IMG/VR virus record: IMGVR_UViG_3300045971_000577
Span: 305,146 to 369,145 of that record
Direction: 5' to 3' (one strand)
DNA length: 64,000 nucleotides
Shown here: positions 1 to 64,000 of the stretch, piece by piece
How the letters are laid out: the number at the start of each line of letters is the position of its first letter
How positions within the stretch are numbered: the first letter of the stretch is position 1
Notes under the pieces: model-generated
What the model saw: the letters and a program-made list of their open reading frames with translations, nothing else
What the model was told of the DNA's origin: nothing
The model's database searches: none
Translations under genes and position numbers: made by a program

Positions 1-336
1 ACCAACTGTTGAAGTTGTACCATAAATACCGGCATTCACTCCAGTGTCTGATAGAGTGGTCGTTACAGGAGAAATTCCCGATCCAGTAATATCACCGACA
101 AGAGTAATAGGACCGTCTACAGGATCTTGCCAGGTTGTGGTACCAACACCGTCGGTTGTTAGGACTTGTCCTGGATTACCAGCGATTAGTGGATAACTAT
201 TTCCGGTAATTATTACCGGATTGCCGCCGTTAACAATCGGAAAGTTATTTGTTGTAAGTGGACCGCCGAGAGTCGGTGACGTATCAACTACAACATCGGT
301 ATTGGCTTTTAACAGTGTGCTGACTTTGATTACCAT
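1..336 (-). CDS. Tail fibre / virion structural protein, N-terminal part (runs off the left edge)
   Basis: ATG at 336, open to position 1: MVIKVSTLLKANTDVVVDTSPTLGGPL...GNPGQVLTTDGVGTTTWQD. DTSPTLGG and GQVLTTDG motifs are typical of phage fibres. Late box at 365-372. Not in the ORF track. Confidence 0.7.
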   Translation of the reverse strand, partial: MVIKVSTLLKANTDVVVDTSPTLGGPLTTNNFPIVNGGNPVIITGNSYPLIAGNPGQVLTTDGVGTTTWQDPVDGPITLVGDITGSGISPVTTTLSDTGVNAGIYGTTSTVG

Positions 337-364
337 GCGTTCCGATTCCTAATAGGCTTTTTCA

Positions 365-372
365 TATTTATC
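365..372 (-). promoter_or_regulatory. T4-type late promoter variant GATAAATA
   Basis: TATTTATC on +, upstream of a structural gene; the same octamer recurs before other late operons. Confidence 0.6.
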
Positions 373-456
373 ACAAATGTGAAAAATTTACACCCGTTTA
401 TTGTATGTCGGGTGAATCGAGTCGCTATATACCGGCGGGCATACCCTGCCACACTA

Positions 457-1029
457 TTATCCTATAACTATTCTGCCCGACATTTGAACTCCGTTCAATA
501 TGGATCGGCCCGGGGATGAAGATCCGATACCAGAAAATCCGGCAGCACTGTCAACATCGACTTCTACACTAAATGTTCCAGGACCGGAATAAGTATGTGT
601 AGGATTTTGCAAGGTACTTGTGCCTCCGTCGCCAAATCTCCAAGCCCATTGTGTTATGCCACCACCCGAGGGACCGCTGAATGCCCATGTCTGTGTAGTC
701 GATGGAACGTATACAGAAGAGGTTATTGTTGTACTGGCGGTCGGGTCAACTGTAATAGTAAAACTTGATGTTACCGGGGTTATGATATTAACATCAGTGT
801 TATATGTCATCACAGGATAATATATACCAGCTAACGAATATATATGGGCGGTAGTGAACTGTGTTGTACCAATTCCTCCGCTCTGGGTATAATCGGTAGA
901 TCCATCGCCGAAGACAATCCGAATGTTATAGATATAGCTGGCTGCAAAACTAGCCTGGCCATGATATGTTACGTCGAGTGGCACGGCGCCACTCGACGGT
1001 GTTGCTGTATTGAGTATTGCTACTGGCAT
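457..1029 (-). CDS. PKD (Ig-like) domain virion decoration protein
   Basis: Two PKD motifs (FGDGS..; WAWRFGDGGTSTLQNPTHTYSGPGTFSV). Confidence 0.8.
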   Translation of the reverse strand: MPVAILNTATPSSGAVPLDVTYHGQASFAASYIYNIRIVFGDGSTDYTQSGGIGTTQFTTAHIYSLAGIYYPVMTYNTDVNIITPVTSSFTITVDPTASTTITSSVYVPSTTQTWAFSGPSGGGITQWAWRFGDGGTSTLQNPTHTYSGPGTFSVEVDVDSAAGFSGIGSSSPGRSILNGVQMSGRIVIG

Positions 1030-1030
1030 G

Positions 1031-1432
1031 TCAATCCTTTATTATTATGTCATAGCAAATTCTAAAAACTTGTCTATAATCGGCTGTTATTTCTTCATCT
1101 ATATGTATATCTCTAATAGCGATTAATAAATAATCGCCAGTAGCGTAAATATATGCGTTAGCGTCCAATGAATGATTTAGATACCGACCGGCCTGTGTTG
1201 TATAATTATCAATAGTAGCAGATTCTATAATACTACCCATTTCAATAAAGTTCTTTGCAAAAAGTCCTAATCCCTCAATATTACTATTTCTAACTTCGGT
1301 ATTCAATAACCTGCATTCTTTATAAAACGTTGGATTTTTTAGTTTGTCTTCGGCGATGTCCTTAGATAGGCTGAGCGATTCTATTATGCGAATATAGTCT
1401 TGATGATTTACATCAAGCATGTCATGCTGCAT
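1031..1432 (-). CDS. SET-domain protein (putative lysine methyltransferase)
   Basis: SNIEGLGLFAK, GRYLNHS, AIRDIHIDEEITADY = canonical SET motifs. Confidence 0.85.
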   Translation of the reverse strand: MQHDMLDVNHQDYIRIIESLSLSKDIAEDKLKNPTFYKECRLLNTEVRNSNIEGLGLFAKNFIEMGSIIESATIDNYTTQAGRYLNHSLDANAYIYATGDYLLIAIRDIHIDEEITADYRQVFRICYDIIIKD

Positions 1433-2288
1433 TATTAGGAAACGATCTACCAGAACCCCATATTACTCTGACGGCGCCGTGAGCACCGTTGCCGCCAGTA
1501 TATGTAGGTTGTAAACGAGTTCCTCCTGCGCCAACCACAACAGTGTAGTCACTACCGGGTGTTACAGAAATATTATTATACCATCCTAGTCCGCCGCCAC
1601 CACCACCGTAACCGACCGCGAAGCCGCCTGAACCGCCGCCGCCGTAGAGTCCGCCGTCGCCGGTGTGACGACCTGCAGAGTTTCCCGAATCAGCAGCAGA
1701 ACCCGTTGCGCCGGCAGAACCGCCTTCGCCCGGTGAGCCAAAACTGCCGGATCCTGCAGCGCCGCCGGCGCCGTTAGTTCCCTGCCCATACAATCCTACA
1801 CCACCACCACCACCGCCCCATCCGGTGGTGGTGGTGGCTGGACCGCAACCCGCACCACCACCACCACCACCGGATCCTGATTGCCCTGCAGAGTTATATG
1901 TTGTACCATTGCCACCATTGCCGATATATCCGCCGGCACCAGCACCGGTTACAGGACCACCATGGCCCCCATTACCGCCGCCCTGCCCGGTATATGATCC
2001 ACCTGCGCCGCCGCTGGGTGAAACACCTTTAAGGCCGCCGGTGCCGGAAACTATAGCCGAATCCCAAAAATATGATATACTGCCATCACTACCGCCGGTG
2101 GTGCCGGTGGCACCACCTCCCCAGCCGCCGCCACCGATACAGACAGCACATACTGATGTTACCCCCGCTGGTACAGTAAACGTATATGTACCCGGTGTTG
2201 TGAATAATTGTTCAGATGATAGTGGTGCAGATTCTGCTGATAATACAACTCTGCCCGATGTGAAGATGCTATTTAGATTTACCGACAT
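1422..2288 (-). CDS. Glycine-rich virion protein
   Basis: FTTPGTYTFTVPAGVTSVCAVCIGGGG...GAVRVIWG architecture of phage Gly-rich domains. Confidence 0.8.
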   Translation of the reverse strand: MSVNLNSIFTSGRVVLSAESAPLSSEQLFTTPGTYTFTVPAGVTSVCAVCIGGGGWGGGATGTTGGSDGSISYFWDSAIVSGTGGLKGVSPSGGAGGSYTGQGGGNGGHGGPVTGAGAGGYIGNGGNGTTYNSAGQSGSGGGGGGAGCGPATTTTGWGGGGGGVGLYGQGTNGAGGAAGSGSFGSPGEGGSAGATGSAADSGNSAGRHTGDGGLYGGGGSGGFAVGYGGGGGGLGWYNNISVTPGSDYTVVVGAGGTRLQPTYTGGNGAHGAVRVIWGSGRSFPNNAA

Positions 2289-2310
2289 ATATGTCCTTTA
2301 AGAGTCTGTA

Positions 2311-2318
2311 TATTTATC
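2311..2318 (-). promoter_or_regulatory. Late promoter GATAAATA
   Basis: TATTTATC upstream of the AAGGA RBS and the ATG at 2288. Confidence 0.6.
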
Positions 2319-2400
2319 GCGCAAAGGTAAAAAGAAGTACCGTGGACAGAAGAAAGAAAAGCTGCTCGAAGAAAATTACTAGCAGAAAAATTTAGCCAAG

Positions 2401-2430
2401 AAAAAAGCCCCGATTAAGGGGCTTTTTGTT
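2401..2430 (-). terminator. Rho-independent terminator after the major capsid gene
   Basis: AAAAAAGCCCC-GATTAA-GGGGCTTTTT hairpin with flanking A/T tracts. Confidence 0.85.
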
Positions 2431-2466
2431 TCTATTACACTTTCCGTAATATCAATCCAATGCAGA

Positions 2467-3639
2467 TTAATAAAACTTCAATGTCGAGCTGTCAATACCA
2501 ACCTTCGACAAATAGTCAGCTGCGTTACCGAAGCTGTTTGCTGTGTTAGTAAGTTCTAGGTAGCCGTAACGTGTCATGAACGATACAACTGGTTCGAACG
2601 TTTGTGGATCCATAACTGGACCGACGCTCATCAATGGAATGTATGGGCAGTAGTAAGCTGCGGCGTCAGTTTCTGTAGGACCCTTGTAACCCATAAGGAT
2701 TGGGTCGCCATCGCTAGCGTACTGGTTGACATACACGCGCATTGTGCTGTTCAATGTACCAACAAACTTTGTGTTTGTAGGTGCTTCGAATGTACCTTCT
2801 GTGGTACGAGCAAACGACGATGTTGTTGCAGACTGAAGAATTGTCAACGCTGTTGGCGAAACAACTGCCCAGTTAGCAGCACCACGACGTGTGCGTGCAG
2901 CAATCAAGTTGGCCTGCTGGTTGATCATAACTGCTAGCGCAGCCATTTCATCACCAACGTATGTAGCTGTACCAGATACAGCGGCTTGGTTGAATGTTGT
3001 TGGAGCGACAGGAACTAGAGCGCCTAGCTTGTAGAGCATTTCCTGGTCGATTTCAACTGTGATTTCTTGTGCAAGAGCTTGCATGATTTCAGCTTCGATG
3101 TCGATACCGTGAATAGCATTAGCATCTTGAGCGGCTTCGAATGTCCAACGAGCAGATAGTCTGCGTGTCTTAGCTTCGACAGTCTCTTTCAAGATCTGAA
3201 TGCTCATCTTGTTACCTGGTACACCTTCCATACGTGCTGTAGAAGCAGCAGCAGGGTCAGCTTGAACTTCGTTACCCGAATATGCCTTAGCAATTTCGAA
3301 TGGACCAAGAGCTTCTGTACCAGCTGTTACACCAGCGGCTGTGTTTGCATAGCGAACACGAAGAGTGTGGATCTGACCGACGGGGCCTGTCATTGGCTGA
3401 ACGCCCATGATTTCGTTAGCGATAACGGTAGGCATAACACGACGGATTAGGGGTAGCATCACCTTGTTTAGTACAGCGATGTTACCAGCTTGTGTAGCAC
3501 CTGCGGTTGCCGATTCAGCCAAGTAACGACGAGTGTTTTCAAACACGACGTCCATGGACTGTCTACGGGTACCCGAAAGGCCTTCTAGAAGGGCTTCTTT
3601 TGTTGCGCCCCAGTTTGATTCAAATAGCTTTGTTGCCAT
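2467..3639 (-). CDS. gp23: Major capsid protein (T4 gp23 family)
   Basis: LIRRVMPTVIANEIMGVQPMTGPVGQI, VEAKTRRLSARWTFEAAQD, YYCPYIPL, FMTRYG. Confidence 0.97.
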   Translation of the reverse strand: MATKLFESNWGATKEALLEGLSGTRRQSMDVVFENTRRYLAESATAGATQAGNIAVLNKVMLPLIRRVMPTVIANEIMGVQPMTGPVGQIHTLRVRYANTAAGVTAGTEALGPFEIAKAYSGNEVQADPAAASTARMEGVPGNKMSIQILKETVEAKTRRLSARWTFEAAQDANAIHGIDIEAEIMQALAQEITVEIDQEMLYKLGALVPVAPTTFNQAAVSGTATYVGDEMAALAVMINQQANLIAARTRRGAANWAVVSPTALTILQSATTSSFARTTEGTFEAPTNTKFVGTLNSTMRVYVNQYASDGDPILMGYKGPTETDAAAYYCPYIPLMSVGPVMDPQTFEPVVSFMTRYGYLELTNTANSFGNAADYLSKVGIDSSTLKFY

Positions 3640-3655
3640 TGTAAAATTCTCCTAT

Positions 3656-4777
3656 TTACTTTCTGATTCCGGCTAAGGATAAAATCTTCTTTAGATCCGA
3701 AGAGTCCGATTCGGCATCTTCGACTTGAGCGACCTCCGCTCTATTACCTGTCTTTGCAGACAATGTTGCTTCGTTCAACTGTGGCTTTGCAGCTACAGGT
3801 TTACGTTCTACAGCTTCATTTAGAACGCTTGGTAGGTATTTGTTGTACTGACCTTGCAAATTCTTTGTCTGAACTGATTCAAGCAATTCCTTCATTACAG
3901 CCTTCTTGTCTTTCGACAATGGGGCCAGTAACTCGCTCATAACTTTTTGTCTTTCAACTAGGTCCTGAGTTGCCTTCAACTTGGTGTCCATGCCTTCCAT
4001 TACTGTCTTTGTCTTCTTTACCGACTCTTTTAGGGTCGACAATTCAGCAGTCTTGGACTCTAGAACCTTCTGCATCTTGCGTAGTTCAGTGCCTTCGTTT
4101 AGATACGAAGTCATGAATTCAGCTGCGAAGCTTTCAAACATCTTGCGACCGAACTCGTTTTCGCGGGCGACACGAATGTCATCCTTAAATTGACCGATTT
4201 CAGAACGCAGAGTCTTTTCAATGTTAGACTCGACGATTGTTGCTGCACGCTTGATAAACTGTGCCTTTGTTTCTTGTAGCTTCTTGTTACCTTCGGCAAC
4301 CATCTTGACTTTCTGTTCCACTAGGGACTTCTTGTCAGCACGGAACTCGCGAATTTCTTCTGCAAGTTGCTTCAATAGGAAGTTCTCAAGCTTCTTGAAG
4401 TTTTCCTTCATTGCTGACTTCTCAGCGTGAAACTCTTTCATTTCCTTAGCTACGGCTTCTGTAACGAACTTGTTTAGCATTCCTGTGTGTTCGACGAGTT
4501 TGCTCTTGTAAGCAACACGTTCTTCGACAAGTTTTCTCTTGTCACTGGCGAATTCTTCGAGTTCAACGCGGACCTTGTCTGTCAAGAAACGATCCATTGA
4601 CTCAACCAAAACTCCCTTGTCATGTTCAAACTTGCGTGCAAATTCCTCGCGGAGTGTTGCAGCAACTTCTTCACGTGCTTCGGTGATCTTTGATTCCCAC
4701 AATCCAACGATCTGATTGCGGATGTCTTCGGATAGCCCAACGCTTTCGCTCAAGATCTCATCTATTTTTTTTGCCAT
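3656..4777 (-). CDS. gp22: Prohead core scaffolding protein (gp22-like)
   Basis: Long E/K-rich coiled coil, FGRKMFESF motif, position between protease and capsid genes. Confidence 0.85.
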   Translation of the reverse strand: MAKKIDEILSESVGLSEDIRNQIVGLWESKITEAREEVAATLREEFARKFEHDKGVLVESMDRFLTDKVRVELEEFASDKRKLVEERVAYKSKLVEHTGMLNKFVTEAVAKEMKEFHAEKSAMKENFKKLENFLLKQLAEEIREFRADKKSLVEQKVKMVAEGNKKLQETKAQFIKRAATIVESNIEKTLRSEIGQFKDDIRVARENEFGRKMFESFAAEFMTSYLNEGTELRKMQKVLESKTAELSTLKESVKKTKTVMEGMDTKLKATQDLVERQKVMSELLAPLSKDKKAVMKELLESVQTKNLQGQYNKYLPSVLNEAVERKPVAAKPQLNEATLSAKTGNRAEVAQVEDAESDSSDLKKILSLAGIRK

Positions 4778-4788
4778 CTTGAGTTCTC

Positions 4789-5424
4789 CTATTGTATCTT
4801 TAACTCTTGAATAAATCGATGAAGGTCCTTAACAAGCTGTTTTTGTGCGGTGGCTTCTGTAAGTGCTTCCCTTGCGGTTGTCACAATACGCGAACCACCC
4901 TTCATGTTAAAAAGACTTTCGTATATCGTTCTTGGAAATGCATTTGGTGCACTTGGTTGTGCCACGATGTCAACAGTTACAATTTCAAAATCTGAAACTG
5001 CACCATCGTCACCAACATTACCAGAACCACGGGATGAAACCCCCAACTTTGCACCCGAAAGTAACAATGTCTTAACTATGTTACCCATCGGAGTTGGAAC
5101 AATCTTCAACTTACCGTATCCATCAGCACCTTCAATCCACATTTCTGTGATAAGGTGTGCGACGCGGTCAAGGTTAATAGAGAGCTCTTCCGGATGGTCG
5201 AGTTCTCCCATTACTGTATGACCGGTACTTAACTTTTCTGTGATAGAGTTTACAGCGCGGGCAATCTCTCGGGCTGGATAAACACGCTGGTTTTGGTTTC
5301 TTACGTCACCCTGGATAAAGATCCCTTTCATGCAGAGATCCTTACCACCAGCTTTGTTATCTTCTTCAAGAAGTTGAACGTGTGCCTTGTCGAAAGACAG
5401 GAACTCGTACAGTTTATTTGCCAT
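4789..5424 (-). CDS. gp21: Prohead core protease (gp21)
   Basis: GIFIQGDVRNQNQRVYP, GELDHP, GVSSRGSG, DIVAQPSAPNA. Confidence 0.95.
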   Translation of the reverse strand: MANKLYEFLSFDKAHVQLLEEDNKAGGKDLCMKGIFIQGDVRNQNQRVYPAREIARAVNSITEKLSTGHTVMGELDHPEELSINLDRVAHLITEMWIEGADGYGKLKIVPTPMGNIVKTLLLSGAKLGVSSRGSGNVGDDGAVSDFEIVTVDIVAQPSAPNAFPRTIYESLFNMKGGSRIVTTAREALTEATAQKQLVKDLHRFIQELKIQ

Positions 5425-5438
5425 TTCTGTTTTCTACC

Positions 5439-6494
5439 TTACGCTGGCTTCTTCGAAAGAGGAGACTTTGTAAATCCTGGACCTGCAGCCTTACCACCAG
5501 TAAACTTAGCAGTTGTGTCAGCCTTTACGCCATTCTTCTTTGGCTCTAGACCCACGTTGTCAGTGATTGTTTCGTCCTTAGCAGAGTCACCATGGTACTT
5601 GCCGTATTCGCCGCCAGTTCCGCCGTTGCCGCCGATCTTGGTTGGGCTTCCGCCGTAGTCCTTACGAGCAGGAATGCTTGTGTAAGGTGACTTACCTTGT
5701 TCGGCACCAAGAGTCATACCCTTGCCTGTACCTACTAGCTTTGCGGTGCCGCGTTGGCCGGTATCAGCAACCTTGTTCAGGAACTTGGTTTCTTCGTCGA
5801 CCTTCTTTTCGCCCTTCTTCTTTAGCTCGCCCTTCTTTACTTCGGGGGCCTTCTTTAGTTCAGGCTTCTTTTTCTTTTCGAACATTGTGGCAACTACTTC
5901 GCCGACAACTTTTTCTTCGCCGCCCATTCCGCCCATGCCTGGTGCGTCGCCCATTTCGTCCCCGCCGAAATCATCAGCTGGTTCTACTTCGTCTTCTCCG
6001 CCAAACTCGTCATCCATGCCCATATCGGCGTGGTTAGGTTCTTGCATTTCTTCGCCCATTAGTGCGTCGAATTCTGCACGAAGATCAGCAAGTTGAGACT
6101 CTAGGTCTTCAATGCGATCTTCTGTGGAACCTTCGCTTTCCTCGCCGCCGAATGGGTCATCACCCTCGTCATCGCTTTCTTCGTCGCTTTCTTCGTCGTC
6201 GAATTCGCTGTCGTCGCCACCGGCTTCGCCAGCGTTCTGTTCGTCTGCGTCGATTTCTTCTTTGTCTGATCCGATTTCGTCTGTGAAATCTTTATTTGGT
6301 TCGCCACCGACTTCATCTGCTTCATCAAGCTTTTCATCTTCATCTTCGACTTCTTCTTCGTCGACAATGCTTTCATAGATGACACGAGCTTTTTCTACAA
6401 TGATCTGATGGAGAATTTCAGCGGCTTGTTCTGAGTCTTCCGATAGTAGAAGATCCAAAACCTGTTCAAGCTTTTGTTGTTGTGACATGCCCAA
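5439..6494 (-). CDS. Acidic prohead core / internal head protein
   Basis: Very D/E-rich N-half, K/G-rich C-tail, located in the head operon with an AAGGAGAG RBS. Confidence 0.6.
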   Translation of the reverse strand: MGMSQQQKLEQVLDLLLSEDSEQAAEILHQIIVEKARVIYESIVDEEEVEDEDEKLDEADEVGGEPNKDFTDEIGSDKEEIDADEQNAGEAGGDDSEFDDEESDEESDDEGDDPFGGEESEGSTEDRIEDLESQLADLRAEFDALMGEEMQEPNHADMGMDDEFGGEDEVEPADDFGGDEMGDAPGMGGMGGEEKVVGEVVATMFEKKKKPELKKAPEVKKGELKKKGEKKVDEETKFLNKVADTGQRGTAKLVGTGKGMTLGAEQGKSPYTSIPARKDYGGSPTKIGGNGGTGGEYGKYHGDSAKDETITDNVGLEPKKNGVKADTTAKFTGGKAAGPGFTKSPLSKKPA

Positions 6495-6542
6495 TCTCTC
6501 CTTGGTTGTTAGTTCAAAGTACCACTTCTGTGGTATTCTAGG

Positions 6543-6550
6543 TATTTAAC
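6543..6550 (-). promoter_or_regulatory. Late promoter variant GTTAAATA of the head operon
   Basis: TATTTAAC about 50 bp upstream of the 6494 start. Confidence 0.45.
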
Positions 6551-6598
6551 CCGGAGAGAGGGATTGGGTGGTGATATAGCCGAAAAAGAGGCTGAAAT

Positions 6599-7162
6599 TT
6601 AGATATAGAAGAATTTGTCGGGATATTTATTAACCCAACTACTAATTGTCTTAGGACTAATTTTATAAAATTCGGCTGCCGATTTTCTGCTATCAAACTT
6701 TCCAACAGGTGTAGAAATATACTTACTGTTCTTACCTATGGAATTTTTACTCATTAAGTCTCGAGTCATTGCAGATTTAGTCTTACCTAAATCTCTCCCT
6801 TTACTTAATTTACTAAGAAATTGTTTAGTATCATCACTATGTCTGAATGTTTTCATTCTTTCGCGCTGAAGATTACTGAACTTTTTCTTTAACCATCCAT
6901 ATCGTTTATTGCTACTTCTTTGCCCCTGTAAATTTAGGCACATCATATTAGCGGCGTATATTAATTTAGAACAAAATGGATAAATCTTTATCAGTAGAAG
7001 ATGGGCAGTATAATGTTCCTCCGGCGTTAACTCTACTATATTATCTGGTGCATTATTTCCTCCCATACATCTGGGAATAATATGATGTCTTTCGACATAA
7101 CTATCCAAAGTTCTACGTTTGGCTCTGTCTATCAGAGTTGTGTAGTGCATTAAATAATTCAT
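6599..7162 (-). CDS. HNH homing endonuclease (T4 MobE-like, NUMOD/HTH tail)
   Basis: ERHHIIPRCMGGNNAPDNIVELTPEEHYTAHLLL; HSDDTKQ; C-terminal SRKSAAEFYKISPKTI. Confidence 0.9.
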   Translation of the reverse strand: MNYLMHYTTLIDRAKRRTLDSYVERHHIIPRCMGGNNAPDNIVELTPEEHYTAHLLLIKIYPFCSKLIYAANMMCLNLQGQRSSNKRYGWLKKKFSNLQRERMKTFRHSDDTKQFLSKLSKGRDLGKTKSAMTRDLMSKNSIGKNSKYISTPVGKFDSRKSAAEFYKISPKTISSWVNKYPDKFFYI

Positions 7163-7201
7163 AAATATTTAGCTCTGGACAGCGCCAGATAAAAAACTGC
7201 T

Positions 7202-7441
7202 TTATAGGCCAGGGAGGCCGCCGGCGCCACCGCCTGCATCGCCTTCTGCGGATGCGCCGTACATATCGGGCAAGAAGTTGAGGTGCTGAGCTTTTTCATA
7301 TTTCTCAGCATCTCTAGATTTTCTCAACTTCTGAATGTGCATCATTGTTAGACGTGGTCGGCGCGTATCGTCCATATGAGCCTGTCCGAGTTCATCGTCG
7401 GAAGGATCGTAAAATTCTACTAAAAGTTCGGCAGCCCGCAT
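7202..7441 (-). CDS. Small head-module hypothetical protein
   Basis: 79-aa ORF with its own late box (7466-7473), DDTRRPRLT motif, in the portal-head cluster. Confidence 0.7.
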   Translation of the reverse strand: MRAAELLVEFYDPSDDELGQAHMDDTRRPRLTMMHIQKLRKSRDAEKYEKAQHLNFLPDMYGASAEGDAGGGAGGLPGL

Positions 7442-7473
7442 AAATATACCTTATAACATCACAAGTATTTATC
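7439..7473. promoter_or_regulatory. Pair of opposed late boxes
   Basis: CATAAATA (+, 7439-7446) and GATAAATA (-, 7466-7473). Confidence 0.5.
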
Positions 7474-7475
7474 AT

Positions 7476-8117
7476 ATGAACTATCAAAAAATTTACGAAC
7501 AAATAATAATGCGTGCCAAAAGTAGAATTCTTAATGAATATAGCGAAACGCATCATATCACCCCGAAGTGTCTTGGCGGGAATAATGATAAGAGTAATCT
7601 AGTAAATCTTACACCCGAAGAGCATTTTATTGCTCATCAGTTACTTGTAAAAATGTATCCAACACACGAGGGATTATTATTCGCCCTAAGATTTATGGCT
7701 ACAAAAAATGCAAAACATAAAAGAAATAATAAAGAATATGGTTGGATCAAAAGACGAATTTCTGCACTAAGAAAAGATCATACATTATCTGTTGGCGAAA
7801 AGAACGGTATGTTCGGTAAAAAGCATACTCAAGAAACTAAACAAAAGCAATCAGAAAAGGCTAAAGAGAGAGATCCATCGTTCTATGATTTTGCAAGATT
7901 GCCTAAAGCAGATTCACATAAGAAAAGTATGCAGAAATCTAGACAGGTATGTCGATATATTCTTACAGATCCTGCCGGTAAGGAACATATATTTGACAGA
8001 ATAGCAGACGCAAGTAAGTTTTGCGGAATATCTAATTCAGTTTTAGTAAAGCTCGCCGGAAATCGATATATGTTTGATCATTGCAGAAATTGGAAAATTT
8101 CTGCAATGCCTCTATAA
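7476..8117 (+). CDS. HNH homing endonuclease (MobE-like, NUMOD3)
   Basis: MNYQKIY..ETHHITPKCLGGNNDKSNLVNLTPEEHFIAHQLL; GEKNGMFGKKHTQETKQK. Confidence 0.9.
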   Translation: MNYQKIYEQIIMRAKSRILNEYSETHHITPKCLGGNNDKSNLVNLTPEEHFIAHQLLVKMYPTHEGLLFALRFMATKNAKHKRNNKEYGWIKRRISALRKDHTLSVGEKNGMFGKKHTQETKQKQSEKAKERDPSFYDFARLPKADSHKKSMQKSRQVCRYILTDPAGKEHIFDRIADASKFCGISNSVLVKLAGNRYMFDHCRNWKISAMPL

Positions 8118-9830
8118 TCACTGATCTCCGAAACTATCTACTTCAGGTGTCGATACATCCGGTGTAGTCGGATCTTCCATTTCACCATCATCTGGCGTCA
8201 TGTCGTCGATACCGGAGCTTGTAATACCTACATCAGATAGTCCGCCTGCAGCACTTCCACCGCCGCCACCTGCATTTTCATCAGGGAATGTCTTTGTAAG
8301 TCTGCTACGCTCTTCCTTCCACATACGCTCATTCTCGGCAAGTTCGCCTTCTGTCCAACCTAAGTAACGCTTCAAGATGAAACGCTTAGATACAAACGAA
8401 ATATCTGTCAATGCGGTAAACGTGTTGATCTTTGCAGAATCAAGTTCAAGCTGACGATATTCAGAGAACGATTGTGGTGGTGTAAATTCAAGTTCAAACA
8501 AACTGTTGTCAATTGTCACACCACGGTGCTTCAAAAACAACTTGAACTCTTGATCGATAGGTTCAATCACCTGCTGCTGGTAACGAGATACAACCTTAGC
8601 AAATCTAAATTCTTGAATAAATGCTGTACCTACTTTACCATCAGTAATAGCTGCGGTTCCATCCTCCGGACCTGTCGGCAAGTACGAACTAGGAACTCCT
8701 AACGCACGCATCATCTTATTGTTGAAATAACGCAAGTCATCAATGTCGCCTAGGTTTTCGCCACCTGGGAGAACTTCAACCTTAGATCCGCGGCCTTCGC
8801 TAGTTACAGCAAAGAAATAGTCTTCCAAGATAGACATAGGATTATAGGTAGAATCTACTACGTTGGCGCCGCCACCGGTTCTACTTGGAATACGCTTTTG
8901 TTGAACTTCATAACGAATACGTTCTAGGTACTGATTTGCCTTATTAGGTGGCATAGTACCTACGTCAATAAAGAATACACGACGCTCAGGGGCGCGGTGT
9001 ACACGATAGATAAGAATAGCGTCTTCGAGCAGTTCTTTCTGCTTGTAAACCTTGTAAATTTGCTCAAGTATGCTGAGGCCAAAGGGCCATGCAGCATTCA
9101 TACCTTCTGTCAGGGACAGTTGCACAATATGTTCGGCATCTACAGCCACGGCTCCACCGTCTTGATGGTTTGCTGTGCCTGCACCGCCGAAACCGCCGGA
9201 CACATAGTTCATATTACCTGCCATCGGCGGGGAGAAAACAATACTATTGGATCCAAATGCTTCATTTGAGAGCTTGTTAAGTTGATTTGTTGCAACCAGA
9301 CTTTTCATATTTAAGTCAATGTCTTTAACAAAATAACTTTCAATTTTCTTACCGTCAGATTCGTTTACGATTACTTTTTCAACCTTAGCTGGATCAATCC
9401 AGTACAACTTGAAAGATTCTGGATCGCGGATAAAAAATTGGTCGCCATAGACTAGAGTAGATCTGAAAATTCGCCATAGGCGTTTTGTCATCTTGTTCAG
9501 GCGGCACCATTGGCCTAGAGTTTTTTCTAGAATCTGTATTTCTGACGGAGTAGGTTCGTCGTTAAACTTCAACACAAGAGGAAGTTTTGTTACCTCGTCG
9601 CACTCTGTTCCAAAGTCAGCAATGGTATCTAATGCAGCACTAATTTCGTGATCGTAATTCATCTGATCGTAAACAGAATATCTCTGCAAACGATCAGGTG
9701 GGCCCGAATATACTTCCGGAAGCCAATTACTATATTTCGAAATAGATGCATAGGCAGAGGTTGAATCAACCGCTCTCTGTGCAACCGGTAACACCGAGTT
9801 AACGGGCTTGAAAAACTTACGCCAAGTCAT
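8118..9830 (-). CDS. gp20: Portal vertex protein (gp20)
   Basis: LLEDAILIYRVHRAPERRVFFIDVGTMP, SILEDYFF, GRGSKVEVLPGGENLG. Confidence 0.96.
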   Translation of the reverse strand: MTWRKFFKPVNSVLPVAQRAVDSTSAYASISKYSNWLPEVYSGPPDRLQRYSVYDQMNYDHEISAALDTIADFGTECDEVTKLPLVLKFNDEPTPSEIQILEKTLGQWCRLNKMTKRLWRIFRSTLVYGDQFFIRDPESFKLYWIDPAKVEKVIVNESDGKKIESYFVKDIDLNMKSLVATNQLNKLSNEAFGSNSIVFSPPMAGNMNYVSGGFGGAGTANHQDGGAVAVDAEHIVQLSLTEGMNAAWPFGLSILEQIYKVYKQKELLEDAILIYRVHRAPERRVFFIDVGTMPPNKANQYLERIRYEVQQKRIPSRTGGGANVVDSTYNPMSILEDYFFAVTSEGRGSKVEVLPGGENLGDIDDLRYFNNKMMRALGVPSSYLPTGPEDGTAAITDGKVGTAFIQEFRFAKVVSRYQQQVIEPIDQEFKLFLKHRGVTIDNSLFELEFTPPQSFSEYRQLELDSAKINTFTALTDISFVSKRFILKRYLGWTEGELAENERMWKEERSRLTKTFPDENAGGGGGSAAGGLSDVGITSSGIDDMTPDDGEMEDPTTPDVSTPEVDSFGDQ

Positions 9831-9875
9831 GTTTATTCTTCTTCATGGTTTATGCATCATGTCGGGCCTGTGTTA

Positions 9876-11960
9876 TCATGCACGGGCTCTTGTATATTTC
9901 AATATATCTTTATTTACACTGAGCAAGGCATTTGTTGATTCCAATACCTGTGCCATAATCTTAGCCTGATTGCCGAGTAAGCTATTTACCTCGGCATCGG
10001 CACCGGGTCTCTCTATTGCAGGGCTAGTCGCTGCAGATGCGGTCGGGGCGTCGGATCCATCTGTAGAAGATTTAGCGGGTTTGCCTGCCGGTACGGCCGA
10101 CGGGCTATCAATAGTCGTTGCTGCTGGTGATTTCGGAACAGATATTTCAGTAGACTTTTTAGGTGCTACAGCAGTTCCAGGGGATAGGTTCATCTTTTCT
10201 ACTTGTGCATTAACTTTTCGCCGGTGGGCAGCATCTTCACCACCGAAAATATTATCCATTACCCAGTCTGATACACCACCAACCACATCCTGTACATTTT
10301 CCCGGCCTTTATCATTTAATATACTGTTATATAATACTGTACCGGCCTGATATCCAAGATATGCTGCTCCTGCAAGAGCTATTAGCGAGCCACCGGCTGA
10401 TATTAATCGTGAAGTTACGGATGCTGTACTCTTTGCAAAAGCTTCACTACTACCTGTAAGTATCGATATGGTGCTGCTTATCTTAGGACCGATCACTGCC
10501 AAGCCACCTAACACCATTGCAGCAATAGCAAGATTACTGCGAACTTGCGCATCGGTCGATTTTATCCCACCATACACTGCATCATTAAATAGTTTTAGTG
10601 CAGATGTGGCGGCGTTTACCTGTCCAATCATCGGAAAGAATGCCGCCTCTACAATTGCCTTGGTCCGCTCTATCTGCTGATTTAACCCGGCAAGTGATGC
10701 CTGTGTTTTCTGTGCATTATCCATCTGGCCTTCAGTTGCCTGTGATGTTGCTCTACTCTGCTGAATTACTGCATTCACAAGGCCGCCGGCGGCCTTTCCG
10801 CCCTTATCCCATATAGGTGCTAAGCCGGCAATTTTGCCGCCGGCATTATTAAACTGTTTACCTAGAGAATCAAGTCGTGCGGTAAGTTCTTTAGGTGTTA
10901 TATGAAGCATATCGTGCGCTAATCGATTCAACTGCTCAGCTTCGGCGCCGAACCCGGCTGACACCAAGTCCAGATATCCCTTCACTTGTGCCGGGTTCGC
11001 TGCGCCGGCAAGTTCGGTAAACATTTCTCGAAGGCCGGCATCTTTGACTCCAGCCGCGGCCTTTGAAAAGTTGCCGGCGGCGTCTGTACCATATCGAGAT
11101 GCAATAAGCATAGCGTCAGAGGACTTCGCAGTGGCTTTCATATTCTCCTGGACTTGCTGCTCAGACATACCCATAGTTTTTGATAATCTACTTAGTTGTC
11201 CTGCAAGTTTTACCGAGTCTGCAGCAATCGCTTCCGAGCTCTTTCCGCGAATATCCATATATCCCATCTCGGATTCTATAAGAGTTCCGATCATGTCTCC
11301 AGCGGACTCGCCATAATAACCGAGTTGATTAAGTTTAGGTGTGGCAGAGGCCAACGCCTTAGTAAACTTTGTTGCACCGATAGCATTTACGCTAGAAGAA
11401 TATTTTTCCATTATCTTCTGCAGAGTTTCTAGACGTAGGCCGGTTTGTATAACCATCTGATTTAGTGATTCAAACCCATCAGTAGTTGAATTATTACCGT
11501 TCAGTAAGTTTATACCCGATGTGTACAACGAGTCATACACATCGAGATATTTTGTTTCGGCGGCGAATACCTTGCCGCCGACGGCGGCAATCATTCCTAG
11601 TATCTTATTGACTTTTTCGTCTTTGCCGAGTTTATCTTTAGCTAATCCTGCTTCGCGCTTCTTGCGGCGCTTTTCTAGCTCGTCATCAGCATTTCGTGTA
11701 TGTAGATTTCTGGCAAGCTTTTCTAGCTCGTCATTTACTTTCTTTGCGTCGGCGGGCGATAGTCCGCCACCTGCTCCGCCGCCAATCCCTTTCAGCTTAT
11801 TTAGACCTTCAAGGGTCTTCCCTTGAATTCTCATCGACTTTTCTAGAAACTCGGATATATCACTTAGTGTATCTTCAGTAGCCCACGCCGGTAGCTTACG
11901 GATTTCGTTAGCAAGAGTGTCTTCTGCGATGCCTGTAATAAAAACTGAGTTATCAGCCAT
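9876..11960 (-). CDS. Putative tape-measure / baseplate hub-like helical protein
   Basis: 694-aa Ala/Gly-rich helical protein with hydrophobic segments in the C-terminal third, divergent from the gp26-like gene; function inferred from composition and context. Confidence 0.45.
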   Translation of the reverse strand: MADNSVFITGIAEDTLANEIRKLPAWATEDTLSDISEFLEKSMRIQGKTLEGLNKLKGIGGGAGGGLSPADAKKVNDELEKLARNLHTRNADDELEKRRKKREAGLAKDKLGKDEKVNKILGMIAAVGGKVFAAETKYLDVYDSLYTSGINLLNGNNSTTDGFESLNQMVIQTGLRLETLQKIMEKYSSSVNAIGATKFTKALASATPKLNQLGYYGESAGDMIGTLIESEMGYMDIRGKSSEAIAADSVKLAGQLSRLSKTMGMSEQQVQENMKATAKSSDAMLIASRYGTDAAGNFSKAAAGVKDAGLREMFTELAGAANPAQVKGYLDLVSAGFGAEAEQLNRLAHDMLHITPKELTARLDSLGKQFNNAGGKIAGLAPIWDKGGKAAGGLVNAVIQQSRATSQATEGQMDNAQKTQASLAGLNQQIERTKAIVEAAFFPMIGQVNAATSALKLFNDAVYGGIKSTDAQVRSNLAIAAMVLGGLAVIGPKISSTISILTGSSEAFAKSTASVTSRLISAGGSLIALAGAAYLGYQAGTVLYNSILNDKGRENVQDVVGGVSDWVMDNIFGGEDAAHRRKVNAQVEKMNLSPGTAVAPKKSTEISVPKSPAATTIDSPSAVPAGKPAKSSTDGSDAPTASAATSPAIERPGADAEVNSLLGNQAKIMAQVLESTNALLSVNKDILKYTRARA

Positions 11961-11983
11961 AAAAACCTTCGATTATGTCCCGT

Positions 11984-12019
11984 GATAAATAAGTGAAAGA
12001 GTAGTCAAGACTATTTATC
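11984..12019. promoter_or_regulatory. Pair of opposed late boxes GATAAATA
   Basis: + at 11984-11991, - at 12012-12019, between divergent structural genes. Confidence 0.65.
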
Positions 12020-12040
12020 AAATACTTTTCAGAGGCAAAT

Positions 12041-12880
12041 ATGGATCAAAATGTAAATCCGCTAAAACAATATTTCAGAGCAATCAAAATGTATATGCAA
12101 CTTCCTAGTGGAACGAGCTATTACACTCCGGGAATTATCGACTTCACAGATAAGGGCGAAGTTGCAGTTTATCCGATGACCGGAAAAGATGAGATTGCGC
12201 TCAAGAATCCCGACGCATTGCTAAACGGCGAAGCATTGATCGAGGTGCTTATAAGTTGCGTGCCAGCGGTAAAAGACCCACGCAAACTGCTTACAAACGA
12301 CATCGATGCATTGATTACTGCTGTCAGATATGCTACATACAATGATTCCTTAGAAACCACAATACATTGTCCAAAATGCAATCACGAGAATACATATAAG
12401 CTCGATCTGCAATACGCACTCGATAACATGGCATCGCTAGAAACTGAATATGTAGTAAATCTAGATTCCGGTGTATCGGTATTTCTAACACCATACCGAT
12501 TTCCCGAACTACTCAAAAGTCTACATGCTCAGTTTGAGCGAAACAAACTTGCACGGGCCGTAGATAGCGAAACATTATCGGATGAACAGAGATCAGGTAT
12601 TTTCAGAAAAGCATTTAAGGAAATGGCCGTAACAAAGTTTTCTCTTATGTGTGGTGCTGTGGATAAGGTAGTAGACGAGAATAACAATGTAAATGTAACC
12701 GATAAATCGTTTATTCATGAGTTCCTTCAGAATATTGATAAAAAAAGTGCAGACAAGATTAGCGACATGATTGACGAAATCAATGCGGTAGGAATCAAAC
12801 GAACATTTACAGCAACATGCGAAAAGTGTACCCATCAGTGGGATAGCGAGATTGACTTTAATCCTGTAAATTTTTCATAA
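12041..12880 (+). CDS. gp26: Baseplate hub assembly protein (gp26-like)
   Basis: NPLKQYFR..LPS, PMTGKDEIALKNPDALLNG, CPKC and CEKC zinc motifs. Confidence 0.8.
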   Translation: MDQNVNPLKQYFRAIKMYMQLPSGTSYYTPGIIDFTDKGEVAVYPMTGKDEIALKNPDALLNGEALIEVLISCVPAVKDPRKLLTNDIDALITAVRYATYNDSLETTIHCPKCNHENTYKLDLQYALDNMASLETEYVVNLDSGVSVFLTPYRFPELLKSLHAQFERNKLARAVDSETLSDEQRSGIFRKAFKEMAVTKFSLMCGAVDKVVDENNNVNVTDKSFIHEFLQNIDKKSADKISDMIDEINAVGIKRTFTATCEKCTHQWDSEIDFNPVNFS

Positions 12881-12888
12881 GGTCACTA

Positions 12889-13107
12889 ATGACTTACCCG
12901 GCCGAGAAGTTGGGTGACCTTATCGAATCATACATCAAGGACGGGTTACTACTCAAAGAGCAGATAGCTGATATTTGTTATCATATGGAAGGTGGCATTG
13001 AGTGGAATTCTGCGTGGGGTATGAGCTTCGAGGATAGAGAAATTGTTGTCAAAGTTATAAACAGACGTAATAAGGAAAAAAATCCGGGCGGCAAGGATTA
13101 CATATAA
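12889..13107 (+). CDS. gp51: Baseplate hub assembly catalyst (gp51-like)
   Basis: ICYHMEGGIEWNSAWGMSFEDRE resembles the gp51 core; directly follows gp26. Confidence 0.6.
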   Translation: MTYPAEKLGDLIESYIKDGLLLKEQIADICYHMEGGIEWNSAWGMSFEDREIVVKVINRRNKEKNPGGKDYI

Positions 13108-13117
13108 GGATTGTATC

Positions 13118-13690
13118 ATGCAAAAGAAAGATATACACGATGTAGAGTTACCAGGAGATGATATCGATTGCTGGGAGAAGTATCCTAAACATAGGTGGGT
13201 GTACGATCTATCACGCTTACTCGATGCACAACATATTAAGTGGAGTCCGTACAAGACTGATGAAATGACTTCTGAAATTCAGAATATGGAATTTGAAAGT
13301 GCTAAACCGGTGGTTTATGATCCCGCGCAGATATTCATCAAGGAACCTACAGAAATATGTGTGTGGACAGAGGTGTTTATTGTAAAAGGAGAGATCAAAC
13401 TAATGCGCAAAGTCGATATCAACACACGTAAAGAAATCGACGGAATCATCGGCAGTATAGAACTTCGCATAAATGCCTTTGTCACTCTGTACTTCCAGAA
13501 GTTTACCGGTGTAATATCAGTGGGATCGGTAGGCGCAGATATATACTCAATCCGACTACGGCCAGTGTCAGAATTAGCCTTAGAGGCTAATGTAGACGTT
13601 GTGAAGCTCGGTAAGCGGATTTATAAGAGAACTGGCATTACGTTACATGGTCTTACAGACCAAGAACTTCACGAATCACTCGCTTCGTGA
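13118..13690 (+). CDS. Hypothetical protein (possibly a degenerate ATP-grasp-like family)
   Basis: 190-aa ORF with AAGGA RBS; N-terminal DDIDCWEKYPKHRWVYD. Confidence 0.6.
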   Translation: MQKKDIHDVELPGDDIDCWEKYPKHRWVYDLSRLLDAQHIKWSPYKTDEMTSEIQNMEFESAKPVVYDPAQIFIKEPTEICVWTEVFIVKGEIKLMRKVDINTRKEIDGIIGSIELRINAFVTLYFQKFTGVISVGSVGADIYSIRLRPVSELALEANVDVVKLGKRIYKRTGITLHGLTDQELHESLAS

Positions 13691-13755
13691 ACTCAGCTCG
13701 CATTCGTTCGTCCTAGACACTTCGTGAACAATTTTGTAACACAGTGATTGTGTTT

Positions 13756-13790
13756 AGTATGATGACGGAGGAGTATGATGACGGAGGAGT
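13756..13790 (+). repeat. 16-bp tandem duplication AGTATGATGACGGAGG
   Basis: Two exact copies plus AGT. Confidence 0.9.
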
Positions 13791-14315
13791 CAGACCAAGG
13801 GTATCCAAAACCTGGATAAGGAAATACATGACAGTATCACCAGATCTGAACCGAAATATTTTTGTAGTGTTGGATTGATTATGTCAACTACACGCGTCAA
13901 TAGCGTTTCGGAAGGGGCCTTGCGGCTCATTGCATTTGTAATCACTTTCAGATAGCAATTACGCAACCGGCGGGCCATACCCTGTTTTCACATACCCACC
14001 GCAAACTTAAACTCGATTATCTTACTCGCCACAATGGTGACATTCTTATAACCTTGCCCCTGCACACCCAGAGGTCTTGGCTGTTGCTCTCCATTCCGAA
14101 AGACACGCCAGCGAAAAGTTGTCTAGGCTCGCTAACCTAATGTGTTGTAGAAATACTGCTTTTTGGAGTTAAATGAGATTTGGGCTTGTGTGCTTGGTAG
14201 TTTTGATGTGTAAACCTATACGCTTTGATCTTATACGTTCACAGGGCGCGTCAGTCCTGCTATCTAATGATTTTCTAGTTTTGCTTGAACAGTGTTTGCT
14301 GTTAGCAGTAGTTAT

Positions 14316-14341
14316 ATCGCAGCGTCGCGCGACGCTGCGAT
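14316..14341. repeat. Perfect 26-bp palindrome
   Basis: ATCGCAGCGTCGC|GCGACGCTGCGAT, with further AGTAGTT/AACTACT arms outside it. Confidence 0.9.
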
Positions 14342-14354
14342 TCTTGAACTACTA

Positions 14355-15521
14355 TTAAGCTGCGTTAGATGGGAAAGATTTGCCTTCACCCCATATGACT
14401 CTAACTCCGCCATTACCACCGACACCACGAGTCGCGTCGACCCCTAGTCCGCAGCCGCCGCCACCGTATAATCCCCCATAACCGCCGGGCGCGGCCGATG
14501 CGTATGCGTTACCTGCATCGCCACCGGATCCTCCGTCACCGCCTGCACCGCTCGTGCTGCCGCCAGCGCCTGCAGCGCCTACACCAAATAATCCCACTCC
14601 GCCGCCGCCGCCAGCTAAGGAGCCGCCAGCACCACCACCAGCACCGCCACCTGTCCCGCTACCACCGGTAGTCAATGCAGTTCCGGAAAGGCTGGCGCCA
14701 GCACCACCGTTTCCAGAATATCCGCCAGCACCGGCACCGCCCGCAGCACCTGTGCCACTGGCCATACCTCCGTTTCCTCCGTTTCCACCTGTGCCGCCAG
14801 TTCCGCCACCACCTGTCGCAATATATCCGCCGTCGGCCAAACTTCTCTTAGACGCGCCCTGCCCGCCTGCTGCTATTAGTATTGTTGCCCCGCCTATGTC
14901 GTTAACAACTATAGAGTTAGTCCCTGAGAACCCGTTATTATTGGTACTACCTGACCAAGTGGTGTTATTTGCTGCCCGCCCGCCTTGTCCGACAGTAATA
15001 GACAGCGTTTGGCCAGGCGTAACTGATATATTGTTCACATATCTCAATCCACCGCCGGCGCCACCGTTTCCGTAGTTGGCCGGAATATTAGTTCCACGAA
15101 ATGCACAGCCACCGCCGCCACCACCTACTGCGACTATAGAAACAGCCGTAACACCTGCCGGTACAGTAAACGATCCTGTCGAGTTAAATAGTTGGGAACC
15201 TGTAGCAACAGTTACAGTGATATAATCTGTCTTTACTATAATATCCGATCCTGCAGAATTTGTTACTGTTAGCTTCACAGTATATGTTCCACCGACTGTG
15301 TACACATATGTTGGGTTTTGGGAAGTAGATGTTGCTGTGCCGTCATTTTTAAAATCCCACAACCAGGATGTTGGGCTATTTGTTGAGGTATCAGTGAAGT
15401 TTATGGTTAGCGGAGAATTGCCGCTAGCAGTATCAGCTGTGAAATTAGCCACCGGTACAACGGCTATCGATCCCATAATAACGCGACCGTCAATGATAAT
15501 ATTATTTAAACTTGTCGACAT
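14355..15521 (-). CDS. PKD domain plus glycine-rich virion protein
   Basis: PVANFTAD..FTDTSTNSPTSWLWDF..GTYTVKLTVTNSAG, then a Gly-rich domain ending GGVRVIWGEGKSFPSNAA. Confidence 0.85.
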   Translation of the reverse strand: MSTSLNNIIIDGRVIMGSIAVVPVANFTADTASGNSPLTINFTDTSTNSPTSWLWDFKNDGTATSTSQNPTYVYTVGGTYTVKLTVTNSAGSDIIVKTDYITVTVATGSQLFNSTGSFTVPAGVTAVSIVAVGGGGGGCAFRGTNIPANYGNGGAGGGLRYVNNISVTPGQTLSITVGQGGRAANNTTWSGSTNNNGFSGTNSIVVNDIGGATILIAAGGQGASKRSLADGGYIATGGGGTGGTGGNGGNGGMASGTGAAGGAGAGGYSGNGGAGASLSGTALTTGGSGTGGGAGGGAGGSLAGGGGGVGLFGVGAAGAGGSTSGAGGDGGSGGDAGNAYASAAPGGYGGLYGGGGCGLGVDATRGVGGNGGVRVIWGEGKSFPSNAA

Positions 15522-16103
15522 TTAGAAATTTTCCATATTATTAGTTGTGAATACACGCAGTTCACTCGAACGACGTAGCCAACCTGTGAGGAATCTTGAT
15601 TGAGATGGATTGCGTGCAACAATATCGCGATAGAACTTATCTCTGACATCGCACACCTTATTGCATAAATCTATAGGATCAAATCCTGCCAACGCTGTAA
15701 GTGTTTGTTTACCGATAATGCCGTCGGCGTCGACGCCTGCAGCCGTTTGCAAGAACTTCTTAGCGCGGCCGACCCCGTGGTTGACACAGCAGTCAAAATG
15801 TAGAACTGCTACACGTGGGTCAAGTCTATCACACAAACCGGCAATCCAGTATCTATCGTAATAAACCGCCTCTGCGTCTTCCCATGTTAGTGCAGTAATG
15901 TCTAGGTCAGTATTGGCATTCTTTGCGACGCCAAATTTTGTTTCGCCGCCGCGGTCGAGTGGATCATCAACGTAACCCACTGCCTTTCGCTGTGCTGGTG
16001 TATCAATAAGTCCTGCTTCTACGTCTGGTGTTAACTTAAAATTAGATCCCACTTCATACAACATGGCATGTAACACTGCTGATTCAAATGCTGCACTATA
16101 CAT
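15522..16103 (-). CDS. Endolysin, glycoside hydrolase family 108 with peptidoglycan-binding domain
   Basis: GYVDDPLDRGGETKFGVA, FDCCVNHG, ADGIIGKQT, QSRFLTGWLRR. Confidence 0.9.
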   Translation of the reverse strand: MYSAAFESAVLHAMLYEVGSNFKLTPDVEAGLIDTPAQRKAVGYVDDPLDRGGETKFGVAKNANTDLDITALTWEDAEAVYYDRYWIAGLCDRLDPRVAVLHFDCCVNHGVGRAKKFLQTAAGVDADGIIGKQTLTALAGFDPIDLCNKVCDVRDKFYRDIVARNPSQSRFLTGWLRRSSELRVFTTNNMENF

Positions 16104-16755
16104 AATTTTTCTCCTTGTTTTTACAATTATTACCGTGCGATCGAGAAAAATTACCGGGATCTGATACTCCGCGGCAATATATACAAGAAATTTTTGGACG
16201 GTTAAATGCTTTTATAGATTTTCTTTCCTTTGTTTCTGCAGAATCTGCCTTACCGGTGTTAGGCGAAGGTTTTCCGAACATTGGATTATGTTCCCCGGAT
16301 AGTTTTTCTGATATCTTCTTTTTTACAGATAGCGGTGTTTTTCTATGTTGAGAAAGTTTTGTATCTGATATTTTAGATTTTGTCTCAACTGTGTGCGCAA
16401 TATTGCGATTCGGTGCGGGTCGACCATAGTTGTGATGATTAGTTCCTGTCTTAGATTTTAGATTACTTATTAATCTTCGTCTTAACCACCCGTACACTTT
16501 ATTATTTCTTTTATGTTTCTGCGTGCCAGCAGACATCATTATTGCCGCATAAACTAATTTAGGTTCTGTGGGATGTATCTTAATTAATAATTGATGCGCT
16601 ACATAATGTTCTTCGGGTGTAAGAGACACAATGTTATCAGCTATGTCTAGCCCACCTATACACTTCGGTACAATATGATGTCTCTCTGTATATTCGCACA
16701 AGATCCTATTCTTTGCACGATTAATAAGTCGATCATAGTGATTAAGATAGTTCAT
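16096..16755 (-). CDS. HNH homing endonuclease (MobE-like, NUMOD3)
   Basis: Likely start MNYLNHY at 16755, by alignment with the other two copies; ERHHIVPKCIGG..LTPEEHYVAHQLL; GEHNPMFGK. Confidence 0.88.
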   Translation of the reverse strand: MNYLNHYDRLINRAKNRILCEYTERHHIVPKCIGGLDIADNIVSLTPEEHYVAHQLLIKIHPTEPKLVYAAIMMSAGTQKHKRNNKVYGWLRRRLISNLKSKTGTNHHNYGRPAPNRNIAHTVETKSKISDTKLSQHRKTPLSVKKKISEKLSGEHNPMFGKPSPNTGKADSAETKERKSIKAFNRPKISCIYCRGVSDPGNFSRSHGNNCKNKEKNYV

Positions 16756-16759
16756 GATA

Positions 16760-16774
16760 TATTTATGATAAATA
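16760..16774. promoter_or_regulatory. Back-to-back late boxes
   Basis: CATAAATA (-, 16760-16767) and GATAAATA (+, 16767-16774). Confidence 0.55.
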
Positions 16775-16790
16775 ATAAAAAGGGGACATA

Positions 16791-17354
16791 ATGCCATCCA
16801 AATCAAAAGCTAAGGGAAATGCCTGGGAACTCGATGTAGCGAAGTTCTTGACAGAAACCTATAAAGAGTCTTTCATAAGGATTCCATCATCGGGCGCGTT
16901 CGTTGGTGGGAAAAATACATTCCGCAAGTCGCAAATCGACGCAGCCCAACTGCAAGGTAAGAAGGGCGATATTCATCCGCCCGAAGCGTGGAAACATTGG
17001 AATATTGAGTGTAAGTCGTATGCCGACTTTCCTTTTCACCAGCTCTGGTACGCAGACGTGAAAATCCTCGACGCTTGGATTCAACAGCAGAAGGACGTCG
17101 AGGATGAGGGAGACTTGAACCTAATTCTTATAAAGATATCACGGAAAGGCCAGTGGGTTGTGTATCCCCAAAATCTAGGCTTTGTTGCGAATCGCTATCT
17201 TCCGTATAAGGGATGGATGTTTGTTGCATGGGATCATTTTTGGTCAAGCACAATAAACCAGCAGCTAGTAAAACGTCTTTCGGTTGAGTCGACCAATCAA
17301 ACATCTCCATTGACCGCTGCCCATCTTCAGTTCGAAGAAATTCTACAGTCTTAG
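16791..17354 (+). CDS. Holliday junction resolvase-like PD-(D/E)XK nuclease
   Basis: SKSKAKGNAWELDVAK, GDI, NIECKSY. Confidence 0.8.
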   Translation: MPSKSKAKGNAWELDVAKFLTETYKESFIRIPSSGAFVGGKNTFRKSQIDAAQLQGKKGDIHPPEAWKHWNIECKSYADFPFHQLWYADVKILDAWIQQQKDVEDEGDLNLILIKISRKGQWVVYPQNLGFVANRYLPYKGWMFVAWDHFWSSTINQQLVKRLSVESTNQTSPLTAAHLQFEEILQS

Positions 17355-18102
17355 AATTTGATCTATCTATAGCATACTGTGCTTCGCTTCCTTTACTTAA
17401 TATAGCGACGCGCAGTCGTAGAGCTATCTCCCAATTGGCGTAGCCGCTGCCATCAAAATCTACTCTTGTGCTATTGGATTCCATTGTGGCATATTTTATA
17501 CCAATAGATCTTGCAGTAGACGAATCCCACTTCTTGCCCTTGCTTTCTGCAGCTTCTTTTTGATTTTGAATCTTTTCAAGCAGAATATCATACATGTCTT
17601 TTGCTTCAACTCGCCGAGACTCAATTATACTAGGAAAAGACGATCCATGCAGATCTTCCATTAACACAATAATTGTAATCATATTCTTTGTTGCTAAATT
17701 ATCTTCGCTTACTGAATATTTTGCTTCGTGTGATGACTTTAGCGTTGATTTCTTATTTTTCTCGTTCTTTTTCCCGGTGTACAACGTACCGTCTTTGCTC
17801 TGCCAAATAGTATGAAATGACACAAACGATGATTTTAATTCAACAGGTACTAATTTATTATCTTCAACTATATATGCGTCTACCCCGTGTTTTTCTGTTA
17901 GAATAGGTAATGCATTTACTGCTACAGCAGAAATTAAATCTTCCATTTTACCACTAAGAGATGCCCATGATATTTCTTTAGGTGTAGCATCATACCAATA
18001 ATATTCTGTAGGATTAAATTTGTTTTCTGATTTTTGTTTAAGCCAGGTTTTCTTATTTAACGCTATTCTATGTTGTGCTTCTGCAATGCTTTTTATTTTC
18101 AT
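17128..18102 (-). CDS. Hypothetical protein, putative PD-(D/E)XK endonuclease
   Basis: HGVDAY...VPVELKS motif; ATGA-coupled to gp46. Confidence 0.55.
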   Translation of the reverse strand: MKIKSIAEAQHRIALNKKTWLKQKSENKFNPTEYYWYDATPKEISWASLSGKMEDLISAVAVNALPILTEKHGVDAYIVEDNKLVPVELKSSFVSFHTIWQSKDGTLYTGKKNEKNKKSTLKSSHEAKYSVSEDNLATKNMITIIVLMEDLHGSSFPSIIESRRVEAKDMYDILLEKIQNQKEAAESKGKKWDSSTARSIGIKYATMESNSTRVDFDGSGYANWEIALRLRVAILSKGSEAQYAIDRSNSKTVEFLRTEDGQRSMEMFDWSTQPKDVLLAAGLLCLTKNDPMQQTSIPYTEDSDSQQSLDFGDTQPTGLSVISL

Positions 18103-19883
18103 TCTTCTGTATCCGCAGTTTCTAGTGTTGTAAATCCACCTTCCTTTACTACCTTGAGTACGTTTGTTACTCTACCCATTAGTTCGTCTCTGTGCGAGAT
18201 AAGGAAAATATTTCTCTTGTTTTCTCTTCCCATCTTCTTAAGGATTCCGAGTGCTGCTTCCACACCACTTGTATCCAATCCAGAGTCAATCAATTCGTCA
18301 ATAAATAGCAAGTTGATCTTATCATTCATGCTCTCATAGACATCACGGAACGCCCAGCTCAATGATAGGATTAGTCGTGTGCGCTCTCCTCTACTGAGAT
18401 TATCAAAGTCGAACTCTTTACCGTATAGGGCAATTTCGACCTCCAAATCGCTTTTGAACTTCACCGCATGTGGCAGGCCAATATCTGTAAGATAATGTGC
18501 AAGACGGTGATTCAGCAAAGTCAAATTCTGATCGATAATCTTCTTTCTAATGAAACTATCTTTGCTTGTGAGCAATTTCATTAGAAATTCTTGATGGTCG
18601 CGCAGCTTAACAAGTTCGTTGAGCTTTGTAAAGTCGATGTCCTGTAAACCATCACGACGCAGGCTTTCGATCTGGTCGATGAACGGGTTTACACTGTCCA
18701 TTTCTTGTGCAAGGTTGTTACCAAGATTATCGAGTGTAGACTTGTGGTTGTATGCTTCGTCGATGGTTCTGTAGAATGTTTCTGGAACTTTCGGAATAAT
18801 TGATGAGACAGACTCCGCGAGAGTCTTTATTTCATCTCTTTTAGAAGATTTTTCTAAAAGTCTCTTCACTGCATCGTCGTGATCTTCTTTATCTTCGTCA
18901 TGCAGTTTCTTGTGAGTCTCCGCATCCATAGGCTGATTACACTTAGGGCAGATATCGTCTGAATAACTTGTTAAGTTTTTCTCGAGCCTGTTTTTGACCC
19001 GCGTGATCTCCGCAATCTCCTTATCGTACCCGGAGATTTCTTTTGTGAGGGATCTGTATTCTGCGGTAAGGTCTTCAATCTCTTTCTTTGTTTTGTGGAG
19101 CGCGATTTCAGAATCAATTTCGACTGAGAGCATCTCCATAATAGAGCTCTGCAAAACTTCAATCCTAGATACCTTAGCAGTTTCCCATGCTTTGGATTTA
19201 GTTTCAAGACCCTTAATATTCGTTTCGATTCGGCGGTTTGCTTCTGTAGCCGCCGTAATCCTAAACTCTTCTTCTTTGATTTCATCTCTCGTAACCTTTG
19301 CTTCTTCCTTTAGCTTTTCTGCTTTCTCAGAAAGTTTAGTGATACCGAGCAGTTGTTCAATGATGACACGTTGGTCATTGGTGCGCAATGCAAGAAATGG
19401 TTCGACATAAGTGTTTAGCGCAAGGATATGTTTGAACATATCATGCGAAACACCAATTAGACGTTCAATCTCTTCTTGCGTATGGCGATTTTCACCTTGT
19501 GCTTCGTTCGTATCTTTTTCTTCGCCGTCGTCTTTTTCTTCATCACCGTCTTTGATGAATTTGAAAATGCCAGGCTTACGCCCGCGTTCAATCTTATACC
19601 CAATACCGCTGACCTCAAAGGTCAGCGTGACCAACATGTGTTTCATGTTGGTTGCATTTATGAGATTATCCTTACGAATATTAGTAAGTGCCGATCCGTA
19701 TAGTCCGTACGATAATGCATTTACTATTGCTGATTTCCCGACACCGTTGCGATTATCGTTACCACCCAGATCTAGATTCTCCCCTAATACCAGCACAAGA
19801 TCAGCGTTAGTAAATACAAGTGACTGAGTAACATTTCCCACTGAGAGGAAATTTTTCATTGTTAGTGATTTTAGTTGGAACAT
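18099..19883 (-). CDS. gp46: Recombination endonuclease subunit gp46 (Rad50/SbcC ATPase)
   Basis: MKNFLSVGN, NGVGKS Walker A, CPKC hook, LSRGE signature, LLFIDE. Confidence 0.96.
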   Translation of the reverse strand: MFQLKSLTMKNFLSVGNVTQSLVFTNADLVLVLGENLDLGGNDNRNGVGKSAIVNALSYGLYGSALTNIRKDNLINATNMKHMLVTLTFEVSGIGYKIERGRKPGIFKFIKDGDEEKDDGEEKDTNEAQGENRHTQEEIERLIGVSHDMFKHILALNTYVEPFLALRTNDQRVIIEQLLGITKLSEKAEKLKEEAKVTRDEIKEEEFRITAATEANRRIETNIKGLETKSKAWETAKVSRIEVLQSSIMEMLSVEIDSEIALHKTKKEIEDLTAEYRSLTKEISGYDKEIAEITRVKNRLEKNLTSYSDDICPKCNQPMDAETHKKLHDEDKEDHDDAVKRLLEKSSKRDEIKTLAESVSSIIPKVPETFYRTIDEAYNHKSTLDNLGNNLAQEMDSVNPFIDQIESLRRDGLQDIDFTKLNELVKLRDHQEFLMKLLTSKDSFIRKKIIDQNLTLLNHRLAHYLTDIGLPHAVKFKSDLEVEIALYGKEFDFDNLSRGERTRLILSLSWAFRDVYESMNDKINLLFIDELIDSGLDTSGVEAALGILKKMGRENKRNIFLISHRDELMGRVTNVLKVVKEGGFTTLETADTEE

Positions 19884-20902
19884 TATAGCCTATTGTATAT
19901 TTCGATGAGCTTGTTTGGATCAAATGCATCGCTATCGATATTTGTCAACTGCTCGATCACAATCTGATCCACAGTCTTAAATGTAATATCGCCTGCATAA
20001 TCCTTTGCTAGCTCATCTTCCTGATTGCGTACTAACTTGAACTCTCGAACATCGTACGAACCCACAAATGTTTCTCTCAGAAACGTTGCCTCTTCGTAGG
20101 TTATATCTAAGTCTAATGTCACCTGAAGGTATGTTTTAGGCTTTAGATACAGGTCTGGATTAGCTAGTAATGCAGCAAGATTGATTGTGATAAAACGTGG
20201 ACCTTCGGTATAATCAATCAACTCCGGTACGCCGTCCCACTCTAAAAACATTCCGCCACGTTCAAAATCCCACACGTCAGAATAGTTGTGGCCGAACGGG
20301 TTGCCGATGTAGTTGATTTTACCCTTTGTTTGTCTCTTATGGAAGTGCCCAGAAAACACGTACTCTTGATGCGGGAAATGATCAGCATTTAGATTTCCGT
20401 GATCGGGCATTTCGACCATAGCATTCATTTTGAAACCCGGTAGCTCTAAGTGTCCAAAGAGATACTTTGTTTCAATATCAGCAACAGTCTTCCATTCTTC
20501 TTCAACAAGCCAAGGAATCAGTGCAACATCTCCACTGATAAATGGTTGGTCAACGAGTACAATATTAGGAAACTCGCTACCAACAATCATTGAATGAATT
20601 TCACGCTTCTCACGATAAAACAAATCGTGATTACCTACCATAATGTAGACTTTCTTAAAGGCAGCATTTAGCTTCCTAAGAGCCTGCATTGTGTAGTCAA
20701 GCGTAAGGATGTTGATATTAGATCTGTGGTGGTGCCAGTCGCCTAGAAAGAAACACGTTTCCGCACCCCTTTCCTTAGCAACTGAAATGATCCACTCAAC
20801 AAATTCGAGACAGTCTTGGTTATGCTCTCTCGAATTGTGTCTTAGTCCAAAGTGAATATCGGTGAAACAAACAGCTTTTTCGAATAGATTAATCGTGGTC
20901 AT
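19883..20902 (-). CDS. gp47: Recombination endonuclease subunit gp47 (Mre11/SbcD)
   Basis: DIHFG, LGDW, GNHD, GHLE, SGHFH metallophosphoesterase motifs. Confidence 0.96.
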   Translation of the reverse strand: MTTINLFEKAVCFTDIHFGLRHNSREHNQDCLEFVEWIISVAKERGAETCFFLGDWHHHRSNINILTLDYTMQALRKLNAAFKKVYIMVGNHDLFYREKREIHSMIVGSEFPNIVLVDQPFISGDVALIPWLVEEEWKTVADIETKYLFGHLELPGFKMNAMVEMPDHGNLNADHFPHQEYVFSGHFHKRQTKGKINYIGNPFGHNYSDVWDFERGGMFLEWDGVPELIDYTEGPRFITINLAALLANPDLYLKPKTYLQVTLDLDITYEEATFLRETFVGSYDVREFKLVRNQEDELAKDYAGDITFKTVDQIVIEQLTNIDSDAFDPNKLIEIYNRL

Positions 20903-21803
20903 CTTTGATAGATTCCTGTGCGTCTTCTCTCAAGCGACGGATCTCACCTTCGAGGGCAAGTTGTCGCGAAAAACTCGGGCTTGCGCCACTATCGATAAGC
21001 ATGTCATCACGCAAATCTTGGTTCTTCTTTTCTAAGTTGAGCACACGGGTAAAGCTATTCGAGACGCTTGCTGTGTAATACGAGAATGGGTTGTCGGACT
21101 TATATTCGTCGAACTGTAATCCCATTTGTGCAAGTTGAAGCAACGCCTGTCCCTTCATTTCATCAATGTAGGTATAGCCGCGCCAGTTGCCACGCTGGCC
21201 ATACTTATTCACCATAAGAATAAACATCTTTGCTAGCTTGTTTGTAATGGATCCGTGTTCGGAACTGAATTTACCCTTCTTTGAATGCGATCTGCCAACT
21301 TCTTTCGCTTGACCATTTTCAATTACATAATGCTTGAAGGGATAGAAGTTTAGCTTCATATAGCTGTCTGCTGTACTCTTTGGTGTCTTCTTTCTACCCG
21401 GCGCAAGAGGGATATGATCAAATCCCAGTACGCGGAATACAAGATCGTCGACCGGTACAGTGGTAGGGCTAATCTTATACTCAGCCAGACGTGGCTTGTC
21501 AGCCTTTGTCATCACTACTGTATTCGCTACCGCAATCTCGAATGCGGCAACAGCAATCCGTGCTGCGCGAGTTGCTTTACCCTTTTCTTGGATTTCTGGA
21601 AGGAATATGTCTTGCAGATCTTCTACGATTACATCGTAATCGCTGTACTTAGGATCAATATATTCACAAAACGAATTTTTGCTCCGGTGAATCTCCTTCA
21701 ACATATCCTTATTGTTTAGATAGTTAATTTTCTTTACAGGTGCAATTGTCATCATTACTGGTGCTGCTTCTTGTTTGTCATCATCATCGAATTCGTCGAT
21801 CAT
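20889..21803 (-). CDS. gp55: Late transcription sigma factor (gp55)
   Basis: NYLNNKDML, NWRGYTYIDEM, FDEYKSDNPFSYYT; adjacent to gp47. Confidence 0.88.
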   Translation of the reverse strand: MIDEFDDDDKQEAAPVMMTIAPVKKINYLNNKDMLKEIHRSKNSFCEYIDPKYSDYDVIVEDLQDIFLPEIQEKGKATRAARIAVAAFEIAVANTVVMTKADKPRLAEYKISPTTVPVDDLVFRVLGFDHIPLAPGRKKTPKSTADSYMKLNFYPFKHYVIENGQAKEVGRSHSKKGKFSSEHGSITNKLAKMFILMVNKYGQRGNWRGYTYIDEMKGQALLQLAQMGLQFDEYKSDNPFSYYTASVSNSFTRVLNLEKKNQDLRDDMLIDSGASPSFSRQLALEGEIRRLREDAQESIKDDHD

Positions 21804-21829
21804 TGATTGGTCTCCTAAGGGTTTCGTGA

Positions 21830-21858
21830 AGTATAAAGCATTCGCCGTCGAATGTCAA
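21830..21858 (-). promoter_or_regulatory. Sigma70 promoter of the gp55-gp47-gp46 operon
   Basis: TTGACA-17-TATACT followed by an AGGAG RBS. Confidence 0.8.
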
Positions 21859-21892
21859 GAATTTCTGGATAAAAGCATATGTTTATGACTAA

Positions 21893-21900
21893 GATAAATA
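21893..21900 (+). promoter_or_regulatory. Late promoter GATAAATA of the baseplate operon
   Basis: Upstream of AAGGAG and the ATG at 21921. Confidence 0.65.
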
Positions 21901-21920
21901 AGCAAAGCAAGGAGAATAGT

Positions 21921-22592
21921 ATGCCAGCAGTAGATTTTAGAGCAAGGTTACAACCGAAAAGTATAATTAATGCTGTAGATATTCTCGGACCACGAGATAA
22001 CACAAATATTCTTTTTCCTTTATATCGGACTAACGGCGTTCTATTTCCGTATACCCCGACAGTGTCAACCGGAGCAACAGCCGAATATGATCAGATGCCA
22101 TTTGTACACTCTAACTATTCGTATAACTCGTATATAAGATCTTTTCCAAAACCTATCAGTATATCTGCTGAGTTCACTGCACAGTCAAACGATGAAGCAT
22201 TGTATTTATTAGCTGTGATACATTTCTTTCGGTCCGTTACGAAATCTTATTTTGGCATCACCCCCTATAATAAGGCCGGCACCCCACCACCTACACTCTT
22301 ATTCAACTACCTTGGCCAATATCAGTTCAATAATGTACCTGTTATTGTCAAGTCATTTGATTACTCGTACGAAGCAACAGTCGATTATGTACCTGTAAGT
22401 ACCACCACTCCTCAAATTTATAGTGCCGGCCTTGGAGTAAATCTCCCGGGAAGTACCGGGTTTACCTATGTGCCGACACACATAAAGGTGACTGTAGAAC
22501 TAGACACGCAATACATACCTATCAAGATAAGAAATGAATTCAATCTCGATAAGTTTAGACAGGGAAAACTAATGGATAAGGGTTATATCTAA
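21921..22592 (+). CDS. Baseplate tail-tube initiator/cap-like protein
   Basis: Start refined to MPAVD by RBS; GVLFPYTP, GTPPP..F...GQYQFNNVPV tube-like motifs. Confidence 0.65.
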   Translation: MPAVDFRARLQPKSIINAVDILGPRDNTNILFPLYRTNGVLFPYTPTVSTGATAEYDQMPFVHSNYSYNSYIRSFPKPISISAEFTAQSNDEALYLLAVIHFFRSVTKSYFGITPYNKAGTPPPTLLFNYLGQYQFNNVPVIVKSFDYSYEATVDYVPVSTTTPQIYSAGLGVNLPGSTGFTYVPTHIKVTVELDTQYIPIKIRNEFNLDKFRQGKLMDKGYI

Positions 22593-22879
22593 TGGCACAA
22601 AACTTCAAAGATACAAGTCAATATTTTCAGACACCGGTGTCGAACTGGTATCTAGATTTATGGGTGCCGCGTACAGTGCCGGCGAGCGACTTTGATAAGA
22701 TAGTCGCTATTCCACCGGAGTTCGACCAAAGACCAGATTTAATGAGCCAGCAGGAATATGGTACTCCGCGGCTATGGTGGGTATTTTGCGTAAGAAATCC
22801 AAATCTAATGGCAGACCCCATTAACGACTTTATTTCGGGATTAGAAATCTATGTCCCGGCTAACATTCTAAAACAATAA
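22592..22879 (+). CDS. gp53: Baseplate wedge protein gp53-like (LysM-like)
   Basis: RPDLMSQQEYGTPRLWWVF..N..DPI. Confidence 0.8.
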   Translation: MAQNFKDTSQYFQTPVSNWYLDLWVPRTVPASDFDKIVAIPPEFDQRPDLMSQQEYGTPRLWWVFCVRNPNLMADPINDFISGLEIYVPANILKQ

Positions 22880-22880
22880 T

Positions 22881-25517
22881 ATGGCAGCAAGCGGCGCATC
22901 ACAGAGTAGCAAGGGGTTCGGGTCCGGTGGCAAGGTCATCGACAAGTCGGTTGCTGGTGGAATAAGACCACCAGCAACACCGGGTGCGGCGAGACCACCT
23001 GCATCCGCACCCCCGGTAGTACAGGGTAATTCCTTTGCCCATAAACCAGGAAACGTAGTCTCAGATGATAAGTTTCAACTAAATCTTGCATTCCAACCAA
23101 ATATATTAGATAACTTCGATGTGTATACATATCATTGGAAACTATTTATAGTAGATCCAGAAAGTGCTGCCACCGGCAAGATTCTAGAAACAAAGAACCA
23201 AACTATCATTGCGGAATCTGGCGTAACTGATCTTACAATCGATAAGGTCGACATTCGCGGAATAACAACACCCTCTATCGAAACGGGCACTGGTGTAGCA
23301 ACAAACGTAAAGTTTGAAATCACCGAACCATCGGGTGCTGGCCTTATTGATAAGATATTCTATCAAGCAATAGGGCTCGGTATAGGAAACTGGTCGGTTA
23401 TGCCAGTGTATTTGCAGCTTCAGTTTCGTGGTAGAGATCCCACTACATCGGAATCGTTGATCGACGGTGCAGCCGGTAGTATTGCCACACTAAAATGGGT
23501 ATGGCCATTGAAACTAACAACAATTAAGGCCAACGTGACCACGGTAGGCACTAGATATGATTTCGAAGCAATCATATATAACGAACTTGCACAATCCAAT
23601 GCATATTTTACTATGATGAGCAGCGTGGTACTTAGTAATCTAAAAAATGTTACAGATGCGCTAAATGAACTACAAGATAAGCTGAATGCTGATCAAATGC
23701 TAAAACTGATTGACAACTATAGCATACCCGATATATTCAAGATTGTTGTTGATCCTGCCATTGCAGGCGAAGAACTATTTGCATTCAACAGTAACGAAGA
23801 TTCTTCAAGAAGTGGATCAATGACTGCGCTCGATAAAAAGGATGCTACGTTTGGTCCGGGCACCTCTGTAGATAAGATTATCGACACCATTTTGGCCCAT
23901 ACTCCTAAGTTTCAGAAAAGTATGGTGGGATCGGATACACCCGGTGCAGAAGGTAAACCGTCGACATCGGATCCTTCGCAAATGAAAAAGATGTGGAGAA
24001 TCATCACCGAATCTCGTCCATTACAGTTCGATCCACGACGATTAGACGATGCAAGAGAGTTTACGATATTTGTGATAGAATATGATGTTGGAGTCCTTGA
24101 ATCTAACGTATTTCAAGAAGCAAACGGCAAAGACTCAATTGCCGCTGAACGTAAGCGACTTATTTCTTATCTTGATAAGAGTATATTAAAGAAAAAATAT
24201 AATTACATATTCACCGGCCTAAACGATCAGATTATCAATTTTGATCTAACTGTGAATAATGCATTTGCGGTATCGCAATCCAGAATGGGTGGCATATATA
24301 GTAATCTAGCAATGTCGAGTAAAGGTATTATTACACAAGATAATGCAGCAGCCGAAGCAGCCATTACAGAGAGACTGAGCGCGGCAATATCATTCAATAA
24401 TACAGCACAGCCGGGCATTCATAATGTGAAATCTATAAAAGACAGTCAAGCATCCATAACCTCTGCGATAAATGCATCCTCGTTATCGGAAGATACAAAG
24501 AACAGATATATTACTTTATTGGAACAATCAAAACCAGAAAACAGAACAAACTTTCTAAATCAAAGTGCATACGGTGGTATAAATAATGACGGCAAGTTAG
24601 GTGTCGCACGAGCTAAGGCAACAAATCTTGCCAAACCGCAGTCTGAACAAATAACTAATCAACAGTTGAATTTTATATCTGATGTAAATACAAATCTAAA
24701 AGATCCAAAAAACGCCGCCACTGTCGGTGCATATAATGCCTATCTTGAAGGAGTAAAGGGTAAGCTAAGGCCTATCGCCCACATCGAGCAACTGCAAGAT
24801 AAACAAATCGGCCAGAGTATAGAATCGAGCAGTAATTCCGGGATTCAGAAACTATCTAGTATGTTTTCTGTAGCAATGCACAGTAGTCTAGATTCGTCAT
24901 TTCAGTCAATAAAACTTACAATCAAGGGAGATCCATTCTGGCTATTCCCACAACCGTTCTCTGGAGATAATAGGCCGATATATAACACATTGAAAGATCC
25001 AGTTATTGCTATAGATTGGATCAAGAATGCCCATTTTAGGGCAGCAGGCGAGTATGCTAACTATTATGGCACAGATAACTTTTTGATTATACGATTTAGA
25101 ACCCCGCGTATATATACTTCAGAAGAGACATCGGCTGAGACCACTATGTTCAACGAAGTAGCTACATTCAGCGGCGTGTATAAGGTGACCCGAGTTTCCA
25201 GCAGCTTTGCATCAGGTAAATTTACCCAAGAACTAGAATGTATATTAGACCCATTTATCAATATCGTGAACTTCTCAGCTGAGATTGAAGGAAATGCCGA
25301 GAAGAAAGATGTTGCAACATCGGAAGCCGAACCAAGAACTTATTCGGATATTCCGCCCACCGCAGTAAAAACACAGAAGCTTGCTACTCTGCCAACAACT
25401 AACGGTAAGGGTGTAGTAAGCGAAGGTGCGAATGCCAATGATCTAAGTACACGATTGGCAAATGATGCGAAACTTGCTAAGACAGTAACAATGAACGATC
25501 TCCTGGGTAAAAAATGA
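22881..25517 (+). CDS. Baseplate hub protein (gp27-like position)
   Basis: 878 aa between gp53 and gp5; IKGDPFWL and FSGVYKVTRVSSSF..GKFTQ.L hub-like motifs. Confidence 0.6.
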   Translation: MAASGASQSSKGFGSGGKVIDKSVAGGIRPPATPGAARPPASAPPVVQGNSFAHKPGNVVSDDKFQLNLAFQPNILDNFDVYTYHWKLFIVDPESAATGKILETKNQTIIAESGVTDLTIDKVDIRGITTPSIETGTGVATNVKFEITEPSGAGLIDKIFYQAIGLGIGNWSVMPVYLQLQFRGRDPTTSESLIDGAAGSIATLKWVWPLKLTTIKANVTTVGTRYDFEAIIYNELAQSNAYFTMMSSVVLSNLKNVTDALNELQDKLNADQMLKLIDNYSIPDIFKIVVDPAIAGEELFAFNSNEDSSRSGSMTALDKKDATFGPGTSVDKIIDTILAHTPKFQKSMVGSDTPGAEGKPSTSDPSQMKKMWRIITESRPLQFDPRRLDDAREFTIFVIEYDVGVLESNVFQEANGKDSIAAERKRLISYLDKSILKKKYNYIFTGLNDQIINFDLTVNNAFAVSQSRMGGIYSNLAMSSKGIITQDNAAAEAAITERLSAAISFNNTAQPGIHNVKSIKDSQASITSAINASSLSEDTKNRYITLLEQSKPENRTNFLNQSAYGGINNDGKLGVARAKATNLAKPQSEQITNQQLNFISDVNTNLKDPKNAATVGAYNAYLEGVKGKLRPIAHIEQLQDKQIGQSIESSSNSGIQKLSSMFSVAMHSSLDSSFQSIKLTIKGDPFWLFPQPFSGDNRPIYNTLKDPVIAIDWIKNAHFRAAGEYANYYGTDNFLIIRFRTPRIYTSEETSAETTMFNEVATFSGVYKVTRVSSSFASGKFTQELECILDPFINIVNFSAEIEGNAEKKDVATSEAEPRTYSDIPPTAVKTQKLATLPTTNGKGVVSEGANANDLSTRLANDAKLAKTVTMNDLLGKK

Positions 25518-27925
25518 CATATCTAAATACAAATGAACGAACTGTTTCTGCCACTGCTAATGAGCGGTTCCAGGGACTTGGCAGACAACCTGCACTGTTC
25601 GGGCTCTTCATCGGGTTCGTAAAGAACGCCGATGATGTACAAAGAAACGGCCGTCTGCAAGTGTGGATTCCAGATTTTGGATCAGCACCTACTGAACAGC
25701 AAAGCTGGATTACCGTAAATTATTGTTCTCCATTTGCTGGCGCCACAAACGTAGCCACAACAAGTAAGTCCGATATAAAAACATTCGACGGCACACAAAC
25801 CTCCTACGGTATGTGGATGATTCCTCCCGACATAAACAACGAAGTAGCGGTGATGTTCATCGGTGGTGACCCATCAAAAGGTATTTGGATCGGTTGCTTG
25901 TATAATCAGTATATGAATAATATGGTTCCGGGTATGGCAGCCGACACAAAAAGTTGGCAATATCCGGGCAAGCCAGTGCCTGTTGCCGAATATAATAAGA
26001 ATGATAGTAGTATAACTAGGCCAGATGCAGCATATAGTCCCTATCAGAAAACAAAGTTCAAGGGATTAGGTAATCAAGGGCTAATCAGGGATGAGGGCAG
26101 AGGCATTACCACTTCCAGCGCACGTCGTGAATCGCCGAGTAATGTATTTGGTATTATTACTCCGGGCCCGGTGGTCGACATAAATGCTACTCCAGAAAAT
26201 ATCAGACGTAAAGGTGGTTCGTCATTCATAATGGACGATGGCGCCGGTTCTGAATATGTTCAACTAACAACAAAGACTGGAGCACAGATTAGACTAGATG
26301 AAACAAACGGATTTGTGTATCTAATCAACCGTGACGGAACATCGTGGGTGCAAATGGATCAACACGGTAACATCGACATATTCGGTGCCAACAATATCTC
26401 GATGAGATCGCAACGAGATTTCAATATCAGAGCCGATCGAAATATCAACATAGAAGCCGGTCAGAATATATTCATTAAGGCAGCAAAAGACACAATTGAA
26501 GAGACTACATCATTCACCTATGATGTAAATAATGCGCCCGAATCACTGACTATTCCTGTTTACGCATATAAGGGCGAAGGTAAAGGTGCTGGCGGAAATA
26601 TCGTTATGCAGGCGCTAAACAACTGGCATAGCACGACTCAGAGCAATGCATTTCTGACAGTAGTTGACAACAATATGGATATCAAAATCGGTAATGCTCT
26701 TGGGATGACTACCACAAACGGTGGACAAGATTTCAACTCAAAATTGGGTATAAAGATAACCACTGATGCTGCATTTGACTTAGCAGTAACAGGTAACATT
26801 CGTGCAGGATCAAAAGGTTCTGTTTCTATAGTAGGGACAAGCGATGTTATTGTGTGTTCTTCCGCAGGCATTTCTATAAACTCTCAGGGCGATATCAAAG
26901 AAGTTGCTGCCGGAAATCTGCTAATGACATCCGGTAATATTATAACTTCCGCCAGCGCGCTGAGTTTCGGGGGTACAGCAAGTATTGCAGGTATGACTAC
27001 CCTTGCAGGCGGATTAATGGCTGCGGGTCCTGTTTCGTTAGGAGGCGCCGCACCATTTACACCTGCAGGCGATACAAATCCTACAGCGAGTGAGGGCGCA
27101 TTATCAGCATCTACGGCACGTCCTGCTGAAGTAAAACCACTAAACGATAAGATCAATATTCTTGCAACCTGGGAAAACGAAGAAAATAAGTTCAAGAGAA
27201 ATGCACTTTCGGTAAGAACTACAGTCTCGAGATATCCTACATACGAACCGTGTCCCGAACATGAAAAGTTTGTGTTTGGTGATATAGCAGGATTCGCACC
27301 AGAGATAACCGAAAGTGACAAAACATACGAAGGATCAAGTGGAGTAGGAAACTCAGCAACAGTTGCACCTGCAGGCTCCACTACCCCTGGCGCAAATAAC
27401 ACGTCAATCGAGGGTGATCCAGTAACAGATAGCAGTACTGGGAAAGATATAAACATGAATGCACTTCGTAACCAATTGATTATTCACGAAGGAAAGAAGG
27501 ACAAAGTATATCTAGACACCGGCGGATTATTACATAGCGGGATAGGTCATTTATTACGCGCAGGCGAAGCAGCCCAGTTCCCATTAGACTCGCCTATTTC
27601 AGAGACACAAATCGAATCATGGTTTACACAAGATTCGACATCAGCAATAAAGATTTCCCAGGAACTACTCGGGGATACGTGGAGTGAACTGTCCGATATT
27701 AGAAAACGAGCAATGGTTGATCTTTCCTATAATATAGGCAAGGCCAGGCTGTCAAAGTTTACTAAGTTTATTTCAACAATGAAGTCAGCAGATTTTAATG
27801 CTGCGGGCGATGCTCTACGCAGCTCGAAATGGTTTGTACAGGTAGGCCGTCGTGGGCTTAGTGTGGTCTCAATGATTGTCAACAACATCGATCCAACAGG
27901 ATCTGATAAAAAGTTTCCGAGATAA
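25514..27925 (+). CDS. gp5: Baseplate central spike gp5-like with C-terminal T4-type lysozyme
   Basis: OB-fold (GRLQVWIP, GMWMIPPD), beta-helix repeats, HEG...YLDT.G...GIGHLL, SKWFVQVGRR. Confidence 0.88.
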   Translation: MTYLNTNERTVSATANERFQGLGRQPALFGLFIGFVKNADDVQRNGRLQVWIPDFGSAPTEQQSWITVNYCSPFAGATNVATTSKSDIKTFDGTQTSYGMWMIPPDINNEVAVMFIGGDPSKGIWIGCLYNQYMNNMVPGMAADTKSWQYPGKPVPVAEYNKNDSSITRPDAAYSPYQKTKFKGLGNQGLIRDEGRGITTSSARRESPSNVFGIITPGPVVDINATPENIRRKGGSSFIMDDGAGSEYVQLTTKTGAQIRLDETNGFVYLINRDGTSWVQMDQHGNIDIFGANNISMRSQRDFNIRADRNINIEAGQNIFIKAAKDTIEETTSFTYDVNNAPESLTIPVYAYKGEGKGAGGNIVMQALNNWHSTTQSNAFLTVVDNNMDIKIGNALGMTTTNGGQDFNSKLGIKITTDAAFDLAVTGNIRAGSKGSVSIVGTSDVIVCSSAGISINSQGDIKEVAAGNLLMTSGNIITSASALSFGGTASIAGMTTLAGGLMAAGPVSLGGAAPFTPAGDTNPTASEGALSASTARPAEVKPLNDKINILATWENEENKFKRNALSVRTTVSRYPTYEPCPEHEKFVFGDIAGFAPEITESDKTYEGSSGVGNSATVAPAGSTTPGANNTSIEGDPVTDSSTGKDINMNALRNQLIIHEGKKDKVYLDTGGLLHSGIGHLLRAGEAAQFPLDSPISETQIESWFTQDSTSAIKISQELLGDTWSELSDIRKRAMVDLSYNIGKARLSKFTKFISTMKSADFNAAGDALRSSKWFVQVGRRGLSVVSMIVNNIDPTGSDKKFPR

Positions 27926-27928
27926 TAT

Positions 27929-28705
27929 ATGTCATGCGCTCCTCCAACAATCACCGTAGGTGGTGTAACAATATCCACAAGCGATTTTCAGAATGCGAAA
28001 GATCTTATCGATCTTGTCAGTGGTGACGGTGGCGATCCTACTCTTGACGGATATGATGAAAATATTGCTGGCGGAAACAATACATCTGGACGCCGCGGAG
28101 TTCAGCTAGGTAGCATATCTACTCAGACAAGTTTACCATCGAGTATCGCACATTCATCATCTATGACCGATATGACTCCGGCTAAAGGCGGGAATGGTTC
28201 ACCTATCCCCGCCACAATATGGAATCGTAACTATGATTATCTGCTTAGTACCAACTTCACAGTGAAGAGTCTAACCGTAGGCACACTATTTCCAAATCAA
28301 CTATCTAATTATATGTCATACACACAGGATGCAAGATTTTGTAATCTGCAGAATCTATCTGTGAATATTTTAGAACCATTATTGGCAAAGTTTGGAAAGA
28401 TAACAGTTAACTCCGGTATTAGAAATGCAACATCAACCCCATCTGGTGTAAGCCAACATATTACCGGCCAGGCATGTGACATTCAAGTGCAGGGATGGAC
28501 ATATGCAAGATATTGGGATGCAGCAATATGGATAAAGAATAACATTCCGTTTGACCAGTTTATCTTCGAACACAGTGATAAGACCGGACTCGCATGGTTT
28601 CATTTGAGTTATAACAAAGACGGAAACCGACCTGTTTCTGCACCTACAAAAGTAATGACAATGTATAGAAACCAATACGATGCTGGACTAAAACGCTTCG
28701 GATAA
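27929..28705 (+). CDS. Peptidase M15 family zinc peptidoglycan peptidase
   Basis: NSGIR, SQHITGQACDI, WFHLS. Confidence 0.85.
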   Translation: MSCAPPTITVGGVTISTSDFQNAKDLIDLVSGDGGDPTLDGYDENIAGGNNTSGRRGVQLGSISTQTSLPSSIAHSSSMTDMTPAKGGNGSPIPATIWNRNYDYLLSTNFTVKSLTVGTLFPNQLSNYMSYTQDARFCNLQNLSVNILEPLLAKFGKITVNSGIRNATSTPSGVSQHITGQACDIQVQGWTYARYWDAAIWIKNNIPFDQFIFEHSDKTGLAWFHLSYNKDGNRPVSAPTKVMTMYRNQYDAGLKRFG

Positions 28706-28734
28706 CAAACAATAAAGCATCATATAATATCCCT

Positions 28735-28742
28735 GATAAATA
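28735..28742 (+). promoter_or_regulatory. Late promoter GATAAATA
   Basis: Upstream of the GGGAG RBS of gp25. Confidence 0.65.
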
Positions 28743-28758
28743 AAGAAAAGGGAGTATT

Positions 28759-29178
28759 ATGGCATCAAATCAAAAAGGGTTTGTTCAACAACAGCGAATA
28801 ACTAGAAAGCCGTATTTCGTTGGATTCAATACTGTTGGGCAGCCTAATCCCCCATATTCGTTAACAAACCTCGAACTTGTAAAGAGGGACATTCTCAATC
28901 AATTTGCCACCCCGATAGGTTCGCGATTGATGCTTCCGTCGTTTGGCACGCGGATTTATGATCTTCTATTTGACCCGTTTGATGAAATAACAAAAAATGC
29001 CATAGTCGATGATGCTGTGCGAGTAGTCGGTGATGATCCACGAGTTCAACTTGTAAACATTGATGTGTTTCAGGAAGACCAATCACTCAACGTATCAATA
29101 GACCTATTATTTGTACCCGAATCAGTAACAGACAACCTATTTGTGTCTTTCTCGCTGAAAGATAAGGAAACATTCTAA
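28759..29178 (+). CDS. gp25: Baseplate wedge gp25
   Basis: TPIGSRLMLPSFGTRIYDLLFDP, DPRV. Confidence 0.9.
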   Translation: MASNQKGFVQQQRITRKPYFVGFNTVGQPNPPYSLTNLELVKRDILNQFATPIGSRLMLPSFGTRIYDLLFDPFDEITKNAIVDDAVRVVGDDPRVQLVNIDVFQEDQSLNVSIDLLFVPESVTDNLFVSFSLKDKETF

Positions 29179-32100
29179 TGTCAGAAAGTGTAAGACAGTC
29201 CTCGCTCTTTGCAGCAGAGGATTATAAAAAAGTATTTAAAGCATATCAGTTTATTGATTATACCGCCTACGACTTCGACACGTTGAAGCAGGCACTAATG
29301 AATTATATCCAGACATATTATCCCGAAGATTTCAACGACTATATCGAAAGTTCGGAGTTCGTTGCTATTATTGAACTACTTGCGTACTTCGGCACAAGTC
29401 TTGCATTCAGGACTGAATTAAATAGTCGTGAAAACTTTATCGACACTGCAGAACGCAGAGAAAGTATTATCCGCCTTGCTCAGATGGTAAACTATGTTCC
29501 GCGCAGAAATATACCTGCGAGCGGACTATTTAAAATATCATCTGTACAAACCGATCAGCCACTCACCGATGCCAATGGTGTCAATCTAAATGATGTATCT
29601 ATTTTCTGGAATGATCCTAATAATCCAGATTGGTTTGATCAGTTTATTCAAATAGCAAATGCAGCATTCAGTACACTAAATCCATTTGGCCGACCAACAA
29701 AGAGTGGCACAATCGGTAGTATTCCTACTGATCTTTATCAACTGAACAATATTCTTAGACTGACTGTTGCATATCAGTCATCTATAACAATTAACGCTCA
29801 ACAGTTCCCTATCGATATCTGCAATCCAGATTTTGTAACGAACGAAACAATATTCGAAAGAGATCCAGATCCTGCCACACCATTCAATTTCATTTACCGA
29901 AATGATAGTTTAGGTGTAGCATCTGCTAATACAGGATTCTTCTTGTACTTCAAGCAGGGTACATTAATGAACGTCGACACCAATTTTGATTTTCCTGTGC
30001 CTAATAGAGTATTCCCTATAGCCATCAGCAACATCAACCAGGATGATGTATATGCGCAAGAAACAGATCAAAACGGAAATGTAATTTCTAAGTGGAAGAA
30101 AGTTCCCGCACTTGCCGGCGAAAATATCATTTACAACAGCATTCAGTTCTCTGAAAGAAATATCTTTGATGTTATTTCTGGCGCCAGCGACACTGTGTCT
30201 ATTCGATTCGCCGACGGTAATTTCGGCAATGTACCAACTGGATTATTTAGATTCTGGGTACGTACCAGTGCAAACCAAGCTCTTGTAATTCGTCCAGACG
30301 ATGCACAAGGTCTGCAAATTAATATTCCATATATCGGTGCAGATCAACAACAATATACACTTCGTGTGGTATTCAATCTAGAGCAAACAATCGGAAATGC
30401 TGCCGCCACCGAAACTGACGAACAAATTAAACTTCGCGCACCTGAGGTATTCTCAACACAGTCACGTATGGTAAATGGAAGTGACTATAATGTTCTTCCA
30501 TTGATCTACGGAAATCAGATTTCTAAGATTCAGGCAGTAAATAGAACATTTAGCGGACAGAGCAGATATATTGATTTGAATGATCCAACTGGCTTTCATA
30601 AGGATCTGATTATCTTTGGCCAAGACGGCGCATTGTATCGCGAAGACCAAAATCTACTTGCAGAAGTAGTACGTGATGCATCTAACCTCGGAAATATTCA
30701 GACTGTAATTGTAAACACAATTCAGGAAATGCTCAGAAGCGACCGTGTATCAAAATTCTTCTATGACGAATATATTCCACAGTTCGAAGAGAAAGTTAGA
30801 GTAAATCAGACTGCATTTCCGGTCGGCCCAGGTGCTTCACTAGCAGGCAAATCTTTACTTGATCTTTCTAACTCTGCACAGCTACAGCTATATTGGAAGA
30901 CAAGCCCGCAAAAGTTCAAAAACGATACTGGTTATTTTGCTAACGCGCCAGCGTCTACCGCTGCGGTAGCATTAGTGAATACATTCACAGATAACGTGTT
31001 AGTCGGAACAAATCAGGCGTGGGGATTTATTCGCACAGGAGCAACTGTTGAATTTGCTGACCCGACGAATATTGATAAAACTCGAAACACCGCCGGGGTA
31101 TCAAGTGTAATACAAAACGGTCTTCAGCTAGTTGTAAATCCTGCAAATCAATTCTCAGCAATAGGACCAGTCGAATTGAGTATTGAAGAGCAAAACTCGA
31201 CTGCACTTAATCCGTATAGGGCCATAAAGGTATATCCTATATTTAGAAACGAGTTGTCATCCACGGAAGTACAGGAAGTTATCAGTAGAGTTGCTGCAGG
31301 ATCATCTTTCTGGATGTATTACGATCTGCTCGATGATGTGTGGAAAACTACATTAGGAACTATGCCAGCGCCACCGTTTGTATATCCACCAACAACGGGA
31401 ACAGGAATCTATTCCGATTGGGCATTATATCCTGCAAGTGGCCTGGTATATGTAAATATAAATTCTGTAAGTAGCACGGTTACCTATGATGTGACAGTGC
31501 GCGGTAGATCATATGTGTTCGAATCCTACAGAGATGTTAGATTCTATTGGGAACCTAACCAGAGTGTGATTGATAATGCCACAGGCCTGGCGCTACAAGA
31601 TACCATTGAAATCATGCCAGGCATAAACACAAATAAAACTGTTGACAATAACGAACCTATTCCACTATCACTAGTAAACATGCTGCCGAAGCAAGTTAGT
31701 TTCAATATCACAGGTGTGTTCACACAGGACGATGGATATGTGGATAACTCGAAGGTCGAGGTATCGCTAGTTGATTCCAACGACGACGGAGTTACAGATA
31801 GTCCAGAAGGATTTAACGAAATAGTTTCGTCAACCGATAGAGTGGTATTCGAGTATTACGCCAACGAAGTCACTGGTTATCAATCTACACGCCCATGGGT
31901 GTCTAAGTGGAATATCCTACTAGAGAACGATGATCCATTGGTTGTAAATCCGCCCACACTACCGGCAGTAGGGGTTATTAATGGTACAATCAGTGGAACA
32001 TCCGGTGCAGTCGATATGGCTGGTGTAGATCTATTGTTTGTCAAAGATGCAGGAATACTTACATCCATAGCAGCTCAACTAACTGCTGCATTCATAGTCG

Positions 32101-32936
32101 ATGGTAGTGTAGATAAGGTAGAAACATATAATCAATTTTTCCTAAACAAGACTTATGTTGTCAAGAACGAACCCGGTTATGGCGTGTATTACTCCTTATC
32201 ACTTACCTATCCTTTAAGCAATCCATCGGGACTTATATCTGTTGTAGTTGACGCAACTCACTATGATAGAAATGGTAAAGTCTTCACGCAGAACACAACC
32301 TATAATACCGATCAACAGTTACCGCTATATTTCAAGTGGAGTCACTATTCGCCAATTGATCAAAGAGTCGATCCATCGCCGATGAACATCATTGATATGA
32401 TTGTTATTACAGATGGATATTATCGAGATGTGACTATCTGGAAGAACACCAACGGCACTCTTGCAACTTTCCCTGCTGCACCTACAACTGAAGAACTTAG
32501 AATTCAATTCCAAGATCTAAATCAGTATAAGATGCTCAGCGATAGCATGATTTGGAATTCAGGAAAATTCAAATTACTATTCGGATCACAAGCACAACCA
32601 GAGTTGCAGGCTACTTTCAAGGTAGTTAAGGCTCCATCAAACAACATCAGTGATAACGAAGTTAAGACAAAGGTTATTCAAGCAATCGACACATACTTTG
32701 ATATCAGAAACTGGGACTTCGGTGAAAAGTTCTTCTATACTGAACTTGCGGCATTCATCCACCAACAACTATCGAGAGTTATTAGCTCGGTGGTTATTGT
32801 TCCAAATAATGCAAGTTCTGTATTCGGCGACCTATTTGAAATTATTGCATCTACAGATGAAATATTCATGTCAACTGCGACGGTAAGTAATGTACAGATA
32901 GTAAGTAATCTCACAAATCAAAATCTGAGAACATAA
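29178..32936 (+). CDS. gp6: Baseplate wedge gp6
   Basis: DFDTLKQAL, ENFIDTAERRESI..LA..VNYVP, FADGNFGNVP, QSRMVNGSDY. Confidence 0.9.
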   Translation: MSESVRQSSLFAAEDYKKVFKAYQFIDYTAYDFDTLKQALMNYIQTYYPEDFNDYIESSEFVAIIELLAYFGTSLAFRTELNSRENFIDTAERRESIIRLAQMVNYVPRRNIPASGLFKISSVQTDQPLTDANGVNLNDVSIFWNDPNNPDWFDQFIQIANAAFSTLNPFGRPTKSGTIGSIPTDLYQLNNILRLTVAYQSSITINAQQFPIDICNPDFVTNETIFERDPDPATPFNFIYRNDSLGVASANTGFFLYFKQGTLMNVDTNFDFPVPNRVFPIAISNINQDDVYAQETDQNGNVISKWKKVPALAGENIIYNSIQFSERNIFDVISGASDTVSIRFADGNFGNVPTGLFRFWVRTSANQALVIRPDDAQGLQINIPYIGADQQQYTLRVVFNLEQTIGNAAATETDEQIKLRAPEVFSTQSRMVNGSDYNVLPLIYGNQISKIQAVNRTFSGQSRYIDLNDPTGFHKDLIIFGQDGALYREDQNLLAEVVRDASNLGNIQTVIVNTIQEMLRSDRVSKFFYDEYIPQFEEKVRVNQTAFPVGPGASLAGKSLLDLSNSAQLQLYWKTSPQKFKNDTGYFANAPASTAAVALVNTFTDNVLVGTNQAWGFIRTGATVEFADPTNIDKTRNTAGVSSVIQNGLQLVVNPANQFSAIGPVELSIEEQNSTALNPYRAIKVYPIFRNELSSTEVQEVISRVAAGSSFWMYYDLLDDVWKTTLGTMPAPPFVYPPTTGTGIYSDWALYPASGLVYVNINSVSSTVTYDVTVRGRSYVFESYRDVRFYWEPNQSVIDNATGLALQDTIEIMPGINTNKTVDNNEPIPLSLVNMLPKQVSFNITGVFTQDDGYVDNSKVEVSLVDSNDDGVTDSPEGFNEIVSSTDRVVFEYYANEVTGYQSTRPWVSKWNILLENDDPLVVNPPTLPAVGVINGTISGTSGAVDMAGVDLLFVKDAGILTSIAAQLTAAFIVDGSVDKVETYNQFFLNKTYVVKNEPGYGVYYSLSLTYPLSNPSGLISVVVDATHYDRNGKVFTQNTTYNTDQQLPLYFKWSHYSPIDQRVDPSPMNIIDMIVITDGYYRDVTIWKNTNGTLATFPAAPTTEELRIQFQDLNQYKMLSDSMIWNSGKFKLLFGSQAQPELQATFKVVKAPSNNISDNEVKTKVIQAIDTYFDIRNWDFGEKFFYTELAAFIHQQLSRVISSVVIVPNNASSVFGDLFEIIASTDEIFMSTATVSNVQIVSNLTNQNLRT

Positions 32937-32939
32937 TAA

Positions 32940-35900
32940 ATGACTCAATACATAAAGAAACTGCCAGCCGTTTTTCAAACGGTAACAGAAAAGAAATTCT
33001 TCGACGCAACATTTGATCAAGTGTTGTCAAAGAAGGACAGTGATCTATTGAATGGTTATCTAGGACGTCGTAATCCGGGTAACTATAACCCGATTACTGA
33101 CTTCTATCTACCCGAATCTAACAAGAATAGAACCTGGTGGCAGTTGGAAGCAACAGCATTCGCACGTACAGAAGATTCGACTAAATCTAACATTTTCTTC
33201 TACGAAGACCTGTTGAACCGTATTACATCATTAGGTGGTAATACTCTAAACCAGGACAGGCTATTTGAATCAGAATACTACAGCTGGGCCCCTCCTATTG
33301 ATGTTGATATGTTTATGAACTATCAAAATTATTACTGGATTGAACAAGGGCTGCCTGCTATTACGATTACAGGTACAACCTGGGCAGCAATCAAGGCCAA
33401 CGATATGGTTACACCTGTTGGTGCCACACCTGCTGGGGTAACATTGTCATCGGGGATGACTCTAGTTCTTCCAGATGATCCAGCATACCCCGACAGTATG
33501 GTTATTGAAAACTTCGGTGGTTGTCGCGGCTTCGAACTGATTACACAGAATACAGGCACCACTGCGGGAACCATATACGAGTTCTTGCCATGGGACGGTA
33601 TTATCGAGTTGTCTACAGGCAGAGTTATCCAAAACCTAATATGGGACGCAACAACCTGGGATACCCAGCCACAACCAGCAACAGGTGATTATATCACTAT
33701 TCAGCGAGGATCCGCAGATTCCAACAGCTGGTCAACAACAAACAGATGGTTTAATATTCAAACTATTAGTCAGGCAATGGCTATTACCAACACAACCTTC
33801 CCACAGAATGCTACACGTGGCCTAAGACCTATCATTCAATTTATTGCTGATCTCGTATTGTATCCTCTTGGTAATACAAAGGTCTCGGTAAATCAGGCAC
33901 CACTATTTCAATTATACGATCACGAAGGCATTGAACTAGATAATGTAACAACCTATCCTAACAGTACATTCGCTGGCAGCAAGATTTTTTCGTATAAAGA
34001 AAATACAGTTGCTGGCGCGTCAATAGATTCTATTCTAAAATTTCCGCTGACATATGGTGAGTCAGGTCAGACCACTGATATTATATTTCAAAATAATCTT
34101 ATTACTGATAGATATACATACAACGAAATAGATCCAGTCGCTGGATACTATTATTACCGTACAATTTCGACACTTGCCGATCCTCTCCCGTTACTCTTCA
34201 ACAACTGGAATCTTTATAATTTGTGCGATTGCGCAGATATTTCTCCAACACCTCCGGCAAATTGTATCGAAAAAAGTAAGCAAAGAGTTATTGATAAGTT
34301 TGTTGTTGGGTATGGTACACAATATCAGTTTAGGCTTAGTGTCACTCCCTACGGCTACACGGCCGGCGGCGGTACAGTTCAACCGGCGTCGGATATCATT
34401 GTATCAGTAAATGATAAAGAAATCTTTCCATATTCAATAGCCAATACGAACGGATATACCCTAGAAGAAATCAACAACGAGGTGTATGTTGTACTTTCAT
34501 CATATCTAACCAATCTACTTACTATTACACAAAGTCGCGCGCCAGTTGTGGAAGTGCAAACCTATACCCACTCCAATCTAAATCCGGAAGCGTCGGGCTA
34601 CTTTGAAATCCCGCAACAGCTCGAGGCAAATCCTAATCAAGAGGAAGTGGGCGATATAGGTATCGGAAGCCTAATTCAACAATTTTCATCAATCATCTCT
34701 AATCAGATTGGATTTGCTGGAACAGCATTTGGTGGTAATAATAACTACAGCGAACTTAGAAAAAACAGATCAATTGGTTCTTATATTCTGCAGAATACAG
34801 CGCCATTGCTAAAAGCAATGTTGGTGTCCTCTAGCGACGATTTAGATTTCATTATTGCTGAAAGATTTAGCCAGGACGAATACACAAAGTTCAAGAATAA
34901 GTTCTTAAGAGTTGCAAAGCAACTTATTGATCAAGGATTCAATCCTACACAACTCAACAACGGGACTATTCTGACTAGCGAATGGGTTGGCGAAATTATT
35001 CGTATACTCGGTATATCTAAAGAATTCTCAAGTGCGTTTGCGTATTCACACATGATTGCAAACGGTGCCCCTGACACAATTCAGAATGTGTCTGTACCGG
35101 CATTGTTACAAACTACTCTTGCCAATTATGCAGATCTCTTGAATGTGCAAAATGCGTTGTATGTATACAACACAACCGGTACTGAAAAGATTTTGATGAT
35201 TGGTAGGGACTATACCGTAGCTACTACCAGCACCACTATTACTGTAGATTTTATACCTACCGGTGGCAATGTTGCCATAGGCGATTCAGTATATTTCTAC
35301 ATCTATAAGAATCCGCTACCTGCATATATTCCGTCTACTCCGACAAAGCTCGGTATGTATCAGACATACATTCCACGCACAGAACTCGATACTTCATATG
35401 CAATTCCATCAAATGTAATCATTGGCCACGACGGCTCAAAGACTATTGCTTATGGTGACTATCGCGATAACCTATTGCTTGATCTAGAAACAAGAATCTA
35501 CAACCTTTTGAACAGCAAGTTCCACAATCAGTATACTCCGCCAGTTCGCCTGGAATCTGTCAAGCCTGGTTACTTCAGACAGACAAGATATTCTCGCCAA
35601 GAGTTTTTAGATATCACAGAGTCTTATCTCAACAAATGGTCTGCAAAGAACAAGGCAAACTATCGTGCAAATGATTGGGTAAGTGCATCTGCGGTAACTC
35701 CAGTAAATCAGCTATGGAAGTTGTATAACTACAGTGCGGTTGACTTGCCTGGCAACTGGAAGGGCATCTATCAATACTATTACGATACCATCTTCCCTAA
35801 TACACGTCCGTGGGAAATGCTAGGGTTCAGTTCACAACCATCGTGGTGGACCGCAGAGTACGGCACTGACTACACTCCGACAAATGCTCATATGTGGGCA

Positions 35901-38900
35901 GACTTAGAGAACGGTATTATCCGTCAAGGACCCACAGCTATATACAATCCAGTAACTGGACTACCACAAGAACAGCCAATGTGGGCTCGTCCGGGATTGG
36001 CAGCAATCATTCCTGTAGATGCGCTAGGTGATATTGTTCCTGTCCCTGCATTGTTTAGCATTCCTATTGCAAGCGATTATGCACCATTTGATTACTTTGA
36101 TGCAGACTGGAAGTACGGTGACGGATCTCCAGTAGAACAGGCGTGGATGTCAACATCCGGTTATGCATTTACCGTACAAGAATTTTTGTACCTAATGAAG
36201 CCTGCAGAGTTTGGTGAGCTTCTATGGGACACAGTCGGAACAGAACTATCGCCGGGTATGATTTCAGATCCCACTGGACTTCCACCGGGTATAGACTTAC
36301 CTGTAAGATCATCAGTGAACTGGCAATATGTTCAGAATGATCAATACACAAATGATGATCCATTCTTTACATGGATGCGCCCTAAGAACAAAGATCAACT
36401 GGTTCATGCGGAATCAATTGACGGAGTTATTCAGGTTCGTTATGGATATCAGCGTTGGATCAGTGATAGAGTTCTATTTCTTGGTATGGATGTAACATCT
36501 ACATTTGGTCAGAAGATCCGGACATTAGATGTCAACCTAGCTAATAAGTTCGGCGGCTTCACAAATAAGGATACGTCAACAACCTATATTGAGTCAGTAA
36601 CATCAGGAGCAACCAATAGTACATTGCTTGTGCCGAGTAATAACTTCGACGTTATTTTGCATAAAAGTCCACCGGTCGATACCTATGCTTATAGCGGAAT
36701 AGTAGTTCGTAGTCTTGCTGATGGCACTTTTGTGATTTATGGTTACGACTTACAGAACTCTGAATTCATCACACTGGATAGATCGAATGCAAAACTAATA
36801 GATATAACTATTGGCGGAACACCAGACAAATTCTCCCAATTTATTTCGGGAGAAACATATAATAAGGGCGACATTGTAAGATACAACGGGGTATTCTATC
36901 TTGCAGTAATAACTCATGTTGCAACAAAGTTTACAACAACCAACTGGCAAAAGCTTAGGGCACTACCGATAGCCGGCGGTATTTCTGTTACATATAAGCC
37001 CGTGTCGGAATCAACTATTACGAAGTATCCTTATGGATCTATACTAAAGTCGGCACAGGAAGTGTTTGACTTGATGATTGGATGGGGTGCATATCTTGAA
37101 TCACGTGGGTGGGACTTTACAGACGTAAATCAGGACACAAATATTGTTAGCGATTGGTTATATTCAGCGAAACAGTTTTTATTTTGGTTAAATACCGCAT
37201 GGGCACCCGATGCAGCCATTCAGTTGAGTCCACTTGCAAATACCGCAAAGCTGACTGTAAAGACTGGATATCCTAACGATGTAGAAAACATCTATAACGG
37301 TGTATACAGCATACTTGATAAGTTCGGCGTAGCTATTCCTACTGATCAGACAGTTACAGATAGAGACGGACAGACGATCACTGTGTCGCCAGTGGATGTG
37401 TCTGCCGGCGGTATTTTCTTCTTACAAGTATCGACATCCGAGACAGAACATGTTCTTATCTTTGATAACTCGACAAACTTCGGTGATGTTGTTTATTCGC
37501 CACTCCTAAGAACTAGGCAACAAAGATTGCGATTCAATGGATTCAGAAGTAACGGCTGGTATGGTAAGATGGAAGCACCGGGCTACCTTGTAATCGACAA
37601 CCAGCTTGTACCTAACTTCGATACAATCGTCGAAGCTATGAGATATTACTACGATCCTAATATCACAATTGATAACCCAAGTCTCGAAGACCTCGGCCGC
37701 CATTTGATTGGGTACGAAAGCAAGAGCTATCTCGATAACCTTGAACTAGCCAACGACGTTCAATATCTATTCTATCAAGGCGCTATCCGTCAGAAGGGAA
37801 CAAAGCAAGCGTTCGACAAGCTATTCAGATCTACTAAGATTCAGAATGATGATGTTATCGAAGTATATGAAGAATGGGCACTAAAGGTTGGCGATTTCGG
37901 CAACACAGTTGAGCAGGTGTCTACAGAGTTCAAGCTTCAGCCGGAGCAGAATACCGGCGAAGTTATTGTTGCACGCCTAAACTTTGTGGCATCGTCTATC
38001 GGAATGGTAAAACAGATTAACATCCTAAATGCAACACAAATTTACAAGACCGTTCCAATAATTACTATTGCTTCGCCCGACACCTCTATCGTCGGATGGA
38101 GACAAGCAAAAGCATATGCAGTTCTGGATTCAATCGGCCGTATTTCTCGGGTTGATATTTCAGACTCTGGTTACGGCTATCTATCAGCCCCATCTGTTAT
38201 TGTATCAACTCCTATTTCTACAGACGAACTGTATGCTGTATGGCAGGGAGAGATTATCAAGGATACATCTGTCGATAACATTATTAACATTGATATTGAC
38301 CAAACTGATGTGTGGACTGTTCGTCCCACTGATCCCGAATATGCGCTAGAGTTTCCGGTCACACCACAGCTAGATTATCCTGTACCAAACGCAGGTTATG
38401 TAAACTTCGACGATGTTGACTTGTATTCGTTTGATGCTGCATCAATGAAGGCTGCGTGGGGTTCACGTGCGTTTAATCCTGTAGAGGACAACACACTTTG
38501 GATTGCAAATACCTTTACACAAGACTGGGGTGTTTACAACCTCGTCAAGTATGCAAATGATTTTGCAGTAGTGGATGCCGGCGGCGGCAACCTACAACTT
38601 CTAACAAAGAAAACAGATCCACTAATCACACCGCAATTCTCTACCACAGGCGAAACAACTGATTTTGGTAACATGTTGGTAATGCAAGTTATTGAAGCTA
38701 CAGCTACAGCAGTTATTGATTCTCCAGGTAGTCAAGCTGCGGGAACAGTAGATATCATCGGCCCTACTCTTGCTGAACTATCGGCAAACGTAGCCGGCGG
38801 CGGAGTAATATCACTCACTATTGTCGAGCCTGGTTCCGGATATCTATCGTTGCCTGCTATCACTACTATCACTATTGATCCTCCTGTAAAGGAAGATGCA

Positions 38901-41900
38901 TCAATGTCCTGCGTGGTTGTGAATGGTGTTGTTACAACCGTGAATATCGATAACGGCGGCATGGGTTATGATCAAACTGGAACAACAGTTGTTGTAACTC
39001 CGCCAGTTCTCACAAACGCATTCGCAACAGCGACGGTTATTGGTAACGAAGTTACCGAGCTAACACTAACCAATCCAGGAAGTGGATATGCTGTTGCACC
39101 AACTGTTGTAATCGATTCTCCACGCAGACAAGCGGTAGCGAGTGCTGAGATTTCCGGCGGATTAGTTACGGGAGTATCAGTTATAAATAACGGCTCCGGA
39201 TACCTTGCGAGTGTAACTACTAGCATATCAATCGATCCCCCGATACCTAACACGGCCACGGCAACCGTGATAATCGGCGGTGTTAGCGGGACAGGTATTG
39301 AATCAATAACTATGACAAATCAGGGCGCCGGATATATATCGACGCCAGGATTTACTATTATATCTGCCGGCGGCCCCGGAGTTGCTGCCAATATATCCCC
39401 GATAATAGCATCCGGTAAGGTTACCGGATTCTCAGTAACTAGTCAAGGATCGGGATATATTTTACCGGTAACTATTATAATTGATGCACCCCCAGCGGGA
39501 GTTACCGCGACAGGTACCGCCACTATTATCGAAGGTAAGGTATCGGAAATTATTATTACAAACCCTGGTACATCATATATTTCGGAACCACAGATAACTA
39601 TTGACCCACCAACCGGGATTACCCCAATTGCAACCGCAACAATAGCAAATGGGACGGTGGCAACAGTGTCATACGCCTCGGCTGGATTATCCGGATATGC
39701 ATTTATTCCTACAGTAACTATTGACCAACCTACTGGTGTAGTTGCTACTTTTGTGCCTACGGTAGTCGATGGTATCATTACTGGCCACGGAGCAATATCT
39801 GGCGGAACAGGATACACATCTATCCCCGCTATAACAGTAAGTAAACCAAATGGAGTTCAGGCACAGGGTGTCGCAACGATAGTGAGCGAATCTATCTTTT
39901 CTGTATCAACTGTTGGCACAGAAGGATCGGGGTATGTTAGTGCGCCAAACGTAACTGTTTCCAGCCCGACAGGTGCAGGTAGACTAACCAACCCTGTTGT
40001 TACAGACGGCGGATTTGGATATAGTATTCCACCGATTATTGCAATCAGTGGAGATGGCGCCGGCGCCACTGCTCACACAGTTCTTACAGGCGATAAGGTA
40101 ACAAGTATTGTTATTGACACGGTCGGTCTCGGCTATACCAGTGCTACCCTTGTTATAGCTCCGCCCGATGGAATTATCGGAGACATTATTCTCGACAAGG
40201 TAGGTTCGAACTATACTGTTGTTCCAGAGGTTGAAATTATTGCAGATCTGCTCGATTTCACCGGCGCAGGCGCCGAAGCCATTGCTACGATAGCAGGCGG
40301 AGTTGTCACAGGTATTACGATCACAAATCGTGGAAGTGGATATACTTTTACTCCTACCGTAAAAATTAAACCTCCTACAACAATTGGCGGTAGTACAAAC
40401 TTTGCGCTTGGATTCTCATACAACAGTGCAGATTCCGACAGCGATCTAACATACTACCACTACGATTTGTTGAATATCGACGATACGAATATTACCTCAG
40501 ACGAAATAGCCGATTATGTAAACTTCACTAATCTTATGTTATTCAAGACAATGCGCTTTGCTGAAATATCCGATGCCAATCTAATCGGTACATATGTTTC
40601 TCTAGATGATAAGGTGTGGATTGACGGTATCGCCGCACAACAATGGTCAGTCAAGAAATATGTTTCGCCAGGTGTGTGGACAGATTATAGAGTCCAGGAA
40701 GATCTAATCAATAGTTCTCTATTCCAGAGTGCATCTGTATTCTCGACAAATACACAGAACGAACTTGTTCGCTTGCCTGTTTACGATCCATTCAAGAATA
40801 TCCTTCCGGGTATGGCAAGACAAAACATTTCGTACATGTCGCTTCAGGATCCAGCAAGATACAATATCACAAGTAATGATAGACTGCGTGCTGATACAAT
40901 CACTTTCGGACCTGCACAAGTAGGTAAGTTGTGGTGGGATCTATCTCAAACCAAGTACGTGTATTACGAGCAACCTATAGCACTCGATGCAAGACCTCTT
41001 GCAGAAAGAGAGATTGAAAACCTAGTTTACAGACGCGACCAATGGGGACAAATTTTCCCAGGAAGCACCGTTGCCATTTACGAATGGGTGCAGAGTGATG
41101 TAGTTCCTACGGAGTACACCGGTACAGGTACACCACGTGATGTTACAAGCTATGTTCAGTTAGTGACATCTAACAGATTTACAGATATTGTCGAAACTAA
41201 GTATTACTTCTGGGTACTCAATACTACTGATAAACCTAACACAGAAAACAGAACTCTTGCTGCACTCGAAACATCGAGACTGCTACAAAGCCCTAAGAGT
41301 CAGGGTTATGCATTCTTTGCACCTATCCAGCAGACTGCTACAAACAATTCTTACATGTTCTTTAACGTGCAGGAAATTTTGGCATATCAAGGAAACAACA
41401 TTCAGATTCAGTATAGAGTTACTGAGAGAAATGATCAACAGCATACCCAGTGGGCATTCTTCAGAGAAGGTGATACCTCGTCGTTCGTTACTGATCAGTT
41501 CTGGAACAAAATGGTTGATAGCTTGTGTGCATACACAAGACCACTTCCTTTGTCAGACGAATATAGCAACAGTATTGATATGGGTGACGGTACAGAAATC
41601 CTACCAGTTCCAGATCCAACACTAAGCTCTGGCGAGAAGTACGGAGTTCAATATCGTCCACGCCAGAGTATGTTTACCAACTTGGCCAATGCAAGAAAAA
41701 TATTCACGCAATCAGCAAACTCTCTGTTGCAATATATTCCTATTAGGGATACCGATCCATCGTGGAATGCTGATATTGCAACCAGCATCTACTGGATATA
41801 TACAAACTGGGTGGAAGTCGGGTACGAGACCACTACACCCGATTATGCATATCAGACATTAGCAGAAGCCAGTGCTGCTATAACAAATATCGCAGTTGGA

Positions 41901-42515
41901 AAAATTGTTAAGGTATTACAAGGAACTGCGGACGGCAGGTACGTTTACTATGTTGTAGAACAATTAAATCCAAATGTTGCTGTAAAGAGTTATAAGGCAG
42001 TTACTATAGAAAACAGTGCAATCAAACTCCTTGACACTATCTACAGTGTTCAGAATGTATATGGGTTATCTACCGAACTAAGGGCATTGCTAAACGCATT
42101 CAGATCTCAAGTAATGATTGACAGTTATATTGTTGATCAGAATGAATTGTTCTTTTCTATGCTGAATTATGTTGTAAGCGAACAAAGAAATCCAGACTGG
42201 GTGTTCAAGTCATCATATATCTTTGTTAAGGAAAATAACAAACCATTATCGCAGAGTAAGATTACGGTGCCGAGCCAAATCAGTAACGTCATTGCGTATA
42301 TTACTGACTCGAAGCCATATCACACTCAAGTTAGAGATTATACCAGCACATATAACACGGCTGATACCGCAACTGGTACTGTTACAGAAGGAATAGTCAT
42401 AGAATCGATAGATTACGAGCCATGGGATGAAAATCTAACATTAGCGTGGGAATCCACTGCATGGGATAATACTACTGCACCGGTAGTATTATTAAATCTA
42501 CCGCTACCCACTTAG
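32940..42515 (+). CDS. Giant baseplate wedge / structural protein (gp7-like position)
   Basis: 3191 aa after gp6; FYQGAIRQKGT, KPYHT motifs; internal GSGY repeats. Confidence 0.75.
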   Translation: MTQYIKKLPAVFQTVTEKKFFDATFDQVLSKKDSDLLNGYLGRRNPGNYNPITDFYLPESNKNRTWWQLEATAFARTEDSTKSNIFFYEDLLNRITSLGGNTLNQDRLFESEYYSWAPPIDVDMFMNYQNYYWIEQGLPAITITGTTWAAIKANDMVTPVGATPAGVTLSSGMTLVLPDDPAYPDSMVIENFGGCRGFELITQNTGTTAGTIYEFLPWDGIIELSTGRVIQNLIWDATTWDTQPQPATGDYITIQRGSADSNSWSTTNRWFNIQTISQAMAITNTTFPQNATRGLRPIIQFIADLVLYPLGNTKVSVNQAPLFQLYDHEGIELDNVTTYPNSTFAGSKIFSYKENTVAGASIDSILKFPLTYGESGQTTDIIFQNNLITDRYTYNEIDPVAGYYYYRTISTLADPLPLLFNNWNLYNLCDCADISPTPPANCIEKSKQRVIDKFVVGYGTQYQFRLSVTPYGYTAGGGTVQPASDIIVSVNDKEIFPYSIANTNGYTLEEINNEVYVVLSSYLTNLLTITQSRAPVVEVQTYTHSNLNPEASGYFEIPQQLEANPNQEEVGDIGIGSLIQQFSSIISNQIGFAGTAFGGNNNYSELRKNRSIGSYILQNTAPLLKAMLVSSSDDLDFIIAERFSQDEYTKFKNKFLRVAKQLIDQGFNPTQLNNGTILTSEWVGEIIRILGISKEFSSAFAYSHMIANGAPDTIQNVSVPALLQTTLANYADLLNVQNALYVYNTTGTEKILMIGRDYTVATTSTTITVDFIPTGGNVAIGDSVYFYIYKNPLPAYIPSTPTKLGMYQTYIPRTELDTSYAIPSNVIIGHDGSKTIAYGDYRDNLLLDLETRIYNLLNSKFHNQYTPPVRLESVKPGYFRQTRYSRQEFLDITESYLNKWSAKNKANYRANDWVSASAVTPVNQLWKLYNYSAVDLPGNWKGIYQYYYDTIFPNTRPWEMLGFSSQPSWWTAEYGTDYTPTNAHMWADLENGIIRQGPTAIYNPVTGLPQEQPMWARPGLAAIIPVDALGDIVPVPALFSIPIASDYAPFDYFDADWKYGDGSPVEQAWMSTSGYAFTVQEFLYLMKPAEFGELLWDTVGTELSPGMISDPTGLPPGIDLPVRSSVNWQYVQNDQYTNDDPFFTWMRPKNKDQLVHAESIDGVIQVRYGYQRWISDRVLFLGMDVTSTFGQKIRTLDVNLANKFGGFTNKDTSTTYIESVTSGATNSTLLVPSNNFDVILHKSPPVDTYAYSGIVVRSLADGTFVIYGYDLQNSEFITLDRSNAKLIDITIGGTPDKFSQFISGETYNKGDIVRYNGVFYLAVITHVATKFTTTNWQKLRALPIAGGISVTYKPVSESTITKYPYGSILKSAQEVFDLMIGWGAYLESRGWDFTDVNQDTNIVSDWLYSAKQFLFWLNTAWAPDAAIQLSPLANTAKLTVKTGYPNDVENIYNGVYSILDKFGVAIPTDQTVTDRDGQTITVSPVDVSAGGIFFLQVSTSETEHVLIFDNSTNFGDVVYSPLLRTRQQRLRFNGFRSNGWYGKMEAPGYLVIDNQLVPNFDTIVEAMRYYYDPNITIDNPSLEDLGRHLIGYESKSYLDNLELANDVQYLFYQGAIRQKGTKQAFDKLFRSTKIQNDDVIEVYEEWALKVGDFGNTVEQVSTEFKLQPEQNTGEVIVARLNFVASSIGMVKQINILNATQIYKTVPIITIASPDTSIVGWRQAKAYAVLDSIGRISRVDISDSGYGYLSAPSVIVSTPISTDELYAVWQGEIIKDTSVDNIINIDIDQTDVWTVRPTDPEYALEFPVTPQLDYPVPNAGYVNFDDVDLYSFDAASMKAAWGSRAFNPVEDNTLWIANTFTQDWGVYNLVKYANDFAVVDAGGGNLQLLTKKTDPLITPQFSTTGETTDFGNMLVMQVIEATATAVIDSPGSQAAGTVDIIGPTLAELSANVAGGGVISLTIVEPGSGYLSLPAITTITIDPPVKEDASMSCVVVNGVVTTVNIDNGGMGYDQTGTTVVVTPPVLTNAFATATVIGNEVTELTLTNPGSGYAVAPTVVIDSPRRQAVASAEISGGLVTGVSVINNGSGYLASVTTSISIDPPIPNTATATVIIGGVSGTGIESITMTNQGAGYISTPGFTIISAGGPGVAANISPIIASGKVTGFSVTSQGSGYILPVTIIIDAPPAGVTATGTATIIEGKVSEIIITNPGTSYISEPQITIDPPTGITPIATATIANGTVATVSYASAGLSGYAFIPTVTIDQPTGVVATFVPTVVDGIITGHGAISGGTGYTSIPAITVSKPNGVQAQGVATIVSESIFSVSTVGTEGSGYVSAPNVTVSSPTGAGRLTNPVVTDGGFGYSIPPIIAISGDGAGATAHTVLTGDKVTSIVIDTVGLGYTSATLVIAPPDGIIGDIILDKVGSNYTVVPEVEIIADLLDFTGAGAEAIATIAGGVVTGITITNRGSGYTFTPTVKIKPPTTIGGSTNFALGFSYNSADSDSDLTYYHYDLLNIDDTNITSDEIADYVNFTNLMLFKTMRFAEISDANLIGTYVSLDDKVWIDGIAAQQWSVKKYVSPGVWTDYRVQEDLINSSLFQSASVFSTNTQNELVRLPVYDPFKNILPGMARQNISYMSLQDPARYNITSNDRLRADTITFGPAQVGKLWWDLSQTKYVYYEQPIALDARPLAEREIENLVYRRDQWGQIFPGSTVAIYEWVQSDVVPTEYTGTGTPRDVTSYVQLVTSNRFTDIVETKYYFWVLNTTDKPNTENRTLAALETSRLLQSPKSQGYAFFAPIQQTATNNSYMFFNVQEILAYQGNNIQIQYRVTERNDQQHTQWAFFREGDTSSFVTDQFWNKMVDSLCAYTRPLPLSDEYSNSIDMGDGTEILPVPDPTLSSGEKYGVQYRPRQSMFTNLANARKIFTQSANSLLQYIPIRDTDPSWNADIATSIYWIYTNWVEVGYETTTPDYAYQTLAEASAAITNIAVGKIVKVLQGTADGRYVYYVVEQLNPNVAVKSYKAVTIENSAIKLLDTIYSVQNVYGLSTELRALLNAFRSQVMIDSYIVDQNELFFSMLNYVVSEQRNPDWVFKSSYIFVKENNKPLSQSKITVPSQISNVIAYITDSKPYHTQVRDYTSTYNTADTATGTVTEGIVIESIDYEPWDENLTLAWESTAWDNTTAPVVLLNLPLPT
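38690..40380 (+). repeat. About 14 copies of a ~40-aa beta-rich repeat in the giant protein
   Basis: ATATxxxGxVTxITITNxGSGYxxxPTVTIxPP-like units. Confidence 0.8.
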
Positions 42516-42538
42516 TAAAGTATGTATATATTTTCAGT

Positions 42539-42546
42539 GATAAATA
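42539..42546 (+). promoter_or_regulatory. Late promoter GATAAATA
   Basis: Upstream of 42569. Confidence 0.65.
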
Positions 42547-42568
42547 AGCAAATACAATAAGGTAAGAT

Positions 42569-43255
42569 ATGCTCTTAGACGTAGTAAAAATGTCAATTCA
42601 GGGTTTTGTAAAGATTGTCGACAAGGACACAGGCGAAGTTCTTGTCGATACTCATAACGACGTACTTTATGGAAACATGTCGGTGGCCCTAGCGCATGCG
42701 CTCGTCGGTAATCCGGACAGCTTTCTGTATTATATGGCATTTGGTGATGGTGGTGCGTACGATACGCTAGGCGTAAATTATAGGCAGACAATGGGCGAAT
42801 TATCAGGCTCAGCAAAAAATCCTGTAGCTAATCTATATAACACACTATACGTCAAAAAAATATCTAACGATGCTACTTCCTCCGGCAGCTATAATCAACT
42901 ATCACGAGCTTATATTCCTATCGAAAACTTCTCAACTGATTACGAAGATATCACCATCGATGTTATCATAAGTGCCAGTGAACCCCCTACCGGAGTAATA
43001 CAGGATGCTGCAACAAATACTATAAAATTTAACGAGATTGGATTATTTGCGGGATCTGATAATTTGTTTGCCGGCGCATTTACCCAAACGCTCGGCGATG
43101 TAACAAATTTTCAAAATCAGACACCTAACTTTTCAAATGCCTCTGGCACAAAATCAAAATTGATGCTAACTCATGTTATCTTCAATCCTATCATCAAAGT
43201 AGCGATTCAGTCGCTCGAAATCATTTACACTTTACGCATCCAAATGGGTGCATAA
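42569..43255 (+). CDS. Baseplate / tail-fibre attachment structural protein
   Basis: MAFGDGG, FNEIGLF, MLTHVIFNPIIK..IYTLRI; between the wedge and fibre genes. Confidence 0.6.
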   Translation: MLLDVVKMSIQGFVKIVDKDTGEVLVDTHNDVLYGNMSVALAHALVGNPDSFLYYMAFGDGGAYDTLGVNYRQTMGELSGSAKNPVANLYNTLYVKKISNDATSSGSYNQLSRAYIPIENFSTDYEDITIDVIISASEPPTGVIQDAATNTIKFNEIGLFAGSDNLFAGAFTQTLGDVTNFQNQTPNFSNASGTKSKLMLTHVIFNPIIKVAIQSLEIIYTLRIQMGA

Positions 43256-43271
43256 ACCAAGGACTTATAAC

Positions 43272-44570
43272 ATGCCCTACACAATATATCATGCAGACGG
43301 ATTACAAGTAACTGTTCCAGACAATGCAATTTCCGCAAGTTTCTATAGCGGAATAATGCCGTCGTCGGGCGGCGCCGGAGTGGGTATCGGTTTAGTCGGA
43401 CAGAATGCGGTAAGCTATGGTGCCATTACAGCACAGAACTTCTTACAGATAACTGAAAACTTCGCCAACACAACTGCACCAACCAATGCTATTACTGGGC
43501 AGACCTGGTTCAATACAACAACCGGGTTACTTGAAGTGTACAACGGCTCGTGGGATCATGTTGGAGGAGTAAGGCGATTCAACACCAGAACCGGTGATAT
43601 TACTCTGCTCGATACTGATGTAATATCCGCGTTAGGATATACACCGGGTTCTGGTGGTGGAACAGTGTCGTCTGTTGACGCGTCGGGCGGCACAACTGGA
43701 TTATCATTTACTGGTGGCCCAATTACAACATCGGGAACATTGACACTCGGTGGTGTGCTCGGTGTGTCAAATGGCGGAACTGGGCAGACAACGCAAGGCG
43801 GCGCAGCCAATGCAGTTCTTCCATCGCAATCAAGCCACAGTGGGCAGTTTCTAACAACAGATGGAACAAATGCATCCTGGGCTGCCGTTAGCGGCGGTGG
43901 CGGCGGAGTGGTAACCGCTATAAGCGCGCTCGGCACACAGGGTGTGACAGCTTCGGTAACCGGCACCGCAGCAATTCCAGTTATCAATATCGGACTCGGA
44001 TCTATTACCCCTATCTCTGTGACTACCTCGGGCGACGTTGTATCGGGAGAACTAGGCGTCGCTGGCAGCGCCCAGTTACACCCGGGTGGATCACTCAATT
44101 CGGGAGAAATAGCATTTTATAGTCCTGCCGGAGTACGCCAAGGCCGCATTGGCTTGGCATCGATAGCTGCCGGGGTTGACTTAGGAACCATTCCGTATGT
44201 GGCTGGAACTCATCAATTTGTCGGTGACATCACTGCAACTGGCAACATTACTGCATCCGCTTCTGATCGTCGCTTGAAGACAAATCTCACAAGAATCGGC
44301 GAAGCAGTAGCCAAAGTCCAGCAGCTCACGGGCTACACGTATAACTGGGATCAACAAGTATGTAAAGAGGCAGGTTTCATATATAGTACAGAACGACAAG
44401 TCGGTGTTGTTGCACAGGACGTGCAATCTGTACTTCCCGAGGCAGTTGCTCCTGCACCGGCAAATCACGATTACCTAACTGTTAGATATGAAAAGCTTGT
44501 TGCACTGCTTATCGAAGCAGTTAAAGAACAGGCAGAAGAAATAGCAGCAATCAAAGAACTACTGAAGTAA
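43272..44570 (+). CDS. Tail fibre with C-terminal intramolecular chaperone (peptidase S74)
   Basis: Start MPYTI after AAGGA; AQNFLQITENFA..P..GQTWFN; SDRRLKTN..GVVAQDV..VRYEKLVALLIEAVKE. Confidence 0.88.
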   Translation: MPYTIYHADGLQVTVPDNAISASFYSGIMPSSGGAGVGIGLVGQNAVSYGAITAQNFLQITENFANTTAPTNAITGQTWFNTTTGLLEVYNGSWDHVGGVRRFNTRTGDITLLDTDVISALGYTPGSGGGTVSSVDASGGTTGLSFTGGPITTSGTLTLGGVLGVSNGGTGQTTQGGAANAVLPSQSSHSGQFLTTDGTNASWAAVSGGGGGVVTAISALGTQGVTASVTGTAAIPVINIGLGSITPISVTTSGDVVSGELGVAGSAQLHPGGSLNSGEIAFYSPAGVRQGRIGLASIAAGVDLGTIPYVAGTHQFVGDITATGNITASASDRRLKTNLTRIGEAVAKVQQLTGYTYNWDQQVCKEAGFIYSTERQVGVVAQDVQSVLPEAVAPAPANHDYLTVRYEKLVALLIEAVKEQAEEIAAIKELLK

Positions 44571-44571
44571 T

Positions 44572-46074
44572 ATGACATTACCAATTTATCCAAATTCAAT
44601 CTCCCTAAGTCAGATTCGTGACGAGTTTGGCCAAACCGGCGTCGCATCCTTGATGAGTTATTATGCAGGTGGTGGTATAGTACCACTTGGCACAATAGGC
44701 TATCCCGACGGTGTTACACCCACACCGGTCCCCACTAGTGGTGCAATTTCGTTTAGAAGTTTCTATGGAACCTCCTTAATTACTATATTCATTTATTATT
44801 CTAGTGGTACTTTTTCTGTTCCCAGCACTGTCACCAATATGCAGATTCTAACTGTTGGTGGTGGTGGTGGCGGTGGTGGCGCACCACCATTCTCGGGAGA
44901 TGGCGCAGGTGGTGGCGGCGCCGGAGGCGCAAACTACTTTAGAAATTTTTCAGTAACACCTAGTTCTACTCTTAACATTACTATAGGTGGCGGCGGCCCA
45001 GGCGCCTTCACCGGTGGCGGCACATCGGGTACCGGCACAATTATACTCGGCACCGGCGTTGATGTCAGCGCATTGGGCGGCGGTGGTGGCGGCGGTGGCA
45101 ATACTGGCGAGAGACAAGGTCTAAATGGTGGCAGTGGTGGTGGTGGCTGCGGATATGCAGGTGGCCCGTCATTCAGCGGCGGCAAACCGGTAACCCCACT
45201 CAATTATGCCGGGCCGCAACTAGCAAGTTTCGGCTGCGCTGGTGCATATGCTAGTATTAATGCACCAGGTGGTGGTGGCGGTGGTGCGTTTTCCGAAGGT
45301 ATACCGTCGAATTCTAACACCGACGGTCCTAACACCGACGGTGGCGGTGGCATGGCTATAACTATCGCCAGTCAAACATTTAGTGTCGCCGGTGGCGGTG
45401 GTGGAGGCGCAAACGGCAACCTGCTAGGCAATGGCACCGGAACCTACGGTGGAGGTAACGGAGGAGACGGATTTACTGCACCCGGTGCCGGCGGTGTCGG
45501 CACCGGTGGCGGTGGCGGCGGTGGTGTAGCATCCACCGGTGGTTCCACCGGTGGAAATGGCGGCAGTGGACTTGTTGTATTAGCATTTACTGAAACATTC
45601 CCGTCGAGCACAGTGTATCCAGTAATCAACACTGGTGTCAACTGCGTATCGGCTCTGCCCGGATTTAATAATGTAACAGCTACCGCATCAGTCAATAACG
45701 ACGGCTCAATCACGACGACAACAGCCGGCTCCGGAACTATAGTATCGAATACAGTTGGTGATCTAAACTGGTACTCCTCCCCGGGAGTTGGCGTTGGAAA
45801 TGCATACTGGATTAGATTTGCAGTCACTGATGTCGGTGACAGTCCTGTTACGCATAGCACTACACCTAATGTATGGTATCCATTAACCACAGGCTACACT
45901 TTTACAGCCAATGTGGTAGTTACTACTGGCGGTGTGATCACATCAGCTGCTACTATTCTCTATGCGATATCGACTACAAATGATGAGTCGGGTAGGGTAA
46001 GTACCGGAAATATCGGAATGCATGTCGAAGCAGAAGGCGGTGGCGGTGGCGGTGGCGGTGGCCCCGAGCCATAA
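44572..46074 (+). CDS. Glycine-rich tail fibre tip / virion protein
   Basis: N-terminal ISLSQIRDEFG..SYY..SGAISF..FYG, typical of the gene after an S74 fibre; Gly-rich domain. Confidence 0.75.
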   Translation: MTLPIYPNSISLSQIRDEFGQTGVASLMSYYAGGGIVPLGTIGYPDGVTPTPVPTSGAISFRSFYGTSLITIFIYYSSGTFSVPSTVTNMQILTVGGGGGGGGAPPFSGDGAGGGGAGGANYFRNFSVTPSSTLNITIGGGGPGAFTGGGTSGTGTIILGTGVDVSALGGGGGGGGNTGERQGLNGGSGGGGCGYAGGPSFSGGKPVTPLNYAGPQLASFGCAGAYASINAPGGGGGGAFSEGIPSNSNTDGPNTDGGGGMAITIASQTFSVAGGGGGGANGNLLGNGTGTYGGGNGGDGFTAPGAGGVGTGGGGGGGVASTGGSTGGNGGSGLVVLAFTETFPSSTVYPVINTGVNCVSALPGFNNVTATASVNNDGSITTTTAGSGTIVSNTVGDLNWYSSPGVGVGNAYWIRFAVTDVGDSPVTHSTTPNVWYPLTTGYTFTANVVVTTGGVITSAATILYAISTTNDESGRVSTGNIGMHVEAEGGGGGGGGGPEP

Positions 46075-46132
46075 CAGCTACGCAAATAAATAGTAGTTAA
46101 TAAAACAGTCACTAAGCCGTAACGGGAGTATA

Positions 46133-46705
46133 ATGTCGCATTTTGCTAAAATAGAAAATAATTCAGTAACACAAGTAATAGTCGCAGAGCAGTCTTTTAT
46201 CGACACTATGTCTGGTACATGGATTCAAACATCATATAATACTCGTGGTGGAATACACTACGGATCTGATAATCAACCCGACGGTGGTATAGCACTACGG
46301 GGAAACTACGCAGGTATCGGGTATGTTTACGATAGCATACTAGATGTCTTTTATCCGCCCAAGCCCAACAATTTATATCAGTTAAACGAGACTGTCTTCT
46401 TATGGGAACTAAAACCGGAGTATAGTCCGTTAGTTACTGCCGTAACACAGTCGCCGTTACCTACACTACCTACCGGTGTAATCGATAATACTATTGTTGT
46501 GAACGGAGTAACTATTAAAGATGGTCAGTATGTGTTATTCCCGGATCTTACAGTCGAATCTGGTGTATACAAATATACAACCGCAACCGGGATATTTACT
46601 CGAGTACCGTATAACGATTTTTCAGTGGTGGTAGTCGGCGAAGATTATTCAATTGTGTACAAATATGTAAATATAGATTGGGTAGGTACTGCGGTACAGC
46701 CATAA
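46133..46705 (+). CDS. Phage protein associated with Gly-rich fibres
   Basis: MSHFAKI..VTQVIVA..WIQTSYN..LRGNYAGIGYVYD..F..PKP. Confidence 0.7.
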   Translation: MSHFAKIENNSVTQVIVAEQSFIDTMSGTWIQTSYNTRGGIHYGSDNQPDGGIALRGNYAGIGYVYDSILDVFYPPKPNNLYQLNETVFLWELKPEYSPLVTAVTQSPLPTLPTGVIDNTIVVNGVTIKDGQYVLFPDLTVESGVYKYTTATGIFTRVPYNDFSVVVVGEDYSIVYKYVNIDWVGTAVQP

Positions 46706-46730
46706 TAAAAGGAGCCTAGGCTCCTTTTAT
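46705..46730. terminator. Bidirectional terminator
   Basis: Perfect palindrome ATAAAAGGAGCCTAGGCTCCTTTTAT between convergent genes. Confidence 0.85.
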
Positions 46731-47224
46731 CTTCTCATCTTTGCCGCATCCTCTGCGGCTTCCTTGCTAAACACCGGCTGCAAACAACTCTTGTGCATCA
46801 CCGTGATACCTATAATTTCCGACCCTGTATAAGTTGGCGACGGTTTAGACGAACACGGTCCGGTGATCCAAACATTGCGAGCCCCCACTTTACCGACACG
46901 TTGCGTGCTGGTGCCGCTATTGTCTGCCGAACTATTGCCAGTGATGGGAATCGCAACCGCGAGTGTAGTTTCGCAGCCCTGACGTGGTTTGGCATAGGCC
47001 GTCTTAGCTTCTTGAGTGACAGTCGCTTTTTCTTTCGTCTTTTTGCCGCGCCCATATATCCATTCTAGAAACTGTTCAAATGTTTCTTTAGGTAGTCCTA
47101 TTTCCCTGAGACGTTGATTTCTAGCACGCCAATCTCTTTCAAGTTCGGCTTGCTTAGCCTTTGTTATCTTTTCTTTACGCTTCTTATACGAAGTGGTAGT
47201 CAATGCCGGACTTGCTAGACTCAT
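46727..47224 (-). CDS. Hypothetical protein with a T4 61.1-like C-terminal motif
   Basis: YTGSEIIGITVMHKSCLQPVF; family assignment from memory. Confidence 0.55.
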   Translation of the reverse strand: MSLASPALTTTSYKKRKEKITKAKQAELERDWRARNQRLREIGLPKETFEQFLEWIYGRGKKTKEKATVTQEAKTAYAKPRQGCETTLAVAIPITGNSSADNSGTSTQRVGKVGARNVWITGPCSSKPSPTYTGSEIIGITVMHKSCLQPVFSKEAAEDAAKMRR

Positions 47225-47457
47225 TTCTTGATTGAAAATCTCTTTAGATATTCTTGTGCATCGGGTATCAGATTATCGAGATTTACTTCCTCGACCGCAT
47301 AAAATCTCTGCTTCATTGCTAATTCTGTTGAATACTGTGCCATTAGTTCAGATGCGTATTTGTGATCATCTTCACTAACATTATTATACCAATCCAGCAG
47401 TGTCTCTGGATCACAGCCGAGTAAGAAGTTTAGATTTCCCCTATCGTACTCATTCAT
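47221..47457 (-). CDS. Hypothetical protein
   Basis: Likely start MNEYDRGNLNFLL; overlaps neighbours in the operon. Confidence 0.65.
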   Translation of the reverse strand: MNEYDRGNLNFLLGCDPETLLDWYNNVSEDDHKYASELMAQYSTELAMKQRFYAVEEVNLDNLIPDAQEYLKRFSIKK

Positions 47458-47632
47458 CTTTGACACCAATAGTTTTAGCATATACACGAATAGCGTGTGC
47501 TGCCCTATAACAACCTGCCCCTTCGTTATGTTCGCCGGAATATACTCTTGCTTGCTCTTCTGCTATCTCAGCACATCTTTCGGCAACAAGTTTAGCGAGT
47601 ACTATCCATTCAGGATGAGATGTTTTATCCAT
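47450..47632 (-). CDS. Hypothetical protein
   Basis: Overlapping operon ORF. Confidence 0.6.
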   Translation of the reverse strand: MDKTSHPEWIVLAKLVAERCAEIAEEQARVYSGEHNEGAGCYRAAHAIRVYAKTIGVKDE

Positions 47633-47852
47633 GAGTTAGTATCCAATCATCGTCATCTGTTATATCTTCGTAGTCAATATTTTCGGGAGTAAAATCATCC
47701 TGATATCCATTCCTGAACATAGTTACCGCTTCAATTAAATCCAAGGCTTCTCGCTTTGTAAGATACAGCCGTGCATTATTTCGTTCAATCTCAATAATAA
47801 CCGTATTGCCACTGGCCCATTTGATTGTTGTAAGTTTTGACGGGGTTAGCAT
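47625..47852 (-). CDS. Hypothetical protein
   Basis: TAATG-coupled to the exonuclease gene. Confidence 0.6.
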   Translation of the reverse strand: MLTPSKLTTIKWASGNTVIIEIERNNARLYLTKREALDLIEAVTMFRNGYQDDFTPENIDYEDITDDDDWILTHG

Positions 47853-48370
47853 TACTTACCTTGTTTCGTTCTTGCCAACATCTTCAGCAATGCTTCGGCA
47901 TTACCCTTTGCATCATCCACAGGATTGTGCGTGTGCTTTGTTTCACGAAGATGTTTGAATGTGGCGTATAGATCTCGTTCCATGCCCTTGTAGAAAGAAC
48001 CCATATTAGCAGATGACCAACCAAACGGATTACGTCCAAGTTGATGCCAGAAGTAATAATTCATGAAAGCATAATCGAACCCGTTATTATCTGCCCAGAA
48101 AATTGGGCGCTTGCCAGGAATTTCTTTTTGCAACCATGCTTCGAAGTTCTGCATCGCATCCCGCGGGTCAGGAAACTTCATGGTTTGTTCTCGAGAGAAG
48201 CCACTAATTGCGAGAGCTTCAGGAATGTAGATCTCGGAGATAGGCTTCAGTTCAGCGTAAAAGGTTCGCTGAAATCCTGCTTCGACAATGACTGCACCAA
48301 AACAAATCATTGAGTGCATACCAGGACACGGACCGTCGGATTCGATATCTACCATTACATTTTGTGACAT
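47852..48370 (-). CDS. DEDDh 3'-5' exonuclease
   Basis: MVDIESDG, NGFDYAF, HNPVDDAKG. Confidence 0.88.
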   Translation of the reverse strand: MSQNVMVDIESDGPCPGMHSMICFGAVIVEAGFQRTFYAELKPISEIYIPEALAISGFSREQTMKFPDPRDAMQNFEAWLQKEIPGKRPIFWADNNGFDYAFMNYYFWHQLGRNPFGWSSANMGSFYKGMERDLYATFKHLRETKHTHNPVDDAKGNAEALLKMLARTKQGK

Positions 48371-48397
48371 AGTCTACTTTCTATTAGTTACTGTACA

Positions 48398-48426
48398 ATT
48401 ATACAGCAAATACAAAGAGATGTCAA
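48398..48426 (-). promoter_or_regulatory. Consensus sigma70 promoter
   Basis: TTGACA-17-TATAAT. Confidence 0.85.
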
Positions 48427-48788
48427 TACGGAATAATGGTTCCGTTTAGTTTCGAAGCTAGTGTAATGTTTGGAAGAATCAGGAACTGTAGATCAATCTG
48501 ACTACGTGGGAAAGGCTCAAATAGAATTTGATAGATAGATGTTGCTGCACCATACCGTACCATATAGCTTGCTAGGCCAAGTGTCGTAGTCTTATCAAAT
48601 ACTGTGTAGATGATATTGCCTAATCCATTGTTCATTGTGGAGAAATAGTAAACACTAGACCCACCATAATCACCGTAAGGTATAACGGAGTTTGTTTTGA
48701 TTGCATTGATTACCTGAGCCACGTTAGCCGAAATAGCAACTGTATTGTCGGTGGTGCTTACGCCGGTAGATGGATATGGATATTGCAT
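48423..48788 (-). CDS. Hypothetical protein, probably late
   Basis: GATAAATA at 48793-48800, 4 nt before the ATG. Confidence 0.65.
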   Translation of the reverse strand: MQYPYPSTGVSTTDNTVAISANVAQVINAIKTNSVIPYGDYGGSSVYYFSTMNNGLGNIIYTVFDKTTTLGLASYMVRYGAATSIYQILFEPFPRSQIDLQFLILPNITLASKLNGTIIPY

Positions 48789-48791
48789 CTA

Positions 48792-49061
48792 TTATTTATC
48801 AGGATCGAGCTTCAGTATACGCTCTTCGATCACCAGTTTTGTTTTGTCCGCACCGACCGCAAGATGTCCAAGCACGTACACCAATCCACCGCATGCAACA
48901 TATGTAAATAAATTACCCACAATCAGTGCGACCAGAATTAACAAGATTCCGAATGCAGAAATAAACCGTCCAGTAGTTGTGGCGGTAGTATGAATTACCC
49001 ACAGCTCGCCAAGATTCATCTTGTTGATCTTTTCAATCAAATCATTCTTTGCATCACTCAC
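48792..49061 (-). CDS. Two-TM membrane protein
   Basis: Two hydrophobic segments. Confidence 0.65.
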   Translation of the reverse strand: MSDAKNDLIEKINKMNLGELWVIHTTATTTGRFISAFGILLILVALIVGNLFTYVACGGLVYVLGHLAVGADKTKLVIEERILKLDPDK

Positions 49062-49749
49062 AGATTTCGCCCTTCAGTTTATAGAAATCTAACATCTCAA
49101 AAAATACACCAGGACAGTGTAAAAAATGACATCCTATCTGTTCCTCTAATATATCACGCGGAATACTAGGTACCAGCGATGTATCTTTTACTGCTTGTAC
49201 ATAATACGAAAATAAATCAGATAATGCGACCGGATCCATCCTTACGTTTCTAAAAGTATCAAATCTATATCTATGATTACGCACAATAGAATGTTGTCTG
49301 TATAACACGTGATTAGTAATGAACTCGACTACAGCAGCCTGAAAATCTATTAGTTCATTATTAAATAATATCAAATTATAAACAGATAGATCTTCATACG
49401 CTGCTCGCTCAAATGCATCAAATGGTAAAAATCCTATCCAATCACATCTATTGTCAGAACACATATTGCCTGATAATTTGTTGAACTTTGGGATGACCTT
49501 AGTAACACATTCTGCCATTACCTGCTCAAACATGGAGTTACATTCGAAGCTCCATCCGAAACTAACACGTAGAGATGCATTCTGTTCGATTATTTTCTTT
49601 ATACTCCGATCATCACCGGATTCAGAAGATCTAGGATATAGCCTACGACGATTTAATTGAGATAGTATCGGCCTATGGAGATCAACTATAATGTGATCAT
49701 GAAACCCAACCGGGCATGAAGTTGCTCTTGAAAGAATGAATCGATCCAT
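49054..49749 (-). CDS. Hypothetical protein, probably late
   Basis: 231 aa; GATAAATA at 49754-49761, 4 nt before the ATG. Confidence 0.65.
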   Translation of the reverse strand: MDRFILSRATSCPVGFHDHIIVDLHRPILSQLNRRRLYPRSSESGDDRSIKKIIEQNASLRVSFGWSFECNSMFEQVMAECVTKVIPKFNKLSGNMCSDNRCDWIGFLPFDAFERAAYEDLSVYNLILFNNELIDFQAAVVEFITNHVLYRQHSIVRNHRYRFDTFRNVRMDPVALSDLFSYYVQAVKDTSLVPSIPRDILEEQIGCHFLHCPGVFFEMLDFYKLKGEICE

Positions 49750-49782
49750 CAGATATTTATCTGATAGATGATTAGTTAGGTG

Positions 49783-49965
49783 TTAGTCAGCTTTACTCAT
49801 CAGACTCCATACCAATAGTGGTATCCACCCAATTATAGTCCACCCGACTAGTAAGTTTACCCATATACACACGGTCTTGTGTTTATGATTTCGTGACCGT
49901 GCAATAAAGGTTGGCAGAAACATTACCAACAACAGTAAAATCAGAACAATGACTTCCCCGAACAT
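49783..49965 (-). CDS. imm: Superinfection immunity protein (T4 Imm family)
   Basis: FLPTFIARSRNH...VNLLVGWTIIGWIPLLVWS. Confidence 0.85.
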   Translation of the reverse strand: MFGEVIVLILLLLVMFLPTFIARSRNHKHKTVCIWVNLLVGWTIIGWIPLLVWSLMSKAD

Positions 49966-49967
49966 GA

Positions 49968-50147
49968 TTAGCCCTCGTATTCGTCACGCTGAACAATATC
50001 GAAGTAGTCGTAGCATAACACACGATGTCCGTACTTCACTTCAATCTTGCGTGAGTTTGGATCCGTAAAACCGCCGGCAGTTATCTCCACAGTTATCTTA
50101 CACAACTCAACCTCAATGATGCGTTCTATATCTGCTCTTGTCAACAT
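49968..50147 (-). CDS. Hypothetical protein (59 aa, not in the ORF track)
   Basis: MLTRADIERIIEVELCK...QRDEYEG fills the operon gap. Confidence 0.6.
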   Translation of the reverse strand: MLTRADIERIIEVELCKITVEITAGGFTDPNSRKIEVKYGHRVLCYDYFDIVQRDEYEG

Positions 50148-50180
50148 TTTGTTCTTTCTTGGCTGTTAGTTTGGTCGGTA

Positions 50181-50205
50181 TAATCGTCAGAAATTCTGAC
50201 GATTA
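50181..50205. repeat. 12-bp perfect inverted repeat
   Basis: TAATCGTCAGAA-A-TTCTGACGATTA. Confidence 0.85.
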
Positions 50206-50247
50206 AATAGATCTCTATTTATATTGTAGCGGCCAGCATGTACATAG

Positions 50248-50541
50248 TCAACCGCCAGGCACCAATCCGTTTGCAAGTCTGAATGCCAGCAGGTCCTCTT
50301 CGTATCGGAATCTAAACTCTAGTGGTGTCTTCTTATGGATACCAAAATAACACCATCTGTCATCTTTTGTACCTAACGTGTGCTTACACCAACTATAGCA
50401 TTCCCTTGCTTTCTTTATTTCAGCCTCTGTTGCCCTACCGTAACCGGTTGCTTCAGTAAATACCGGAGTATTCCACCATGTCCATGTTGAGGTAGTCGGG
50501 GCAAGTGGTGTGACAGGAAGAATATACCTATACGGCATCAT
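50248..50541 (-). CDS. FxLxF-motif array paralogue 16
   Basis: SWC...FRYEEDLLAFRLANG. Confidence 0.8.
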   Translation of the reverse strand: MMPYRYILPVTPLAPTTSTWTWWNTPVFTEATGYGRATEAEIKKARECYSWCKHTLGTKDDRWCYFGIHKKTPLEFRFRYEEDLLAFRLANGLVPGG

Positions 50542-50753
50542 ACGCCGTTAGCCAACCTAAATATAGTTGCATCCTGTGCGGTAGCAAATAGGAATATCCA
50601 GTTCGATGTGTCGTCATGCTTCCACAGATGTCCGTATGAACTTAGATTACATTCACACCAAGAACGAAGTTGACGTAACAATTCGTTCTGTTGTTTATAT
50701 TGTCGATCGGTAAGATTCGTGTTGATATGAACTATATGCCAGGGCGAAATCAT
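50538..50753 (-). CDS. Array paralogue 15
   Basis: SWC...FATAQDATIFRLANGV. Confidence 0.8.
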   Translation of the reverse strand: MISPWHIVHINTNLTDRQYKQQNELLRQLRSWCECNLSSYGHLWKHDDTSNWIFLFATAQDATIFRLANGV

Positions 50754-50971
50754 ACGTTATAAGTTAGTTTGAAGGCCAATGCAGATTCCTGTTCTGAAAT
50801 GATTAGAGCTGTCGGGTAATAGTGGCCTATATCGTCCCATGTGAACCTATGGTCTACTTCATTCATAAACAGCCATGCTCTCATTGCTGCATATCGTTCA
50901 TAGATGGCACGGTTAGTGGTGTTACCCGTGAGTTCAAATACTTTGTGTAATGAAATACATTCTTCGTTCAT
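50750..50971 (-). CDS. Array paralogue 14
   Basis: AWL...EQESALAFKLTYNV. Confidence 0.8.
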   Translation of the reverse strand: MNEECISLHKVFELTGNTTNRAIYERYAAMRAWLFMNEVDHRFTWDDIGHYYPTALIISEQESALAFKLTYNV

Positions 50972-51183
50972 AATCCAAATCTCAATTTAAACATTAGTGC
51001 ATCTTCATTTCGCATATTTATTCCAGTTGCCCATGGAGCCCATTGCGGATACTTCACAAACGAATATTTAATATTTTGTTCTTTCAGCCAAGCTTCATAC
51101 ACCTTCAGCTCTGCTATGTGCGCCTTTACACGCAACATAATAGGATATGGAAATTGGATAGTAATATTATCGGGCCTAATCAT
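50968..51183 (-). CDS. Array paralogue 13
   Basis: Likely start MIRPD; AWL...NEDALMFKLRFGL. Confidence 0.75.
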   Translation of the reverse strand: MIRPDNITIQFPYPIMLRVKAHIAELKVYEAWLKEQNIKYSFVKYPQWAPWATGINMRNEDALMFKLRFGL

Positions 51184-51406
51184 ACTGATATCCTTGTTGG
51201 CATATATCGCCAAAGGCAAGTCTGAACGCAAGTAGGTCTTCTTCGCTATATATTTTCACCAATGCAAGATATGTTTCGCCGTTGATCCATGATACTCCGC
51301 CCTGCGGATCGAGCCAGGCCCTGCCATTGGTTCTAATCCATTCTATCATTTGCTGATATAGCTTAGGATGATTCCAACAACCTACTAGACGTTGATTTAT
51401 TATCAT
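51176..51406 (-). CDS. Array paralogue 12
   Basis: EWI...SEEDLLAFRLAFG. Confidence 0.8.
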   Translation of the reverse strand: MIINQRLVGCWNHPKLYQQMIEWIRTNGRAWLDPQGGVSWINGETYLALVKIYSEEDLLAFRLAFGDICQQGYQYD

Positions 51407-51639
51407 ATGTTGAACTTTAGTTTGAATGCAATAGCATCCTGATCTTCAAGGAATACACCGACCCGCCTTCCGTCACGTATACCCCATTCTATGTCTGTGC
51501 CAACCGTAGAAAATAGCCATTCCTGTACCTCATACGGAATACCCGAATATGATTGTATGTCCGGGAATGCTACATATATCTTCTGCGGGTTAATTTCAAA
51601 GATATTAAACATCCCTAATCTTGTATCTCTGTATATCAT
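51403..51639 (-). CDS. Array paralogue 11
   Basis: EWL...EDQDAIAFKLKFNI. Confidence 0.8.
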   Translation of the reverse strand: MIYRDTRLGMFNIFEINPQKIYVAFPDIQSYSGIPYEVQEWLFSTVGTDIEWGIRDGRRVGVFLEDQDAIAFKLKFNI

Positions 51640-51863
51640 ACACCGGCCTTTATCCTAAATACAACAATAGATTCCGGATCCGGAAAGATAACCGTTCCAA
51701 TAATGCTGTATATCTCGCCGCCCAACTCCTTTATTATACACCGTTGGGCCGCAGACATTCTTAAATGAATCCATATACTATCGGACAGTGGATAATTAAC
51801 TGTGGCAGGGTTACCGACACAAAGCCTCCACATCTCATTTACTTCAACAAAGTCTGAACTCAT
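51636..51863 (-). CDS. Array paralogue 10 (divergent)
   Basis: FPDPESIVVFRIKAGV. Confidence 0.7.
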   Translation of the reverse strand: MSSDFVEVNEMWRLCVGNPATVNYPLSDSIWIHLRMSAAQRCIIKELGGEIYSIIGTVIFPDPESIVVFRIKAGV

Positions 51864-52063
51864 AAATCAAACGTCAATCTAAAAGCAAGTGCATCAGTGT
51901 CGTGGAAGAAAATAATAGCGACCGGAACTTCATCTTCGTATATCCAACGCCAAGGTGACTTACTTTCTTTTGAATATACATTTTCAATCAGCCACGGCGA
52001 ATACATGTAGTATGCATTATTATATTTTTCATCGAAGAGGATATTTAATTTTACTCGTACCAT
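51860..52063 (-). CDS. Array paralogue 9
   Basis: PWL...FFHDTDALAFRLTFDL. Confidence 0.8.
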   Translation of the reverse strand: MVRVKLNILFDEKYNNAYYMYSPWLIENVYSKESKSPWRWIYEDEVPVAIIFFHDTDALAFRLTFDL

Positions 52064-52107
52064 TAGCGTTGCATTATAGTCTTACAAATTATATACTGAA
52101 CGTTAGC

Positions 52108-52341
52108 TTAAAAGCTAACAATTTCAAATACCGGTTGATAGTACGGTCCGAGATATTTTCCACCAAACTTCAATATGAACGCCGCAGCATCGGGTTCATC
52201 ACGGAATGCATACACCAACATATTATTTAATGCATTTAATGGAACTGCTTGATAATAGGCACGAAAGCAGTTGTCCGTCATCCACCTAGCATGGCTACCA
52301 GAAAATTCAACCTTAACATGATGTTCGAATAGTCTTGTCAT
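52108..52341 (-). CDS. Array paralogue 8
   Basis: RWM...FRDEPDAAAFILKFGG. Confidence 0.8.
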   Translation of the reverse strand: MTRLFEHHVKVEFSGSHARWMTDNCFRAYYQAVPLNALNNMLVYAFRDEPDAAAFILKFGGKYLGPYYQPVFEIVSF

Positions 52342-52517
52342 CCAAACCTTAACTTATATAGTACGCAATGTTCTTCTTCCATAAACCAAACTAAGCCAAA
52401 GGAGAACTCAATAGGAATGTTGTTGTCCATTGCCCATTCTAGAATTTCGACGCTGGTCAGGTTCGTTATCGCCCCGAGGGGCGCCGAAGCCACAAATTTT
52501 GACAGATCCTGTATCAC
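52338..52517 (-). CDS. Array paralogue 7 (59 aa, GTG start, not in the ORF track)
   Basis: MIQDLSKF...EWAMDNNI...FMEEEHCVLYKLRFG; 4-bp overlaps at both ends. Confidence 0.75.
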   Translation of the reverse strand: MIQDLSKFVASAPLGAITNLTSVEILEWAMDNNIPIEFSFGLVWFMEEEHCVLYKLRFG

Positions 52518-52774
52518 ACATTAAACCTTAACTTAAAGGCTAAGGCATCCTCAGAGAATCGAAACATATACACAACCATATTCTTATCTGGGAAGTTATT
52601 TACTATGTACCAATTATACTTGCAATGTTCGTTCAGCCATTCGTGGAGCTCGTCTCTGGTGCTTGCGACTAGGTAACGCTTCGTAGTAACCATATAGTTA
52701 AACGTTTCGAGTAAATGTATCGATTCGCTTACAGAATGTACTTCTACCTTGTCATAAGGTTTTGGATTACTCAT
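52514..52774 (-). CDS. Array paralogue 6
   Basis: EWL...FRFSEDALAFKLRFNV. Confidence 0.8.
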   Translation of the reverse strand: MSNPKPYDKVEVHSVSESIHLLETFNYMVTTKRYLVASTRDELHEWLNEHCKYNWYIVNNFPDKNMVVYMFRFSEDALAFKLRFNV

Positions 52775-52974
52775 AATCCAAACCTAAGCTTTATCATAGT
52801 AGCATATTCGGGATTGGTAAAGACGTAGCTTCCACCATGTTGGTCCCATCCGTTCGCCAATGCCGGCGCGCCGAAAGTTCTCCAACAGTAGATATAGAAC
52901 TCCATTTCTACATCCTGCGGAGACACATAGATCTCCCACCGCTTCCTATCTTCCCTATAAGTCAAAGGTCTCAT
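52771..52974 (-). CDS. Array paralogue 5
   Basis: FTNPEYATMIKLRFGL. Confidence 0.8.
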   Translation of the reverse strand: MRPLTYREDRKRWEIYVSPQDVEMEFYIYCWRTFGAPALANGWDQHGGSYVFTNPEYATMIKLRFGL

Positions 52975-53162
52975 ACACCAAACTTCAACTTAAAGGCAGT
53001 AATGTTTTCTGGGTTGTTATAGAAGAATAGTTCCCACACCCCAGTCCTCGGGCCACTCAGTTCCCAGTTATAATCTATGCCCTGTGTTAGATTTTCATCC
53101 AGCCATCTCAACATAGCATTAGGCGCATAGCCTACAGCAGAATATATAGGACCGTATATCAT
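52971..53162 (-). CDS. Array paralogue 4
   Basis: RWL...NPENITAFKLKFGV. Confidence 0.8.
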   Translation of the reverse strand: MIYGPIYSAVGYAPNAMLRWLDENLTQGIDYNWELSGPRTGVWELFFYNNPENITAFKLKFGV

Positions 53163-53377
53163 ACACCAAACTTCAGCTTAAAGGCAACCAAATCTTCCTT
53201 GCTATGCAAGTATACGTTTAGAATTTCGACATGCATCTCTACCTGCCACTCCATACTAACAGAAGTAGAAGATTCTTCAATCCACCTTCTAATGCCATTG
53301 TGTAGTTGCCAAAGGTCACGCTTAATCACGCCACCGACGTATTCCCTATCAGCCACAGGATAACGATACATTGTCAT
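53159..53377 (-). CDS. Array paralogue 3
   Basis: RWI...SKEDLVAFKLKFGV. Confidence 0.8.
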   Translation of the reverse strand: MTMYRYPVADREYVGGVIKRDLWQLHNGIRRWIEESSTSVSMEWQVEMHVEILNVYLHSKEDLVAFKLKFGV

Positions 53378-53392
53378 ATGAGTTCTTTCATA

Positions 53393-53662
53393 CTAGACAT
53401 TAAAAGTCAACTTGAATGCAACAAGGTCTTGATCGTCTTCAAAGTATACAGTCATACCTTCAAATGAGTATCTATCATTTAGTGGATCACTTATGCGTAA
53501 CTTCATTCTAATCTTGTTCTTGAGTGCCCATGCTTCTACTTCATACTTGAAAATCCTTACGCTGATATCTTTACTGTTAGATATAGTATAGGTATGATTG
53601 GGCTTGAACCCGTTATTGAATAGTGCCATTGTAGGCTTTGAACGTGTAGCTGAGTTATTCAT
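53393..53662 (-). CDS. Array paralogue 2
   Basis: TAATG-coupled start; AWA...FEDDQDLVAFKLTFNV. Confidence 0.75.
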   Translation of the reverse strand: MNNSATRSKPTMALFNNGFKPNHTYTISNSKDISVRIFKYEVEAWALKNKIRMKLRISDPLNDRYSFEGMTVYFEDDQDLVAFKLTFNV

Positions 53663-53931
53663 TATGTGTGTATTCCCCAAATCAGCCGGAACATTAGCAT
53701 ATCCTCTTCAGTAGCAAAGTATATACGCATAGAATAATATATATTAAACTTTCCGATCAGTATAGGAAATACTTCTGGTGCTGTAGACCAATAATGTTTA
53801 GATTTGGTTTCGCAAAGCCGTTGCATCATTTTCAATACCAGATCTCGAATATCAGATCCGGAAAGTTTTTTCACAATGATGAGATTGTGCAGATAATCAA
53901 CCTGATGTAGATAGGTGGTCTGGTCGTGCAT
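53662..53931 (-). CDS. Array paralogue 1
   Basis: Likely start MHDQT; FATEEDMLMFRLIWG. Confidence 0.75.
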   Translation of the reverse strand: MHDQTTYLHQVDYLHNLIIVKKLSGSDIRDLVLKMMQRLCETKSKHYWSTAPEVFPILIGKFNIYYSMRIYFATEEDMLMFRLIWGIHT

Positions 53932-54103
53932 TATGCGACTATAATACAAGATCAACTTGGTCAGATCAAGAGGGACCTATACAGTTTTGGTAAAAAATGG
54001 TTGCGCGGCTTGCCACCCTCGTCAAAATGTTACATCTCTTACAAATCTGTGTGCTGACTGGGATTTTTACGAACTGTTACAACTGTTGCATTTGTTACGT
54101 TTC

Positions 54104-54331
54104 TTACACCTTTACTGGTGCCTCGCCGTTGACTATCCATTGATCAACTGACGCCACGAGGCTAAGCGTTCGCCCACTGTCCCACTGCACAGCCACGTGC
54201 CACTGTCCCAGCACATGCCGTACGTCCAGCACCGTACCCGTTGACCATGGTGGTACGGGGTGGGGGTCGGGACCCATGCCAAGCAGGGTAATGCGTTGAC
54301 CTACGCGGGCGGGTGGAGTAAGCTGCATCAT
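54104..54331 (-). CDS. DUF4314-like protein
   Basis: GQRITLLGMGPDPHPVPPWSTGTV..V.WDSGRTLSL...D; ATG 6 nt after the -10 element. Confidence 0.7.
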   Translation of the reverse strand: MMQLTPPARVGQRITLLGMGPDPHPVPPWSTGTVLDVRHVLGQWHVAVQWDSGRTLSLVASVDQWIVNGEAPVKV

Positions 54332-54337
54332 GTGTAT

Positions 54338-54380
54338 ACTATAGCGCACACCACCCTACACGTCAATCACTGTTACATAT
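54338..54380 (-). promoter_or_regulatory. Early cassette promoter with upstream box
   Basis: ATATGTAACA-4-TTGACG-17-TATAGT. Confidence 0.75.
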
Positions 54381-54390
54381 GCTTACACCT

Positions 54391-54426
54391 GTAAGCACCT
54401 GTAAGCAAACGTAAGCAGATGTAACA
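54391..54426 (+). repeat. Four 10-bp-phased GTAA(G/C) repeats
   Basis: GTAAG at 54391, 54401, 54411; GTAAC at 54421. Confidence 0.8.
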
Positions 54427-54493
54427 ACGGTAAAGGTCTCGCACTGTGCCCGTCATACCTTGGTGACGCTATGAGGCAACGGTGAGCAAACGA

Positions 54494-54514
54494 AAGGGGC
54501 GTTCGCCGCCCCTT
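54494..54514 (-). terminator. Terminator hairpin
   Basis: AAGGGGCG-TTCGC-CGCCCCTT downstream of 54534. Confidence 0.7.
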
Positions 54515-54533
54515 GTCTGTACCCGCGCTGGTC

Positions 54534-54737
54534 TTACTTGATGCTGACGAGGACACCGTCCTTCAGCGTGCCCGTGGCGTACCACTTATGGGGTTGCGGG
54601 TAGTGCGGGCCTTCCAGGGACACCTCGCCGTCTTTGGGGCAGGGGAACGGTCCCGGGCTGTGGCAACGGACTTGCTTGCCATCAGCAATGGCACGCTTCA
54701 CTTCGGCCTTGCTCTTGAAGTTGGTATCGGTGTACAT
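54534..54737 (-). CDS. Small hypothetical protein
   Basis: Own promoter and AAGGA RBS. Confidence 0.75.
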   Translation of the reverse strand: MYTDTNFKSKAEVKRAIADGKQVRCHSPGPFPCPKDGEVSLEGPHYPQPHKWYATGTLKDGVLVSIK

Positions 54738-54744
54738 GGTGCAT

Positions 54745-54806
54745 TCCTTGTTGCGATGTATGTATTATGCAGCGTGGTGCGCTTGCTGTCAACCACTGTT
54801 ACATCT
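54745..54806 (-). promoter_or_regulatory. Early cassette promoter with box and leader
   Basis: AGATGTAACA-4-TTGACA-17-CATAAT-ACATACATCGCAACAAGGA. Confidence 0.85.
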
Positions 54807-54808
54807 TA

Positions 54809-54928
54809 TTACAGCTCGTGCCCGCCACACCAGACCAACCACCAAGTGCGGAAGTCCTCACACCCTGTCAGCGCTCCCTCCCGCATGTACGAGGCGTAGA
54901 AAGCTGGGCTTGCTTGGTGGATACTCAC
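54809..54928 (-). CDS. Small hypothetical protein (39 aa, GTG start)
   Basis: GTGA-coupled to the upstream gene; ends right at the next box. Confidence 0.5.
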   Translation of the reverse strand: MSIHQASPAFYASYMREGALTGCEDFRTWWLVWCGGHEL

Positions 54929-55140
54929 ATATCCCCGGGCAGGTAGTTGCAGCGGTTGCGGTAGCACTTGCCGTCCCACTCCGCCACGCTGATCGTATAG
55001 CCGATGCTGAGGAAGAACATCGCTTCGCCCATTGCCGCTGCTTGCCCAATCTCCATGCTGCGGTCTGGGTAGGCTGCGTCGTAGCTGACCGGGTCCCGGA
55101 TGCTGATGCGGGGCTGGGTCACATCGTATGTGGTGCGCAT
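54925..55140 (-). CDS. Small hypothetical protein
   Basis: Start MRTTYDV after AAGGAG. Confidence 0.7.
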   Translation of the reverse strand: MRTTYDVTQPRISIRDPVSYDAAYPDRSMEIGQAAAMGEAMFFLSIGYTISVAEWDGKCYRNRCNYLPGDM

Positions 55141-55147
55141 GATTGCT

Positions 55148-55211
55148 GCTCCTTGTTGCGATGTTGTTACTATAATGCAACGAACAGGGGTTGTCAACCC
55201 CTGTTACATCT
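55148..55211 (-). promoter_or_regulatory. Early cassette promoter with box and leader
   Basis: AGATGTAACA-4-TTGACA-17-TATAGT-AACAACATCGCAACAAGGAG. Confidence 0.85.
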
Positions 55212-55225
55212 GTCTCGCGTGCTGC

Positions 55226-55513
55226 TCAGCAGACCTTGGCGAAGTAATGCACGACCACAGTGTGCATCGTCTGGGTCTGCCCGTCGGCGTACACGGTGCC
55301 GGGTTGCACTTCACATTCCGCGTCGGGTGAGGCGCACAAATTACGTTCCAGCCGTTGCTTGATTCCCACGGCGCGGTAGGCGTTGTGCTGCTGCGGTGAC
55401 ATGCAACGGAACACAGTCGCGCCGCTTTCCTTCGTGACCAGCACGGCCACATCCGAGGCCTTGATTCCTTCCATCTTGTACGCGAGCAGGATGATTTGGA
55501 TGACGACTTGCAT
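55226..55513 (-). CDS. Small hypothetical protein
   Basis: AAAGGA RBS, own promoter. Confidence 0.7.
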   Translation of the reverse strand: MQVVIQIILLAYKMEGIKASDVAVLVTKESGATVFRCMSPQQHNAYRAVGIKQRLERNLCASPDAECEVQPGTVYADGQTQTMHTVVVHYFAKVC

Positions 55514-55552
55514 GTTGTTTCCTTTGTGTTGCTGCGTTGTTGCAGTGTTTAA

Positions 55553-55595
55553 ACTATAACGCAGGTTGAATGCTTATGCAAGCACTGTTACATTT
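55553..55595 (-). promoter_or_regulatory. Early cassette promoter with box
   Basis: AAATGTAACA-4-TTGCAT-17-TATAGT. Confidence 0.75.
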
Positions 55596-55619
55596 ACTTA
55601 CAAGCTGCCGGCCGGCATA

Positions 55620-56126
55620 AGCCTCGAGGTTAAGGTTAAAGACCTTAGCCCAGTGTCTAGCCCTAGTAGAGGCTTTTGCAACTTAGACTAATTTTTAGAT
55701 CGCAGCTTTAAGTCTGCTGCCGGCGAGCCTCGTGTATGCTCAAGGTCAACCGCGGTTACGTTATGAGGCTTATCGCAATAAGTCTTAGATTCTTGTTGAC
55801 CTGCCCGGACTTTTGCGATAAAATGACATTTATTGCTTGCGCAGAATGACCTACGGCTCTACACGAAAAATAGCCTCACAATGCAAAAGGCAACTACAAG
55901 TGGTCTATAGATCAACGTGTGAGGCTTTGCTGCAAAGCCCTAGATTCTTAGATCAGTTGTCTGTAAGCCTCACAGACGCGTTTTAAGATCACAAGCGGTC
56001 GCTTGCTCAGCTCTTGAGGCTTTGCGGGCAGAGCTCTGTCTGTGTGGTCAAGTGCGAGCAAACCCCTGTAAGCCTCACTTGTGGCCCAGTTACTGGGCAA
56101 AGACCTAATCTTTAGTTAGCGAGGCA
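55620..56126. repeat. Array of five AGCCTC...GAGGC(T/A) inverted pairs
   Basis: AGCCTC at 55620, 55726, 55872, 55966, 56071; GAGGC at 55669, 55765, 55921, 56016, 56121. Confidence 0.8.
55796..55824 (+). promoter_or_regulatory. Sigma70 promoter facing non-coding DNA
   Basis: TTGACC-17-TAAAAT. Confidence 0.55.
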
Positions 56127-56164
56127 GCGGTGGTCAAACGACTGGGCACCCGTAAGTGCCCAGT
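55831..56164 (+). ncRNA. Candidate ~330-nt structured ncRNA
   Basis: Promoter at 55796, no ORF of 60 aa or more, three repeated stems, closing hairpin ACTGGGCAC-6-GTGCCCAGT (56141-56164). Confidence 0.35.
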
Positions 56165-56205
56165 GCTCAAAAGAACCGCTTGTAGGGGCGTTTAGCCCCC
56201 TTGCC

Positions 56206-56433
56206 CTACCAGGGCTCGCACATATTGGGAAACGTGTTCGTCTCCTCCAGCACCGTCAACGCCCGCGCCGCTGCTGCGTAGGCCTCGTCTTCCGTGTCCC
56301 AGATCGGCGCGCTGGCGCAGTTGTTGGCGAGGTATTCCTGGCCCGGGTCGCCAGCAAATGTGGAGAAGCACGAACGCCACTTGCCGTTGGCTGCCTGTTC
56401 GGGCGCGCTGACTTCGGTGCGGATCTTGATCAT
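56206..56433 (-). CDS. Small hypothetical protein
   Basis: AAGGAG RBS, own promoter. Confidence 0.75.
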   Translation of the reverse strand: MIKIRTEVSAPEQAANGKWRSCFSTFAGDPGQEYLANNCASAPIWDTEDEAYAAAARALTVLEETNTFPNMCEPW

Positions 56434-56438
56434 GCTGT

Positions 56439-56502
56439 GCTCCTTGTTGCGATGTTGTTACTATAACGGAGTTGGGAGGCTCCGTCAAGCACTGTTACAT
56501 CT
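56439..56502 (-). promoter_or_regulatory. Early cassette promoter with box and leader
   Basis: AGATGTAACA-4-TTGACG-17-TATAGT-AACAACATCGCAACAAGGAG. Confidence 0.85.
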
Positions 56503-56701
56503 ATTTCTTCACAGCGTCAGCAACGGCTTCGTAGGAGTCAGTCGCCACCTCGATGGTCTTGTCCGTCGCCACCGAGATCGCCTTCGAGGCTTTCTTCACC
56601 TCGGACTGGTTGTCCTTGTAGAGGATGATGCCTTGGCCCGCCAGCAGCAGGGCAACGATGCTGGCGATGGCGCCCACAAACACATTCTTGAACGTCTTCA
56701 T
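56501..56701 (-). CDS. Small single-TM protein
   Basis: N-terminal hydrophobic helix; its stop overlaps the next box. Confidence 0.75.
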   Translation of the reverse strand: MKTFKNVFVGAIASIVALLLAGQGIILYKDNQSEVKKASKAISVATDKTIEVATDSYEAVADAVKK

Positions 56702-56728
56702 CTGTATTCCTTAAGTTGCAATGTCACA

Positions 56729-56771
56729 ATAATAGCTGCATACGGGCCGTCTGTCAACCCTTATTACATCT
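56729..56771 (-). promoter_or_regulatory. Early cassette promoter with box
   Basis: AGATGTAATA-4-TTGACA-17-TATTAT. Confidence 0.8.
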
Positions 56772-56943
56772 GCTTACACCACTTCTCTTCCTCGCACAAC
56801 AGCTCGTCGTCAGTGGCGTCGTCATTGAGGTAACGCTCACCGTCTTCAAAATCGCCTTCCTCACCGTCAGCTTCGTACTGTTCACGCATTGCGTGGATGA
56901 TGCGCTCGGCCTTCAAGGCGCGCTCTTGCCTGGTGAGTGCCAT
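56764..56943 (-). CDS. Small acidic hypothetical protein
   Basis: Start MALTRQE after AAGGAG. Confidence 0.75.
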   Translation of the reverse strand: MALTRQERALKAERIIHAMREQYEADGEEGDFEDGERYLNDDATDDELLCEEEKWCKQM

Positions 56944-56949
56944 TGTTGG

Positions 56950-57013
56950 CTCCTTGCTGTTGATGTATGTATTATGCAGGCTGGAACAGGGGCTGTCAAC
57001 CCCTGTTACATCT
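56950..57013 (-). promoter_or_regulatory. Early cassette promoter with box and leader
   Basis: AGATGTAACA-4-TTGACA-17-CATAAT-ACATACATCAACAGCAAGGAG. Confidence 0.85.
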
Positions 57014-57116
57014 TTCCAGTGACACGCTTCCACAGCTGGTGGAAGAAGCGCCTCACGCGGTTCTGCATCAGCTCGGCTGCGATTTCGAGGCGAAACTTCA
57101 TGTAGTCAGTGTTCAT
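57006..57116 (-). CDS. Small hypothetical protein (36 aa)
   Basis: MNTDYMKF starts 1 nt after the upstream stop; its own stop lies inside the box. Confidence 0.5.
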   Translation of the reverse strand: MNTDYMKFRLEIAAELMQNRVRRFFHQLWKRVTGKM

Positions 57117-57117
57117 G

Positions 57118-57315
57118 TTAGGCCTGCTGGATGTGTTGCGCGACGATGCGGGCGGCGCAGTCCTCGCCCTGGGCCATGTCGATCGCGCCCTGCTCCACGA
57201 GGTTGTAGCACAAGTCGCCGCCGTCGTAGAAGCCGTACTGCTCCTCCACAATCTTGTCGACCTTCTCCGAGAAGTCGTGCATGACTGCGTGCTGTGCCAT
57301 TGTGGTGCGGGGCAT
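57118..57315 (-). CDS. Small hypothetical protein
   Basis: AAGGAG RBS, own promoter. Confidence 0.75.
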   Translation of the reverse strand: MPRTTMAQHAVMHDFSEKVDKIVEEQYGFYDGGDLCYNLVEQGAIDMAQGEDCAARIVAQHIQQA

Positions 57316-57321
57316 GCTGTG

Positions 57322-57370
57322 CTCCTTGTTGCGATGTATGTATTATGCGCGTAGAAGCAGCAGTTGTCAA
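57322..57370 (-). promoter_or_regulatory. Early cassette promoter with leader (no box)
   Basis: TTGACA-17-CATAAT-ACATACATCGCAACAAGGAG. Confidence 0.85.
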
Positions 57371-57612
57371 CCGTAAATCTTCAAGGCCTCATCCATGACG
57401 ATCGTCTCCACACCGCCATCCAGAGGCATCAGGTGGTGCTGCTGGAACAGGACTTCCACGCCGGCGGCCAGCAGCACAGCGGGCATGAGCTTGTACAGAG
57501 GCTGCTGGCCGTTATCCATTTCGCACATCAGGATGTGAGCAACGGTGCGGCACGACCCCACTGGGCAACGGGCGTCACCCAGAATCATTACACGTTGTCC
57601 TATTGCGAGCAT
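57367..57612 (-). CDS. Small hypothetical protein
   Basis: Start MLAIGQR after AAGGAG. Confidence 0.7.
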   Translation of the reverse strand: MLAIGQRVMILGDARCPVGSCRTVAHILMCEMDNGQQPLYKLMPAVLLAAGVEVLFQQHHLMPLDGGVETIVMDEALKIYG

Positions 57613-57617
57613 GTTTG

Positions 57618-57680
57618 CTCCTTGCTGCGATGTGTGTACTTTATTATATAGTGGCTCCAGTGTCAAGCACTGTTACATCT
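57618..57680 (-). promoter_or_regulatory. Early cassette promoter with box and leader
   Basis: AGATGTAACA-4-TTGACA-17-TAAAGT-ACACACATCGCAGCAAGGAG. Confidence 0.8.
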
Positions 57681-57693
57681 GCTTACGCCTGCA

Positions 57694-57779
57694 CTGCCTC
57701 ATTCATCGGTCCAAGACCATTGAGCCACTACATGCGAGGCTGCTGCTGCCTCATTCATCGGTCCAAGACCATTGAGCCA
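57694..57779 (+). repeat. 34-bp direct repeat, two copies, 18-bp spacer
   Basis: CTGCCTCATTCATCGGTCCAAGACCATTGAGCCA at 57694 and 57746. Confidence 0.9.
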
Positions 57780-57807
57780 ACGCGGTGAGACCGCGTGACG
57801 ATCCGCC

Positions 57808-57949
57808 AGATGTAACAAGGTGTAACAACGGTTGCATTGATGCGCAGTGGTGTTATAGTTATGACATGGAGACAGCAGTGCAACAGCAAGCAAACAAGCA
57901 AAACTGTTACACTTTAGTTGTTGTCCAAAGCGCCCCAAAGAGTTATAGT
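57808..57949 (+). promoter_or_regulatory. Two tandem rightward promoters, the first with a double box
   Basis: AGATGTAACA-AGGTGTAACA-4-TTGCAT-16-TATAGT; TTGTCC-17-TATAGT. Confidence 0.7.
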
Positions 57950-57994
57950 TTAGTCACTGCAACACACGCTGCAAAGCAGCAAGAAAGGTAGACC

Positions 57995-58534
57995 ATGGAC
58001 AAGGGAATCCGCCCGTACGTGAACGCCAAGTTCATCGAGCTCAACGCCCAGCGCAAGGCGGGCACGCTGACCAACACGCAGTTCCGCAAGAACGTGATGT
58101 GCGACGCGATGGAAGCGTTTGGCATCACCCTGGCGAGCGCCGCGACGCACTACAACCATGCGTTCCAGGCGGTGAAGGCGGCGACACCGACGGAAGTGGA
58201 AGGCCTGGGCCGCCCCGACGACAAGAAGGGCGGGCGCAAGCGCAAGGAAGTCGCAGCCCCGACGGTGGCCAGCGTCATCCCCGTGGACCCGGCCGCGCTG
58301 CTGCAAGGGCTGCTGAATGCCCCGGCTGCGGTGCAGGTGGAGACGGCGCAAGCCGTGGAAACGCCCGCAGCCGACCCCAACGACGCCGGCGAGACGGGCG
58401 AAGTGCAGACGGTGTTCAACGTGTGCAAGAAGTCCGACGGCAGCGTGGTGGCAGAAGGCGTGAGCCTGGAAGAAGCCAAGGCGCTGGTGGAAGCGGCGGC
58501 CAAGGCCAAGAAGGCCAAGCTGTACTGGGTCTAA
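57995..58534 (+). CDS. Hypothetical protein, MDKGIR paralogue A (possible HTH-like DNA binder)
   Basis: FRKNVM...FGITLASAATHYN..GLGRP; paralogue at 61642-62070. Confidence 0.8.
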   Translation: MDKGIRPYVNAKFIELNAQRKAGTLTNTQFRKNVMCDAMEAFGITLASAATHYNHAFQAVKAATPTEVEGLGRPDDKKGGRKRKEVAAPTVASVIPVDPAALLQGLLNAPAAVQVETAQAVETPAADPNDAGETGEVQTVFNVCKKSDGSVVAEGVSLEEAKALVEAAAKAKKAKLYWV

Positions 58535-58550
58535 GCACCCAAGGTGGGAA

Positions 58551-58570
58551 GGGGGCGCAAGCCCCCTATT
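58551..58570 (+). terminator. Terminator hairpin
   Basis: GGGGGC-GCAA-GCCCCC-TATT. Confidence 0.65.
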
Positions 58571-58613
58571 CGCGCGACCAAACCCAGGTCAGAATGCAAG
58601 AGAGGAATCCAAA

Positions 58614-58808
58614 ATGATCAGTGTGATTCTGGTTGATGGAACTACCCGCATGCACATGCCGAGCAGCCGGTGGTCATTGGACGTGCAGGCCTCGTTGGCT
58701 CAGAAGGGCCACCAGCTGCAAGACCTCGGACCTGCTCCGGAGAACGACCCGCGCGATGAGGCCGAGAAGGCACGCGTCATGGAGCTTCTCGACTCCACAG
58801 GGCTGTAG
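58614..58808 (+). CDS. Small hypothetical protein
   Basis: GAGGA RBS. Confidence 0.6.
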   Translation: MISVILVDGTTRMHMPSSRWSLDVQASLAQKGHQLQDLGPAPENDPRDEAEKARVMELLDSTGL

Positions 58809-58815
58809 CAAGATC

Positions 58816-58920
58816 AGCCTCGGAACACGTCGTGAGATCGCTGATCCGACCTTCCGAGGCTACCCTGCGACATGCCTCGGGCGCGCTGTCGAGGCCCGTT
58901 GATCCTACCGCCCGAGGCAT
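58816..58920. repeat. Two GCCTC...GAGGC stem elements
   Basis: AGCCTCGGAA/TTCCGAGGCT (10 bp) and ATGCCTCGGGCG/CGCCCGAGGCAT (12 bp). Confidence 0.85.
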
Positions 58921-58961
58921 GTAACAAGATGTAACGGGGCAAGATGTAACTGGATGTAACA
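58920..58961 (+). repeat. Four TGTAAC boxes with no promoter
   Basis: TGTAAC at 58920, 58930, 58945, 58955. Confidence 0.85.
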
Positions 58962-59133
58962 ATCCAGTTCCGAGATTGAAACCCGTGCAGGCTTTCTACA
59001 CAGGAAACCTATTCAAGAGAAAAGGCCTATTAGGCCTAATCTCGTTTCCGAATCACACTACCCGGGATGCTTGCAGCTAGCGTTTAGCTATGCATTAGCC
59101 ATTTTCTGGCTAATACATTCGGCTACTTCGTGC

Positions 59134-59382
59134 TTACAGCACAAAGCCGTTGACGCACGGGGACGGGGCAAGCTCGGGGTCGCTAAACATGTCCGCCAGC
59201 ACCATGTCCATCTGGCAGTCATCCGTCTCGGGATCGTCAGCTGCCAGAACAGCATCGCCAAGGGCAGCGGCAACGCGCTTGCGTTGCCGCTCGTTGATCA
59301 CGATCGTGTACGTCCCGGGGTCGGGCATGCTGTGCTCGATGGGCATCTCGTAGGGCTTGAGCGTTGCGGGCGTGATGGGCAT
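59134..59382 (-). CDS. Small hypothetical protein
   Basis: AGGA RBS; promoter TTGCAT-17-TATACT at 59408-59436. Confidence 0.7.
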   Translation of the reverse strand: MPITPATLKPYEMPIEHSMPDPGTYTIVINERQRKRVAAALGDAVLAADDPETDDCQMDMVLADMFSDPELAPSPCVNGFVL

Positions 59383-59566
59383 GCTGTGTCCTAGTTGCTA
59401 TGCTTACAGTATAATGCAGAGCAGGAAGCAATGCAACCTGCTGTTTGATCTCAAGCTGCAAAGGCCTCTAGGCGTTTAGGCTCATAGGCCAAGATCCTGT
59501 GCGAGAACTTGTCGTAGGATTTGGACCTGTATTTCCAAATCTGGTCACGAATTTTAAATCGGAAAG

Positions 59567-59812
59567 TTAGGCAGTGTCTTTTGACCGCATGCACTCGCAC
59601 TCGTGTTGCTCAAGCTGAGTAAGCGTATCCGGCTTTGCTTCGCGTGCATTCGCTGGGTCGTTAGCCCACTTGCGGTCTTGCTCTACAAAATGCTTCTCGC
59701 CGTACACACAAAGCCCGACCGCCAGCAGGGCGAGGAGTGCCCCGCCCATGTGTGCAGTTGTTAGACCGTACAGGGCAATGAAGCCAAACAGGAGTGCCAA
59801 GCTGCGCATCAT
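59567..59812 (-). CDS. Small membrane protein
   Basis: Start MMRSLALL, ATGA-coupled; hydrophobic hairpin. Confidence 0.65.
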   Translation of the reverse strand: MMRSLALLFGFIALYGLTTAHMGGALLALLAVGLCVYGEKHFVEQDRKWANDPANAREAKPDTLTQLEQHECECMRSKDTA

Positions 59813-60051
59813 GACTTCCTGAACACCACGATGTTGGGCGCGACCTGCTCGATGAAGTACCAGGCGCCAAACAAGAACGCCAGGATGTTGATCACAGGGC
59901 AGAGAGTTACTGTGAGTCCAATGAGCAGGTTTGACAGCGTCAAGGTCTTCTCGCTCTCCAGCGTGGCATGCTTCATCTCGTAATAGGTGCAGAAGCCGAG
60001 CATGCCACCAGTCAGCAGCACGCACGCCAGGTAGAGCAAAAAGAAGCTCAT
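59809..60051 (-). CDS. Two-TM membrane protein
   Basis: Start MSFFLLY, ATGA-coupled. Confidence 0.7.
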   Translation of the reverse strand: MSFFLLYLACVLLTGGMLGFCTYYEMKHATLESEKTLTLSNLLIGLTVTLCPVINILAFLFGAWYFIEQVAPNIVVFRKS

Positions 60052-60326
60052 GCCATCAGCCCCTCGTAGATGTGCTTGTTGTTGTTGATCAGCGCCAGCA
60101 TCTCGCAAATTTGCTTGAACACACGCACGGCCTCCTCGTCGAACTCCTTGTACAAGAAGTCAACGTCGGTGATCTGCGCCCAAGGTACGTCGACATCGTA
60201 CCGGTTCCAATTGGGCCTGTGCAAGTCGTCAAGCATCACATTCACCCCGCGATGGTGGATGTCCATGACGATTACGCGAGTGTCGTCACTCAGCGTCACG
60301 TTCTCAGTGCGGGTGATTGTGTTCAT
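60048..60326 (-). CDS. Hypothetical protein (probably leaderless)
   Basis: TTGACA-17-TACAAT (60333-60361), then 6 nt and ATG. Confidence 0.75.
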   Translation of the reverse strand: MNTITRTENVTLSDDTRVIVMDIHHRGVNVMLDDLHRPNWNRYDVDVPWAQITDVDFLYKEFDEEAVRVFKQICEMLALINNNKHIYEGLMA

Positions 60327-60338
60327 GTTTGTATTGTA

Positions 60339-60464
60339 TTAGTCCTGCTGCGGTTTGTCAACAGGCACTTCGGTTTGTTTGGGCTGTTCCTGACCTTCCA
60401 TTTGTTCCAGGAAGTCGTCAAGGTCATTGTCGGGAATGCTGCCGTGTTCTTGTTGTTTGGTCAT
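60339..60464 (-). CDS. 41-aa acidic peptide (not in the ORF track)
   Basis: MTKQQEHGSIPDNDLDDFLEQME..; AGGAG RBS; promoter TTGACT-17-TATAAT at 60485-60513. Confidence 0.6.
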   Translation of the reverse strand: MTKQQEHGSIPDNDLDDFLEQMEGQEQPKQTEVPVDKPQQD

Positions 60465-60509
60465 TTCCTTCTCCTGCTGTTAGTATTATACTTAGCAGAA
60501 TGGAAATAG

Positions 60510-60908
60510 TCAACGGCGGGCTATCTGATCCTGCGGCCACTTCGCCCTTACCTGGTAGCGGCGTAGCTCTGCAGGAGTGCTGAACTGTTGGTGTGCATTG
60601 TAGAACCAATACTGCTGAGCTTCACGCTCGTGCAGGATCACAATCGGCTCATACCGGAACTCGGGGAACTGGGTTGCCGTAACATCGACTACATGATCAG
60701 CAGTGATTACGAACACATGGGCGCCCACATCGTCTTCGGACATGTGCATCTCTGCCTCGATCCCTGCTACCTTGAGTCGCTTGTGCAACTCCGAGGAAGC
60801 GATTGCACAGAACCCGCAGAGCGTGTGCTTCGAGTACAGCGGGTCCTGCGCTTCGGCCCACTCACGCACCTCTTGCGCGATGTTGCGAATGCGTTGCAGC
60901 GTGCTCAT
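60510..60908 (-). CDS. Putative papain/transglutaminase-like Cys-His-Asp enzyme
   Basis: Start MSTLQR (ATGA-coupled); GFCAIAS, AHVFV, VVDVTATQF. Confidence 0.6.
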   Translation of the reverse strand: MSTLQRIRNIAQEVREWAEAQDPLYSKHTLCGFCAIASSELHKRLKVAGIEAEMHMSEDDVGAHVFVITADHVVDVTATQFPEFRYEPIVILHEREAQQYWFYNAHQQFSTPAELRRYQVRAKWPQDQIARR

Positions 60909-61132
60909 CCGAAGCAGATGCCCTTCTTGACCATCGTGTCCGGCGACAGCGCGGAGCACACGATCTTGTGCTGGGTGGTATTGTAGAGCAGGTAGTCCTT
61001 CATGCAACCTGCAGCACGGTACAGCAGCACCATGCGCGATTCAGCGATGTCGACGCTCTCACCGCGGTGGATGAGTTTGTCCTTCTCCATGCTGTCGTCT
61101 GCATCGGTTTCGTAGACTTCGTACATAGCCAA
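60905..61132 (-). CDS. Small hypothetical protein
   Basis: AAGGAG leader; likely start at the second Met. Confidence 0.7.
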   Translation of the reverse strand: MAMYEVYETDADDSMEKDKLIHRGESVDIAESRMVLLYRAAGCMKDYLLYNTTQHKIVCSALSPDTMVKKGICFG

Positions 61133-61181
61133 CTCCTTGCTGCGATGTATGTATTATGCAGGGACTAGCCCTGCATGTCTA
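61133..61181 (-). promoter_or_regulatory. Early cassette promoter with leader
   Basis: TAGACA-17-CATAAT-ACATACATCGCAGCAAGGAG. Confidence 0.8.
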
Positions 61182-61187
61182 CCACTT

Positions 61188-61469
61188 TTAGGCGGCCGGC
61201 CCCACGCCGCGGATGTAGTAGCTCAAGTACGTGGCCCGCGTGCTGAAGCCCTTTGCGGTCAGTTCCTTGTTGATTTCTTCCACCACAGGGCGGATGTGCT
61301 GGGCGCTGCCGACATCGAACGCCACGTAGCGGACGTTGCAACCGCGGCGCTCACGCGGGGCCAGGCCCACCGGCAAGTCGGTGTAGCTCTTCATGTACTT
61401 GATACGTGCGTTGTCCAACGCCTTGCGCACCACTGCGCGGAACTCCAGGGTAGTTGCAGGATAGGGCAT
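61188..61469 (-). CDS. Small basic hypothetical protein
   Basis: Start MPYPATT after AGGA. Confidence 0.7.
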   Translation of the reverse strand: MPYPATTLEFRAVVRKALDNARIKYMKSYTDLPVGLAPRERRGCNVRYVAFDVGSAQHIRPVVEEINKELTAKGFSTRATYLSYYIRGVGPAA

Positions 61470-61475
61470 TGTGTG

Positions 61476-61540
61476 TCCTGTATGTTGCGATGTATGTATT
61501 ATGCGCTGATAGGACACACAGGTCAACCTCTGTTACATCT
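61476..61540 (-). promoter_or_regulatory. Early cassette promoter with box and leader
   Basis: AGATGTAACA-4-TTGACC-17-CATAAT-ACATACATCGCAAC. Confidence 0.85.
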
Positions 61541-61602
61541 CTGGCCTCACAGCATGTTTTGCGATCGATCAAGATGCATTGCGAGGCATCTTAGGCCAAA
61601 CG

Positions 61603-61623
61603 AAAAGGGGCCGTAGCCCCTTT
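61603..61623 (-). terminator. Terminator
   Basis: AAAAGGGGC-CGTA-GCCCCTTT. Confidence 0.75.
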
Positions 61624-61641
61624 GTGCCCTTGCTTGTTGCG

Positions 61642-62070
61642 TTAGGCTGCCGTGCCTTCCAGCACCACGGGCGTCACCGCCAGTTGCAGCAGCTCGCAAT
61701 CCGTCACATCGGACATCGTGGCTGGCGTGCCTTCCAGCAGCAGGGCAGCCGTTTCAGCCGGGTCCAGCGCGACGATCGGGATGCCAGCAGCGGTCTCGGT
61801 CTTCTTCTTGCGCCCGCCGTTGTTCTTGCCTTCCGGGCGGCCCAGGCCGCTGACCAGTTCCGGCGTCGCGGCCTTCACCAGTTGGAGCGCGTCGTTGTAG
61901 TGCGTCGCCGCGGATGCCAGCGTGCAGCCGAACTGTTCCATCAGCGTCGCCATGACGTGCTTGCGGAACGTGGTGTTGCCCTTGTCGCCAGTGAACGCCT
62001 GGCCCTTGCGGCGCAGTTCGTTTTGCTCGACGAACAGGTTGCGAGCGAAGCTGCGAATTCCCTTATCCAT
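61642..62070 (-). CDS. Hypothetical protein, MDKGIR paralogue B
   Basis: FRKHVM...FGCTLASAATHYN..GLGRP. Confidence 0.8.
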   Translation of the reverse strand: MDKGIRSFARNLFVEQNELRRKGQAFTGDKGNTTFRKHVMATLMEQFGCTLASAATHYNDALQLVKAATPELVSGLGRPEGKNNGGRKKKTETAAGIPIVALDPAETAALLLEGTPATMSDVTDCELLQLAVTPVVLEGTAA

Positions 62071-62114
62071 TTGTGACTCCTTCTTGCTACTGTGTAGCGT
62101 GTTGCGATGTAGTT

Positions 62115-62157
62115 ACTATAGCAGCGGTGGGCCTAGTGGTCTACCACTGTTACATCT
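62115..62157 (-). promoter_or_regulatory. Early cassette promoter with box
   Basis: AGATGTAACA-4-TAGACC-17-TATAGT. Confidence 0.8.
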
Positions 62158-62158
62158 T

Positions 62159-62437
62159 TTAGGCCAGCAGCACCACCGTGAGTTGCACGCGGAACGTGAT
62201 GCCCAGGTGGTTGAACAACTCCTCGAGGATGAAATCTGCAAGGTCGACGTCACAACGCATGAGGCTGTCGACGTACTGATCGAAACCCGGGATGTCGTCC
62301 TTCATCAGCGGGTCCCGCATGCAGTCGAGGCTGATGAGCACCTTCTGCTTGCCTTCCGGGCTGAAGCTGTTGCTGTCGTCCTGTTCGAAACGGCGACGCA
62401 GGTTGCTGATGCTGTGAATGACAGTGTCGACTGACAT
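62159..62437 (-). CDS. Small hypothetical protein
   Basis: Own promoter TAGACA-17-CATAAT at 62466-62494. Confidence 0.7.
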   Translation of the reverse strand: MSVDTVIHSISNLRRRFEQDDSNSFSPEGKQKVLISLDCMRDPLMKDDIPGFDQYVDSLMRCDVDLADFILEELFNHLGITFRVQLTVVLLA

Positions 62438-62504
62438 GGCGTTGCTTTGTTGCTGCGATGTATATATTATGCAGGGCTGGTCCCTGCATGTCTACCACTT
62501 TATG

Positions 62505-63368
62505 TCAGCCCATGAAGCTCAACGGAATGCCAACCTTGGCGCAGTTTGCCTTGAAGGTCCCACGTGCCAGCTGGCGATCGTAGCCGTTGGCGGCAATCAT
62601 GGCAGCGATGATCGTTTCGTAACCGTGGCCAGCGCGGTAACCCTGCAGCATGATGCGACGGCTGATGCTCGCCTTGCTTTCACCTGCAGCGGGCAGCACG
62701 TTGGGCGCAGGCAGGATGCAGCGCGGAGCAGGGGGCAGCAAGCGCGGAGCAACAGCGGGCACATACACACGGGCTTGCACAGGCAGCGCAGGGGCCACGG
62801 TCATCGTGGGCTGCTTCACGATGGGTGCCGCAAGCGTCTGCCCACGCGCACCAACGATGCTGTACGCACAGGCTGCGTGGATGCTGCCCTTGTTGTGGCG
62901 CAGGCGGATGGTAGTGCCCAGCTGGATCTTGCGGTGGTGACGGTCACCAACGCGCACCGTGTGCCCCTTGTCGCTGGTGTATTCGTACGTGATGCCCTTG
63001 CCGTACACCACTTCCTCTTGGTGACGCGTGCGACCGCTGCCGCCCAGGGCGAGGCAGATGCGCTCCCAGCCCGCGTCGTGGTTCTTGCCCAAGTCCGGCT
63101 GGATGAAGCACAGGATGTGCGCGTATTCGTGCGGCACAGTGCTGTTGAGCACGTGATCGAAAGCTTCACGCGACAGCATGTCGGTGTTGAACTTCACGAT
63201 GTAGTTGGACATCACCGGGTCGCGGTACTTCAGCCCGTGTGCCTTGCCAGCCGCCTTGCCCTTCAGGTCGAAGCTGACGCGCACGCGGGACATGTCCACG
63301 TTGTAGAGCTGATACGCACGGGCAACGACTTCCTTGCACTTGGCAAGGATTTGTTCACGGGGCGTCAT
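62505..63368 (-). CDS. SprT-like zinc metalloprotease with C-terminal extension
   Basis: KAAGKA, TVPHEYAHIL, HDAGW. Confidence 0.85.
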   Translation of the reverse strand: MTPREQILAKCKEVVARAYQLYNVDMSRVRVSFDLKGKAAGKAHGLKYRDPVMSNYIVKFNTDMLSREAFDHVLNSTVPHEYAHILCFIQPDLGKNHDAGWERICLALGGSGRTRHQEEVVYGKGITYEYTSDKGHTVRVGDRHHRKIQLGTTIRLRHNKGSIHAACAYSIVGARGQTLAAPIVKQPTMTVAPALPVQARVYVPAVAPRLLPPAPRCILPAPNVLPAAGESKASISRRIMLQGYRAGHGYETIIAAMIAANGYDRQLARGTFKANCAKVGIPLSFMG

Positions 63369-63377
63369 TTTTGCTTG

Positions 63378-63443
63378 CTCCTGTTTGCTGCGATATATGT
63401 ATTATGCAGTCAGGAACCGGTCTGGTCGACCACTGTTACATCT
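63378..63443 (-). promoter_or_regulatory. Early cassette promoter with box and leader
   Basis: AGATGTAACA-4-TCGACC-17-CATAAT-ACATATATCGCAGCAAACAGGAG. Confidence 0.8.
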
Positions 63444-63446
63444 GCC

Positions 63447-63554
63447 TCACACTGTGTCGTCAATGCTCGTGAGCAGGAACAAGAGGCCAAAGACCCAGTG
63501 CCCTGTGTAGAAACAGAACACCGCCATCAGCAGAGGAGTGGTTTGAAACTTCAC
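63447..63554 (-). CDS. 35-aa membrane micro-protein (GTG start)
   Basis: MKFQTTPLLMAVFCFYTGHWVFGLLFLLTSIDDTV. Confidence 0.55.
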   Translation of the reverse strand: MKFQTTPLLMAVFCFYTGHWVFGLLFLLTSIDDTV

Positions 63555-63564
63555 GTGCCTTGCC

Positions 63565-63666
63565 TTAGATGCTTGCGGCAATGACAAAGCACACGAGGGC
63601 GATCACCCAGTGTCCAGTGACAAGGGCGATGACGCCAGCGAAAACCAATGCTACGGATGTGCTCAT
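63565..63666 (-). CDS. 33-aa membrane micro-protein
   Basis: MSTSVALVFAGVIALVTGHWVIALVCFVIAASI; GAGG RBS. Confidence 0.6.
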   Translation of the reverse strand: MSTSVALVFAGVIALVTGHWVIALVCFVIAASI

Positions 63667-63668
63667 GC

Positions 63669-63923
63669 TTACCTCGGGCTGCTAACACGGAAGTGGAAAT
63701 CACGCGGGGCACGACCTTCGAGACGTGCCAGCTGACGTTCGATGGCCTGAACATCAGCGATCTGCGATTGGATGCGGACCATGGCGCCGGGCCACGAATC
63801 ACCGAAGCGGGCCACCTCGCCGTTGTGCTCCGAGATGACTTCGTAGAGACCCTCCAGGGCTTCCCAGTCAGTCGCTTCGTTGGCGTAACGGATGAACTCG
63901 TCACGCGTCATCGGCTTCGACAT
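63669..63923 (-). CDS. Small hypothetical protein
   Basis: Start MSKPMTR after AAGGAG. Confidence 0.75.
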   Translation of the reverse strand: MSKPMTRDEFIRYANEATDWEALEGLYEVISEHNGEVARFGDSWPGAMVRIQSQIADVQAIERQLARLEGRAPRDFHFRVSSPR

Positions 63924-63930
63924 GTTGTTG

Positions 63931-63980
63931 GCTCCTTGCTGCGATGTCTGTATTATGCACGCAAGGAGCCACCCTGTCAA
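63931..63980 (-). promoter_or_regulatory. Early cassette promoter with leader
   Basis: TTGACA-17-CATAAT-ACAGACATCGCAGCAAGGAG. Confidence 0.85.
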
Positions 63981-64000
63981 CCGCTAGTTGAACGCCTGCC

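What the first reader, a model, noticed from the sequence alone, without database searches (positions are those of the whole stretch)
54436..61588. Dispersed family of GCCTC-N(32-45)-GAGGC inverted elements in non-coding gaps
Seen: about 11 units: 54436-54477 (degenerate), five at 55620-56126 with ~50-bp alternation, two at 57695-57791, two at 58816-58920, and one at 61544-61588. The ends are constant and the interiors unrelated. Stem extensions differ yet stay complementary (AGCCTCACA/TGTGAGGCT, AGCCTCGGAA/TTCCGAGGCT, ATGCCTCGGGCG/CGCCCGAGGCAT), which points to selection on pairing. Several sit next to TGTAAC boxes. Inference: a structured ssDNA or RNA element with constant ends and a variable core, such as recombination sites for the cassettes, processed small RNAs, or injection/packaging signals.
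Basis: partly seen in the sequence, partly recalled or inferred. Interest (0 to 1): 0.78.

Follow-up and report, generated by a model that had tools for sequence, protein, structure and literature searches.

The report
Ruler-spaced inverted DNA motif, phage early arc
A 13.6-kb early-gene region of an uncultured 369-kb jumbo phage holds about 1.5 copies per kb of a ~43-bp element made of two short inverted half-sites held almost exactly 32 bp apart, both between and inside genes; it looks more like a protein-recognition or recombination site on DNA than a folded RNA, and no described family matches it.

Summary
The units are real and far above chance. GCCTC-N25-50-GAGGC occurs 13 times against 0.65 expected. 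The refined form YCTCR-N30-34-YGAGR occurs 20 times in the arc against about 0.8 at control spacings.

- **Spacing.** It is ruler-sharp (31-33 nt), with minor classes at 10-11 and 41-44 nt.
- **Location.** About half the units lie inside small early ORFs, often at orthologous positions in relatives.
- **Interiors.** They are enriched for GATC and fall into subfamilies.
- **Stem extensions.** The "complementary stem extensions" come mostly from both ends matching one degenerate half-site consensus. Pairing beyond that is weak, and interiors fold no better than random DNA.

The family is shared by a large uncultured clade related to PA5oct. Within this genome it is confined to a GC-rich arc of promoter-per-gene early cassettes.

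A 95-bp two-unit block is cleanly inverted between two phages that are 97% identical in the 200 nt on one side, with breakpoints at the outer half-sites.

No tyrosine or serine recombinase, no Y1 HUH transposase and no Rfam match was found.

Best reading (about 0.4): a double-stranded DNA site for an unidentified dimeric protein that marks the early arc. Its ends are also prone to recombination. The RNA-hairpin and mobile-repeat readings remain possible.

The parts
53843..53884 (.). Unit TCTCG-N32-TGAGA at the left edge of the GC-rich arc
   Evidence: GC jump at about window 53,900
54120..54162 (.). Unit GCCTCG-N31-CGAGGC with central TTGATCAA, next to TGTTACA boxes. With those boxes it forms the left member of the inverted boundary composite of the arc.
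54436..54477 (.). Degenerate unit (TCTCG-N30-TGAGG) between an intrinsic terminator (54490-54515) and TGTAAC/GTAAGC boxes (54372-54432)
55621..55673 (.). Array unit 1, long class (53 nt), 3' half AGAGG
55727..55769 (.). Array unit 2, short class (N31)
55796..55824 (+). Sigma-70-type promoter (TTGACC-17-TAAAAT) inside the array, pointing towards units 3-5 and the terminator at about 56140-56200. Conserved in L149, L151 and (twice) in G007.
55873..55925 (.). Array unit 3, long class (N41)
55967..56020 (.). Array unit 4, long class (N42)
56072..56125 (.). Array unit 5, long class (N42)
56548..56589 (.). Unit (N32) inside predicted small ORF 56501-56701(-)
56790..56830 (.). Unit (N31) inside ORF 56764-56943(-). 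The orthologues in L134 and L149 carry a unit at the same place.
57162..57202 (.). Unit (N31) inside ORF 57118-57315(-). Conserved in the L149 orthologue, absent in L142.
57696..57740 (.). First of a tandem near-duplicate pair in the gap between divergent promoters, upstream of both
57747..57791 (.). Second of the pair, with a degenerate 3' half (TGAGA). The orthologous pair is inverted as a block between L153 and L151.
57995..58534 (+). 179-aa conserved gene flanked on both sides by unit pairs. It has an N-terminal helical domain, an invariant GLGRP..KKGGRK basic motif and a small C-terminal domain. It is only a speculative candidate binder.
58724..58761 (.). Unit-like pair (N28) inside ORF 58614-58808(+)
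58817..58860 (.). Long-stem unit (10 bp, N32) with a nested N10 mini-palindrome, in the convergent gap
58874..58918 (.). Long-stem unit (12-14 bp, N33) with a nested N10 mini-palindrome. It abuts four TGTAAC boxes (58919-58965).
59695..59735 (.). Unit (TCTCG-N31-CGAGG) inside ORF 59567-59812(-)
60755..60796 (.). Unit (N32) inside ORF 60510-60908(-). Orthologues carry it with N35 or N41, or lack it.
61544..61587 (.). Solitary unit (N32) between the terminator at about 61600-61625 and the TGTAACA box and promoter of the next gene
62221..62264 (.). Unit (N34) inside ORF 62159-62437(-). Conserved in orthologues in L149 and L151 (N34) and L134 (N31).

Best explanation
**What is shown**
- The feature is a dyad-ended DNA element about 43 bp long. 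It has two inverted half-sites, (G)YCTCR and YGAGR(C), held 31-33 bp apart, with minor classes at 10-11 and 41-44 bp.
- It occurs about 1.5 times per kb across the 13.6-kb GC-rich early-gene arc of a 369-kb jumbo phage related to PA5oct, and in the equivalent arcs of many uncultured relatives.

**What is inferred**
- It acts on double-stranded DNA as the recognition site of a dimeric or two-domain DNA-binding protein, from the phage or the host.
- That protein reads only the two ends and requires a fixed distance between them, which would leave the interior free to drift, flip and duplicate.
- Because the units cluster at the ends of early transcription units, beside the TGTAAC promoter boxes, at both edges of the arc and in a promoter-containing array, the bound protein would mark or organise the early arc. 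Possible roles are boundary or insulator, shut-off of early genes, or a replication- or partition-type nucleoprotein complex. Which of these applies is not known.

**What is shown once**
- The inverted ends are breakpoints of a small inversion.
For: - **Spacing.** It is ruler-like: N=31-33 accounts for 144 pairs in 152 kb against a background of 1-2 per spacing. The reverse arrangement is flat, and direct arrangements were flat in the smaller set.
- **Spacing classes.** The classes differ by about 21-22 and about 9-10 bp, close to two turns and one turn of the helix. One orthologous in-ORF site switches between N32, N35 and N41.
- **Symmetric consensus.** Left and right ends show the same degenerate consensus, and per-unit pairing hardly exceeds what that consensus gives.
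- **Interiors.** They are not more foldable than random DNA.
- **No strand bias.** None is seen in mismatches or in the GATC-type interior motifs.
- **Placement.** Units occur in ORFs, in gaps and in a gap upstream of both divergent promoters.
- **Positional conservation.** In-ORF units and gap clusters keep their positions across relatives with 45-80% protein identity while interiors diverge.
- **Regional restriction.** 20 of the 28 genome copies lie in 3.7% of the genome.
- **Array conservation.** In the array the spacers and promoter are better conserved than the unit interiors.
Against: - No binding protein is identified. The flanked 179-aa protein has a basic GRP-type motif but no fold or family match.
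- Centre-to-centre distances of about 15.5, 37 and 47 bp are half-integral numbers of helical turns. That is awkward for a simple dimer on straight DNA.
- The expected N of about 21 class is missing.
- Gap units do show an excess of long stems (11 against 4.7).
- The arrays have conserved promoters and terminators, so an RNA role for part of the family is not excluded.
- ORF calls rest on simple ORF, RBS and GC3 heuristics.
Confidence: 0.4

Rival explanations
1. Structured RNA (or ssDNA) hairpin modules. The inverted ends close a stem around a variable loop. The modules would act in early transcripts or in array ncRNAs, for example as processing, stability or protein-binding hairpins.
For: - Individual gap units fold better than shuffles: z from -1.7 to -4.4 for most.
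- Gap units show an excess of stems of 8 bp or more.
- The arrays carry conserved sigma-70 promoters, a conserved leader motif and a terminator in five phages.
- The cultured relative PA5oct makes two abundant ncRNAs from its early terminal-repeat region (PMC7318152).
- Minute inversions are typical of hairpin loops.
- In G007 one unit's 3' half-site supplies the Shine-Dalgarno sequence of a gene.
Against: - Covariation is weak or absent. For ORF units z=-0.7.
- C.A is as frequent as T.G at the second position.
- Interiors are unstructured, so a 4-6 bp helix would have to close a roughly 32-nt loop.
- Both orientations occur.
- Solitary units lie downstream of intrinsic terminators, and one pair lies upstream of both divergent promoters.
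- There is no Rfam match.
- PA5oct itself lacks the motif.
- No RNA data were obtainable.
Confidence: 0.2
2. A family of miniature palindromic repeats whose ends are recombination or transposition sites, in the manner of REP/BIME, RPE or attC. They would spread, duplicate and flip through an unidentified enzyme or through replication template-switching, with little function for the phage.
For: - The 95-bp two-unit block is inverted between L153 and L151. Identity is 97% over the 200 nt to the right of the block, 86% for the block as reverse complement and 65% forward.
- G007 array units 6 and 7 are inverted duplicates.
- Near-identical tandem pairs occur in the window, L149 and L155.
- Interior subfamilies exist.
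- Copies occur inside ORFs, as with Rickettsia palindromic elements (my own knowledge).
- Unit length is constant.
Against: - No tyrosine recombinase, serine recombinase or Y1 HUH transposase is encoded in the 369-kb genome.
- No target-site duplication is visible in the flanks.
- Copies are not near-identical.
- Positions are conserved across distant relatives.
- The copies are confined to one arc.
- Most cassette junctions carry no unit.
Confidence: 0.2
3. A by-product of composition, codon usage or paralogous small proteins in a GC-rich region.
For: - Several in-ORF units read Leu(CTC)...Glu(GAG) in acidic small proteins.
- Shuffles of the whole window underestimate expectation in the GC-rich arc.
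Against: - Control spacings in the same arc give 0-3 against 20.
- The peak is present separately in coding DNA (24 against about 2.4) and in non-coding DNA (19 against about 0.1).
- The reverse arrangement shows no peak, and direct arrangements showed none in the smaller set.
Confidence: 0.03

Closest known systems
Region-specific dyad protein-binding sites (operators, iterons, parS/matS-type sites)
   Same: - Inverted half-sites at a fixed distance.
- Many copies confined to one genomic domain.
- Clusters near promoters and around one conserved gene.
- Sites tolerated inside genes.
   Different: - The half-sites are only 5-6 bp and lie about 32 bp apart, far wider than usual operators or parS/matS palindromes.
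- Discrete alternative spacings exist.
- No binding protein is known.
- The comparison rests on anatomy only.
REP/BIME elements of bacteria (mobilised by RAYT transposases)
   Same: - Short palindromic elements.
- Clusters with mixed orientation and conserved spacers.
- Often placed after genes or terminators.
   Different: - Only the ends are conserved.
- There is no GTAG-type head.
- Half the copies lie in ORFs.
- No RAYT or Y1 transposase was found.
- This is a phage early region, not a bacterial chromosome.
Integron attC sites
   Same: - Inverted conserved ends around a variable centre.
- Association with arrays of small genes.
- Evidence of recombination at the ends.
   Different: - The ends are YCTCR/YGAGR, not RYYYAAC/GTTRRRY.
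- Length is fixed at about 43 bp rather than 57-141.
- Pairing selection is weak.
- The cassettes have their own promoters, and most junctions lack a unit.
- No IntI was found.
PeSL promoter-early stem-loop cassettes of T4-type phages (PMC2839356, PMC4122927)
   Same: - The surrounding arc is a hyperplastic region of small ORFs, each with a near-consensus sigma-70 promoter and a conserved 5' UTR.
- Some units sit just upstream of such promoters.
   Different: - The PeSL stem-loop is the upstream gene's terminator with a short loop.
- Here canonical terminators are separate, the loop would be about 32 nt, and units also lie in ORFs.
Injection stop signal region of the phage T5 terminal repeat
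   Same: - An early-gene region, in a terminal repeat in T5 and in PA5oct (PMC7318152).
- It carries a non-coding stretch; the T5 record marks a 1-kb iss there.
   Different: - No sequence or motif similarity was tested or seen.
- The T5 iss is one locus, not a dispersed family.
- The 179-aa protein is unrelated to T5 A2.

Membership tests
Integron attC | Core sites RYYYAAC ... GTTRRRY at the two ends | tested here: not met
   The ends are (G)YCTCR ... YGAGR(C), and no AAC/GTT triplets are conserved
Integron attC | Integron integrase (tyrosine recombinase) encoded with the array | tested here: not met
   PF00589 gives no match in the 369-kb genome, with controls positive
Integron attC | Folded bottom strand: imperfect hairpin maintained by pairing | tested here: inconclusive
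   Partner-shuffle z=2.4 overall and -0.7 in ORFs. There is a small excess of long stems in gaps.
REP/BIME | Whole palindrome conserved among copies, with a GTAG-type head | tested here: not met
   Only 5-8 nt at each end are conserved, and interiors diverge into subfamilies
REP/BIME | Strictly extragenic location | tested here: not met
   53 units lie in predicted ORFs against 44 in gaps. A coding-only spacing peak is present.
REP/BIME | Cognate RAYT (Y1 HUH) transposase | tested here: not met
   PF01797 gives no match in the genome. A host-encoded enzyme cannot be tested.
Structured RNA family (Rfam or new) | Match to a curated covariance model | tested here: not met
   No hit at gathering threshold. 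Only chance-level miRNA/sRNA hits appear at E up to 5.
Structured RNA family (Rfam or new) | Compensatory base changes and G.U tolerance on one strand | tested here: not met
   Second-position pairs are C-G 38, T-A 15, C.A 19, T.G 15, close to independence. G.T is about as frequent as A.C at all flanking positions.
Structured RNA family (Rfam or new) | Transcribed as RNA | not testable with these tools
   No RNA run was listed. The array has a conserved promoter.
CRISPR array | Direct repeats of 25-40 nt separating the variable segments | tested here: not met
   Inter-unit segments are 40-150 nt and are not repeats of each other. Only the inverted 5-nt ends recur.
Invertible DNA switch (Hin/Gin/Fim type) | Segment bounded by inverted repeats and found in both orientations | tested here: met
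   This is met between related phages only: L153 against L151. Orientation polymorphism within one population was not seen in contigs.
Invertible DNA switch (Hin/Gin/Fim type) | Serine or tyrosine invertase gene | tested here: not met
   PF00239 and PF00589 are both absent from the genome
PeSL cassette | Repeated early sigma-70 promoter with conserved flanks between small ORFs | tested here: met
   There are 20 promoter-like sites against 3.4 expected. The conserved UTR motif is confined to the early region. This applies to the surrounding cassettes, not to the units.
PeSL cassette | The stem-loop is the terminator directly upstream of the promoter | tested here: not met
   Separate G+C hairpin and T-run terminators precede the units at 54490-54515, about 56160-56200 and about 61600-61625
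Dyad protein-binding site | Symmetric half-site consensus at fixed spacing, independent of strand and coding status | tested here: met
Dyad protein-binding site | A protein that binds it | not testable with these tools
   Only a speculative candidate exists, the 179-aa protein

The most novel reading that the evidence does not exclude
The units are the sites of a DNA transaction that uses no known recombinase family: a ruler-type recognition of two 5-bp inverted ends about 37 bp apart. That transaction flips, duplicates or replaces short segments throughout the early arc of a large clade of jumbo phages. Alternatively, the units nucleate a domain-specific nucleoprotein structure that sets the early (possibly first-injected) DNA apart from the rest of the genome.
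Probability: 0.12. Interest if true: 0.8.

Novelty: new variant of a known kind. Interest (0 to 1): 0.6.

Why it matters
- Jumbo phages of the PA5oct type carry long early regions full of orphan genes, and how these regions are controlled is largely unknown.
- A motif with this spacing precision, this density, confinement to one arc and conservation inside genes implies a dedicated reader protein or DNA transaction that has not been described.
- The flanked 179-aa protein family has more than 750 metagenomic members and none in cultured phages. The motif itself was seen in the arcs of about ten of those relatives.
It could also yield a new sequence-specific DNA-binding or recombination module.
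- The case also shows that inverted ends with apparently complementary extensions can look like covariation while reflecting a shared half-site consensus.

Tried and rejected
- **N4-like virion RNA polymerase hairpin promoters.** This was my first guess, based on a 3191-aa ORF. The phage is instead a T4-like jumbo myovirus and the large ORF is a fibre or baseplate protein.
- **tRNA or tRNA-like genes.** None in the window; the 47 tRNAs lie elsewhere in the genome.
- **Interiors as antisense or spacer-like matches to the phage's own genome.** Nothing beyond local duplicates and TGTAAC boxes. Interiors against host or other phage genomes were not searched.
- **IHF consensus in the interiors.** 0 observed.
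- **Centred GATC.** The positions are spread.
- **PA5oct as a transcriptomic proxy.** Its genome lacks the motif, its two ncRNAs are not visibly alike, and no cultured phage encodes the 179-aa protein.
- **T5 A2 lead from the protein atlas (score 0.59).** The profile comparison gave probability 0.25%.
- **Fold searches of the 179-aa model.** No match with E at or below 0.001 in PDB and nothing convincing in AFDB. Pfam gave nothing.
- **A loose pattern scan of IMG/VR (AAAGCCTC-N-GAGGCTTA).** It returned mostly chance hits and was discarded.
- **Contigs of two pond runs laid on the region.** This showed only cross-matches of the repeated promoters and no orientation variants.
- **MAFFT with direction adjustment.** It did not give a consistent orientation or interior alignment.
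- **The arc ORFs scanned.** All are orphans in PHROGs, and a few also in Pfam, apart from one SprT-like protein.

Full report
**Context**

The window is the last 64 kb of a single 369,145-bp contig whose ends overlap by 127 nt, so it is a circular assembly. The contig is a jumbo T4-like myovirus:
- Portal, baseplate hub and wedge, and tail-fibre proteins are present.
- The portal is 59% identical to that of Pseudomonas phage PA5oct and about 50% to that of Atu_ph07.
- There are 47 tRNA genes and a tmRNA, none of them in the window.

Overall G+C is 0.45. At window position about 53,900 it jumps to 0.53-0.61 and stays high across the junction to genome position about 3,400. This 13.6-kb arc is packed with small ORFs. 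Each has its own near-consensus sigma-70 promoter (20 promoter-like sites against 3.4 expected), a conserved 5' UTR and an upstream ATGTAACA box. The layout resembles the promoter-early (PeSL) cassettes of T4-type hyperplastic regions (PMC4122927). In PA5oct the comparable early genes lie in a 39-kb terminal repeat that also yields two abundant ncRNAs (PMC7318152). Apart from one SprT-like protein, the arc ORFs scanned have no family match.

Yes.
- GCCTC-N25-50-GAGGC occurs 13 times in the window against 0.65 expected, all at 54120-63487.
- Genome-wide, all but one of the 18 matches to a slightly looser pattern lie in or beside the same arc; the other lies in the wider early region.
- With the refined core, YCTCR-N30-34-YGAGR occurs 28 times in the genome. 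Twenty copies lie in the arc (1.47 per kb), 4 in the other 52 kb of early region and 4 in the remaining 303 kb.
- Nine control spacing blocks within the same arc give 0-3 pairs, so local composition does not explain the enrichment.

**Relatives**

An exact 20-mer from the promoter and UTR, and the 179-aa protein encoded at 57995-58534, pulled in related arcs from IMG/VR, JGI and Logan contigs. All of them carry the units, usually at the same relative places:
- a pair in the divergent-promoter gap upstream of the 179-aa gene;
- two or three units in the convergent gap downstream of it;
- a solitary unit after terminators;
- an array of 5-10 units.

PA5oct itself shows no enrichment. No cultured phage encodes the 179-aa protein, although it has more than 750 metagenomic homologues.

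**Anatomy, corrected**

I pooled 152 kb from 12 loci and counted the distance between YCTCR and YGAGR.

| Spacing N | Count |
|---|---|
| 10 | 16 |
| 31 | 43 |
| 32 | 47 |
| 33 | 54 |
| 41-44 | 28 |
| background | 1-2 per spacing |

The reverse arrangement is flat, and direct arrangements were flat in the smaller set.
- A unit is therefore 43-45 bp. The window's array units 3-5 belong to the class that is about 10 bp longer.
- Sixteen of 142 units carry a third half-site exactly 10-11 nt from one end.
- Both ends show the same degenerate consensus, roughly G-Y-C-T-C-G-S-A.
- Interiors are 3-4 times enriched for GATC and for GATCA/CTGATC, without strand bias. They fall into recognisable subfamilies such as ...GAATCAAGAGCC... 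and ...AGGTTCT..GAGCC....
- The units are not confined to gaps. In G+C-rich loci 53 lie in predicted ORFs and 44 in gaps, and coding-only DNA shows its own spacing peak (24 against about 2.4).
- In the window, in-ORF copies lie at 56548, 56790, 57162, 59695, 60755 and 62221.
- Four of these recur at the orthologous codons in relatives with 47-82% protein identity, with N=31, 34, 35 or 41.

**Is pairing selected?**

Only weakly.
- At the second position of the ends the combinations are C-G 38, T-A 15, C.A 19 and T.G 15, close to independence.
- Shuffling right-hand ends among units lowers the number of complementary flanking positions only slightly: z=2.4 for 72 units, z=-0.7 for ORF units, z=1.4 for gap units.
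- Gap units do have more stems of 8 bp or longer than expected (11 against 4.7).
- Interiors fold no better than random 32-mers from the same loci: mean z is -0.10 against -0.22.
- G.T and A.C mismatches are equally frequent, and no consistent orientation emerged.
- Rfam has nothing.

**Where the units sit**

- Solitary units lie between an intrinsic terminator and the TGTAACA box and promoter of the next gene (54436, 61544).
- The pair at 57696-57791 lies upstream of both divergent promoters, so neither should transcribe it.
- The pair at 58817-58918 closes a convergent gap and abuts four TGTAAC boxes.
- The two edges of the arc carry inverted copies of a composite of two TGTTACA boxes plus a unit.
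- The array (55621-56125) contains a + strand promoter (55796-55824) that is conserved in L149, L151 and twice in G007. In those relatives it is followed by a conserved leader motif, GGGGAAGCTCTGAC.
- In three-way alignment the spacers and promoter are better conserved than the unit interiors.

The array is therefore probably transcribed, but the other locations argue that the common denominator of the family is DNA.

**Rearrangements**

- L153 and L151 are 97% identical over the 200 nt to the right of the divergent-gap pair.
- The 95-bp two-unit block between them is 86% identical only as reverse complement (65% forward).
- This is a clean inversion with breakpoints at the outer half-sites.
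- G007 array units 6 and 7 are inverted duplicates of each other.
- The window, L149 and L155 each have near-identical tandem pairs.
- The genome encodes no tyrosine or serine recombinase and no Y1 HUH transposase.

**Interpretation**

These features together fit a double-stranded DNA site read at its two ends by a dimeric or two-domain protein:
- ruler-like spacing, with classes about one and two helical turns apart;
- a symmetric consensus;
- indifference to strand, coding status and transcription;
- positional conservation with a drifting interior;
- confinement to one arc.

I put this at about 0.4. Its weak points are:
- No binder is identified. The flanked 179-aa protein has an invariant GLGRP..KKGGRK basic motif and a confident helical N-domain, but no fold or family match.
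- The centre-to-centre distances are half-integral numbers of turns.
- An N of about 21 class is missing.

The RNA or ssDNA hairpin reading (0.2) keeps the array promoters, the long-stem gap units and the PA5oct ncRNA precedent in its favour. The palindromic mobile or recombination-element reading (0.2) keeps the inversion, the duplications and the in-ORF copies. Neither could be excluded without RNA data or population-level reads, and none were obtainable.

**Comparison and novelty**

The element fails the defining tests for attC, REP/BIME, CRISPR arrays, PeSL stem-loops and any Rfam family (see the membership table). It behaves most like a domain-restricted set of protein-binding sites, but with an unusually wide fixed spacer and copies embedded in genes. 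I rate it a new variant of a known kind: real, unexplained, and typical of a large uncultured phage clade.

**Limits**

- Gene calls are my own ORF, RBS and GC3 heuristics.
- Several relatives are fragments.
- The helical-phase argument rests on three spacing classes.
- The inversion is documented for one locus pair.

Noticed in passing
window 54372-54432, 57671-57680, 57811-57832, 58919-58965 and upstream of most -35 boxes at 54000-64000: (A)TGTAACA boxes, often preceded by GTAAGCA, sit 3-4 nt upstream of the -35 hexamer of most early promoters, oriented with the promoter. They also occur as inverted pairs in relatives (L003 4855-4905, L135 13985-14045). They are probably sites for an activator or part of the shuffled promoter cassette.
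   Followed up: partly
window about 53,900 to genome position about 3,400 (G000:C1:359000-369018 plus 1-3400); L001 3140-3360: A 13.6-kb arc of G+C 0.53-0.61 lies in a 0.45 genome. It is bounded by inverted copies of a roughly 70-nt composite (two TGTTACA boxes plus one unit; shared 17-mer TGTAACAGTTCGTAAAA). Beyond its right edge lies a roughly 1.1-kb low-G+C non-coding stretch (L001 3040-4200) with its own short repeats.
   Followed up: partly
window 57863-57915; L003 6070-6130 (reverse strand): A conserved 16-17 codon ORF (METAVQQQANKQNCYTL in the window) starts a few nt after the -10 box of the first promoter of the 179-aa gene. It could be a leaderless upstream micro-ORF.
   Followed up: no
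window 63447-63666; L133 15640-15740: Tandem genes encode very small hydrophobic peptides that share a TGHW(V) motif. In G007 the unit between such a gene and the next supplies that gene's Shine-Dalgarno sequence.
   Followed up: no
L149 4875-5453: A 192-aa NUMOD3-type (homing-endonuclease-like) gene is inserted between the orthologues of window 57995-58534 and 58614-58808 in one close relative only.
   Followed up: no
G000:C1:255570-255644 and 261189-261528: ARAGORN calls a tRNA with anticodon CTA (an amber reader, labelled Pyl) and a tmRNA with tag ANDSFYTEALAA among the phage's 47 tRNA genes.
   Followed up: no
L003 5225-5370: Four tandem copies of a roughly 32-nt terminator-like hairpin (GGGGCTTGTGCCCCCTTCTGACCTTAGGTA) follow the 179-aa homologue in the relative G001.
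   Followed up: no
window 32940-42515: A 3191-aa ORF with a CBM_5_12 carbohydrate-binding module sits after the baseplate wedge gene. It is presumably a giant fibre or baseplate protein.
   Followed up: no
window 58960-59130; L003 4100-4260; L149 5830-5990: A conserved non-coding segment in the convergent gap carries an AGGCCT-N3-AGGCCT hairpin and motifs such as TTCCGAATC and GCTAATRCATTCGGCTACTTCGTG. It is a second conserved non-coding element of unknown role.
   Followed up: no
window 57698-57775: Both pond assemblies break at the tandem unit pair, leaving a 78-nt contig. In one run, word depth differs on the two sides (42 against 73). Depth here cannot settle whether part of the arc is a collapsed terminal repeat.
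   Followed up: no

What the first reader, a model, noticed from the sequence alone, without database searches (positions are those of the whole stretch)
55796..56164. Candidate early ncRNA with three repeated stem units
Seen: a + strand TTGACC-17-TAAAAT promoter opposite the surrounding genes, about 330 nt with no ORF of 60 aa or more, three AGCCTCA...GAGGC units ~100 nt apart, CTGTAAGCCTCAC twice, and a 9-bp closing hairpin. Known: phages use repeat RNAs as decoys (pseudo-ToxI antitoxin mimics, RNA anti-CRISPRs). Inference: a decoy or sponge RNA.
Basis: partly seen in the sequence, partly recalled or inferred. Interest (0 to 1): 0.65.

Follow-up and report, generated by a model that had tools for sequence, protein, structure and literature searches.

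The report
Gene-free early cassette with antisense promoter
A 692-base gene-free stretch in the early region of a 369-kb pond jumbo phage holds five copies of the phage's own intergenic hairpin unit around a strongly conserved backward-facing promoter. It is most likely an unannotated early non-coding RNA locus, not a toxin-antitoxin or CRISPR decoy.

Summary
The gene-free gap runs from 55514 to 56205 (692 nt) and holds five hairpin units, not three. Two of them lie upstream of the + strand promoter.

The unit (GCCTC(R)C, about 30-40 nt, G(Y)GAGGC) is not special to this locus. About 20 copies lie in the phage's 65-kb high-GC early region. Typically one sits between the terminator of one small gene and the promoter of the next, a more elaborate version of the PeSL promoter/terminator cassettes of T4-type phages.

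The '9-bp closing hairpin' is the terminator of the convergent gene. In two relatives it scores as an intrinsic terminator on that gene's strand.

Six distinct related metagenomic phages keep the whole layout: five units, all spacings, the promoter and a 12-nt 5' leader. Neighbouring genes are swapped around it, so it is under selection. The TTGACC-17-TAAAAT promoter is the best-conserved block.

Best reading, about 0.4: a host-polymerase-driven early non-coding RNA. Its function is unknown. A DNA-level role for the units is a serious rival (0.28).

No RNA data exist, and covariation on six sequences is inconclusive. ToxI-like and CRISPR-repeat-like decoy readings fail their tests.

The parts
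55553..55592 (-). Promoter of the downstream small gene P0001 (55226-55513, - strand). The -35 TTGCAT is at 55581-55576 and the -10 TATAGT at 55558-55553. The family's upstream TGTAAC motif is at 55592-55587.
   Evidence: Read. The same TGTAAC plus -35/-10 layout sits in front of the other small - strand genes. CTGTTACAT occurs 15 times in the genome against 1.4 expected.
55619..55675 (.). Unit A: AAGCCTC ... GAGGCTT, arm distance 48. It is read as the upstream unit of the P0001 promoter.
   Evidence: It is present at the same place in all six relatives.
55681..55715 (.). Conserved AT-rich spacer between units A and B (ACTTAGACTAATTTTTAGATC...TTAAGTCT).
   Evidence: Nearly identical in the window, L038, L044 and L047. 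There is no second copy in the genome. Function unknown.
55725..55771 (.). Unit B: GAGCCTCGTG ... TATGAGGCTT, arm distance 38, with three G-U pairs if read as + strand RNA. It is read as the upstream unit of the + strand promoter.
55796..55824 (+). Sigma-70-type promoter TTGACC-17-TAAAAT, facing opposite to all neighbouring genes. The expected start is about 55828-55832.
   Evidence: 10 of 12. Both hexamers and TTTTGCG(R) in the spacer are invariant in six relatives. An inverted repeat at 55770-55778/55813-55821 brackets it (I16).
55833..55844 (+). Conserved 5' leader TTGCTTGCGCAG of the proposed RNA.
   Evidence: Identical in 5 of 6 genomes while the next 25 nt are diverged beyond recognition between the two subgroups. 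It is unique in the genome.
55872..55926 (+). Unit C: AGCCTCACA ... TGTGAGGCT, arm distance 48. It is the first hairpin of the proposed RNA.
   Evidence: The stem is kept in 92% of cells across six sequences, with A-U, G-U and G-C at two pairs.
55923..55959 (+). C-D spacer. It holds a small hairpin (GGCTTTGC/GCAAAGCC in the window, CTGGTC/GATCAG-type in relatives) ending in the conserved GATCAGTTG. It may be a weak internal terminator.
   Evidence: I24; columns 110-135. In L042 the equivalent hairpin scores as terminator-like on this strand.
55965..56022 (+). Unit D: AAGCCTCA ... TGAGGCTT, arm distance 49.
56070..56125 (+). Unit E: AAGCCTCAC ... GCGAGGC, arm distance 49. With the 10-nt linker AGCGGTGGTC it forms the family's usual 'unit next to terminator' module.
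   Evidence: The same linker plus terminator follows single units elsewhere (window 54436, 61544; L041 1446).
56141..56164 (-). It is the terminator of the convergent gene P0002 and may also stop or pause the + strand RNA.
   Evidence: I18. In L042 and L044 it scores as an intrinsic terminator on the gene strand (GGGCAC..GTGCCC TTTCGTTTG). In the window the U-tract is weaker and the scan does not list it.
56185..56199 (.). Hairpin H2 (GGGGC GTTTA GCCCC), 6 nt from the stop codon of P0002 (56206-56208). It is conserved in relatives.
   Evidence: Neither strand has a U-tract after it.

Best explanation
The locus is a conserved cassette without a gene in the early region of a 369-kb jumbo myophage. 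That region is transcribed by the host polymerase.

**How the region is built (shown).** It consists of small gene cassettes. Each is bounded by a composite of terminator, 10-nt linker, one palindromic unit (GCCTC(R)C, 30-40 nt, G(Y)GAGGC), TGTAAC motif and sigma-70 promoter. At this locus five units sit between the terminator of gene P0002 and the promoter of gene P0001. In the middle is a promoter that fires the other way.

**How I read the five units.** Units A and B are the upstream units of two divergent promoters, as at two other divergent promoter pairs of the genome. Unit E belongs to the terminator of P0002.

**What it most likely does (inferred).** Host sigma-70 RNA polymerase starts at about 55830. 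It makes a non-coding RNA with a conserved single-stranded 5' leader (UUGCUUGCGCAG), then hairpin units C and D, and in the long form E. A weak internal stop may lie after unit C, near 55960, which would give about 130 nt. Otherwise the RNA runs convergently into the hairpins H1 and H2 behind P0002, giving about 335-370 nt.

**Committed mechanism.** This is an early trans-acting regulatory RNA. The conserved leader is the working part, and the hairpins give stability or bind protein. A side effect is convergent-transcription interference with P0002.

**Shown and inferred.** The anatomy, its conservation and the generic nature of the units are shown. The transcript, its ends and its target are inferred.
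For: - **Promoter conservation.** The + strand promoter scores 10 of 12. It is the most conserved block in six distinct relatives whose flanking protein is only 65-78% identical. The 12 nt after the start are identical in 5 of 6, while neighbouring non-coding stretches are saturated with changes.
- **Conserved layout.** The whole architecture is kept: five units and inter-unit spacings of 58-59, 108-111 and 47-48 nt.
- **Kept while neighbours change.** Neighbouring cassettes differ between relatives. Extra genes lie between unit A and P0001 in L038, L042 and L047, and a different right-hand gene in L045.
- **No coding potential.** No ORF is conserved.
- **Structure.** The region folds better than shuffles (z -3.2). 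Unit stems are kept in 83% of cells against 27-52% for slid partners. 21 of 29 units fold better as + strand RNA.
- **Precedent.** The closest cultured relative is PA5oct (portal 59% identical). By RNA-seq it has ORF-less early-region loci giving abundant RNAs of 236 and 451 nt (PMC7318152). A sigma-70-like promoter lies 19 nt before the longer one.
Against: - **No RNA data.** The only runs that hold the sequence are two pond DNA metagenomes.
- **Strand tests do not decide.** The - strand folds as well or better: z -4.8, and alifold gives -21.9 against -16.0.
- **Covariation is weak.** It is not significant against shuffles (65/500 and 95/500). It cannot choose between the two possible pairing schemes.
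- **Units are generic.** They mostly sit where they would not be transcribed, after a terminator and before a promoter. Two of the five here are upstream of the promoter.
- **Length classes.** The arm distance falls in two classes 10 nt apart (37-40 and 48-49), which fits DNA helical phasing.
- **No terminator.** No convincing + strand terminator exists.
- **No family.** No Rfam family matches.
- **No target.** No complement of the leader exists in the phage. Pairing with early 5' UTRs is not better than for shuffles.
Confidence: 0.4

Rival explanations
1. The array works at the DNA level. The units are sites, in double-stranded DNA or as transient single-strand hairpins, for a factor that marks cassette boundaries. 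That factor could be a roadblock or insulator against read-through, a regulator of early promoters, or a recombination hotspot. Five units around a promoter would form a strong insulator or control region. Any + strand RNA would be a by-product or serve only local interference.
For: - Units sit after terminators and before promoters, 20 in the 65-kb early region against 7.4 expected. 19 of 20 have an arm distance of 37-40 or 48-49 nt. That is one DNA turn apart.
- All arms within a genome share one consensus (AAGCCTCAC in the window, CCCTCGCG in L044). This points to sequence-specific recognition.
- Many dispersed units have only 5-6 bp stems around 30-nt loops, which are weak as hairpins.
- GATC is enriched inside units (8 of 20, p 0.004).
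- Units A and B are upstream of the promoter.
- F-to-F spacings in the window are 106, 146, 94 and 105, all near whole turns.
Against: - Within-unit complementarity beyond the core exceeds between-unit complementarity (permutation p 0.005). Independent binding sites would not need that.
- This does not explain why the promoter and the first 20 transcribed bases are the best-conserved part.
- No candidate binding protein or recombinase was found: no Y1 transposase, tyrosine recombinase or serine recombinase.
- Unit-to-promoter distance varies from 14 to 71 nt.
Confidence: 0.28
2. It is a scar of cassette shuffling. Recombination between the repeated promoter/terminator/unit modules deleted the genes that once lay between them. 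That left a pile of boundary elements and an orphan promoter with no function of its own.
For: - In T4-type phages, PeSL cassettes recombine, delete the DNA between them, and cluster in the most variable segments (PMC2839356, PMC4122927).
- Relatives differ by whole cassettes right beside the array.
- The D-E spacer holds module-like fragments: GTGGTCAAG in the window, and TGTAAC and TATAAT in relatives.
- Contig joints between promoter cassettes are seen in the pond assemblies.
Against: - The same five units, the same spacings and the same promoter are kept in six diverged genomes while the neighbours change.
- Some blocks are near-invariant next to saturated ones. That indicates selection rather than shared recent descent.
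Confidence: 0.12
3. It is a replication origin, an injection-stop site or a packaging site. The model would be a promoter plus repeated protein-binding or hairpin elements in a gene-free, relatively AT-rich stretch, as in T4 oriF/oriG, the T5 injection-stop region or P1 pac.
For: - It is probably the largest gene-free gap in the genome. A crude ORF cover leaves only 10 gaps of 300 nt or more, the longest 459 nt, and splits this gap with spurious ORFs of up to 50 aa.
- It holds a promoter with no gene.
- It has an AT-rich conserved spacer and GATC-containing motifs.
- It lies about 1.6 kb from the boundary between the high-GC early region and the rest of the genome.
Against: - The repeated element is generic to all early cassettes, not specific to this locus.
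- Cumulative GC skew is monotonic and gives no origin signal.
- No initiator or terminase gene is adjacent; the neighbours are orphan small proteins.
- The comparisons with T4, T5 and P1 come from my own knowledge, not from a test.
Confidence: 0.07
4. This is the first reader's idea: a decoy or sponge RNA that mimics a type III antitoxin (ToxI) or a CRISPR repeat.
For: It is a promoter-driven, ORF-less, repeat-containing RNA candidate in a phage early region.
Against: - There is no tandem direct repeat.
- The units share only 5-10-nt inverted arms.
- No Rfam CRISPR-DR or other family matches.
- No defence-related protein lies nearby.
- The same units occur as single copies all over the early region, outside any such RNA.
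Confidence: 0.04

Closest known systems
PeSLs (promoter-early stem-loops) of T4-type phages (Arbiol et al. 2010, PMC2839356; Comeau et al. 2014, PMC4122927)
   Same: Both are repeated composite cassettes of a strong sigma-70-like early promoter and a stem-loop terminator. Both flank small orphan genes in a variable region. Relatives differ by whole cassettes at these boundaries, and clusters of boundary elements occur without genes.
   Different: Here the composite has an extra element: a 45-60-nt palindromic unit with sequence-specific arms, between the terminator and a TGTAAC motif. This locus is a fivefold cluster that is conserved, not variable. It carries a promoter of a different type (no TGTAAC motif) that faces backwards.
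REP/BIME extragenic palindromes of enterobacteria (from my own knowledge)
   Same: Both are dispersed intergenic palindromic elements found after genes. Both sometimes occur in clusters with alternating orientation of the repeated motif. For both, roles have been proposed in the RNA (stability) and in the DNA (protein binding).
   Different: REPs are themselves compact 20-40-nt palindromes, mobilised by RAYT transposases. Here the arms are 5-10 nt and lie 30-40 nt apart. No Y1 transposase is encoded. The host is a phage early region.
ORF-less early-region RNAs of Pseudomonas phage PA5oct (ncRNA001, ncRNA002; Lood et al. 2020, PMC7318152)
   Same: PA5oct is the closest cultured relative (portal 59% identical). 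Its ORF-less loci lie among small early genes. A sigma-70-like promoter lies before ncRNA002. The sizes of 236 and 451 nt are similar, and function is unknown.
   Different: There is no significant sequence similarity and no array of like hairpins. Those RNAs run with their neighbours, not against them. They are shown by RNA-seq; this one is not.
Integron attC sites (from my own knowledge)
   Same: Both have one imperfect inverted repeat per cassette, conserved only at its ends, with a variable centre of restricted length. ORF-less cassettes exist in both.
   Different: There is no integrase of any kind in the genome. The attC core GTTRRRY is absent. These cassettes carry their own promoters and terminators.

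Membership tests
Type III antitoxin RNA (ToxI-like) or phage pseudo-ToxI | Tandem, near-identical direct repeats of about 34-45 nt | tested here: not met
   TRF finds no array at minimum score 30. The best direct repeat is 2 copies of 35 nt at 74% identity (D1). A five-unit alignment has only the arm cores invariant.
Type III antitoxin RNA (ToxI-like) or phage pseudo-ToxI | Similarity to the antitoxin repeat of a host ToxN-type system, or an adjacent toxin gene | tested here: inconclusive
   No PADLOC model hits any of nine neighbouring proteins. The host is unknown, so its antitoxin repeats could not be compared.
RNA anti-CRISPR (CRISPR-repeat mimic) | A unit resembling a CRISPR direct repeat | tested here: not met
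   No Rfam family, CRISPR-DR families included, matches at E up to 10 in 54500-57500 or at E up to 1 in four relatives. The units are 45-60-nt inverted-arm elements, not 28-37-nt direct repeats. The host's own repeats are unknown.
PeSL-type early cassette | Strong sigma-70-like promoter combined with a stem-loop terminator, repeated between small orphan genes | tested here: met
   There are 8 strong - strand promoters in 4 kb in front of small genes. Terminator, linker, unit, TGTAAC and promoter composites are seen at window 54436, 61544, 63444 and others. Terminators score in relatives. The neighbours are orphan proteins.
PeSL-type early cassette | Cassette gain and loss between relatives at these elements | tested here: met
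   Relatives carry extra or different cassettes directly beside the array. Recombination itself was not tested.
REP/BIME (REPIN) elements | Dispersed extragenic palindromes with a cognate RAYT (Y1) transposase | tested here: not met
   The units are dispersed and extragenic. PF01797 has no match in the genome, while the control genomes do match.
Integron attC / cassette array | An integron-type tyrosine recombinase and attC core sites | tested here: not met
   PF00589 and PF00239 have no match in the genome. The arm consensus is GCCTC(R)C, not GTTRRRY.
Any described RNA family (Rfam 15) | Covariance-model match | tested here: not met
   Searches give no relevant match. ARAGORN finds no tRNA or tmRNA in the window.
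PA5oct ncRNA001/ncRNA002 | Sequence similarity | tested here: not met
   Local alignment scores are within about 3 sd of shuffles, and only 12-19-nt motif matches are found. No structure-aware comparison was made.
Functional structured RNA in general | Significant covariation supporting one structure on one strand | tested here: inconclusive
   Pairs are kept in 83-84% of cells. Covariation is reached by 65/500 and 95/500 shuffles, and two alternative pairing schemes score alike. The strands are not separable. Only six sequences were available.
Expressed RNA | A + strand transcript with a 5' end near 55830 | not testable with these tools
   The only holders of the sequence are two DNA pond metagenomes kept as contigs.

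The most novel reading that the evidence does not exclude
The early regions of this clade of jumbo phages are organised as a cassette system. The boundaries are marked by a dedicated, sequence-specific hairpin element, attC-like in architecture but without any known recombinase. This locus is a conserved ORF-less cassette that expresses those boundary elements as RNA. It would then titrate or guide the unknown factor that reads them, controlling early-gene insulation, shut-off or cassette exchange.
Probability: 0.1. Interest if true: 0.75.

Novelty: new variant of a known kind. Interest (0 to 1): 0.45.

Why it matters
Jumbo phages carry long early regions of small orphan genes, and how these are organised and regulated is poorly understood. 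This locus shows that one such region is built from cassettes with a richer boundary than the PeSLs of T4-type phages: terminator, specific palindromic unit, TGTAAC motif and promoter.

One gene-free cassette, with a backward promoter and five units, is kept by selection while its neighbours are exchanged. If the RNA is real, it adds a conserved family to the few phage early non-coding RNAs known, alongside the uncharacterised abundant RNAs of PA5oct. It would also give a handle on whatever factor recognises the units.

If the units act in DNA, they are a new kind of phage cassette insulator or recombination site. Either way the finding is a defined, testable element. It is not a defence decoy of a known type.

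Tried and rejected
- **Phage collection, DNA search.** The locus and its right flank gave no match.
- **IMG/VR, flanking proteins.** No relatives were found.
- **IMG/VR, three RNA-specific DNA patterns.** Only chance hits in unrelated contigs.
- **Metagenome scan, wasted.** Its 120+ hits are the promoter of a secreted-protein gene of gut bacteria in human-gut metagenome contigs. They are unrelated to this locus and I did not pursue them.
- **Sequencing runs.** Only two DNA pond metagenomes hold the sequence. Laying their contigs on 54500-57500 showed no variant, inversion or joint inside the locus. This gives no support to an invertible-promoter idea, but contigs drop rare variants.
- **GC skew.** Monotonic, no origin signal.
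- **Homology to PA5oct ncRNAs.** Not significant.
- **Strand assignment.** Folding energy, G-U counts and alifold on both strands are all ambiguous.
- **Covariation.** Two pairing schemes were tested and the result is inconclusive.
- **Trans-pairing.** The RNA does not pair with early 5' UTRs better than shuffles do, and the duplex output looked unreliable. No complement of the conserved blocks exists elsewhere in the genome.
- **Mobile-element and recombinase ideas.** No Y1 transposase, tyrosine recombinase or serine recombinase.
- **Small-protein reading.** The 45-aa ATG ORF at 55846 stops after 16 codons in L045 and has no ATG in L047. ORFs in the relatives' insert lie in different frames.
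- **IHF-site reading of the A-B spacer.** Only 6-7 of 9 consensus positions match, by eye, so I dropped it.
- **Not used.** The large representative protein search, structure prediction and complex prediction. No claim here rests on a protein.

Full report
**Context**

The window is the last 64 kb of a 369,145-bp virus record whose ends overlap by 127 bp, so the assembly is circular. It is a jumbo myophage. It has a T4-type portal, baseplate wedge and tail-fibre proteins. The best portal match in cultured phages is Pseudomonas phage PA5oct at 59% identity. The sequence is held by two pond DNA metagenomes.

The last 10 kb of the window and the first 55 kb or so of the genome form a 65-kb stretch of 52-57% G+C. 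The rest of the genome is about 42%. This stretch is packed with small orphan genes, mostly on the - strand. Each has its own near-consensus sigma-70 promoter (11 promoter-like sites in 4 kb against 2.3 in shuffles; searches find no family for the proteins).

**The observation**

- the + strand TTGACC-17-TAAAAT promoter at 55796-55824;
- no ORF of 60 aa or more;
- three AGCCTCA...GAGGC units;
- CTGTAAGCCTCAC twice;
- the 9-bp hairpin at 56141-56164.

The 7-mer AAGCCTC and its complement occur 16 times in 369 kb, and 7 of those are here.

The description is incomplete in three ways:
- The gene-free gap runs from 55514 to 56205 (692 nt), between the - strand genes P0001 (55226-55513) and P0002 (56206-56433).
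- There are five units with alternating arms, not three: A 55619-55675, B 55725-55771, C 55872-55926, D 55965-56022 and E 56070-56125. The arm-to-arm distances are 48, 38, 48, 49 and 49 nt. A and B lie upstream of the promoter.
- The units share only their arms. TRF sees no tandem repeat, and an alignment of the five has only the cores invariant.

**Relatives**

DNA searches of phage records and protein-guided scans of IMG/VR found nothing. A word search with the two flanking proteins found homologues at 65-78% identity on short metagenomic contigs. Their DNA contains the locus in six distinct versions: L038 (same as L039), L042, L044, L045, L047 and the window.

All six keep the following:
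- the five units;
- arm distances of 47-50 or 37-40 nt;
- inter-unit spacings of 58-59, 108-111 and 47-48 nt;
- the promoter, with both hexamers and TTTTGCG(R) of the spacer invariant;
- the first transcribed bases, TTGCTTGCGCAG, identical in 5 of 6;
- GATCAGTTG before unit D;
- an AT-rich block between A and B;
- the two hairpins behind P0002.

Other stretches, such as the 25 nt after the leader, are diverged beyond recognition between the two subgroups. Relatives have 45-90 extra bases between D and E.

The cassettes on either side differ between relatives. There are extra genes between unit A and P0001, and a different gene on the right in L045. So the array is retained while its neighbours are exchanged.

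**The turn: the unit is generic**

A pattern scan for G[CT]CTC ... GAG[GA]C at 28-52 nt gives 20 hits in the 65-kb early region. Shuffles give 7.4 +/- 2.8. The other 304 kb give 2 hits. 19 of the 20 have arm distances of 37-40 or 48-49 nt, against 1.8 (maximum 6) in shuffles.

Their context is regular. On the coding strand the order is: gene stop, intrinsic terminator, a 10-nt linker, one unit, one or more TGTAAC motifs, -35/-10, 5' UTR, start codon. Examples are at window 54436, 61544 and 63444.

Divergent promoter pairs have two units back to back (window 57696/57748; genome 3111/3164). Two perfect units follow the + strand gene that ends at 58808. The same composites occur in the relatives. 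These include a single-unit cassette in L041 with the same linker, AGCGGTGGTCAAA, that joins unit E to hairpin H1 here.

This is a more elaborate form of the PeSL promoter/terminator cassettes of T4-type phages. Those recombine and shuffle orphan genes (PMC2839356, PMC4122927).

Seen this way the locus has four parts:
- the terminator of P0002 (H1) with its unit E;
- the promoter of P0001 with its unit A;
- a backward-facing promoter with its unit B;
- units C and D, plus conserved spacers, as the payload of that backward cassette.

**The closing hairpin**

In L042 and L044, H1 scores as an intrinsic terminator on the strand of the P0002 homologue (GGGCAC..GTGCCC followed by TTTCGTTTG). In the window the U-tract is weaker (TCGTTTG) and the scan does not list it. 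On the + strand no U-tract follows H1 or H2.

That does not remove the promoter.

**RNA or DNA?**

Points for an RNA:
- The promoter and leader are the best-conserved parts.
- The region folds better than shuffles.
- Unit stems are kept in 83% of cells against 27-52% for slid partners.
- Complementarity beyond the 5-nt core is higher within units than between units (permutation p 0.005, and 0.018 for dispersed units alone). Independent duplex binding sites would not need that.
- 21 of 29 units fold better as + strand RNA.
- PA5oct has abundant ORF-less early-region RNAs of similar size, seen by RNA-seq.

Points against, or for a DNA role:
- There are no RNA data.
- The - strand folds as well.
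- Covariation on six sequences is not significant and cannot choose between F(k)-R(k) and R(k)-F(k+1) pairings.
- Most units sit between a terminator and a promoter.
- The two length classes differ by one helical turn.
- All arms of one genome share a consensus that differs between genomes (AAGCCTCAC against CCCTCGCG). This points to sequence-specific recognition or to gene conversion.
- GATC is enriched inside units (8 of 20, p 0.004).

No transposase or recombinase that could read the units is encoded.

**Known families**

- No Rfam family matches the window locus, four relatives or the PA5oct RNAs.
- No tRNA or tmRNA lies in the window.
- ToxI-type and CRISPR-repeat-type decoys fail their defining features.
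- Similarity to PA5oct ncRNA002 is limited to short motifs (TTAGATCACAAA; TTAGATC..TTGTCTGTAA) and is not significant.

**Verdict**

I rate a functional + strand early non-coding RNA at about 0.4. It would have a conserved 5' leader, hairpin units C-E, and a convergent end at the P0002 terminators. The other readings are:
- a DNA-level boundary or insulator array, 0.28;
- a non-functional shuffling scar, 0.12;
- an origin, packaging or injection-stop site, 0.07;
- a ToxI/CRISPR-type decoy, 0.04.

It is a new variant of known kinds (PeSL-type cassettes; phage early non-coding RNAs). Its value lies in defining a conserved, testable element and a previously undescribed boundary unit in a jumbo-phage early region.

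**Limits of this work**

- Only six sequences were available.
- The host is unknown.
I did not pursue these.

Noticed in passing
window 54000-64000 (genome 359-369 kb, continuing to genome 1-55 kb): There is a sharp composition step. About 65 kb of small-gene early region has 52-63% G+C, while the rest of the 369-kb genome has about 42%. PA5oct has a 39-kb terminal repeat of small early genes. Whether this stretch is a collapsed long terminal repeat or acquired DNA is open.
   Followed up: partly
window 54338-57666 and elsewhere; CTGTTACAT at 15 genome positions: Early promoters share an upstream TGTAAC motif, often repeated at 10-11-nt spacing and up to four times (58919-58960). They also share a 5' UTR of the type ACATCGCAACAAGGAGCA. 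CTGTTACAT occurs 15 times against 1.4 expected.
   Followed up: partly
window 57696-57792: A tandem duplication of about 52 nt carries two units (GCCTCATTCATCGGTCCAAGACCATTGAGCCA twice). It lies between a - strand and a + strand promoter, at a strand switch of the early genes.
   Followed up: partly
window 58817-58918: Two units with perfect 10- and 14-bp stems (AGCCTCGGAA/TTCCGAGGCT and ACATGCCTCGGGCG/CGCCCGAGGCATGT) directly follow the stop of a 64-aa + strand gene. Four TGTAAC motifs come after them.
   Followed up: partly
genome 45-50 kb and 226-277 kb (outside the window): ARAGORN finds 47 tRNA genes and a permuted tmRNA (tag ANDSFYTEALAA). One tRNA has anticodon CUA, which would read TAG. 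No recoding was looked for.
   Followed up: no
window 32940-42515: A 3191-aa ORF lies among baseplate and tail-fibre genes. It was not analysed.
   Followed up: no
L038 3440-3500, L042 960-1010, L044 1890-1947, L045 860-910, L047 500-540 (read on the - strand of the loci): Relatives carry, left of unit A, a module absent from the window. It has a - strand promoter followed by AGGAGC...ATGCGCTAA, a two-codon mini-ORF (Met-Arg-stop) with a Shine-Dalgarno sequence. After it come further TGTAAC motifs and another CCTC...GAGG unit.
   Followed up: no
L048-L167 (human-gut metagenome contigs): The string TTGACC-N9-TTTTGCGGTAAAAT is also the promoter of a secreted-protein gene (MKAKRW...) in more than 120 gut-bacterial contigs. 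It is a coincidence of strong-promoter sequence and unrelated to the phage.
   Followed up: partly
L038 2543-2775: The P0002 homologue of L038 is out of frame after about 20 codons near a run of G. This could be an assembly error or a broken gene.
   Followed up: no
window 55770-55778 and 55813-55821: A 9-nt perfect inverted repeat (TTATCGCAA/TTGCGATAA) brackets the -35 and spacer of the + strand promoter. L042, L038 and L044 have ACCGCAA/TTGCGGT, which is one compensatory change. L045 and L047 lack the left arm. It could be an operator or a hairpin in a read-through transcript.
   Followed up: partly
window 54745-54806 and 57313-57350: Pond-metagenome contigs of other, related phages join or break at the repeated promoter cassettes. 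One loose end reads ...GCAAAGCCTCTCGGGG, which carries the unit arm.
   Followed up: no
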